Source: Rhizaria sp. SCN 62-66 (Eukaryota). From it: a stretch of DNA of 38,601 nucleotides. How positions within the stretch are numbered: position 1 is the first letter of the stretch; each line of letters opens with the position of its first letter. Position numbers and translations under genes: made by a program. Shown in pieces: positions 1-38,601 of this stretch. The notes under the pieces are model-generated. The model did no database searches, had not been told where the DNA came from, and saw nothing but the letters and a program-made list of their open reading frames with translations. The DNA is taken from the NCBI GenBank assembly GCA_001724265.1, contig MEDY01000333.1, positions 1 through 38,601 of the forward strand, written 5' to 3'.

Positions 1-2
1 GG

Positions 3-96
3 TAATCTAGGGATGTTTATTGGGGATGGGGGGTGCCTCAACATCACAAACATGTGGGGTGGGAGAGGCAAACGGCCCAATTCGCGACCCCCGTGT
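3..96 (+). repeat. Left copy of a 94-bp inverted repeat bounding the window
   Basis: 3-96 (TAATCTAGGG...GCGACCCCCGTGT) is the exact reverse complement of 38508-38601; identity stops abruptly after ...CCGTGT. Confidence 0.97.
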
Positions 97-690
97 CAGA
101 CCCGCTGGCACGTTTATGGCAACGATCGGATTTAGTGTCCATCTCCGTAGTTCCATCGTCACGAGCAGATATATTTTAAAATAATGTCGATAAAATGCTA
201 ATATTTTTTAACAAAATGTTGAATTTCGGTTTAACTTGTATTGTGTGGTACAATCAAGGCCATAGTACAGAATAGATGACGCGACCCTAGCATCCGGCCA
301 GCTTTGCTTCCGCAACCTCCAGCAGCATCATTCCCTTATGGAACAACGGCAAAGCTGCATGTGACAGTAACCCAATGTGTTTGTGACAAGGAGGCTTTCT
401 AAAAATGCGCCTTGAGCATGTGATCATCTTCACAGCGAGGCCGGACTGTGGTGCCGTCATCGAAGGTCTAAGTTGATGCAACAAAGTGGCAGATAAACGA
501 ACTAGACAACGCACTATAAGTGAATCTTTTACAGATACACTTGAAAATAGCATCGTTCCTGTTAGTGTTCCAGATTGATTTTCATATATCCTTGATATTA
601 CAAATATCTAACAATTGTTCTCTCTACTGTGTGTTAAACAGCTTTCGCACTCTCAATGAGTGTCTTTTGACCAGGTAGTCAGTAGGCCCA

Positions 691-1382
691 TCAAACAGGG
701 GTAACGCGGACCTTGAGCCCCTTTGGTGCAGCAGGCTTCTTGCGAATCAGCTTGATCACGGGCGCGTCGTCACTCATGCTCGCACTCTTCGCAGCAGGAG
801 CCGCAGCGGGAGCGGAAGCAGTCGCAGGCGCAGGCCGCTTCAACCCCCCCTTGCCGGCGGGACTCGCGATCTCGAACGTGCTGCCGCCCTTGGACGCGCT
901 CACAGCGCCGCTAGCACCGGCACCGGCAGCGCTCTTGCCGCCGACGCGGATGAAGCCCGGCGTGGCGCCGTTGACACCGGCGGCAGCGGGCTTACCGAGG
1001 GCGCCAGCCGTGGCGGCGGCGATGGCGCTCATGGTGAGCTTGCCGGTGCCCACAGTCACCTTGCCGGAAGTGCCCACGGTCGCCTTGCCCACGGTTGCCT
1101 TGTTGGGGGTGATGCCCCCAGCAGCAGCAGTCGCCTTGACAGGAGTGCTCACTGTAGACGCCTTGTTCGGGGTGCCTGTGGTCATAGGCTTAGCAGGGGA
1201 CGCGGGGGTTGAGACATGGGCAGCAGAAGCAGCAGGAGCAGCAGGGGCCTTGTTGTTCGCGAACTTGTTGTTGTTGTTCTGCTTGTTGTTGGCGCTACTA
1301 TTGGCGAGCTTGGTTGGAGCAGGCAGCAAAGTTAAGCCACGAGGAACGGCCACCTTGACACCGCCAGCAGCAGCCCTCGGCG

Positions 1383-1418
<36 letters not shown>

Positions 1419-2730
1419 GGGCAGGGGCAGGAGCGGGGGCAGGGAGCTGGACAAGGCCCTTAGATGGGGCACCTTTAGCCTGGAAGCCCTTCGACGGGTT
1501 CGGCTGGGGGCGAGCTGGCTGAGAGATCACAGAGTGACGATGAGCTGCATACGCGTCGTCGTCATCATCATCCTCATCGTCATCCTCGTCGTCATCTTCG
1601 GCACTGTAGCTGCCACTCGCACTCTCACTCTCACTCTCACTCTCGCTACTATTGTCACTGTGAATGTTGTTGCTGCCGTTGTTCCGGCGGAGGTGGCTCT
1701 GAGGCGCCGCGCCGACCCGGTTCGCGGCCGCGGCAGCCTTGGTCGCGACGTTGCTCGCACTGCTCAGCCGCGCCCAGCGCTCGCTCTTGCTCATGTGCGC
1801 CTGGTGACCGCCGAAGTCTAAGGGGGCACTTAAACCGGAGCCGCTGCCAGCGGCGAGCGCGCCGAGCAGCGCCAGGGCGGGCACCGCCGTCAGGTCGACG
1901 TACGTGCCGGTGAGCGCGATCGCGGTAGCGTCCTCCGCCTCCTCCTCAGCGCGCACCTCGGCGCCGCTGCCGGCAGCGGACGCGGACTGCGCGAGGGTCT
2001 TGGCGAGCGTGGGGAAAGTCAGGCCGGGGGGCGCGGTGCGGCTTAACTTGAGCACGAGCGCGGACCCGGGCGGAATGAGGTGGAAGAGCTGCGCCGACGG
2101 CCGCAGCGGCGTCACGTGGCACAGCGGCAGGTCCACACTGCTGCTCGCAGTCGCCGCTGAGCTACCAGCGGCAACGGCCTTGTCCCCGGCAGCTTTGGCA
2201 GTGCTGGCCGGTGTAGTGGCGAGCAGCGACACGCCCCAGTGGTTGCTGAGCGCCGCATCGCTTGCGCTGGGCGACTGCAGCGCGAACCGGGGCGCGGCGG
2301 CGGCCGCGGCGGCCGCGGCCGCGGCGGCGGACGCGGCGGCCACCGACCGGTCCTGCCCCGGCTTTCCGCCCTTGCCATCCTTGCCAGACTTGCCAGCGGC
2401 GGACTTAGGATCGCGACCGTTGCTGCGGCGGTGCGCGGCGGCGGCGGCAAGCACGGCGGCCTCAGCAGCGGCGGCAGCGGCGGCGACGGCGGCGGCCGCG
2501 GCAGCCTCGGCCTTGGCCTTGGCCTTCTTGCCGCCCTTGGTCACGAAGAGAGGCCGGTGCGAGGTCGGGTCCGCGCGCTTCAGGTACACCAGCGAAGCGA
2601 AAGCGGCCGACGTTAGCAGGATGGCCGACGTCGGGGGCGCGCGTAGGGTTGTGGTCCTGCCCGTGGAGATGATGGCGCCGAAAGGGCCGGTCGCGGGCAC
2701 CGCGGGTGCGGGGCACAAGAGCGAGGCCAT
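691..2730 (-). CDS. Low-complexity Ala/Lys-rich protein with a probable nucleoplasmin-like (NPL, FKBP39/HD-tuin type) N-terminal domain and an acidic tract
   Basis: 679-aa ORF ending in TGA. Segments FGAIISTG, LLTSAAFA, LPLCHVTPLRPSAQL and IALTGTY follow the order expected for an NPL beta-sandwich, then an SESESE/DDDEDDD acidic tract and a basic tail. A short upstream exon is possible (CAG acceptor near 2738-2740). Family call is tentative. Confidence 0.5.
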
Positions 2731-3310
2731 ACTCGGACTGGACAGGGAGCGAGACGGAAAAAGAGTTCAGTTGAGCAAAATCGCAATAGATAGAAGTTTA
2801 AATATTATAATTGAATGTGTATGTCATATTGTTTGCAGTATTGTTGTCTGACTTGTGAATGACGATAAAAATAGCGCGCATTTGCTTAGCCGCAAACACC
2901 CTTCATTTCAGGACCGACCTACAACACCGTCTTTCCATTTGGTTTGGTGACCCATGAGCGAACAAATGAAATGCGACTTTTTATGCATGTAAAGCACTGT
3001 AAACTGCAACTGAGATCGCGAATCCGAAATATACTATCGACTATCGAGTGAAACATCTTACGAGCGCTTCTTTTATTTTAAAACTTATTTATTTACCACT
3101 TAGCGCAGCTATCGTTGTCGTCATCTCCAGTATCATATCATCATTTTGTTGTTGTTTTTGTTTTGTTTTCATAAATTGTATGCATAATGTCGATTGTAAC
3201 ATGTTATTCTTGTTAGTATTCCACGACATCGATCCGTAGTCAGTAGTAATGCGTACGGATACAAAAGTGACCTCATCCGCGTCCGGCGCCGACACTGCAC
3301 AGCGGTGCAC

Positions 3311-3829
3311 TTAGAGCTCCTTGAAAGCGGTGCGGATGGAGTTGTAGAGGGACTGGAAGTCGGCGTTGATGACCTCAGCGTCGAGGTGGGGCAGCTTGAA
3401 CTTCATGTTGTTCGTGAGGGCCGTAAACTGCCCCTTCATCTTCTTGCGCAGGTCCTCAGCCCGGCGCCGGGCTTTCTCCTGGACCGTGAACATGGAGTCA
3501 CGGCCGCGATGGAGGGCGGCGACGGCACGGGGCGTACTGTTGCGGCCAAGGACCATATCGGCAACGTTGACATCCTTGATAGCCTTGAGTGAGCCATCAA
3601 TCATGCGGACGGAGGTGCCCTTGGCAAAGCGGCCGACGTAGATAATGCACTGCGAGTTAGAGTGCTTCGACAGCGCCTGCGAGATGCACGTCTTGCCGCA
3701 GCCGAAGGCGCCGGGGATGGCGCAGGTGCCGCCGGAGGGGAAGAGCGAGTCGAGCACACGCTGGCCCATCAGGAACGGGTACTCGGAGGGGAGCTTCTCC
3801 GCCGCCGGACGGGGCTTGCGCACGGGCCA
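3311..3829 (-). pseudogene. VMA1: Truncated V-ATPase subunit A duplicate containing an intein N-terminal remnant
   Basis: [34 protein letters not shown] (Walker A)..IIYVG, then intein-like sequence, then a jump to the last ~47 codons (LRKKMK..FKEL-TAA). Lacks the 5' exons and most of the C-terminal half. Confidence 0.9.
3453..3631 (-). mobile_element. VMA1-type (VDE/PI-SceI-like) intein, N-terminal Hint fragment, degenerate (Cys1 to Arg)
   Basis: [53 protein letters not shown] follows IIYVG directly, the yeast VMA1 intein site. It aligns without gaps to the PI-SceI N-terminus as I recall it (CFAKGTNVLMADGS...PREVIKLPRGRETMYSV). Confidence 0.9.
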
Positions 3830-4469
3830 AGAGTGAAACATCTTACGAGCGCTTCTGTTATTTTAAAACTTGTTTATTTACCACTTGGCGCCATAACAAA
3901 GCGTACGAGCAGGTCAGTGAAGTTATAAAGACACTCCACGACGCTTGCCCTGCGCTCTGACACCGCGCCAATCGCAACCCAACTTACTAAAGAAAGCGAA
4001 AGAAAGAAAAGATAGAGAAAACGACTGACAGACGAGACGAACAAAGTCGAACCTTGCTTCAATGTCATCGTCACATTTACATAGCAGCAGCCAAGAAAGA
4101 AGAAAAGCAAGCGCAGGCAAACAACAAACAACACGTAGCATCTTGTGTAAAGAAAAATAAACAAAAGAAAATCCGTATCACGTGCTGTTGTTATTGATGC
4201 GCCGACACACACTCCGCTCCCACTCAGCCGCTGCAGAACTGTGTTTTGCAACCAAGACTTGAGCAAAGACTGCCTTTGTCCAACAGCTATCGTTGTCGTC
4301 ATCACCAGTATCATATCATCATTTTGTTTTTGTTTTTGTTTTGTTATCATATGTTGTTCTTGTTATTATTCCACATCGATCCGAAGTCAGTAGGAATGCA
4401 TACTGACACGAAACTGACCTCATCCGCGTCCAGCGCCGACACTGCACAGCGGTGCACTGAGCGGTGCAC

Positions 4470-6819
4470 TTAGAGCTCCTTGAAAGCGGTGCGGATAGAG
4501 TTGTAGAGGGACTGGAAGTCGGCGTTGATGACCTCGGCGTCGAGGTGGGGCAGCTTGAACTTCATGTCCGTGAGGGCCGTAAACTGCACCTTCATCTTCT
4601 TGCGCAGGCGGTCCCACGTGAGGCGCGGCTCGGCCTGGTCCTTGGTGAGCGCGACGTACGCCAGCTCGTAGAAGGTCGCCATGTTCTTGAGCATCCACGC
4701 CGTCTTGATCAACGGGCAGTTGTAGTCCCACTCGGAGAAGGCGTTCTGCATGAGGTAGTCTTCGCGGATAAGACGCGCCATATCGAGCTGGAGCTTCTGC
4801 TCCTCGCCGAGCGAGTCCTTGCCGACGAGCTGGACGATCTCCTGCAGCGCCTTCTCGCGACCCAGCACGGTCTTGAACACCTGCACGTTCTTGAGGTACT
4901 CGGGGTTGGTCTTGTTGTAGAAGGCCGCGAGACCGCGCTCGTACTTGGTGAAGGAGATGTTCCAGTTGACGGAAGGGAAGTGCTTCTTCTGCGCGAGCTT
5001 CTTGTCGAGGCCCCAGAAGACCTGGACGATGTCGAGCGTGGCAGTGGTGACGGGGTCGGAGAAATCACCGCCGGGGGGCGAGACGGCGCCAACGATGGTG
5101 ACGGAGCCCGTGAGTCCGTTGCCGATGCACTTGACGCGGCCGGCGCGCTCGTAGAAGTTGGCGAGACGCGAGGCGAGGTAGGCGGGGTAACCGGCATCAC
5201 CGGGCATCTCACCGAGACGGCCGGAGATTTCACGGAGGGCCTCGGCCCAGCGGGAAGTAGAGTCGGCCATCATGGCGACGTCGACACCCTGGTCGCGGAA
5301 GTACTCGGCAAGCGTGATGCCCGTGTAGATCGAGGCCTCACGGGCAGCGACGGGCATGTTGGAGGTGTTGGCGACGAGGCAGGTGCGCTCCATGATGGAC
5401 ACCTTCTCGCCGTCGACCTCAGTAAAGAGGGCCGGGAACTCCTCAAGCACTTCGGCCATTTCGTTTCCACGCTCGCCGCAGCCCACGTAGATAATGCACT
5501 GCGAGTTAGAGTGCTTCGACAGCGCCTGCGAGATGCACGTCTTGCCGCAGCCGAAGGCGCCGGGGATGGCGCAGGTGCCGCCGAGGGGAGCTTCTCCGCC
5601 GCCGGACGGGGCTTGCGCACGGGCCAGTAGTGGTACATGCGGAGCTCGACCGTCTTGCCCTTCTTGTTACGGAGGGTGCCGATGACGTCGTCGATCGTGT
5701 ACTGGCCCGCGCCGGCGAGCGAGATGAGCGTGCCGGCGACGTTCGGGGGCACGAGGATGCGGTGCTCCTTGAAGAGCGAGTTCTCGTGGACGACGCCGAG
5801 AATGGAGCCGCCGGTGACGATGTCGCCCGCGCCGAGCCCGGGGGTGGGCTTGAAGTCCCACAGCTTCTTGTGGTCGAGCGACTGCACCTGCACGCCACGG
5901 GGGATGAAGACCGACTTGGAGACCTCGGCAATGGTCGTCAGGGGACGCTGAATACCGTCGAAGATGGCGTTCATGATACCGGGGCCGAGCTCGACCTGGA
6001 GGGGCGCGCCCGTGCGCTCGACGGGGTCGCCGATGGTGAGGCCGGAGGTGTCCTCGTAAACCTGGATGAAGGCAGTGTCGTTGATGAGCTTAATGATCTC
6101 ACCGACGATCTTGAACTCACCGACACGGACGAGCTCGTACATACCAGCACCGGACATCTGGTCGGCAACGACGACTGTACGTGTGCGAGTGTGATATTGT
6201 GTGACATTATATCATCATGCATGAAGCCCGAGAGCGACGTGGGGTGGCGCAGAGCCAAGAGGCGAGGACAAAAAATGAGAGCCAGATGGAAAAGGGAAAG
6301 AGAATTATTACATGAGGTGGTGTGGGAAGAGATAAGAAATTGAATACTAGTGTGACATTGCTGTAGAAACGATGCGGGAGCGAGAAACTGGAGGGCAATG
6401 TTGGCCGCTCGAAGGCCTGTTGACTCGAAAGTGCGACGAGGCGATTAGGGATAAAAGAGGGGATTCAATGCGGAAGACGTACGGGGACCGGAGACACGCT
6501 GGACACGACCAGTGCCAAGGACCTGAGTCTCATGGGTAGCCGGCGACTGAGCCTCAACTGTGAGCGGAAATGGGGGGAAAAATGAACGTTTGGGGAAAAT
6601 GTGAGGAGGGGACGGGAGCCGTGATGAGGTCGGGGGCATGACAAACAATGCGATCATCTCACTGCACGCATCACGAGACTCGCATGGGAAGAAATGGCGC
6701 ATAGATATTCGCGTCGCAAGCAGCCACACAAAGCTGGGAACGCGTGCAGCTACGTTGAGGGGCAGAACAACGATGCATTGGGAAGCTGGCCGAGCGAGGA
6801 ACGTACCTTCAGTAGACAT
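4470..6819 (-). pseudogene. VMA1: V-type H+-ATPase catalytic subunit A, intein-free, with a frameshifting deletion near 5583 (exons 6819-6807, 6557-6483, 6174-4470)
   Basis: Spliced model reads [40 protein letters not shown]; in another frame [54 protein letters not shown]. The conserved [17 protein letters not shown] segment is missing and the frame shifts there. TAA stop. The lesion could be an assembly artefact. Confidence 0.85.
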
Positions 6820-7034
6820 TGTGGCTAACCTAATTGGAGCAGAGGAACACGTGCACAGAAAACAGGAATAAGGCGGAAAGGTAAGAAACACGCGTGAATA
6901 TCGCCAGATAAAAACAAAAACAAGCCCACTACATGAAAACAGGAGAACGACGACATTTTGCCTACGCCCCACACCTACTCTCTCGTCGTCGCCCGCCGGT
7001 CGGGGACTCGGGTTGACGATTCGGTCTCCCAGAG

Positions 7035-7073
7035 ATGACCGTGAGCAAGACACAGCGGCTTGCTCACGGTCAT
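7035..7073. promoter_or_regulatory. Perfect 15-bp inverted repeat of the motif TGACCGTGAGCAA in the divergent VMA1/N6AMT1 intergenic region
   Basis: ATGACCGTGAGCAAG (7035-7049), 9-nt spacer, CTTGCTCACGGTCAT (7059-7073). Regulatory role is inferred from position and recurrence. Confidence 0.55.
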
Positions 7074-7335
7074 GGACTTTCGAGGAGTGATATGTGGAGG
7101 AAACGAAAAAACAACGCTTTATGTTACTTATCGTTAATTTTAGACTATATTATTACAGTAGCCTACATTATAAAGTGAGTTCTTATATGAAATACTGATA
7201 TTTTCTCTATTGACGGATGTTATCCCAGTTTAGTTCTCCATAAACAGTCGAAGACCGCTTTCTCAGGTCCATCTCCCCGGCTTTCATCTTTCTAGCGTGC
7301 TCTAATCAGTCGTTCGGACTGCGTGTGTGTGCAAG

Positions 7336-9899
7336 ATGTCTGACTTTGACCCAACCCTGCCGCTAGCGCACGACATTCGCGTCCGTGACCCAGGTATGTC
7401 CCGCGTGTGCCCTTGCCCTACTCCACCTTCAAGTCCATGCATTCCTCTCTCGTTCCCCCCCGCTAACTAGCTGTCACCCAATGCCAACAACTCGCACCTG
7501 CTTCAGACCTCTCTCACATCACGCGTGATGAGTATGATCTTATTTATGAGCCCTCTGAGGACTCATTCATGATGATGGAGGCCTTTGAGCGCGACCTCAA
7601 CGTCCTCCGCTTCCTCCTCCCGTCGCAGTCGTCAACGCACTCGCAGTCGAACGCAGAGAACACCAACAGCACAACAACAAGCACCGCCAACGCGGGCGTG
7701 CAGCAGAGGCCCGTTCTGCTTGAGGTTGGCCCTGGCAGCGGCATTCTGTCCTGCTATCTCAGGCTCTTGCTGCAAGCATCTACTCCTCTCGCGCTCCCTC
7801 GCAAACGTGACGCTCGCGACAGTGGGTGCTCGAATTCTCACGGTGCGTCTGTGTGCAGTGATTGCGGTGACTTGCGCGTGTTTGCGCCGCTTTCTCTTGC
7901 CGCAGACCTGAACCCCACCGCCGCCGCACTCTCAGCCCTCACGCTCGCGCGCCACTGCAACAGCAGCAGCGGCGCCAACAAAGCAACTGGTCCTGCCAAG
8001 TCGACGGCTGTTGCAGCTGGCGACTGCGGCACCGCAGTTGACAAGAAGGCGCTGAACACAGAGTGTGGCCCCACTGACCCCGTGCGACCTAACTTTGACG
8101 TCCGGCGCTCGGACCTCCTCTCCTCTTTTCCCCCACCGCAAGCCGACACGTGTACCGACAGCTCACAGTCTCCCGACACATGCCCCCAGTTGCAGTCGCA
8201 GTCGCCGAGCGCGACGATGCCCCCTGTGGACGTGCTGTTGTTCAACCCGCCGTACGTGCCGTCCTCGGCCGCCGAGACCGCGCACGAGGACGTGTACGTG
8301 CGCAGCTACGCCGGCGGCGCCAGGGGGCGCGCCGTGCTCGACCAGCTCGTGCCCCGGCTCAGGCCCTACCTGGCCAGGCTGAGGGCCACCGGTGGTTGCT
8401 AGCCGTGCGACCCCGCCTCTGCTGCTGAGGCAGTGTCTGCGACGACTGGTAATGCTGCTGCTGGCGCTGATGCTGCTGCTGATGCTGATGCTGCTGCGGC
8501 TGCAGCGCTGGCATCGGCCGCTCTGGCACAGCCCCTGACAGCTGTGTGCTACTTTGTTGTCATGTTGCCGTACAACGACGTTCCTTCGCTGTTGCCTTTT
8601 ATCCACGCGCACAGCCGCGGCTTAACTTCGCACTCGGTCGTCGCGCGCGTCGAAGGCATCGAAACACTCTGCATCATGCGCTTCGCCGACCCCAGGTGGA
8701 TGCGGCTTAACTTACCGGCGCAGCTCAGGGGCGGGTGCTCGGCGCAGGTGCAACAGAACAGCACCTCGCTGCCACAGCCGCAGTCGAAGGAAGGAGTGAC
8801 ACCCCCGCAAGCATTAGGCCTGCGCTTCCCTGTGATGACCACTTACACTGGGTCTAAGAGTGAGCAAGCTGCTGTGTCGAATGACAACGGCCCTCCGCTG
8901 ATGTCGGTGTGTATGCACCACGGCCTAACTTGCCGCAGGTACCTCCAGGCTCTGGAACAAGTCGCCCGAGTGACCAGCAACATCAGTGACGGCAGCCACT
9001 GCGACCTGTGCGCGTGTCCCTGCAGCGACTGCGAGGCAGTCTTTGACGCCGCAAACGCGAGCCCGGCCGCTGCCGCGAGCAGCGGCACGGGCAACGCGCA
9101 CTGCCTCCCGCCGGGCTGGGACCTGACGAGCGTGTTTGCCCACTTCACCGACGACGGCGCCGCGGCTGTCTACGTCGCACTGCCCCCGCGCCCAGTCTCC
9201 AGCAGCGGCATTCCCGAGCGGCCGCCGCCGTGCGCGCTCGCCAGCTCTACCTTTGTGGTGATGCTAGACGGGCGCAACACCGTGGTGCCCTCCGTGGCCG
9301 CCGCCGCCGCGCTGGCCGCCGCGGCGGCGCATGGCGCGGACTCCGGCGATGCGACGTCGCGGCCGCAGCCCTCGGCGGCCACGGGCAGCACCACGCTCGC
9401 GGTGCTCAACCCCACTGCGCTCCACAACGACGATAACATCAGCAGCATCGGCGGTGGCGGGACGGAGAGTAGCGCTGCTGAGCAGCAGGTGCAGTGCCAG
9501 TCGCGGCGGCCGCGGGGCACGGCGGGGTATCGCGTGGTCATGAGCGGCCGCGGGGAAGTGCCTCTGCCGCCGGCCGAGTGCGCGCGGTCGTTTGATTACC
9601 GCGCTCGGCCCCCCTGCGCACAGCCACAAGCTCCACATACAGCTAGTGATAAACAGTCATCGGTTGCGAAGGAGTGGCGGGTGTGCAAGTGCCGCTGGGT
9701 TCATCCCGGTGAAGCCGCTGCGGCCGCTGAGGCCAAGGCTAAAGCCGAAGCCAAGGCGGCTGCGGCAGCTGCTGCTCAGGCCGAGGTCGAGACAGCTGTG
9801 AGCACTGCCAAGGCGGTTGACAACGACGAGAGCGAAAGCGAAGGCGACACGGAGAGTGACGCCAGCGACGACGAGGGTGGATTTGCGGTCATGTTTTGA
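7336..9899 (+). CDS. N6AMT1: eRF1 Gln N5-methyltransferase (N6AMT1/HemK2/Mtq2 family) with insertions and a long C-terminal extension; in-frame TAG at 8400-8402 (exons 7336-7393, 7507-9899)
   Basis: PDLSH..IYEPSEDSF, LEVGPGSG (SAM motif I), DLNP, DVLLFNPPYVPS and YAGGARGRAVLD precede the TAG. The family's final strands (CYFVV..N..VVARVEGIETLCIMRF) follow it in the same frame. TGA stop; 816 aa if TAG is read. Confidence 0.85.
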
Positions 9900-10280
9900 C
9901 AATGAAACACTGTGTTTCTGCTCGCAATAATGTTATATAGTCTTTATATGTTTAACTGCAACAATACACTCAGTAACGTTGGCCAGAACATTCGGAGAGA
10001 TTAGTTTGACTGAGAATGATTACTATGGAGAGTTTTGTTTATTGATGAGAACAAAGGCGTTTTGTACAGACCTAGTGTACATAAAACAATGCGCTACGTA
10101 ACACAACACAGATAAAATCTTTGATATTTTGTGTTGTTGGTGATGTGGGTGGAAGGAAACATGCGAAAGACAATGGCAAGTCAAGACTATAGACCGGAAC
10201 AAATCAGGGGGGAGAGAGCTACTACACTGCGACTAGGCACTTAGTCGAGTCCAATGCACTTAGCGGCTGTCATGGTGTAC

Positions 10281-12050
10281 TTAGAGCATCATGAGCTCGC
10301 GCAGCTTGCGGTCCAGAGCAGGCATGTTGCCGTCCGTGACAGTTGCGTAGTGGATGCCCTTGCACAGCAGCTGCGGGAGCAACAACAAAAAAAAGCACGA
10401 AGATAGAACACAAAAGAGAAGCAACAAAAAAATGTAAGATCAAATCCACGAACGTAGAAATACACGAGCTTTACCTCACATCTCAGCATCAACTCACAAC
10501 AACAGCATGAAAAAATAACAACATGGAAGAAGAGTTCGAGCGTACCTTGTAAGCGGGCAGGTCGCCGCCCTCCGCAGTGGGCGTCATCTTGACGCCGTAC
10601 TCCTTGGCGATCTGCGCAACCTGCTCCGTGGTCCACCCGAACGCGGGGCCCACGGTCACGATTGCGAGCCCCGGAAAGGCGGCGTCGAGCTGCGTGGCCA
10701 GCGCCTCCGTCTGCTCACGATCGCTGCCCGTTGCGTTGGCGCTCGCGCTGGCGCTTACGCCTCCGTGCTGTCCTCCACTGCGCGCGGCCGAGGGCAGCGG
10801 GAAGAAGAGCAGCGTGTGCGTGCCGGCGCGGATGCGCGTGGCGAGGTCGGTGGGCAGCACGGCGAAGTCGCGAGACACGGGGGCCGCCGGTTTGAACACG
10901 GGCGCGCCGGTCGCGGCGGGCGCAGCGGGGTTAGACGCGACGGGTTTAGGCGCAGCAGCAGCAGGGGCAGGGGCAGCAGCAGCGGGGGCGGGAGCAGCAG
11001 CAGGGGTGGCAGAGGTGGAAGGGGCGGCAGGGTTGCCAGAGCAGTCACCGTCGAGAGTAGTGGGAACAGTTTTCGCCACTGAGCGTGGCAATTGGGGGAA
11101 AGGCAAGTGAGCGAGAGTTATCAATAAAAACCGTCATAGAGCTAATTGCAACGAACTATAACAAAACAGTCGAGCTTTTACAAGAGATATATTTGAGAGA
11201 TAATGGACAGTGATTATGGCAAGTGTTCATCTACGTACGGAGGAGGGCGTCGAGCCCGGCGGTGATGTTGTCGAGGTTGGCGCCGAGGACGCGCTGCATC
11301 TCGACGCCGCTCTGGAAGTACACGAAGGTGGGCAGCGAGGTGACGGAGAAGTTCTCGGCCACAGCCTCGAGCTCCTCGACGTCGAGCTTGGCGAACTTGA
11401 TCGTGTCGTACTTGGCGGCCAGCTTCGCGACCTCGGGGGCGACCTTGTTGCAGGGGCCGCACCACGAGGCGGAAAAGCAGACGACTACCTTGGGGTGGTT
11501 GAGCAGCGACTGGAGCTGCTCCGTCTTCTTCAGGGGGAAGACGGTGCCGGCGGGCACCTCGAGCACGACCTTGGACTTGATGCCGGTGGCGCCGACGGCC
11601 TCACCAACCTCGGCGAGGGCGTCGCCAAGCTTCTGGATCGAGGCGCCAATAATCTGGCGCACGCACTCACCCTTGGAGAAGATCTTGAAGGTGGGCATGG
11701 ACTGAATCTGCTGCTTGGCAGCGACCTCCTCGAGCTCCTCGACATCAACCTTGTAGAACGCGACGGAAGAGTTCGCCTCGGCCAGCTTCGCCAGCTCGGG
11801 GGCGATCTTCTTGCAGGGACCGCACCAGGTAGCGTAGAAGTCAATCACAGCAATCTGCTTGTTGATCGCGGAGTTAAACTCCTGTTGATAGGGGTGTGGA
11901 AAAGAAGAGGGAGAACAAAGACAAGGGGTGAGGGCGCGAAAAGGGAAGGTCGAGCCATAGAAAGACCTTGGCGCAGTACAATGAGAAAATAAAAGAGAAA
12001 TCAAGCAGAAATGCACGTACCTCCTCGGAAGAAATCTGAATCACAGACAT
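10281..12050 (-). CDS. Multi-domain thioredoxin: two WCGPC domains, a Pro/Ala linker and a possible third degenerate Trx-fold domain (exons 12050-12021, 11881-11239, 11078-10546, 10370-10281)
   Basis: DFYATWCGPCK and FSASWCGPCN motifs. Three GT-AG introns with consistent phases give a 431-aa frame ending in TAA. Confidence 0.85.
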
Positions 12051-12142
12051 TTGAAGCTCAAATGATAGCGAAATCTCACATCAAAGTCGGCGCACGAATC
12101 CTTATCTAGTTTGTGGCTGGTTGGTGGCGGCCAAATCTGAGG

Positions 12143-12155
12143 TTGCTCACGGTCA
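12143..12155 (-). promoter_or_regulatory. Copy of the motif TGACCGTGAGCAA in the divergent thioredoxin/RBBP6 intergenic region
   Basis: TTGCTCACGGTCA, an exact 13-bp match to the arms of the 7035-7073 inverted repeat. Confidence 0.5.
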
Positions 12156-12273
12156 CTTTTTGATCGTCGGTCGGTCGGCCAACGGTAGACATGACTGGTG
12201 GAGACGAGGAGCTTTCTTGAGAAAGCCTTTTGTGTGGCTGAAATTCGGTTAATAACAACCGCGTTGTACCACC

Positions 12274-15200
12274 ATGTCAGCTGGCGCCGGTGTTAACTTT
12301 ATTCAATATCGGTTTTCGGTACGTCTCCGCTCTATTGCATGCAATCTCTCCTTTGGTATCGCATCCCCCGGCCGGATCAGCACACCTTTCCGCTTCTCGT
12401 GTTTGCTTCCGTCTACCCCATCCCTCATTCTTAATCGATCTGTGTCTCTGCCTGTTGTGTGCCCCTTAGTCCGATGAGAAGAGTCCGTTCCGTGAGGTTT
12501 ACTTCCAGGGCAATGCGCTCACTGTGCTTGACATGAAGCGCGCCATTGTTGAACACAACAAGGACTCGATCACCAACGTCGAGCAATCAAATTATTCCTT
12601 CGAGAACCTTCAGAGTGGAAAGAGTACGTCATTAATCACAGTTCTAATGCAACGATCTATATAATACTACGCTTCGATATCTAATCTCTTTTATCCTGGC
12701 TCCGAGATCTTCTTTCGTAACTCACTCTTCTTTTTCTTTGCACATTTGCCCCCTCCCGACAACAGAGTACACTAAGGACGAGATGGTAATCGAGCGCAAC
12801 AGTCGCATTATTGTGAAGCGCATCCCGGCCACTAGCGGCTACAACCTTGCCCTCCGTCTTGCCGAAACGTACGTACACAGCTCCGCTGCCGCGTGACTGT
12901 ATGAGCAACGGCTCAACCTCATTAGCTGTGCTCGCCTCTCCACGCCAGTCGTCACACTTTCACCGATCCAGCAACATGACGCGCTCTGCTGCTGGACGTG
13001 CTTATGTTGGTACAGTCTGCCGTGCGAAAGGGAGAGAGCGCGAAAGAACTTACACCAGGCCTTGCGTCACGGACGCCGCTCGAGTTGTGTTGCTTCTCCC
13101 AGCTTCGCCTATTTAGAATTGATTAACTGAACTATGTTCCTCTATTTTCCATGGGTGACACCTGCAAGTCCGTCGTTGCTGCTGTTGTCCCTATTTTGCT
13201 GCTGTTGTTATTGTCGTCGCCGTCGCCGTCGTCGTTGCGTTTGTTTCACTTTTGTTACTTCAGCCGCTGTGGTTGTTTCTGCTGCCTAATGTCACTTCTG
13301 CGGGTATTCTCGTAGTATTTGCGCGTGATATGAGTTTATGCAGACGCCAGGTGTGCCGTGTATGTGTTTATATGCGAATATATAACATTCTATCATTCTT
13401 CTAATCACCACCACAATCTCTCTGCTCTGAGCGAATGTCAATGCTATGCTACTATGATGCTGGGCTTTTTCACGTTTGTGATTGCCTGTTTGCTTCAACT
13501 GTGTGCATGTGTGCTTCTTGTGTTACTGCCTGTGCTTTTGCTTCTGCTCATCCCCGTCTAAACGTGCGAAACGCTTTACGCAACACAAATGGGACATATG
13601 ATATGTGCTCCGCTGTGTTCGCGACTGTGCTTGCTTGTATGAGCATGAGCGTATAGCTGTCCTACAGTCGAACGACTCATAGATACGACCAATTTGATTC
13701 TTATAGAAAAACTGTTTTCTCAACAGCGTTTTATAACAATAACAATATAGGTGAGCTCTAGCATCACACACAAACAACAATACCAACACTCGGCCTCACA
13801 CAATCCCAACCACTGTCACCGTTCACGCTTGCATTTGCACTCTGCCAAAAGACGCGTGTGGTGATGAGCTATAAGAAGCTACTGGAAGAATTCGCTGTAT
13901 GCTCGCATACACGGGGCTTCGTCGCACTCTTGTTTACTCTCACTGCAACCGTTTTTAGCATGTCAGTGTTTGTGTGTATCTGTGCGACTGAGAGCAGTGA
14001 TGTGACCGTGAGCAATAGCTGTGACCAGGTTGAGGTCGCGGCAGACCGAAATTGAGGCGAGGATTGTGTTGGTATTGACTTGCATGTGGTATTAACACTG
14101 CAATCGCTTTGTTGCGGCAGTATCTATGACAGTAGCGCAAACATGAGCATCACCACAAAGCACAGTTGGCACAAAGTGAGATAAACTACACTTGCACAAC
14201 CACAACGTATACACGCATAAGCATAAGTTCGTGCTTTGATCACTTGTGGAGGAGGGCTCACATGACAAAATAGCCTGTTACGTTCAGCAACAATGCCAAC
14301 AGAAGCCCTCACAGCAGCGATGACGATATTAACGACGACAACATGCAGCAACGACAACGACAGGTTTAACAAGCATTCGCAACATTGCCTTGGTGTATAT
14401 CCCATTTATAAACTCATACTCCAATCTCTTACTTGAACACTGTTTCTCTATAATTACTAACTATAATAGGAGCCAAAATGCTGGCACGCTGACGGCGGCC
14501 ATCGGCGGCGCTTCGGTGCCTTTCGTGGCGCCCGGCTTTAACCCCACGCCGGCGCAGATCGGCCGCACGGGCCCCGTGTCGCGCCTGCTGCCCGGCGAGG
14601 GCGCCGCGCCCACCAAGGAGGAGCTCGTCAAGCTCGCAGGCATCGATTGTAAGTCCCACAACACGAAATCAATTTAAATAGGAATATGGCGTTATAATTT
14701 ATGCACAGTGTGCTATTGTGCCTGTTTGTTATTTTAGTTTGTCCTTTTTTAGAGAAATGCGTCTAATAAGAACTCAAATCTCACAAACACATGTCTGTCA
14801 CCCTTTGCTTATTTGCCTTTCTTCCACAGCGTCGATGCAAACCGACGAGGCGCTGGCTCTAGTGCAGGCTGGCGGCGGCTTCGGCGCCAACCGCGCCCCG
14901 CGCGACGCGCAGGCGCAGTACCTCGCAAAGCAGGAGGCCTACAAGCACGCCCCCCACGTACGTCTCTTGAAACTTTATCAGCAATTGCTTCAATACGCTG
15001 GTTGAAAAAATACTACGATGTGATTGCTCTGAAACTTGCATCTATTGTGCTAACTGTAATATGTTGCGACATACCTAAATTCAATCTCTCACCAATCTCG
15101 TTTCGTGTGGTATATTTCATTTATCCTGTTCTAGGAGAGCTACCGGTGCAAGCGGTGCATGCTGCCGGGCCATTGGCTCAAGAACTGCCCCACGAACGGC

Positions 15201-17480
15201 GACTCGTCCTTCGACCTCCGCCCCGGAGACCAGCCCAGCCCCGGGCTGCTGGCCTCGGGCGTGCTCGCGACGCTGCAGCAGCAGCACCAGCAGCAGGGCG
15301 GCGGCGCGCCCGGCCCCGACGGCACCGCGGGCGCGCCGGGAGGGCTGGGCATGTACGGGCTCGGCGGCGGTCGCGGGGGCGTGCCCGCGGCGGGCAAGCC
15401 CAAGATCGTCACCACGGACCTCGACCCCATCACCGGTCTCCCGGTGGGCTATGACGCCGACGCTGACGCCGACGCCGACGGCGGTGCGCCTTTCCGGCCC
15501 GGGGGCGCCGGCGCGGGCGTCCCGGGCTTCAGCAGCTCGGCCAGCAGCATCGCCGTGGCGGGGATCAAGCCGCGGTTCATCTGCGCTGTGTGCGCGCGCT
15601 TGCTGGACCAGCCGCTCGTGACGCCCTGCTGCTACGGAAGCGCGTGCGCGGCCTGTCTCGCGGGCGCGCTCAACCGCACAGGATGCTGCCCTTGCTGCTC
15701 GCAGCCGCTGCAGCCCGGCACGGCCAAGGCGCACAGCGTGCTCGAGGGCGAGATGGCCGAGTGGCGCCGCGGGCTCAGCACCGACGACACCGCGCTCGCG
15801 GCGCTCAGGCTCACGGTCACGGAGATCGTTGCGCTCGCGCGGCAGAACCAGAGTCAACAGCAGCTGCAGATGCAGCAGCAGCAGCGCGGCGGCGGCGGCT
15901 ACAATAGCGGCTATCAGGGGAACAACTATAACAGTAACTACAACAACGCGAACCCACGCACCTATGGCAACAACCAGAACCAGGGCGGGTTCAACAGCCA
16001 GAGCAACCCCCGGTTCAACAACAACCCTGGCTACAACAACAACAGGTTCAACAACAACAACAACAACAACAACCCTGGCTTCAACAACAATAACAACAGG
16101 TTCCAGCAGCAGGGTGGCTACCAGCAGCGTTATAATAACAACAACACCTACGGCAATAACAACTACGATAGCAACGACGGGAACATCAACAATAACAACG
16201 ACGCCTCAGACTTTGTTGCCTCTGTGCCTTCTGCCGACGACGTTTACAACGGCGCCAACACGGACTCGAGCTCGAGCTCTGGCGCTGGCGCTGGAGCTAG
16301 CGCTGGCACTGATGGTTCTGTCCCGGCAATTGCGGCTGCTGGCGCTGATGTCAGCCGCAGCGGCAGCAGCGGCACCGACGGGGCCCCCGCCCCTGCCGAT
16401 GCCGACAACAGCTACAGCGGCGGCGGCAACTATGACGGTGGCAACTACGACGGTGACTCCGACTCCGGTGCCGCGCCCGGCTCTGGCGCCGGTCCCAGTG
16501 ACCACGTGGGGGGCCCCGGCGCCCACGGTTACCCCGCCGGTCCCGGTGGCGCCCCTGCCCCTGCCCACGGTCACGGGCCTGCTCAAGGTCAGTTCGGCGG
16601 CCCTCCGCAGCAGTTCCAGCACCGGAGCGAGCTCAAGTGTTTCCACTGCGGCGGCTCGGGCCACATCGCGCGCTTTTGCTTCCAGAACCCGCAGAACCCA
16701 AACAACAAGCTGCACTTGATGAACCGCGGCGGCGGCGTCGGCGGCATCGGCGGTGGCGGCGTCGGCGGTGGCGGCTACAACAACTACAACAACCAACAAC
16801 AGCCGCCTCATCAGCATCAGCATCAGCAGCAACAGCAACAGCAACAGACAGGGCCTGGTCCGCAGCAACAGCAGCAGCCGTATCAGCAGCAGGGACCTGG
16901 TCCGCAGCAAGGCGGTGCTTACGGTAGTAACACCAACTACAACAATCGCGGCCCTAACAACAGCTACAACAACTACCCTCAGGGCGGCTACAACAATAAC
17001 CAGGGCCCACGCAACTACAACAACCCGCCTCCGCAGCAGCCGGGGCAGGGTCCGCGGCAGGGACAGGGTGGTTTCAGCAACAACTATAACAACAACTACA
17101 ACAACCGCCCTCCTCAGCAGCAGCCTTACAACAACAACTACAACGATCAGGGCCCTCGCCAGCCGTATCATAACAACAACAGCAACCGCGGACCCCCGCC
17201 TGGTGCCCACGGTCCCCAGGGCCAAGGCCCTGCACACAGCCACCAAGGGCCGGCCCACGGGCCGGCCCACGGTCACTCCGCCCACGGTCACCACCACGAC
17301 GACTCGCGCTACGTCTCGGAGCGCTACAGCGGCGGCGGCAATGTCGGTCCTCCGCGCGACCGTGGCGACCGTGACCGCGACTACGCCTCCAGCAGCAGTT
17401 TGGGCGGCAACGAGGGGCCTCGCAGGACGATCGTGACGAACCGCGGCGGCAACTTCAGCGGTCCTGGCAACGCCAACTAA
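12274..17480 (+). CDS. RBBP6: RBBP6/Mpe1-like cleavage-polyadenylation factor: DWNN, zinc knuckle, RING, N/Q/G-rich tail with a second knuckle (exons 12274-12318, 12470-12623, 12766-12868, 14470-14648, 14830-14957, 15135-17480)
   Basis: DWNN: IQYRFS..LTVLDMKRAI..YTKDEMVIERNSRIIVKRIP. Knuckle YRCKRCMLPGHWLKNCPTNGD. RING CAVC..TPCC..CAAC..CPCC. Second knuckle CFHCGGSGHIARFC. Five phase-consistent introns, 984 aa, TAA stop. Confidence 0.88.
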
Positions 17481-18228
17481 GCCGCTGGTGGACAGCTGGC
17501 CAGCAACGAGGGCGCTGACACGCCAGTCGCAGTCCAAGTCGGCGAAGATTGGACGAGATATGGCGCAGATAGAGTCGCATCTAAAGCGATTCCGACTTAA
17601 ATAATAATATATTTTGTATGTAGCTCTATATTTTATGGCGAATATTTACGTAGAAGACCGATAAGGGTGTCAAATCGCAACAAATACATATTCTGTACTC
17701 ACTAAGTTCAAACATTTTTTCGGAACCACCGGCCAGGGGAAAGAAAGCCGCATGTTGGTAACGGCTCACAAGCGAGTGCGAAGTTTGCCGGTCAGTCGCA
17801 GATATCTTAGTCGTATAGGGATTTAATTGGAAGGTCGTAATATCGACTATGTGGGTTATTTATTCCTTGCTTTCTCTGCGCGATTCACGGACACCAGCGT
17901 GTGATAGAGCCTACTTTTTGCTCCCTATGAGGGGACTGCCCTGCTCCACTTTGAAACGGACTCTTATACCCTCCAGTGTTCTATAGCTGTACAGAAATGC
18001 CATATATTGGTGTTTTATATGTATCAATATCTCTGACCTCGCCTTCTATGAGCTTCTTCGGTTGCTGCTGCTCTTGATTTGCCTGCTTCTATGAGCGCGA
18101 GCCTCACTCTCCTCATTCAAACCCACTTCGCTCACCGCTTCCATCTTGCTCCTCTTGTGACTCGCCCTTAATTCCCTTCGCCCTCTCCGTGCTTCGCCCG
18201 TGTTCTAGGCTGCCCGTCCTGCCCTCCG

Positions 18229-21200
18229 ATGAGTGACGCAGGCGACGACGAGCAGTACAACGCCGCGGCCGCGGCGGCGGGGAGCCGTCCTGGCTCTGCC
18301 TCTGTCCAGAGGAGCCAAGCCGGCAGCAACTCCAACGCCGACAACGCCGCGGCCAACGACGACGCCGGCTTCGACGCTGAAGACAACGACGACAACAACG
18401 CCGACGCCGCTGCCGCCCCCGCGGCTGACTCGGAGTTCGACGCTGAGCCTGAGGCTGCCAACGACGCTGCTGATGTGGAACAGGAGGAGGCTCCTGCCGC
18501 AGCCGGCGGCGAGGCCGTCGTGCCTGAGCCCGGCTTCGACGCCGAGGACGACGACGACGCCGCCGTCGCTGCGGACGACCACGACGATGACGATGGCGCC
18601 GCCGCTGCCGAATCCGCTGCCCCCGCTGACAACAACAACGACGACGAAGGCTTCGACGCTGAAGATGACGACAACGATCACGCTGCCGCCGCTGCGGGCA
18701 GCAAGCCCGGCTCCGCCGCTGGCTCGCGCCCCCGCACCGCCGCCTCGCAGGCCGCGTCCCGCCCCGGCACCAGCAACAAGGCCTCCCACGCCGACGCCGG
18801 CGGTGACGGTGACCATGAGCCCGCGCAGGAGGAAGAGGAGGAAGACGACGGCATTGACCCCGCGGCGTCGCGCTCGATCCAGGACCCGAACTACGTGCCC
18901 GTGGCGTTCAACGACGACGAGGACGACCTGATGCTCTTCGGAATCCCCGCGCTGCCCGAGGACACGCTGGACCAGCTGCAGCACGTGACGCGCGAGGTCG
19001 CTGCGGCCGAGCTGCCCGACCGCCTCGCGCAGCTGCGCATGGAGCTCGAGGACCAGACGATCATGGTCGGCACGGTCTCGCTCGACGACGTGAAGCTTGA
19101 GGAGGCGTCGCTGGAGAAGGACCGCATCGCGAGCGTGCAGGCCGACCTCGCGCGGCACCAGAAGCGTGAGCAGGACCTCCTCGCGCGCGAGCTCGACGCG
19201 CGCAAGCGGCTTAACGCCGAGCGCCAGACGTCAGTGCTGGAAGACCGCGAGGAGGCGATGGCTGTGATCGCGCGCTCGATGATCTCGACGCGCGAGCAGC
19301 AGACGGCGTTCCGCAAGGCCGAGGAGCGGCTCAAGGCCGTACTGCGCGACGAGCAAGCCACCGTTGACGTAGAGTTCGGCAACCTGGGCGAGGACACGAG
19401 CGGCGTCAAGGGCCGCCGCTACGCCGTCAACTGGGACAACGCGCCGCGCCTCGTGTGCGTCAAGAACATGGTGCTGCGCGCCGTCAAGAACAAGCTTCTC
19501 CCGGGCCGCTATGTGATGCTCGTGACGCTGTTCGACCGGCTGGGCGGCGTGCCGCTCAAGTGGTCCAAGCTCAAGGACTTCAACTACTTCCACCGCACGC
19601 GCAACCCGGTGCGGCACAACGGCCGCTTTCACGACATCGAGATCAGCTTCAAGCAGCGCATCAACAAGGTGTTCCTCGCGTGCCCGAGCAAGAACGACAC
19701 GACGCCGTCGATGTGTTTCGTGTTTGAGCTCTTCCAGATCCGCAACTCTGGCCTCAGCAAGACCGACAAGGTTGTCGCTTGGGGCGCGTTTCCGCTTGCG
19801 GACCCCACATTTGACGTCATCAAGGGCTACTTCAAGGTGCCGCTGCTGCGCGGCGAAATGGACCCGTCGATCGACCGGTACGAGGAACTGGAGCACCGCA
19901 TGGCGTCCAACGTCGACAACTGGCTGTGCAACCTCTACTTCACTGTGGAACACTGGCCGCGGTACATGAACGGCCGCCGCGAGTACGACGTCGAGCTCAA
20001 GTTCACGCACGACCTCTTGCGTCTGCCCGAGCACACCGCGGCGGGCCCGACCAAGATGGCGCTGCTGGGCGACGACGACGACGAGCTGCTCGACGACGAC
20101 GACGAGGCCTCGGGAGGCTGGAAGGGCCTCTGGGGCAACACGCAGGCCGGCGCCGCCGCCAACGCCGCGCTCCACGGCCCCGCCAACCGCGGTAACAACG
20201 CCGCCGCGGCCGATAACGGCATCGACAGCATCATCCGCGGCCTCAACAGCAACGGCAGCGGCGGCAACTCGGCCACTGAGTCCCTCCGCAGCCCCTACGG
20301 CGGCGCTGGCAGCGACGGCAGCGGCGGCGCGGGCTCCGGCGCCGTCTTCGGCGGCGTCGGCGCGGGCGACCCGGGCAAGAACCGCAACTTCGACGTCATG
20401 ATGTCGCTCGACAAGCTCCGCGCCCCCGAAGACGACGCCGCCAGCCCGACCAACGGCGCTGGCGCGGGCAACGCGGCGGACAAGGACGGCGCCGTGAGCA
20501 CGCTGCTGGGCGATGATGGCATGGTCAAGGGCCGCACGGCGGACGAGTTCCTCGCGAAGCTCTCCAAGTCGGTCAAGCCCGCCGTGCACTCGGTCAAGAC
20601 GCGCCGCCGTGCAGCGCCCATGGACATCTTCCAGGTACGTCCTCGCATCGGCTATCACTAAATTGCCTATTTGACAGCATGTATCGCACCATTAAAGACT
20701 CAACTCTATTATGTCACCGTCACTTTTATATCAATGCTCACGTACACCTTGCTTTTTGTACTCTCTTTGCTTAAAAAACTCCCCAGGACTTGGACGCCGA
20801 GGAGGAGGCCGAGGCGGACCTGATGAAGAAGAAGCGCGACGAGGAGCGGCTGGCCGAGACGCGCCGACAGACGCGCCTGCTGCAGAAGTACCGCTACTCG
20901 ATCGCGGACCCGCACACAGACGTGCAGACGGACCCCATGGCGGAGAAGCTGCGCTACCTGCGCGGCGAGCTTAAGGCTGACGTGGGCTGCCACCGTTTCG
21001 GCTCGTTCGAGTTCTGGTCGTTCGCGCTCATCTTCTTCATGATGCTGTGGCTGCGCATCTACACGCATTACTTGGCGCAGTACCTCTTCGTCGAGGGCAA
21101 CGACGTCGTCGTTACATCGTTCGACATCAAGGCCTACATGTGCATCACGCGCTACAACGAGGCAACCGCAGACCTGGCCGTGCAGATAGGCGCCTCCATC

Positions 21201-22175
21201 ATAGGCACAGTCGCCAACGCGGCCATTTTCCTCATTCTGATGCTCTTCGCGTGGATGGTGCAGCTCGGCACGCGCGTGTTCCCAGACACCTTCTCGCGCA
21301 TCCTGCTCTCGTGGGGCATCGTCACGATGCTCGACCCGCTGCTCATCCTGCTCGTCGACCTCTGCTCAGAGAACTGGGCCCACGGCGACGCATTCAAGCT
21401 CTACCACTACTACCTACGCACCGAGGGCAACGGTGTGCCGGGCGTGCTGCTCACCATCGCCATCTTCCTCTTCGCCATGGTCGTCTGCATGTTCTTGCTC
21501 TACCAATACCTGCTCTTCCTGCACGCCAACGGCCGCATCCTCGACCTCTACTCGCGTATCCACGGCGACGACGGGAACTTTTTCATCCCGCAGGACTTCG
21601 AGCTGTCGCTGCGCACGCTGCGGTGGATCATCACCAAGGAGCGCCGCTCCGCCACGGGCGCGCTGCACACCAAGAGCAAGATCTCGGTCACGTCCTACAC
21701 CGTGCGCGACCACCTGGACCCCACCTTCAAGGCGACGACGATGCACCTGGCCATCTTCAAGCAGCCCTTCAACGGCGAGGAGCAGCTCTACCGGCACTTC
21801 GTGCGCCAGCCCGACGGCGCGATCCTCGAGGTCTTCGACAACGTCGAGGCCGTCGGTATGGACGAGTACAAGAAGCTCGAGGAGCGCTTCGCGCAGAAGA
21901 ACGCAGGCGACGCGGGCGCGGAGCACAGTGCCAGCCACCCGGGCGGCGTAGTGCGCCGCGGCGGCCAGAACGGCGCCGGCACGCCGCTCCACGCGCCCAG
22001 CGCCGCGGGCGGAAGTAATCCTTTCGGCGAGGCCAACAAGGGCAAGTTCGGCTCCGCGGCGAGCCAGATGAAGAACAACGCGACGCAGCTGGGCAACGAG
22101 ATGCAGAACGGCGGCAACGTCGGCGCGAGCGGCCGTGGCGGCAGGCTCCAGTCCCTCTCCGAGCAGGGCTATTGA
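18229..22175 (+). CDS. OFCC1/ojoplano-like protein: acidic N-terminus, coiled coil, conserved core, about four C-terminal TM helices (exons 18229-20634, 20787-22175)
   Basis: Core LRAVKNKLLPGRYVMLVTLFDRLGG..FVFELF..DKVVAWGAFP..KVPLLRGEMD..WLCNLYF resembles OFCC1 homologues as I recall them. Hydrophobic helices lie in exon 2. Phase-0 GTACGT..CAG intron; TGA stop. The CDS is solid, the family name less so. Confidence 0.7.
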
Positions 22176-22795
22176 GCGCGCGGATGCAGTGCAGTTGTGT
22201 CGTACTCGTGTGATGTAACACGTGCTGTGCTGCTGGACTGGTGAACAAGTGAGTGATCTTTCTTGTTTGACATGACTTCTTTAGTTTAGTTTCGTTTAGT
22301 TTAGTGTTGTTCCGATTTTGTGCTGTGTGTAGTGTGCTTCCCCACTGCCAGGGTCAGTGAGGCCAATAATAAGGCTGGCCTCGCTTGTTTTGCTTTGATT
22401 TTGTTTTGTTTTCTTCTCTGTGTTTTGAGTCGCAGCTCAGCCCATATGCATGGTGTGTTCTGCTTTGTTGCAGTTGCCGCCGTGATGCTGTTATGTTGTG
22501 GCTGCTACGCAGTTTAACCTGACCTGGCTGGCAGGCTGATAACCTTCGCTTCAGTTTCATTTAAAAAAAATCATAGATACATAATAATCTTAAACCACTT
22601 GACCTAGTATATTTCCGAACAATTGCGACCACCTAGATGGCTTAATGGCAGTTACTGGTAAGTCTCTCCTCGTCAGAGGTTCGTAAAAATATCGCCGACG
22701 AATCGCTTTTGGGACTGGCACCACGCTGGGTCATCGGAGTTAAGTCGTGGTTGATCTGTTTCGCTTTTTCTTAGGAAAAACCTTCGTTGAAACCC

Positions 22796-23259
22796 ATGTC
22801 TGTCAACCTCATCTCTTCTGCCGACGTACGTAGATCACTCCCACAATTGCACACATCCATCAACGAACATTACTCTCCTCAAATGCATCTTGATCTCGCG
22901 CCGAGTCCTGAACCACTTTGCATCTCACGCCGCCTCCTCCGTCGTTGCTGTTCGTCGCTTTGCCCCTTCCACAGGACTTCAAGACCGCTACCGCGGACAA
23001 GTCCCTTTCCGTCGTTGACTTCTACGCGACTTGGTGCGGCCCCTGCAAGGCTGTCGCGCCCAAGCTCGCCGCGCTCGCCGCCGAGACCACTTCCGTTAAG
23101 TTCTACAAGATGGACGTCGACGAGGTCGAGGACGTCGCCGAGGCCGAGGGCGTCAACGCGCTCCCCACCTTCAAGCTCTACAAGGACGGCAAGTGCGTCG
23201 CCACCTCGCAGGGTGCCAACATTGAGGCCATCAAGGCCAACATTGCCAAGTTCGCGTAA
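22796..23259 (+). CDS. Thioredoxin, 104 aa (exons 22796-22825, 22975-23259)
   Basis: VVDFYATWCGPCK and ALPTF motifs; GTACGT..CAG intron; TAA stop. Confidence 0.93.
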
Positions 23260-23936
23260 ATTTCCTCACAACGATGTGCCACTGCCTTGCTCCGTTATGA
23301 TAGCGTAAACCCTCACTCTTGGAATGCAACACGTGATAATCCAATACAAAGATACATATTTTACTCAGTCATATATCCTTATGCTCTTCTGTGATGATCT
23401 CTATGACTTTATTTGCATTTTACTCCGTGCATAATCTTGTGGTGATGGTTTGAATCTGACACGAAATTCATGCGTTTGTCTTCACACCCATGTCATATCT
23501 TGCATATTATTAGCCTTGACTCAGGAGAATTATGTTGATTACTCTAAACTACTTAGTATTTTGTCATATCAAATGAGTATGTGTGCATAATGCGATCGCT
23601 TTCATTTGGCGCAGTTTCCTCCTTGTGAACCCCGCGCATTGCGCCGACCATAAAGCGATGAGTATCGTTATCACTTGTGCATTGACAATTGAAGCTAGTG
23701 TAAATAAACTCTGTTTTATGTATTAGGGCCTTTTTATCGCGCAAACAGCGCATATAAACGACATATGCGCCGATCTCTTATGTCACCACAGACGCATATT
23801 TCAAACGGCAGTTACTTGCGACGCGTTGTTTGGTGCAAATAATATACTTTCTGACAGAATCGCATGGTTATGACGTAGATTGTGTTATTTTCTTTGAAGT
23901 TAGTGAGTGGCTCTTGTTAGAGTACTAAGTCTCAAT

Positions 23937-25499
23937 TCATTTCTTGATGGTGATAGGAACAAACTCATCCTCCTCCTCCTCTTCCTCTTCGTTGTCATCA
24001 TCGTCGTCGTCATCATCGTCGACAACCTGCAGCTTCCTACCAGCACCAGCACCAGCGCCAGCGCCAGCGCTCGCACTGGGCGCTGCCTTCGCGCTCGCCG
24101 CAGCCGCCCTCGTGTTCGGGTTCGCACTGTTCGTGTTTGTGTTACTGTGGCTGTCAGTGCGGCGAACCACAACGACCTCGTCGTCGTCGTCATCATCATC
24201 ATTGTTGTCGTCGTTGTCGGCGTCGCTCTCGGTCTCGCTGGCCTCCTCGATCGTGACGCCGCCGATGTTCACGGGCGCGCTGTTCTTCGGCTTCGTCTTA
24301 CGCGGCTTAGCTTCCTTCACAATCACGGCCGGCTTAACTTCCTTCACAGGCGCCGCAGCAGCACTCGCGCTCTCATCATCATCGTCGTCGCCGTCATCAT
24401 CGCCCCTCTTGTCTTTCTTGCCCCTGCTGGCCTCATCCTCGACCACGGGCGGCATCACCGTCCCGACGAAGGCCTCGACAGCCGCGGCAGACAGCGGAAG
24501 CCTCGGAACCCAACCGCCCGCCGCGGCGGCGCCCTGTTGGCCCGCGGCCAGCTCCTTGCGGTACTGGTCCGTGCCGAAGCTGTCGCTCTCGTCCCAAGCC
24601 GCCACCGCGGCCGCCAGCTTCGACTCGAGCCGCTTCACGTCAGCCGCGGTCGCCGCAGCATTCGCAGTCGCACTCACCGTAGCGCTCACAATGGCGCTCG
24701 CAGCCGCGCTCGCAGTCGCGCCTGCGTTAGTACCGGCGGCAGACTGGGACGGGGACTGGGACTCGGGGTTGTTCAGGCTGTCGTTGGTGAGCGCAAGCGC
24801 GACGTGGTAGGCCGCCACGGCGTCCCTGTGCTGCTTCATGCCGGCCCGCGCGGCGGCGAGCCGCTCCCAGCCGCGCGGCCACTGCGGCTCGGTCCGCACG
24901 GCCGCCGCGGCGTCGCGCTCGGCGCGGCCCCACAGGCTCAGCCGCAGCAGCGCGGCCGCGCGGTTCGCCCAGAGCTCGGCGCGCGGGCGCGGTGGCGGCG
25001 CCAGGGCCAGCGCGGCGGTGTAATGGGCCAGAGCACGCTGGTACTCGCCGCAGCGGAAGCTGTCGTTGCCGAGCGACTTGGCGCGCTGCGACGCCGCGTG
25101 CTTCCCGCTCGTACTGCTGACAGTTTTGTCAGTCGCCGCGGCGGAGCTCGCGCTGCTGTCTTTGCTAAGCGACGAGTCAAGCGCCTTGATCTCCTTGGTC
25201 CAGGAGAAGAGGTCGTCGAGCGCGGCCGCGACCTCGCGGCTCGACGCGGCGCCCGGCAGCGCGCGGCCCGCGCGGTCGGGGTCCAGCTCGGCGAGCTTCG
25301 CGAGCGCGGCGCGGTGCAGATCGGGGTAGCTCGTCGCCTCGGGCTCGAGCAGGCGCACGGCGTGGCGCATCTTGCGCGCGTCGGTGCAGCTCGCCACCCA
25401 GTCGAAGTCGAGCTCGTGCAACGCCACGTCGGCGTACTGCTTCGAAACTGTGGGCAGCGCGGAGGTGGGGTCCTCCAGCATCGAGGCAAACGAGTCCAT
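23937..25499 (-). CDS. SPAG1-like TPR co-chaperone (dynein-arm assembly factor family), short form with an acidic tail
   Basis: N-terminal LHELDFDWVASCTD..LL....YPDL..LAELDP resembles the SPAG1 N-terminal motif. One TPR clamp: KSLGNDSFRCGEYQRALAHYT..NRAAALLRL..AERDA. TGA stop. Confidence 0.7.
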   Translation of the reverse strand: MDSFASMLEDPTSALPTVSKQYADVALHELDFDWVASCTDARKMRHAVRLLEPEATSYPDLHRAALAKLAELDPDRAGRALPGAASSREVAAALDDLFSWTKEIKALDSSLSKDSSASSAAATDKTVSSTSGKHAASQRAKSLGNDSFRCGEYQRALAHYTAALALAPPPRPRAELWANRAAALLRLSLWGRAERDAAAAVRTEPQWPRGWERLAAARAGMKQHRDAVAAYHVALALTNDSLNNPESQSPSQSAAGTNAGATASAAASAIVSATVSATANAAATAADVKRLESKLAAAVAAWDESDSFGTDQYRKELAAGQQGAAAAGGWVPRLPLSAAAVEAFVGTVMPPVVEDEASRGKKDKRGDDDGDDDDDESASAAAAPVKEVKPAVIVKEAKPRKTKPKNSAPVNIGGVTIEEASETESDADNDDNNDDDDDDDEVVVVRRTDSHSNTNTNSANPNTRAAAASAKAAPSASAGAGAGAGAGRKLQVVDDDDDDDDDNEEEEEEEDEFVPITIKK

Positions 25500-26143
25500 C
25501 GGGGTGAGAGCGGGGTGGGCGGGGGGGAAGAGTGGGCTTGTGTGGGGCGTGAAGCGACGTGAGGTTCGGGAAGGAAAGAGAAAACCTGCAACAAAACAAT
25601 AAAGATAAGGGTTTGGGAAGATTTTGTGAAGATATAGTCGGTTATGTAATATTTTTCATTCGATAATCCGTGATATGACTTGTCAGACTCAAGGTGTGAT
25701 GAGATATACATGGATAAAGAGAGATTGTGGGAGCCGTTATCGCGAAGCGACAGTTCAAACAACGTCGAGGTAGAACACGAAACAGACAACCTATCTAAGA
25801 TGAATAATTAGGGGATCAATATCTAAATGCTCACGTTAATATTAAAATTCACTGTTAACGCTATGTTTGACGATCATGTGCGGTAGCATTTGAAATCTCC
25901 CAAGTACCTCTCGACCAATCTCTGGTCTCGACCGGACTGACTGTGAGCATCATGGTGTAAGCGCGACTGAGAAATCAAGATCTAACAGGCATTGAAGCAA
26001 TAATAAAGATATAATCATATACCCTGCAAGCTATATATACGTGTATTACTCGTGTTTTGTTATTGGTAAGTATGATTATAGACTGGAAAATCGTATGTTT
26101 TGTCGTACGCCATGTTCAAGTTACGCATTCCACACAGTCAATG

Positions 26144-29100
26144 TTACCTGCGCACACCGTTCAGAGCGAGTGGGAATTGCATCAGCCACCCAGTCACAAT
26201 ATCCCCAACGCCCCTTGCCTTATCAGCCTTGATCCGGTCAAGACTCGCCGTAACCTTGCTCGCAAACACCTCAAGGAGCTCGGCGCTCTCACGCTTGCTG
26301 CAACCGACACCGACGCAGTTGCTGTCATCGGCATCGCCAGCTTCATCACGGTCCCGCGTCGGCTGCACATTAGCGCTACGCGCCTTGACTTCCGCCATAA
26401 CGTGCGCCACGCGCGCCACGGCGGCCAACGCCGCCTGTGCGAGTGCGAACACAGTCTCCAGCTGCTACTCCTGCAACGCGCGCTCCAGCTGCCTTTGCGC
26501 ACGCATCTTAAACAACGCCTGCGCCTGCCGCTGCGGTGCGCTCTGTGCAACAACGCCTGCGTTAGCGTGACCGCGGCGGCGCGCGGACATCGGCGCTGTC
26601 TCGGCGACTGATGCAGTGACGGCGGCTGCCTCCGCAGCGGTCGCGCGCGCAGCCACCGTGGCGACTGAGACTGCGGTGTCTGTCAGTCGGGTGACCGTGA
26701 GCGCAACGGCGGCGGCGAGGGCGTCAGGCGCGCACACGAAGCCGCCAACTACGCCGGTGTTGAAAGGCGCGGCTCCGTTCTTGTTGATGTCGCTGTGATT
26801 GTTGATACCGCTGTGACTACGGATATCGCTGTGGCCGCGGCTATCGCTGCTTGGGATGTCAGGGGTCGCGGCAGCAATTGCGGCCGACGTGTTTAAGTCG
26901 AAATAGCCACTTGCGTTGACTTCAATGCTGAAACTGCTGCGGATAGACTTTAGACTATGAAGAGACGTGCAAGCGTTGTTGTTGTGATAAAACAGCGCGA
27001 CTGCAGCTAGCCCGGTCTTGATCATATCAGTGACTGTAACTGCGGGTGACAGTTGCGGCGCGGAAGCAACTGAGAACACATTTTGTCCACAAGCAACCTC
27101 CGGACTATACACAGACACCGTGGTGCAAGGAGCCGTAAGCAGCCCCTTTACCTGCTGACTCAGCAGCTCGAACACGCGTTGACTGTGTGCAGCCACAGAC
27201 TGCGAGCACGAGCTACTCCTTGAGTGGCTTGACTGCTGCGTGAAGATTGGGTCAAAGGGCTGCTTGCCGCCAGTAACTGAGAGCAAGGATTGTACTATGT
27301 CACTTGACACAGCGCTAATAGCGGTCATACATGTGCTAACACCATGATCGCGTTGCTGTTTGGGCTGTTGCTGTTGCTCGGGGCGTTGCTGTAAAAGAGC
27401 AAGACATAAGTCAAGTAACGATGGGACTGTACTGTCGCTTTGGGCGCTAACGTGGCCGCCAACACATGCATGAACAATGCGCACAGCCTCCGTTGTAGAC
27501 GTTCTTTCCAGTGTGCAGCTCTTGTTCTGAGTGATCGGGATAGTGTCGCCAGCGGTGAGAGAAACAGAGGATAGAGCCCAGAGCGGCAGAGCGAGTAGCT
27601 TTGATTTCGCGTTTGCAGCAGCAACTGCGGCAGCAGCAGTCGACGCCACGGCGTGAATATCTACTGTGCTTGTGTTAACATTGTTGGTGAGGTTATTGAA
27701 GTGCTTGTCGTTATAGGCCGTTACCGTCTTCGTTCTTGTTACGTTGCGTGGGTCAGTATCAACCACAACAATGCGAGGAGTTTGGGCTACATGGGCGTTT
27801 GCTGCTATCTGTACTCCTGCTGTCAACGCCGTCAGTGTTGCTGGGACAGTAAACCTGTGTGCTTGAAAAAGTGACTGCGAAAGCAACGCGCGAAGAAGAA
27901 TCACTGTGCCCAGCACACAGCTCTCAGAATAAGCTGATTGTAATCCCTTTTGCATTGCTAGCGTAGCATTTGCTTTTTCCGATAGCAGAATGCATGAGCG
28001 CGCAAGAGTGGCTGTAAGCACGTGTGGGAGCGCTAACAGAGACCAGGATAAGGCTGGTTTGACCTCCATAACGACACTGACTGCGCGGCCAGGGACAGCA
28101 GAAGCACTTTTATTATCATTAGCATTGCTGCCAGAAGAGCTAGTACTGTTGCTCCCACTGCTAATGCCGTTGATAAAACGGTTATGACCGGGTAAGTGCC
28201 TATTCTGCTGCTGCTGTGCGCCGTGCTTTTGTTGTTGATGCTGCTGCTTTTGTCGTAGCTGTTGCTTCTTGAGCACAACAGAAACCTTTGCGTTGAGCGT
28301 CATCTCTTGCTTAAGCAGCAATGCCAGTACTGAAGCTGCAAGGCTAGCATCGCCAAAATTAGGTTGCGGCTCAACGTGCGACGACAATCGCCTCAGCTGA
28401 ATCTTCTGAAACAGAGCAGTAGCTGTTGGCACGGCTGCTGGTACTGTCCCAGTTGCAGCAGCAGCGGCTGCTGCTGTCATAACAACGCTAATGCAAATAC
28501 ACTGCAAGCATGAGCACGCCGCAACACCGCGCGTGCTACTGCTAAAGCTGGAGCTGTTGTTTGCACTCAAGTGGCTATTTATATGAGCATGCACACTGGT
28601 GGTGGTGTTCTTGCTCTCTTCGTTAGTGTCGGTACTATCGGCAAATACTGCGTGTGCGCACACGTCCTTGCTCACTGTCACTCCGCTAAAAGGCTGATTG
28701 CCCCTTAAGCAGCCCTTGTAGTTGACTGCAGCAGGGAACTTGCACCCGATGCACTTACACTCATCAGACGCACTGAGATTGGCGTTGGCGTGCGCAACTG
28801 CAACTGTGCCTGCAGTAACAGCAGCACTCAACGCGCTTACTGCCAATATTAGTGGCGCTGTTAATGGGCTTAATGCAGCTGAGTTTGTGCCAACACGGCC
28901 AAAACTAGGTCGCAAGTTTTGCTGCGGATGTGAAGGAAAAGTCTTGATGAGTTTAAGGCGAAACTGAAGATACTCGACGTCATGAGCAGCTAAGCTAGCC
29001 CTAACACCACACACAGCACAAGTGCATCTGCGGTCCCCTTCAGCGCGGCCGCTGGCGTCGTTGACCTTTACACTCACGCTTGCACTCACGCTCACACGCA

Positions 29101-32100
29101 TGCTTGCGCTCATCTTCCTCTTCGACGCATCTTCAGCCTTTCCAGCATCTTCTCGCTTGGTGGCATTTATAGCGTTTGTATTGCTGCCGCTGCTCGTGTC
29201 AAACTCGTGCAAGAACACAGTTGCGTTAAGCCTTGCCTCGCGCGCCGCAACAACAACGGCGTCGGCCACCACCGCGGCTGCGGCAGCGGCCTCCCGCGCG
29301 CGTCGCTCAGTCTCCCTCAGTCGCGCTGCCTCCGCCGTTGCCGCGCGCGGCGACAGCGGGGACTGCGGCAGTGACTGCGCTAGAGGCGGCAACGGCGGCG
29401 CTGCGGCAACGGTGGCCAGCGCCGGCAGCAGCACTTGCAGCAGGCACAGAAGGCCACGGCGGTGCGCAGATGTCAAGCCGCACATGGTCGAAGTCGAACA
29501 GTGCATCGCAGTTAAAGTATTGGTGTTCATGTCTTGTTTGCGACGCTCCGCGTCATGTTGTTGCGCTTTAATCTGGCGATGTTCAAGCTGCTTCGAGAGC
29601 AGCAAAAGATCGAGAAGAGTTCCGCGTCCAAGAGCAATCAGAGCGCGGGGTGGCAGCGACTGGGCAAGCGTTGTTAGAGTGTCAATATCTGTGAGCTCGT
29701 CAATGTTAGTCTCACTTAACGCAATATCGGTCGCAGCATCGTAAGCTCCGTTTGTTGCAAGTTTGACAATATCAAGCAAGAGCGTCTTTGACGACGCATC
29801 TGTAGCAGCAGCAACGGCTTTGTCAGCAACGGTTGCGGCAACAGCAGCTTGGGCCATGGCAAGCTTAGCAGCAGTTGCGGCAGCTGTTGCAGCGTTGTTG
29901 CTATTTACGCCCGCATCATAAGGGCCCCCGCAAGGGCTTGTGTTTTTACCGAGATCAATACCGCTGCTTAAACTGTCTCCGTTAAAGCCGTTGTTGGTAT
30001 TGCCACCAATACTGGTGCGCGTCACAGTCTTTGCGACCGCAACGCGACTGTAAGCAGTCGCCATGCGCTGCAGTGTTGCGGACGTGCCCAGTCCTGCAAC
30101 AAACGCGGGGCTGAAAAAGTCAACCACAGGGAACGCGACAACGTTGCTCATGTTCTTGGTATTGTGAAGCAACTTAGCGTCACAAATCGTTGCGAAGCAC
30201 GTATTGCCGCCATCGTTTGCAAGGGCACCGCCACCATTGTCGCTCTTTCCAGCAGCATTGTTATCTGCAATGGCAACAATGCTGCGCCGCATGCTGTGCA
30301 GTACAGCGCTATAGTCCTCGGCCTTGGCCTCGGCGGCGGCCTTGTTGGCGTGCAACACTAGCCCCGACTGCAGCAGCCACGAGTGGCCGAACAGCGACCC
30401 GCCGTGCCCATTGCGGGTCGCTGCCAGAGCCTCGGCCGCCGCGCAAGCTTCAGCAGCCAACGAAACCCGCTTGGATAACAGTGCACTCGCAATTGACACT
30501 GGTTTGGATGCGTTGACCTCTGTATCTACTGCCGCTGCCCCCAATGCTGTTGCAACTGGTGGAGTTACTTGCGTAGCTATTGCAGTCTCCGTTGCCGTGA
30601 CCGTAACAGACCGCGCAGTCGTTGCTCCAGACCATGCTGCAGCTAGGACCAAGCGCGCAGACGACGGCGCAAGCACAGCAGAACGCTGCCGTGACGCACC
30701 CGCTGCATTTGTCAAAGCGGTGATTGTGAGTGCGTCAGCGGTTTGTCTTGCTGCGTGCGGGGTCATGTAGCTGCGTGTGATAGCAGCTGTGTTATCGGCA
30801 TGTGAAGGACTCTGAAGCGTGGCACTCGTGTCACTGATGTTGCTGTTGCTGCTGTTGATCGCGAGTCCGTCGCCAGTGACGTGCGGCGGTGCTGTCGTTG
30901 CAGTGTTGTCAGTGTCGCCATGGCCGCTCCTGTCGCTCGCACTTATCGCCGTAAACACAACGCCTGTTGCCGTTCCAGTTGTTTCCACCGCAGCATCAAC
31001 AGCGATGTCAGGGTGAACAGCAGTGCGCGTAAAGTTTGCGCTGTTGTAACTGCTATTGTTGCTGGCTTTGTTGTTCTTATGCTTCAACCTGCTGTGGCGA
31101 CTCGAAGTGCTAGTGAGACTGTTCTGGCTCGACTTGTTGTTGTGAGGGTTAAGGTAAGTATTGTCCATATCAATGACAAGGTCGCCGGCGTGACTCTTCT
31201 TGGTAGTTGCAGCGTTACTGTTAGCTTTGCTAGTGTTATTTGTACTGGCGTTGTACAAATACGTAAACGCACTCGACATGTCGCTGCTCATACTTGAACA
31301 GCCATCATCGTAGTCGTTTTTATCACTTTGGCTGCCGTCAATATCTTTTCGCTCATTGCTGCCGGCAAAGTGGCCGTACGCGTTGTCGCTGTCACGCACG
31401 CGGCTGCGACTGTTCCCGACAACGCTCGTGCTGTGCACATGGGTGTTAGCATTGCCAGTGATGCAACTCTTGTTGTCGTTGTTCTCCACACCGCTCATAT
31501 TTGTAAAGCCCCTCAGGCCTATCTGTGCCGCAAACGCAGCCTCCTCCCGCGCCAGCGCCGTGCTCGCCCCCACAGCCTTGAGTGCAATCGGAGCTGCAGC
31601 AGCTTCCGCCGCAACCTTTGCAGTGTTTTCTGCTGCCATGTCCGCCTCGCCCGCCGCTGCAGCAGGCAGTGCGTCCAGCTCTGCCTGCGCCTTGACATGT
31701 CGCGCCGTCATAATCTGCAGCATCTCGTTGTACACGCCCCTGCAGTCAAAGCGGCGCTGCTTCTCGTTCTGCGCCGTCGCCGTACCCTGCTCCGCTGGCG
31801 GCGGTGCGCGCTCTTGCGCGAGCCACGGGTGCCGCAGCAGCTCCTCCGCAGTGGCGCGCGTGCGCGGATCGCGGTCCAGACAGCGCCGCATAAAGCTCTT
31901 GGCGATGGCGATCTCGCGCGCCTCCCACGGGTACTGCTTGGCGAGCAGGTACCGCGGGTAGCGGATGCGCGTAGTCTGCACGTTGAGGCGCGCGTCGATC
32001 ATGCTCGCGCCCAGGAACGCCGGCGACCCATAGATGAACTCGTACGCGATACAGCCAAGCGCCCACACGTCGTACCCCGGCTGCGGCGGCAGGTTAAACA

Positions 32101-35100
32101 TGAAGGCCTCGGGGCTCATGTAGATTGGCGTCCCCTTTGGCAGGTACGTGTCGTCGACGTTTGGGTGGAATTGGCGCGGCTTGACTTTGTAGCGCGGCGC
32201 AGCGGGCACGTTCAGGTTGTCTTCTTCGCAATAATCAAACTTTTCGAGCCTCCTTCGGACAGCAGCACTATGCCAGTCAATCGTTGCGTGAGCAGCGCTA
32301 TTCGCACTATCTGTGCCGTTGCTTGCGCCAAGCGTAAGTGACGCTGCCGCCGACGCTGCTTCTGCAGCCGCTGCAGCTGCTGCAGTGGCCTTGGCCGGCG
32401 ATGTGAGCGTTTTGTGATACGCCTCCGTCGCCGCCCGCATCACAGACCCGGCGTCGCCACCGTACTGCGGCAAGAAGTAGTTGTTGTAGTCGAACGCCAT
32501 GCCGAAGTCGCACAGCTTCACCACTAGCGACGGCGGCTCCCACGCGACGGCCGCCGCTACTGCGCGCGCCGCATCATCAGCCTCAGCGGCCGCGATCGCG
32601 GCAGCAGCGGCAAGCGTCTCCGCTTTCGTGGCAGCTGCGGCAGCAGCGGCAGCAGCGGCATCATTTTTCTTGCTTGAAACAATGGGCTGGTTTTTTACAC
32701 CATCTGCTACGACGGTGTTCCGGCTCCAGTCTTGCTTTTGTTGAAGCATCTTCTGCTGTTGTTGCTCGTCATTCTCTTGCTTGTGCTGATATTGCGCAGA
32801 GACAAATGACTTGGTCGCGTGCGTAATCATCTCGTCTGTGACAAACGCTAAGCCGCTGCCGGGCATCAGTCCGCCGCTGCGCCTGCTTCTCGGTGTAAGA
32901 CCGTCCCGCCGCAAGCGGCGAGCAGTAAGAGCAGCTGCAACAGCCGACACAACAGAGCCTGGAGCTGCGGCGCTCATGTTGTTGGTTGCATCATTGGCAG
33001 CAGCGACGTTGGCCTCAGCTACGTTGGCCTCAATAGCTGCTTCTGCAGCCGCGTACGCCGCCGACTTTGCTGCAGCAATTGCGGCGGTGGCCACTTCTCC
33101 GAACGCATTCAGCAGAGACGCCTGGAACCGCTTGCGCGAGGGTAAGCCGAGCACAGTGGCTAGCGACGGCGGGCTGTATGTGGGAGGGCTCTGGTGGCGG
33201 CCAGCGTACGTGGCACGCCTTGCGTACGGATTGCCGCTCTTGTGCGAGTTCGAAATAGAGTTGGCGTTGCCGCTGTTGCCATTGTCGCTGTCACTGGCGC
33301 TTTCGCTATTGCTAGAGGCGTCACAATTATTGTTAGCGTTGCTCTTATTGCTGCCAATAGTGCTCTTGATTATGCTGTGGAAATCCGCACACTTAGCGCA
33401 GCACTTGTAGTCGCAACAGCCTGCGTCTTGATGACCGCCATTGCCAAGATTATGGTTGTGGCATTGGCTGCAGCCTTCGCTGGCGCTGTGCTGTTGCCAC
33501 TGCAGCTCATACTCAGTCGCCTTCTGCAGCTGCTGTGCGCGCCGCTGCTGCGTGGCGCTCGGACCGCGCGCGCCTAAACTCTGGCCGCCCACCTCGCCAC
33601 TGCGGCTGTGACCACTGCGCGCCGCCGCGTCAACGTGCCGCCGGTTAATAGGGCTCTCCCAGCACAGCAGCGCGTTTGCCGGCTTGAGATCGCGGTGCAC
33701 GACGCCGCGCGAGTGCAGGTAAGCAACGCCCGCAGTCATCTGCTGCATGATCACGCGCACCACCTGCACCGGGTAGCGCGCGCCGCCGCTGCGCGACACC
33801 GGGTCGGGCACCACAGACGCGCGCGGGCGCGACTGTCGCTGCTGTTGCTGCTGCTGTTGCTGCTATGCAGAGGCGCCAATGTCGTGTTGCTGCGGCCGGG
33901 AACTCCGCGAATAAGACTGGGTCTGTGGCTGTAGGCTTTGTTCTTGATTGAAGTCACTAATCGCTCCCGATTGTTGACTTGAAGATCCCTTTGTGACTGC
34001 GTTGTCATCAATATCTGAGCCAACATGAGTGCGCTGCCGCGCCTGGGCCTTTGCCTTGACCCGAGCCCTCTTTGTCTTGGCTTTGGCCTTCGCGTTGGCA
34101 CGTCTTTGGGCTCGAGACGCAGAGTGGCTGCGAGCAACACTGTGACCAGCGTCATCACCGGTACCAGCAACCGTGCTTGCGCTGACACTGTCCGTCCTTT
34201 CACCCGCGTTTGTGTAGCCGTCAGCTTTGCTGCGCACGGGAGCAGCGGCGTGGCTGCTGACGCGGCAGACCGCGGCCGCAAACGCCGCGGGCGCGTCGCG
34301 GCTGTCAGTGATGATGTCGAGGTTGTTCGCGACGGGCACGTACCCAGAGCCTGACAAGCGCAGGCGGCCGCGGCGACAGAGACGGCGGCGCTGACGCTGC
34401 TGCTGGCGCTGCGCGCGCTCAGCGTCTGCAAGCCCTGTGTCTGTGCTGGTGCTCACGCCTGAGTCAGTTTCGCTGTCACAGCCGCTTTCTGTGTCGCTAC
34501 AGGCGTCGGTGTAGATGCTGCTGCTGGTGTCAATGTCAGAGCCAGTGCACAAGCTGCTGTCAAAGTCTGAATCTGAGTCAGAGTCCGCGTCGGGGTGAGA
34601 GTCCGCTTCAGAGTCGGAGTCGGAGCTGGAGCCGAAATCTGAAAAGTAGCCAGGGCCTTCAATGTTAGAGCCGTTACTCTTAGCGGTAGCAGCAATCTCG
34701 TCTTCGAGCTAAGCCAGTGACTCGCGTGAAAACACTTGAGACTCGCCCAGCTTGCCGAATCGCGACTCTGATGGCGCCAAACGCGATACATGCGCGACAC
34801 GGGGGTGTGAGTAACGCTGCTGCTGTTGCTGCTGCTGATGCTGCTGTTGTTGCAGCTGCCATTGGCCGAGCTTCTCCCAGCTCGGACGCTGCGGCTGCAG
34901 CCCCGGCTGCAACGGCTGTTGCTGCAGCTGCTGTTGCTGCTGCGACTGCGCTTGGACAGAGTCCCCGTATATCGACTGCGCCAGCTCGGAGTCCCTGAAC
35001 ATCGACAGGGACGGCGCCCCAGTCAGCGAGCCATCGTGTGTCATCCTACACTGCGACTGCAGCTGTACTTGGGACTGCGTTTGAAGCCGCGGCTGTGACG

Positions 35101-36346
35101 GCAGCAGCGTCTGCGATTGCATGGAGTCCCCGTACATCGACATCATGTCACTGTTATCGGCGCCGCCGCCTCCCCACAGGCGCTGCCCGACCTCCTCTGT
35201 CTGCTCCGGCCCCAGTTGCTGTGTTTGCCGGCCTTGCTGCGAGCAAAGCTGCGACGGGAACTGTGACCGCGACTGTAATTGCTCATGCATGCGACGTAGC
35301 GAGTGTGTCTCAAATGGTCTTGCGCCAACGAGAGAAACCTCGGGTGTAGCAGCACCAACGCCAACTACTACCGGTGGTGCCGGGATCGGGTCAGTCTGCT
35401 GCTGCTCATGGCGGGAGGTGAGACTGTTTCTGTGAACGTAGCTGCAAATGGAGTGGTGTTGCACGCAACCCAACATCTCGTTCTGAGTCCACTTCAAGTG
35501 CTCTTTCGATCCGCCATCAGAGTCCAAGTGCCCGTCAGTGCCTGGCTGCTGCGGCGACTCCTCGTCGGCCAAGTACCACTCCTCGTAGTCGAGTTCGTCC
35601 GGAGGCAGCAGCGAGCGCCCGGGCACATACGTCTGCGTACCACCTAAATGCTCGGTTAACCGCTTGTTGTTGTCACGCCGCCACTGCGCCCGAGATTCAG
35701 GACTGTGTGAGCTCTCTAAGTGTGCCTGGCTGTTGAAAGCGGCGCTCCACGCGCCACGTGCGCTGTGCAGTCCCAGCTCGGCGGCGCGCCACCGCGCCTG
35801 CTCACGCGCCGCGCGCTGCGCAACCTGCAGCAGCACGGCGAGGCAGTCCAGCTCGCCGACGGCACACTCCATGACGATCGCGACGCGCGTCTCCGTCTCG
35901 AACACGCCCAGGATTGGGGTCACGTTGCGGTGGCTCAGACGGCGCAGCACAGAGAACTCAGAGAACGGCGGGTCGTCCTGCGCGCGGCCTGTAAACGGCG
36001 CGCGCGTGTGCGCGGGGCGGGAGGACTTGGTGAGGAACTTGATGGCTACAGTCGCACCTGTGGACCGTTGGTACGCCTGCGATGCAGCATGAGCGAATCG
36101 ACCAAAATCACAAGAGGCATAACAAGTCAAATAGGCGTGAATGAGTCCACAAACAAGAAATGATGTGTTTTCAAATTGTTAAATTTCGAATCTAGTTTTG
36201 ATCTCAACTCGATTTCCCTGTGTCACTGTGTACATTTCTTTAATGTGTTGTGAAGCCAAGCAATGTACCTTGTAGACGGCGCCAAACGATCCTTGTCCAA
36301 CGGCAACAAGGAGGTCAAAATCGGCCACCTCAAGATCTGTAGACAT
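26144..36346 (-). CDS. Giant Fused/STK36(ULK)-like Ser/Thr kinase, ~3336 aa, with three in-frame TAG codons (exons 36346-36269, 36076-26144)
   Basis: Kinase subdomains in order: VGQGSFGAVYK, TVAIKF, EFSVLRRLSHRN, MECAVGEL, YLHSRGVVHRDLKPAN, VKLCDFG, KGTPIYMSPE, DVWALGCIAYE, R...EELLRHPW. ORFs 34709-36130, 33863-34552, 26465-33814 and 26144-26452 share one frame, separated only by TAG; the final stop is TAA. Confidence 0.85.
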
Positions 36347-37103
36347 CTTACTGGGCTGTTAAAAGGCTTTTTGGTTGCAGTGACGTCCAGCGACTGGCGC
36401 TGCTAATGGTGAGAATGTGATATCTGCTCTTTGACAGAGTTGAGATGATAGTGTGGCCAGATACCAACGTCGGTGTACAGCTCTGTTTAATCGTTGAAAT
36501 ACGAATAACAAAATGCGAAAAAACACGATGTCGTAAGATTATTGTGATCTTTGAATGACATCTTGCTTTACCAAGAATTTCGGGCGGTACACAGGCGGGA
36601 AGGTCATTTTAATGCAGGAGCAAATTGCTCTGGGGATGAAACACCTTGCGTCAGGATATCTGCACTAAAATCAGTTTCTTAGGTTGTAAAAACAATGTCT
36701 CGGAAATTTTAAGACTTGATCTATTAAATTCTTTTGAATATTTTTCCTTTGACGATGAGACAACGTCTATTGAACCTCGTCATTACTTCGTTGACGATGC
36801 GACTGTTTGTGCATGAAACCGCCCTATCACAAAGATCGCAAAGGTGACAGCAAATTGGTAAAGAAGCCCAACGATTTCAGGCGATATTTATTTCGATCGC
36901 CCGAAATCTAAACGCAAAGTCAACAATTTAAATAGTGAATTCGGAATTCAAAATTCGTCCACGAGAAATTTGATTCATCTCCTAAAAGCATTCAACAGAT
37001 ATCCTTTTGTATTTGCACTTAAAAAATTGCACAAAAAATGGCCATATCTTTCTCATATCTTTTTTATACAATGAAACCAACGCATACAAGGTCGATAAAC
37101 AAC

Positions 37104-38237
37104 TCAAGGGTTCAGCCGCTTCAGCCTCTCCTCCAAGGTCATCCCGGCAGGGCTCTGGCTCGGCGCAGGTGCAGCCGCCGCCCCCTGTTGAGGCTGAAAC
37201 TGAGACTGAGCAGGAGCAGGAGCAGGAGCAGTGGGCGACGGGGACATCGCGGCCTTTTGGACCGCCGAGTTGCGGACTCCGCCGTTCGCGCCGGCGCTCG
37301 CGCCGGTGCCGCCCTGCATACCGGGCTTGTCCGCGGGCGGGAGCGTGTAGTCGTAGCCGGCGCCGCCGCTCTGCTGCGCCACAGCCGCGTTGTGCTGGTT
37401 AAGCGTGTCCTCGAGCGCCGCGTCGTACGACGGCGGCGCCAGCGCAGCCGCGCTCGGCCTTGGCGGCGCCACGGGGGCCGCGGCGGGGACCGCGGCGACG
37501 GGGGCGACGGCCTTGGCGGCAGGGACGACGCCGTCCTCCTCCTCCTCGCCGAGGTTGTGGCCCTGCGCGGCGTCATCGGCGGCGGCGGCCACCGCGGCGG
37601 CGGCGTCGGTGTTGGGCGCCTCGGGGGCATCGCCAGCCCGGAGGCGCGCGACCGCGCCCAGCGCCTGCGGGTTGTCGCGCTGCTCCTCCTCCCAGTGCCA
37701 CTTGGGCTCCCACTCGACGTCATGGTCGGCCGCGATCTGCCGCAGCACGGGCACGATGCGCGCCAGCGGCGGGGGCGTCGCCGCCAGCAGCGTCACGATG
37801 CGCGGGGGCACCTTGCCCGAGTGGTTGTTGCGGTGCGCCTCGGCCCACTCGGTGCCGAACTTGAGCGCAAGCTGCTGCGCCACCTCGCGCAGCTCGGGCA
37901 CCTCTGCGATGCGCGCCGCGCAGTAGATGATGGTCGAGCACGTCTCGTCGAAGTCCTCGGGGCAGGGCGGCTTGGCCGCCAGCAGCAGTTGCATGCGCTG
38001 CGAGAGGAAGGAGAACATCACCGACACAAGCTCGAGCACAACGAGGAGGTTCTCCTGGTAGAGCAGGCCCTCGGTGCGGATGCGCGCCGACTCGTCTTTG
38101 TTCTGCGACAGCATCGTGGCGATCTCGCGGCGCGCGATCTTCTGCGCGTTGGTCTTTTTGCTCTGCTGCATCGAGCAACGCTCGACGCCCATCTTGAGCT
38201 TCACGCGCAGAACTTGCGCGGAGAAACTCTGGCCCAT
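37104..38237 (-). CDS. IST1: IST1 (ESCRT-III-associated regulator of Vps4), 377 aa
   Basis: F..LRVKLKM..R..Q.KK..ARREIATML..K.ESARIRTE..IIYCAARIAEVPELREV..L..KFG N-terminal domain; C-terminal MIM1-like LEERLKRL; TGA stop. Confidence 0.9.
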   Translation of the reverse strand: MGQSFSAQVLRVKLKMGVERCSMQQSKKTNAQKIARREIATMLSQNKDESARIRTEGLLYQENLLVVLELVSVMFSFLSQRMQLLLAAKPPCPEDFDETCSTIIYCAARIAEVPELREVAQQLALKFGTEWAEAHRNNHSGKVPPRIVTLLAATPPPLARIVPVLRQIAADHDVEWEPKWHWEEEQRDNPQALGAVARLRAGDAPEAPNTDAAAAVAAAADDAAQGHNLGEEEEDGVVPAAKAVAPVAAVPAAAPVAPPRPSAAALAPPSYDAALEDTLNQHNAAVAQQSGGAGYDYTLPPADKPGMQGGTGASAGANGGVRNSAVQKAAMSPSPTAPAPAPAQSQFQPQQGAAAAPAPSQSPAGMTLEERLKRLNP

Positions 38238-38507
38238 TAAAGAGGACGCAGGGGGAAACCGCGAAGGGCTGGGCGCGGCACGTGTCGTGCAAGCGGGGAG
38301 CGACGTGCGGAGGGAGAGGGGATACGAGCAAGTCTTGGGTGAGAGATTTGGCATAGATGGCGGTCGGCCACATAAATTTAATTAAGGGGAAATATAGAAT
38401 ACATGCTAATCACCGACAGAGACCGAGAAAACGAAGACGATTACGATTGGAGAAAGCATAGACAAAGATTAATTCATGCCACCACAATCGAGTCTTGATC
38501 TGCCATC

Positions 38508-38601
38508 ACACGGGGGTCGCGAATTGGGCCGTTTGCCTCTCCCACCCCACATGTTTGTGATGTTGAGGCACCCCCCATCCCCAATAAACATCCCTAGATT
38601 A
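38508..38601 (-). repeat. Right copy of the 94-bp inverted repeat
   Basis: Exact reverse complement of 3-96. Confidence 0.97.

Follow-up and report, generated by a model that had tools for sequence, protein, structure and literature searches.

An intein in an essential gene has to be excised exactly if it is to be lost, so truncated remnants that no longer splice are expected almost never to be encountered; former occupancy of a site tends to leave no trace. The window analysed here, meaning the whole stretch of DNA of 38,601 nucleotides, raises the question of whether such a remnant has been preserved in it and, if so, how. The initial annotation had reported about 59 foreign codons directly after IIYVG, at the VMA1 intein insertion site, in a duplicated V-ATPase gene of an apparently non-yeast eukaryote. 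The reading reached in this analysis, which is given a probability of roughly 85%, is that these codons represent an inert fossil of a once-complete PI-SceI / Hom_end_hint homing intein in the gene for the catalytic subunit A of the V-ATPase.

The features used throughout belong to two gene copies, A and B, and to the sequences that flank them:

3453..3631, minus strand: intein relic of 59 codons (RFAKGT...RRRAEDL), comprising the N-terminal Hint block A and the strands that follow it
3632..3829, minus strand: N-extein piece of copy A (WPVRKP...P-loop GAFGCGKT...CIIYVG), 98.2% / 92.9% identical to copy B
3311..3452, minus strand: C-extein tail of copy A (RKKMK...KEL and stop), fused in frame to the relic
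3106..3310, minus strand: 3' UTR of copy A, homologous to copy B 4284-4472
3831..3891, minus strand: flank element of 61 nt that abuts copy A on its upstream side and marks the duplication junction
3046..3106, minus strand: the same 61-nt flank element again, on the downstream side of copy A
4470..6174, minus strand: exon 2 of copy B, with the empty VMA-a site GGC/TGC at 5479-5484 and the Pfam domains given below
6175..6482, minus strand: intron of copy B, 308 nt, GT..AG; exon 1 ends at 6483 (...GRVQRVSGP)

A Hint-domain fragment at the VMA-a site

On the minus strand, a frame of 183 codons runs from 3862 to 3311 without a stop and encodes the N-extein piece, then the relic and finally the C-extein tail that ends in KEL and a stop codon. 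The outer parts of this frame are V-type ATPase subunit A, and the 59 relic codons between them are foreign to the V-ATPase. The relic begins exactly past IIYVG, which is the VMA-a intein site; in Beyer et al. (2022, PMC8966425), the name VMA-a is given to the IIYVG-type site and VMA-b to the P-loop site of archaeal inteins. A Hint-domain profile was one of the checks proposed along with the original claim, and the Pfam profile PF05203 (Hom_end_hint) matches the relic with an E-value of 1.5e-14 and 55 bits, above the curated cut-off of 32.1, pairing relic residues 2-58 with profile positions 2-58/66 of 228. At E<=1, a phmmer search of the relic against the PDB yields 10 distinct sequences. PI-SceI or yeast VMA1 entries account for six of them and align over residues 2-58 without gaps (E 1.1e-11 to 7.2e-11); the remaining matches are three Prp8 inteins (E 0.02-0.03) and one unrelated protein (E 0.04). 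The likeness to PI-SceI, at first put at 24 of 53 residues, is computed as 25 identical residues of 57 when the relic is compared with the S. cerevisiae-type VMA1 intein of metagenome locus L002.

The insertion point is also that of known inteins. In 51 full-length intein-bearing V-ATPase A proteins the intein follows the homologous YVG, as the relic does, and in the yeast loci L001-L003 it likewise lies between YVG and CGERGNEM. The in-frame insertion that defines this allele is retained by the relic at its N-junction, and the C-junction has been deleted. The profile match and the position shared with the 51 homologues thus uphold the claim of foreign codons at the VMA1 intein site, and from these comparisons the relic is identified as a genuine Hom_end_hint (PI-SceI-class) intein remnant at VMA-a.

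The extent of the loss was assessed with a profile built on 52 complete inteins from V-ATPase A proteins, of which 51 are located at VMA-a and one in the P-loop. Applied to the window's 954 six-frame ORFs of at least 20 codons, the profile recovers the relic ORF alone, at positions 2-61 of 446 (E 4.3e-19); no second intein-like ORF is found among the 954, all other matches being no better than E 0.7. The intein beyond approximately residue 60 is gone, including block B (TxxH), the LAGLIDADG endonuclease, blocks F/G and the terminal Asn, which agrees with the deletion of the endonuclease and the C-terminal splicing blocks described at the outset. The relic ORF has no Pfam match to LAGLIDADG / Hom_end (PF05204 / PF14528) at E<=1, and the relic passes directly into RKKMK of the extein tail with no splicing end in between. 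Its first codon (3629-3631) is CGC, so that the earlier observation of Arg in place of Cys1 is confirmed; copy B has TGC there, its +1 Cys, and position 1 is Cys in all 52 of the compared V-ATPase A inteins. The Arg codon is separated from Cys by one transition, and with it the nucleophile has been lost. Because the nucleophile, block B and the C-terminal Asn are absent the relic is unable to splice, and because the endonuclease is absent it is unable to home; it is most likely functionless now.

The S. cerevisiae VMA1 intein (PI-SceI / VDE) has the same host protein, insertion point and Pfam family as the relic, which corresponds to about 13% of that element (59 of ~454 residues) with Cys1 changed to Arg. 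Unlike PI-SceI, the relic has no block B, LAGLIDADG domain or terminal Asn, and only the first residues of the DNA-recognition region remain. The relic further differs from the yeast intein in residing in a pseudogene, truncated, of a host outside the fungi and in its GC content at third codon positions (GC3) of 0.75. The initial annotation had described its codons as host-like, which holds only in part, since the flanking V-ATPase coding sequence has a GC3 of 0.90-0.93; elsewhere in the window, other ORFs have a GC3 of 0.60-0.89 and non-coding stretches an overall GC of 0.38-0.49. VMA inteins with a dead endonuclease, of which PhoVMA is an example (Beyer et al. 2022, PMC8966425), stand at one stage of the same cycle of invasion, endonuclease decay, deletion and loss as the relic. 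Inteins of the PhoVMA type retain the whole Hint fold and, the host gene being essential, continue to splice, whereas the relic has lost splicing and survives only by virtue of its place in a redundant copy.

A truncated duplicate beside a working gene

Copy B, as represented in other assemblies, is intact, spliced and free of an intein. Four Pfam domains (ATP-synt_ab, ATP-synt_ab_Xtn, ATP-synt_ab_N and ATP-synt_VA_C) are all present in copy B / P0272, a protein that equals the window's copy B over 185+370 residues and contains 21 additional residues missing from the window. A spliced contig from X5, taken as a sign that copy B is transcribed, joins exon 1 to position 6174, skips the intron and also has the stretch missing from the window; the X5 library is on record as cDNA, whereas an automated guess classifies it as DNA. 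The N-terminus of a relative, P0002, agrees with exon 1 of copy B. In the window itself, copy B is without 58 nt at ~5586, which results in a frameshift, and copy A is without 6 nt behind 3732 (VL codons) that are present in X1, X3, X4, L004 and the gene call P0122. The 58-nt gap (about 5583-5589) and the 6-nt gap (3732/3733) end at the same homologous spot, ...FPSVL/GG, and both are probably an assembly error at the repeat common to the two copies.

Copy A retains 66 N-extein and 46 C-extein codons. More than 200 N-terminal residues are missing, and ~330 extein codons between CGERGNEM and LTWDRL are absent along with the rest of the intein. The full set of subunit A domains (N-terminal barrel, nucleotide-binding and C-terminal domains) is not found in copy A, whose window version scores 25.6 bits for ATP-synt_ab, below the cut-off of 29.5. 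Conserved V-ATPase residues are altered in the window, X1 and L004 (EYPFLMGQ vs EYPLLTGQ), and the tail carries a V-to-G change and an additional Asn codon. Copy A is a pseudogene, 5'-truncated and promoterless.

The two copies remain closely similar over all of the segments that they share. In the N-extein, positions 3629-3741 of copy A are 98.2% identical to 5478-5589 of copy B, the only two mismatches being located at the relic junction (GTC vs GTG and CGC vs TGC), and positions 3786-3845 are 92.9% identical to 5583-5642. The C-extein segments (3314-3455 vs 4473-4611) agree at 133 of 137 bases, or 97.1%, with a 3-nt insertion, and the 3' UTRs (3106-3313 vs 4284-4472) at 163 of 177 bases, or 92.1%, with several indels. 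The 61-nt flank elements at 3046-3106 and 3831-3891 are 95.2% identical by self-BLAST and pairwise alignment, and the duplication junction reads ...TTTCACTC joined to TTGGCCC.... These identities of the N-extein (98.2%), C-extein, UTR and flank point to a duplication that is fairly recent.

Such preservation could also be expected if copy A were a living gene, with its ORF of 178 residues, made up of a P-loop piece, a Hint N-fragment and the V-ATPase tail, expressed in a new role. In line with this proposal, the frame is open and has been called as gene P0122 (178 aa), which is recorded on 6 contigs, and the exteins are 97-98% and the UTR 92% identical to copy B. Against it, the N-terminal domains are absent and the nucleotide-binding fold is partial, as the low ATP-synt_ab score of the window version indicates, the catalytic Cys is gone, residues conserved in V-ATPases have been altered, and no upstream region of its own has been identified, the start being located in the duplicated 3' flank. 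A living copy A is therefore judged very improbable. The open 183-codon frame and the in-frame deletion count against a pure fossil and make a translated product conceivable; as evidence of translation the frame is weak because other frames here are open for 97-130 codons. As a sign of selection the open frame was rejected, out-of-frame ORFs of that same length being common nearby. Contigs drop rare variants, and hence the absence of an X5 contig over 3368-3601 has no bearing on expression of copy A.

Two further observations concern the divergence of the copies. At window positions 3746, 3768 and 3775, the copy A N-extein in X3 has the letters of copy B (EYPLLTGQ, not EYPFLMGQ), which suggests strain variation or gene conversion between the copies and could reflect ongoing conversion instead of free decay. 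Between the copy B 3' UTR and the 61-nt flank, an AT-richer stretch of 392 nt (3892-4283) has no counterpart downstream of copy A, so that this sequence was either inserted behind copy B or deleted behind copy A; the 52-intein profile finds no intein-like ORF within this stretch.

One of the conditions that could undo the original claim, according to the initial annotation, was a chimeric assembly in which the junction between extein and intein is unspanned. Contigs without errors cross both junctions. In X1 and X3, which derive from two studies, 287-nt contigs correspond to 3379-3665 with 0 differences and bridge both ends of the relic, extending 74 and 34 letters past the junctions. Metagenome contig L004 (1684 nt), retrieved with a degenerate junction pattern search, differs from window 2346-4023 by a single gap of 6 nt and shows 0 mismatches. 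Additional bridging contigs at 2900-3330, 3800-4489 (X1) and 3636-4489 (X4) link copy A with both its downstream flank and the end of copy B. One holder of the sequence may be the window's own source, in which case the holders are not all independent. Since both junctions are bridged in contigs of two studies and in L004, an assembly chimera is very unlikely. The idea that an assembler fused a contaminating fungal VMA1 fragment to protist sequence can draw on the two assembly-type defects (6 nt and 58 nt missing) that adjoin the A/B repeat. Its probability is close to nil given these contigs, the relic's flanks, which are the host's own sequence at 97-98% identity, and the best fungal intein, which is just 48-55% identical at the protein level.

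PI-SceI is a laboratory reagent. An origin of the relic from a laboratory construct was considered and rejected on the basis of its identity to the yeast element, which is only 25/57. Separately, one X3 contig matches relic codons 1-42 and then, at window position 3505, continues with at least 255 letters unlike the window; it is absent from X1 and may represent a further allele or copy, or come from a different organism that matches at 90% likeness.

The host and the relatives of the intein

The runs with this locus are labelled as bioreactor and wastewater metagenomes. Over the C-terminal 371 residues of copy B, relatives are found at 95, 85 and 83% identity, the best named relative is Guttulinopsis vulgaris (Rhizaria, Cercozoa) at 76%, and alveolates reach 64-66%; intein-bearing fungal V-ATPases are 53-61% identical to the host. 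A FastTree phylogeny, computed from 211 V-ATPase A sequences over 608 profile columns after removal of the inteins, amounts to a single-gene placement. It unites the window protein and Guttulinopsis in an 8-member clade (support 0.93) inside a wider group that includes other rhizarians, and fungi form a separate cluster in the same tree. The extein thus sides with the view that the host is no yeast, and its affinities place the host as an uncultured, cercozoan-related, non-fungal protist.

Table 1 of Green et al. (2018, PMC5784728) contains 42 VMA1 inteins, all of them fungal, with representatives in Pezizomycotina, Saccharomycotina, Taphrinomycotina and Pucciniomycotina. Prior documentation of VMA1 inteins in the host's own lineage, which would have removed the novelty, is thus not found in that table. 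No report of a VMA1 intein outside fungi, or of an intein remnant in a pseudogene, was found in the open-access literature taken without supplements.

The present distribution was surveyed by searching 7997 candidates for V-ATPase A proteins with a length of 1009 residues or more. This gave 1028 matches at E<=1e-20, and the best 120 of them were examined. An intein is present in 52 of the best 120; it is located at VMA-a in 51 proteins and in the P-loop in P0292. The carriers are mostly fungal, and many belong to Kickxellomycotina (Coemansia and relatives), but six of the 52 have exteins of non-fungal type: P0287, P0300, P0284, P0286, P0315 and P0392. P0287, from a transcriptome of Chrysoreinhardia (a pelagophyte stramenopile), is sister to an oomycete sequence (support 0.95), the extein of P0300 is sister to Closterium, a streptophyte alga (support 0.97), the exteins of P0284, P0286 and P0315 group with EukProt entry P0293 (support 0.986), and P0392 is left unplaced. 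The inteins of these six proteins occupy the same VMA-a site, belong to the 398-554-residue class and match Hom_end_hint, most of them Hom_end as well. In contrast to the relic they retain their full length, from Cys1 to the terminal [HR]N, and they are 38-53% identical to it over 49-56 residues. Of the two alternatives raised in the initial annotation, horizontal intein transfer or a wider host range, the latter is thereby supported within the best 120 of the 1028 matches. The statement that inteins at this site come mainly from Saccharomycotina is too narrow, considering the four fungal subphyla in the table of Green et al. (2018, PMC5784728), Kickxellomycotina and the non-fungal-type carriers found here.

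None of the six is from the host clade, and no intein-bearing V-ATPase of that clade is present in the best 120 of the 1028 proteins of at least 1009 residues. A full-length element elsewhere, which the initial annotation thought possible, is accordingly found neither there nor among the 954 ORFs of the window. None of the best 120 exceeds 63% extein identity to P0272, compared with 75-95% within the clade, from which it is concluded that the database contains no large host-clade carrier; a carrier could be hidden among proteins of less than 1009 residues, in split gene calls or beyond the 7997 candidates.

P0292 stands apart from the other carriers. It is a eukaryote-type V-ATPase A with a 458-residue intein inside the P-loop (GAFGCGK/C...HN/T), a site that corresponds to VMA-b, described for archaeal A-ATPases in Beyer et al. 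(2022, PMC8966425).

Which intein lineage the relic came from was approached by comparing it with V-ATPase inteins and with inteins of other proteins. Against V-ATPase inteins the relic is 33-55% identical and scores 37.7-58.2 bits, the best matches being of Geotrichum, Kazachstania and S. japonicus type. The highest identities, 50-58% over relic residues 1-50, are to metagenomic Hom_end_hint inteins that follow the P-loop GK motifs of other proteins (DnaB-like and ResIII helicases, Toprim etc.); these differ from the relic in host protein and in site. This branch, found in helicases, terminases etc., is probably virus-borne. It has to be considered that a member of it invaded VMA-a separately, without descent from the fungal VMA1 intein. 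The inteins most similar to the relic (57-58% over 49-50 residues) follow ...GK in other proteins, and the best 150 matches among 1.84 billion representatives include one V-ATPase extein besides P0227 of the window. NSTPR and DGSLK are common to the relic and the GK group, where fungal VMA1 inteins have DG.PR, and the non-fungal VMA-a inteins (the CFDP... group) are heterogeneous among themselves. The relic also scores 79.7 bits with a profile of 201 non-VMA segments versus 71.6 bits with one of 52 VMA-a N-termini, but the former set is biased, having been chosen by likeness to the relic. On the other side, alignments with VMA-a inteins continue to residues 57-59 of the relic through the motif M[YF].V..K..[HR]R, whereas those with other inteins end at 50-54, and a tree of the 60 residues sets the relic beside 49 of 53 VMA-a inteins, although with a support of 0.0. 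The longer alignments are a mild hint that the relic may be kin to VMA-a inteins, and a separate invasion is a tentative possibility that is not favoured.

Several searches for closer relatives gave no confirmed match. An exact 5-residue word search of the intein part against longer proteins gave 129 candidates, of which 0 were scored, and distant inteins may share no words. Searches with a 59-residue pattern gave 92 matches in viral contigs, 0 confirmed, and 597 matches in metagenome contigs, also 0 confirmed, the latter search being unreliable, as L004 was later found in those contigs.

History of the locus

The favoured reading of the relic as a fossil of a complete intein can be set out as a series of events. 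A whole intein would once have been inserted by homing, or inherited, in the V-ATPase gene of the lineage itself; its former presence there follows from the precise N-junction, since random capture would ignore the site. A tandem duplication of the stretch that begins at WPVRKP, includes the 3' UTR and extends to the 61-nt flank gave the 5'-truncated copy A. Inside copy A, one or more internal deletions took the remaining intein together with the ~330 extein codons and joined RRRAEDL to RKKMK with the frame kept. Where an essential gene is present only once, deleting its intein imprecisely is lethal, so a remnant of this kind could survive only in a dispensable duplicate. Copy B would have been emptied by conversion from an intein-free allele, or may never have been occupied; in the intein life cycle drawn by Beyer et al. 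(2022, PMC8966425), the final step is loss through crosses with strains that have no intein. Because the copies diverge little and the relic keeps residues conserved in the family, the sequence suggests that the intein was present in the lineage recently.

A different order of events would have the intein enter copy A alone, from a foreign or allelic donor and after the duplication, with copy B never occupied. The intact empty VMA-a site in copy B is compatible with this order, and the last 113 bases of the N-extein, which differ only at the junction (GTC/GTG and CGC/TGC), would allow for a short co-conversion tract. However, an active endonuclease would be expected to cut both identical targets, so that copy B would have to be spared by chance or to lose the intein later, a step that the fossil reading also needs. 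Entry into copy A alone is considered unlikely.

The locus provides direct evidence that a V-ATPase intein was formerly present in a rhizarian-type protist, a non-fungal lineage, and what is new here is a VMA-a intein, in the form of a fossil, in a new host lineage. The dispensable partial duplicate has kept the trace of occupancy beside an intein-free working gene. A broader proposal, that the VMA-a intein is no speciality of fungi but an old or widely travelling eukaryotic element still active in or near the cercozoan-related lineage, is speculative and rather doubtful at this stage; it draws on the good preservation of the relic in a young duplicate that diverges by 2-3% from the working copy. 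If this broader proposal is true, a complete, homing-competent intein was recently present in the V-ATPase gene of the species and may persist in its populations, in sister species or in their viruses, and one haplotype would record the full cycle of invasion, decay and loss. Together with the non-fungal VMA-a inteins, the locus offers material on the vertical versus horizontal spread of these elements across eukaryotic supergroups and on the gain-and-loss cycle of homing outside yeast.

A minor observation concerns the empty site of copy B. One X4 contig, from a relative with 90-95% similarity, leaves the window at 5477, which is 4 nt downstream of the empty VMA-a site, and its departure sequence ends in ...ttcatag, in the manner of a 3' splice site, a weak indication from a single contig. 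An intron at 5477, if real, would disrupt the endonuclease target.

Follow-up and report, generated by a model that had tools for sequence, protein, structure and literature searches.

In-frame TAG codons in a kinase gene and an N6AMT1-like gene of an uncultured eukaryote: UAG as a probable sense codon

Two genes of the DNA analysed here (the window, 38,601 nucleotides in full length) are interrupted by TAG codons and by no other stop, which raises the question of whether the organism still uses UAG to end translation or decodes it as an amino acid. Most likely TAG is read as an amino acid, a conclusion that four codons cannot prove. The source is an uncultured wastewater eukaryote, and its DNA is GC-rich (0.58) and intron-bearing.

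Reading frames of the kinase and N6AMT1-like genes

The features of the two interrupted genes are as follows.

36269..36346, reverse strand: kinase exon 1, starting with ATG at 36346 and encoding the Gly-rich loop GQGSFGAVYK; MSTDLEVADFDLLVAVGQGSFGAVYK
36077..36268, reverse strand: kinase intron 1, 192 nt, GTACAT...GCAG, AT-rich
26144..36076, reverse strand: kinase exon 2, 9,933 nt, single frame with 3 in-frame TAG
36035-36049, reverse strand: VAIKF motif of the kinase
34709..34711, reverse strand: TAG1, SLA(TAG)LEDE, in the kinase insert between N-lobe and catalytic loop
33863..33865, reverse strand: TAG2, GASA(TAG)QQQQQQQQRQ, at the head of a CAG/CAA run; the HRDLKPAN codons lie 166 nt further downstream
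33674..33697, reverse strand: catalytic loop HRDLKPAN, from motif, Pfam and PDB matches
32495-32512, reverse strand: DFG motif of the kinase
32102-32122, reverse strand: SPE motif of the kinase
26465..26467, reverse strand: TAG3, LQE(TAG)QLE, 106 coding-like codons ahead of TAA
26144-26146, reverse strand: terminal TAA of the kinase, 0.36 GC in the sequence beyond
7467..9899, forward strand: N6AMT1/HemK2-like ORF, taken from stop to stop, carrying large inserts and a tail of 356 residues
8400..8402, forward strand: TAG4, ATGGC(TAG)PCDP, in an insert within the N6AMT1 fold

In its own frame the kinase stretch 26144-36178 contains three TAG, no TGA and a single TAA, which is the terminal codon. 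In the two alternative frames of that strand there are 23 TAA, 27 TAG and 53 TGA (103 stops) and 43, 35 and 95 (173 stops), respectively. Counting TAA and TGA together, these frames have 76 and 138 stops against none over the 3,311 codons of the true frame, so that its openness is due to selection and not to chance. The stop count per frame bears out the description of exon 2 in the initial annotation as one frame broken by three TAGs, whose coordinates and contexts also hold.

The encoded protein has a CAMK-like kinase domain with an insert of ∼695 residues between the N-lobe and the catalytic loop. Positions 16-87 of the Pfam Pkinase profile match upstream of TAG1, and positions 106-135 (PK_Tyr_Ser-Thr) and 157-263 match downstream of TAG2. 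In a PDB search the protein aligned collinearly with DAPK1 (chain residues 32-106, 119-148 and 179-312), with TAG1 and TAG2, at query residues 456 and 738, located between the first two matching stretches; the earlier placement of two TAGs between N-lobe and catalytic loop is thus confirmed. Similarly, TAG4 corresponds to residue 301 of the N6AMT1 query, between stretches 241-288 and 351-396, which match chain residues 103-149 and 158-201 in the PDB search, in agreement with the earlier claim that this TAG splits the N6AMT1 fold. The N6AMT1/HemK2-like ORF terminates with TGA, beyond which the GC content is 0.37. Since TAG1 and TAG2 separate the kinase N-lobe from HRD/DFG/APE and TAG4 divides N6AMT1, both proteins need read-through to be complete.

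Coding character continues across the interruptions. The coding score of the true frame persists on either side of every TAG, and in the 100 nt after each one the same frame scores best, contains no stop and has a GC content of 0.53-0.75; past TAG3, where 106 codons are open, the other frames hold 3 and 10 stops. In two database searches of the protein, kinase residues 1-800 retrieved no match besides the kinase itself, and the last 1,200 residues matched only the kinase and a 66-residue fragment from another source (P0255), with 89% identity to residues downstream of TAG3. This fragment begins 23 residues past TAG3 and is uninformative on the residue at the TAG. The public protein for the kinase, P0001 (2,427 aa), starts after TAG2 and exemplifies how standard-code gene callers truncate the proteins of this organism.

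The TAGs were also recovered independently. Run X3 has another study code, and its DNA contigs match the stretches 33488-35147 and 26320-27527 without a single differing letter. Base-call errors in a single assembly, a possibility considered in the initial annotation, therefore do not account for the three kinase TAGs. An X3 contig carries variant letters downstream of TAG3, at 26291 and 26312, both of which are synonymous in the kinase frame; the kinase has six variant letters in all, three of them synonymous, which are too few to measure constraint properly.

These observations bear on the explanation that the TAGs are ordinary CAG-to-TAG nonsense mutations under the standard code, and that the kinase and N6AMT1 genes are recently disabled alleles or pseudogenes, for example because a polyploid or asexual protist carries one degenerate haplotype. 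Between 53 and 56% of the one-step nonsense changes in these CAG-rich coding sequences give TAG, and under a plain nonsense model four of four TAG has a P of 0.08-0.10. Also consistent with this explanation are the position of TAG2 at the start of a CAG/CAA run, the poorly conserved segments around every TAG, and a 52-nt frameshifting deletion in the V-ATPase A gene of the contig that carries the kinase. However, no frameshift, TAA or TGA occurs in the 3,311 and 810 codons of the kinase and N6AMT1, despite their repeat-rich, indel-prone sequence; two of ∼11 genes would be hit, and exclusively by TAG; the kinase TAGs recur in a run from another study; and the two variants past TAG3 are silent. 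Moreover, V-ATPase A differs from a 95%-identical relative at 43 of 566 sites (20 versus 19 relative to outgroups), none of them invariant. This copy is otherwise constrained, so that general decay of the contig can be discounted. Pseudogenes would be expected to combine mixed disabling lesions with relaxed constraint; no such mixture of lesions was found in the kinase or N6AMT1, and nonsense mutation, which also has to accommodate the terminator usage described below, is an unlikely explanation. Given an exon of 3,311 codons that is otherwise intact, translation of UAG is the best-fitting explanation.

Terminators, introns and transcripts of the contig

The ten modelled CDS ends consist of five TAA and five TGA, with no TAG. 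The initial annotation had counted 11 ends (6 TAA, 5 TGA, 0 TAG); the absence of TAG stands, while the number of ends and of TAA is lower by one, a difference that a V-ATPase fragment ORF ending in TAA at 3311 may explain. GC content is 0.30-0.42 past six of the nine tabulated TAA/TGA ends. TAG makes up 20-30% of terminators in standard-code genomes, a share at which ten ends devoid of TAG would have a P of 0.11-0.03. A single other TAG closes a coding-like ORF:

11231..11233, reverse strand: TAG that is not a codon, within the donor GTACGTAG of thioredoxin-gene intron 2

This TAG was rejected as a terminator on account of its position inside the intron donor, and the thioredoxin gene continues to a TAA at 10281-10283. 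The TAA at 20659 was likewise discarded as a gene end, being intronic.

All seven modelled introns have GTACGT, GTACGC or GTACAT donors. The six with both ends fixed measure 149-306 nt and have stops in all frames, and GC content is 0.41-0.53 in the three measured. This profile allows evaluation of a further explanation, namely that splicing of short or non-canonical introns, or U-to-C RNA editing, eliminates or alters the TAGs ahead of translation. Formally, any TAG is usable as a YAG acceptor, and a GTACGT occurs at 34343, between TAG1 and TAG2. Yet the resulting candidate, 34343-33863, is 481 nt long (3n+1), GC-rich and without a further in-frame stop, and other candidates are alike in this, all differing from the modelled introns. 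Local GC at the TAGs is 0.51-0.71, within GC-rich, coding-like sequence whose coding score is continuous, and no TAG is preceded by a GTACGT-type donor in the manner of the modelled introns. A GTACGT-type donor, AT-richer composition and stops in all frames do not come together at any TAG, and removal or editing of the codons seems very improbable.

Expression was examined by aligning sequences of runs X3 and X4 (DNA) and X5 and X8 (RNA) to 16501-36500, a 20-kb stretch that takes in the three kinase TAGs. A GT..AG joint from 22825 to 22975 occurs in X5 and X8 and is absent from both DNA runs, which indicates that X5 and X8 hold spliced RNA. RNA contigs were found on the kinase at 28157-28457, 31834-32118, 29363-29748 and 32049-32369. 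As X8 also includes an unspliced contig (20383-20788) spanning the intron 20635-20786, such cover of the kinase is no proof of a mature mRNA. Among the RNA contigs listed none spans a TAG, and X8 depth is 0 in the bin 25839-26505, neither point being evidential.

UAG frequency, context and the probable residue

In total, four in-frame TAGs occur in ∼8,900 modelled codons, all in poorly conserved, low-complexity inserts and none at a position that is conserved in alignments. In-frame TAG is absent from V-ATPase A, two thioredoxin genes, IST1 and a 1,283-codon gene at 18172-22175, which are the conserved genes of the window. The initial annotation was therefore right in describing TAG as rare, restricted to non-conserved segments and assignable from context only. 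Within the kinase ORF three TAG accompany 137 CAG and 69 CAA, so that UAG represents ∼1.4% of Gln-type codons.

Such rarity would be expected of costly decoding, and could mean that UAG remains a stop that is read through, in a programmed or leaky manner or with the help of a suppressor tRNA acting at low level, so that the code would be ambiguous and not reassigned. Programmed viral readthrough has a context of the UAG-CAR-YYA type, and the base after TAG is C in all four cases, with CAG following in two, which resembles the UAG-CAR part of that context. Nevertheless, C also follows 77 of the 137 CAG codons of the kinase; the C after each TAG is thus no more than the base rate for a former CAG codon and was dismissed as a readthrough signal. 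RNA folding of 100 nt from each TAG revealed no unusual structure (z = 1.03, 0.46, -0.62 and 0.39), leaving neither 3' context nor RNA structure above the base rate. Three inefficient events in one ORF would presumably leave almost no full-length kinase, and the ten terminators are all other than TAG. Readthrough of a retained stop is accordingly held to be rather improbable.

Turning to UAG as a sense codon, the identity of the residue is suggested by TAG2, the one TAG of the four that heads a run of eight Gln codons. The probability of at least one such case in four is 0.49 for Gln-like positions and 0.014 otherwise, a likelihood ratio of ∼34 in favour of a Gln-like position. With no TAG at a conserved position, it is from context that the Gln assignment is made. 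Another residue (Leu, Glu, Ser, Tyr, Lys or Trp) could be inserted instead: the reassignments of UAG to Leu and to Ser are known nuclear variants according to PMC11687900 and PMC5304391, and three of the four TAG contexts are silent on the residue. Such a sense codon other than Gln is highly unlikely, given the Gln run at TAG2 with its likelihood ratio, and given that CAG is one transition away from TAG and its commonest one-step neighbour (137 in the ORF).

On balance, the sequence somewhat favours UAG being decoded as sense, probably as Gln, with UAA and UGA as terminators. The same proposal in the initial annotation remains the best fit and gains from the Gln run at TAG2, but the case is weaker than was implied there, because it comprises four codons and ten terminators, the exclusive occurrence of TAG has a P of 0.08-0.10 by nonsense mutation, and V-ATPase A carries a lesion.

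Judging from known cases, UAG would be decoded as Gln by a tRNA with a CUA anticodon, which a single mutation of tRNA-Gln(CUG) can produce, and an eRF1 poor at recognising UAG would be expected to accompany it. No tRNA gene was found within the window, and no eRF1 was seen in it. UAG would have been lost as a terminator and then have started to reappear through CAG-to-TAG transitions at tolerant sites. The rarity of UAG and its low-complexity placement fit a recent or still inefficient reassignment. Tentatively, the contig may represent a deep-branching eukaryote lineage of a wastewater reactor that is at an early stage of UAG codon capture, with no UAG terminators and with UAG specifying Gln only at tolerant sites in disordered inserts. 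To our knowledge, all described cases in which UAG is split from UAA have reached a mature state, where UAG is a common codon and occupies conserved sites. If real, an early-capture lineage would preserve a naturally occurring intermediate of stop-codon reassignment, which the established, saturated cases no longer display. A UAG absent as a stop yet rare as a sense codon would order the events, terminator loss coming first and CAG-to-TAG reappearance second, and such a lineage would provide a test bed for the co-evolution of tRNA(CUA) and eRF1.

Affiliation of the organism and comparison with known codes

The V-ATPase A gene was used to assess the affiliation of the organism, which turns up repeatedly, in runs belonging to three or more study codes; runs X1-X4 contain the contig. 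The tree, built by a 'quick' method from 38 rows picked from 240 matches, lacks ciliate, fornicate, discoban and confirmed amoebozoan rows and excludes neither ciliates nor fornicates. The V-ATPase A of the contig clusters, with strong support, with environmental sequences and one EukProt entry. This clade is separate from the animals, fungi, plants, alveolates, oomycete and rhizarian of the tree, and the V-ATPase A of the contig does not group with the two alveolates. In this tree of 38 rows the lineage is unplaced.

Relatives of the V-ATPase A protein include P0135-P0138, at 75-95% identity. IST1 had no match among metagenome contigs, and 80 of at least 593 V-ATPase loci matching P0138 there (top identity 68%) included none in the clade of the window. 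Genome contigs gave no match to P0001 and, with P0135, only prokaryotic A/V-ATPases of at most 56% identity; viral contigs matched neither P0135 nor P0001. A literature search on UAG reassignment in activated sludge returned no relevant report, and one on translation table 15 in eukaryotes with UAG returned PMC11687900 only.

Nuclear codes that split UAG from UAA are few according to PMC11687900 and PMC5304391. Iotanema spirale, Protocruzia tuzeti, Hartmannula sinica and Trochilia petrani are given there as decoding UAG alone as Gln, with UAA and UGA as stops. UAG stands for Leu in TARA ciliate MAGs and in exLh, a rhizarian, and for Ser in Scotinosphaera (PMC11687900). The initial annotation named UAG as Gln in I. 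spirale and as Leu in a sainouroid rhizarian, together with some ciliates, but its list of precedents was out of date; P. tuzeti, H. sinica and T. petrani for Gln and Scotinosphaera for Ser are further cases (PMC11687900). In the established cases UAG is frequent at conserved positions, with 71 such positions in eight conserved proteins of exLh and 96 in the I. spirale blocks (PMC5304391); the terminators of exLh are exclusively UAA and UGA, 56 and 15, respectively (PMC5304391, PMC11687900). It is also stated in PMC5304391 that tRNA-Gln(CUA) decodes UAG and not UAA.

The present case resembles the table 15 type as follows: in-frame UAG occurs in genes that require read-through, and UAA and UGA, never UAG, end the genes (n = 10), while one context favours Gln. 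It differs in that UAG is, in the table 15 type, frequent, found at conserved Gln positions and distributed like CAG and CAA along genes, whereas here it is scarce among Gln-type codons of the kinase and confined to low-complexity inserts. With the UAG-Leu and UAG-Ser codes it shares the uncoupling of UAG from UAA and the restriction of terminators to UAA and UGA; the residue of those codes is backed by hundreds of conserved positions, while nothing here favours Leu or Ser. As in the ambiguous codes of Condylostoma, Parduczia, Blastocrithidia and Amoebophrya, a standard stop would here be translated within genes. Those codes use several or all stops as sense codons and terminate depending on context, whereas here TAG alone is involved and ends no sampled gene. 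Finally, C after UAG, and CAG in two cases, are shared with viral UAG-CAR-YYA readthrough, which differs from the present arrangement, where two cellular genes have four sites between them, three of these falling in a single ORF and far from its 3' end.

In-frame TAG codons of the kinase and N6AMT1-like genes

The window is eukaryotic DNA with spliceosomal introns and a GC content of 0.48-0.65 per 2 kb. One of its genes encodes a kinase, with these features:

36346, minus strand: ATG of kinase exon 1 (78 nt)
26144-26146, minus strand: TAA end of kinase exon 2 (9,933 nt)
34709-11, 33863-65 and 26465-67, minus strand: in-frame TAGs of the kinase (TAG1, TAG2 and TAG3)

Over 26144-36178 the kinase frame contains three TAGs, no TGA and the terminal TAA only; the two other frames of the same strand contain 103 and 173 stops. 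In-frame reading reproduces the positions and contexts of the three TAGs as first described. The placement of two of them within the kinase domain also holds, since the Pfam Pkinase profile aligns by positions 16-87 upstream of TAG1 and, past TAG2, by positions 106-135 and 157-263, and a solved-structure search found the kinase to be collinear with DAPK1 (chain 32-106, 119-148 and 179-312 matching query 3-80, 776-805 and 1315-1456), with TAG1 and TAG2 at query residues 456 and 738. The domain is of a CAMK-like kinase and is interrupted by very large low-complexity inserts, the first of which holds both TAGs.

The fourth TAG (8400-02) lies in an ORF at 7467-9899 (plus strand) whose match to human N6AMT1/HemK2 extends over chain residues 1-201 of 203 as five collinear stretches. 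This TAG falls at query residue 301, after stretch 4 (chain 103-149) and before stretch 5 (chain 158-201), and thus splits the fold, as the initial annotation had claimed. Beyond the methyltransferase fold, 356 further coding-like residues (8829-9896, plus strand) have no Pfam match. N6AMT1/HemK2 methylates the GGQ glutamine of eRF1; that a TAG falls in this gene of all genes is probably coincidence. Every detail of the initial observation that could be tested was confirmed.

The 10-kb kinase stretch was found in bioreactor, wastewater and activated-sludge metagenome runs under several study codes. Contigs of one DNA run (X3), whose study code differs from that of the likely source of the window, cover 33488-35147 and 26320-27527 without a single differing letter. 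For the three kinase TAGs this rules out base-call error, raised initially as a possible refutation, as well as assembly error; the comparison spanned 16501-36500, a stretch that does not include TAG 8400. No alternative letter was seen at any TAG in any run, with demonstrable cover of TAGs in X3 only.

Introns, gene ends and coding past the TAGs

Modelled introns

36268-36077, minus strand: kinase, 192 nt, GTACAT..GCAG
22826-22974, plus strand: single-domain thioredoxin gene; GT..AG joint seen in the two RNA libraries but not in either DNA run
20635-20786: intron of 152 nt
Donors 11238 and 12020, minus strand: two introns of the double-thioredoxin gene
Donor near 10545, minus strand: third intron of that gene, fixed at its donor end only
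About 6482-6177, minus strand: V-ATPase A

Donor sequences vary unusually little (22826, 11238, 6482, 20635, 12020, 10545, 36268): all seven are GTACGT, GTACGC (once) or GTACAT (once), and GTACGTAG occurs twice. The six introns with fixed ends measure 149-306 nt; three were measured for GC content (0.41-0.53, below that of exons), with stops in all frames. As GTACGTAG places a TAG inside the donor, the terminator-like TAG at 11231 is explained and was rejected as a gene end; the thioredoxin gene runs on to the TAA at 10281-83.

None of the four TAGs is preceded by a GTACGT-type donor, and local GC is 0.51-0.71. The one GTACGT within the kinase ORF, at 34343, implies a GC-rich, frame-breaking intron of 481 nt. 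Intronic TAGs would also need an excised piece free of further in-frame stops, which is very unlikely judging from the other frames. We regard removal or editing of the TAGs before translation as highly improbable.

Among neighbouring genes, the double-thioredoxin gene (10281-12060, minus strand) encodes tandem thioredoxin domains and an Ala/Pro-rich tail and has three introns, and the single-domain thioredoxin gene (22646-23259, plus strand) yields the transcript with the best cover in the RNA runs, with a depth of 44.6 at its joint in library X5. An RBBP6/Mpe1-like gene (12242-17480, plus strand) carries a DWNN-like exon near 12480-12600, a zinc knuckle, a RING-like Cys cluster and very long Asn/Gln/Gly-rich tracts, in an AT-richer, intron-rich stretch. 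A contig of the poly(A) RNA library X8 (20383-20788) is unspliced over intron 20635-20786, reflecting either intron retention or DNA carry-over; the same library also holds the spliced form of 22826-22974.

Coding continues beyond each TAG by three measures. The codon-usage score of the kinase or N6AMT1 frame is the best on both flanks of each TAG; the frame past each TAG has no stops and the other frames have many (past TAG3, 106 open codons versus 3 and 10 stops); and the GC content of the 100 nt past the TAGs is 0.53-0.75, against 0.30-0.42 past six of the nine tabulated TAA/TGA ends, including the kinase TAA (0.36). One variant X3 contig differs at 26291 and 26312, both downstream of TAG3 and synonymous in the kinase frame, and the last 1,200 kinase residues have one database match besides the kinase itself, a 66-residue fragment 89% identical to residues 1117-1179, downstream of TAG3. 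With two letters and one fragment of uncertain origin, these weakly support coding past TAG3.

Ends of modelled coding sequences

TGA: 691, 9897, 22173, 23937, 37104
TAA: 4470, 10281, 17478, 23257, 26144

In agreement with the reported absence of TAG terminators, 0/10 modelled ends are TAG; the V-ATPase end is backed by alignment up to the last residue of its relatives and the other nine by where the ORFs close, by splice models and by the fall in GC. If TAG normally accounts for 20-30% of stops, an assumed share, this outcome has a probability of 0.03-0.11.

Sense codon, nonsense alleles or readthrough

On balance the evidence favours, with some confidence, translation of UAG, the residue probably being Gln, and termination at UAA and UGA. 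It is less strong than first sight suggests. TAG occurs four times in about 8,900 modelled codons (in the kinase, 3 TAG against 137 CAG and 69 CAA) and in none of the conserved genes of the window. Nonsense alleles or pseudogenes would also yield mainly TAG in these CAG-rich coding sequences, where 53-56% of one-step nonsense changes give this codon, so that four out of four has a probability of 0.08-0.10 under a plain nonsense model. As assembled, the contig does carry at least one disabling change, which keeps this explanation alive, in the following gene:

4470-6552, minus strand: V-ATPase A

Relative to a downstream fragment at 3608-3868 (minus strand), it lacks 52 nt in the stretch 5560-5620, with flanks of about 45 and 100 nt that are 100% identical and an 8-nt direct repeat on the flanks of the gap. 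The frame is shifted and the residues matching 18 letters of a 95%-identical relative (P0135) are gone. The fragment leads into a Hom_end-associated Hint domain (Pfam PF05203, Hom_end_hint, E 1.5e-14), a VMA-type intein remnant with Arg as first residue, where the intein Cys would stand; a further piece (3314-3481) shows 64% identity to the V-ATPase C-terminus. The tract of identity stops where the intein is inserted, which would fit co-conversion during homing. The gene is otherwise normally constrained: over 566 aligned sites it shows 43 differences from P0135 (20 versus 19 by outgroup polarity, none at invariant positions), so that the contig is no region of general decay. The kinase and N6AMT1-like genes have no frameshift, TAA or TGA in 3,311 + 810 codons of repeat-rich sequence, and each requires its part past the TAG. 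For this reason a sense UAG is ranked over pseudogenes, and nonsense alleles or pseudogenes are judged unlikely.

Readthrough of a UAG that remains a stop appears more doubtful still. The base following TAG is C in all four cases; C also follows 77 of the 137 CAG codons, and is therefore expected of former CAG codons and no readthrough context. Folding of the four TAGs revealed nothing unusual in RNA structure downstream.

Since none of the four TAGs stands at a conserved alignment position, residue identity is judged from context only. TAG2 is followed at once by eight consecutive Gln. Runs of at least four Gln account for 15% of the Gln in the two proteins and are flanked by 0.36% of the other residues, giving a probability of at least one of four TAGs being so placed of 0.49 if Gln-like versus 0.014 otherwise (ratio ~34). 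A CAG to TAG nonsense change would look alike, hence the run supports Gln only if UAG is sense. A sense UAG that encodes a residue other than Gln is a highly improbable reading.

Lineage and comparison with known codes

No Rfam family (rRNA, tRNA or any other) was detected in the window. For the C-terminal 370 residues of V-ATPase A, metagenome and transcriptome collections yielded relatives at 95, 85, 83 and 75% identity and EukProt one entry (UN00131) at 76%; the best species-named matches reach ~65-66% (Chromera, Partenskyella). In a quick maximum-likelihood tree of this one gene (38 rows, no ciliates, fornicates or discobans among them), the window and the 95% relative form a pair (support 100) inside a clade of nine (support 99) of environmental sequences and one EukProt entry. 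A second clade, of 22 rows (support 99), lies apart and comprises every animal, fungal, plant, alveolate, oomycete and rhizarian row. Such a tree leaves the lineage unplaced, and descent from one of the known UAG = Gln lineages would be compatible with it. GC content, intron type and the multi-gene contig appear unlike ciliate macronuclear DNA. Over 19578-19962, contigs of a second DNA run (X4) show nine differences from the window, spaced by multiples of three and all synonymous in the 18172-22175 gene, suggesting a close relative under purifying selection in similar samples.

Literature searches on a code of this kind, from sludge or listed as table 15, turned up nothing that names this organism. 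Examples of UAG-only reassignment given in PMC11687900 include Gln in Iotanema spirale, Protocruzia tuzeti, Hartmannula sinica and Trochilia petrani, Leu in the rhizarian exLh and some TARA ciliate MAGs, and Ser in Scotinosphaera. The mechanism proposed in PMC5304391 pairs changes in eRF1 with a tRNA whose CUA anticodon reads UAG and not UAA; the present case, if real, would operate likewise. In contrast to exLh and Iotanema spirale, described there as having abundant in-frame UAG at conserved positions, UAG is very rare in the window and absent from its conserved genes. If real, this would be a further member of the UAG-only codes, marked by very low UAG usage.
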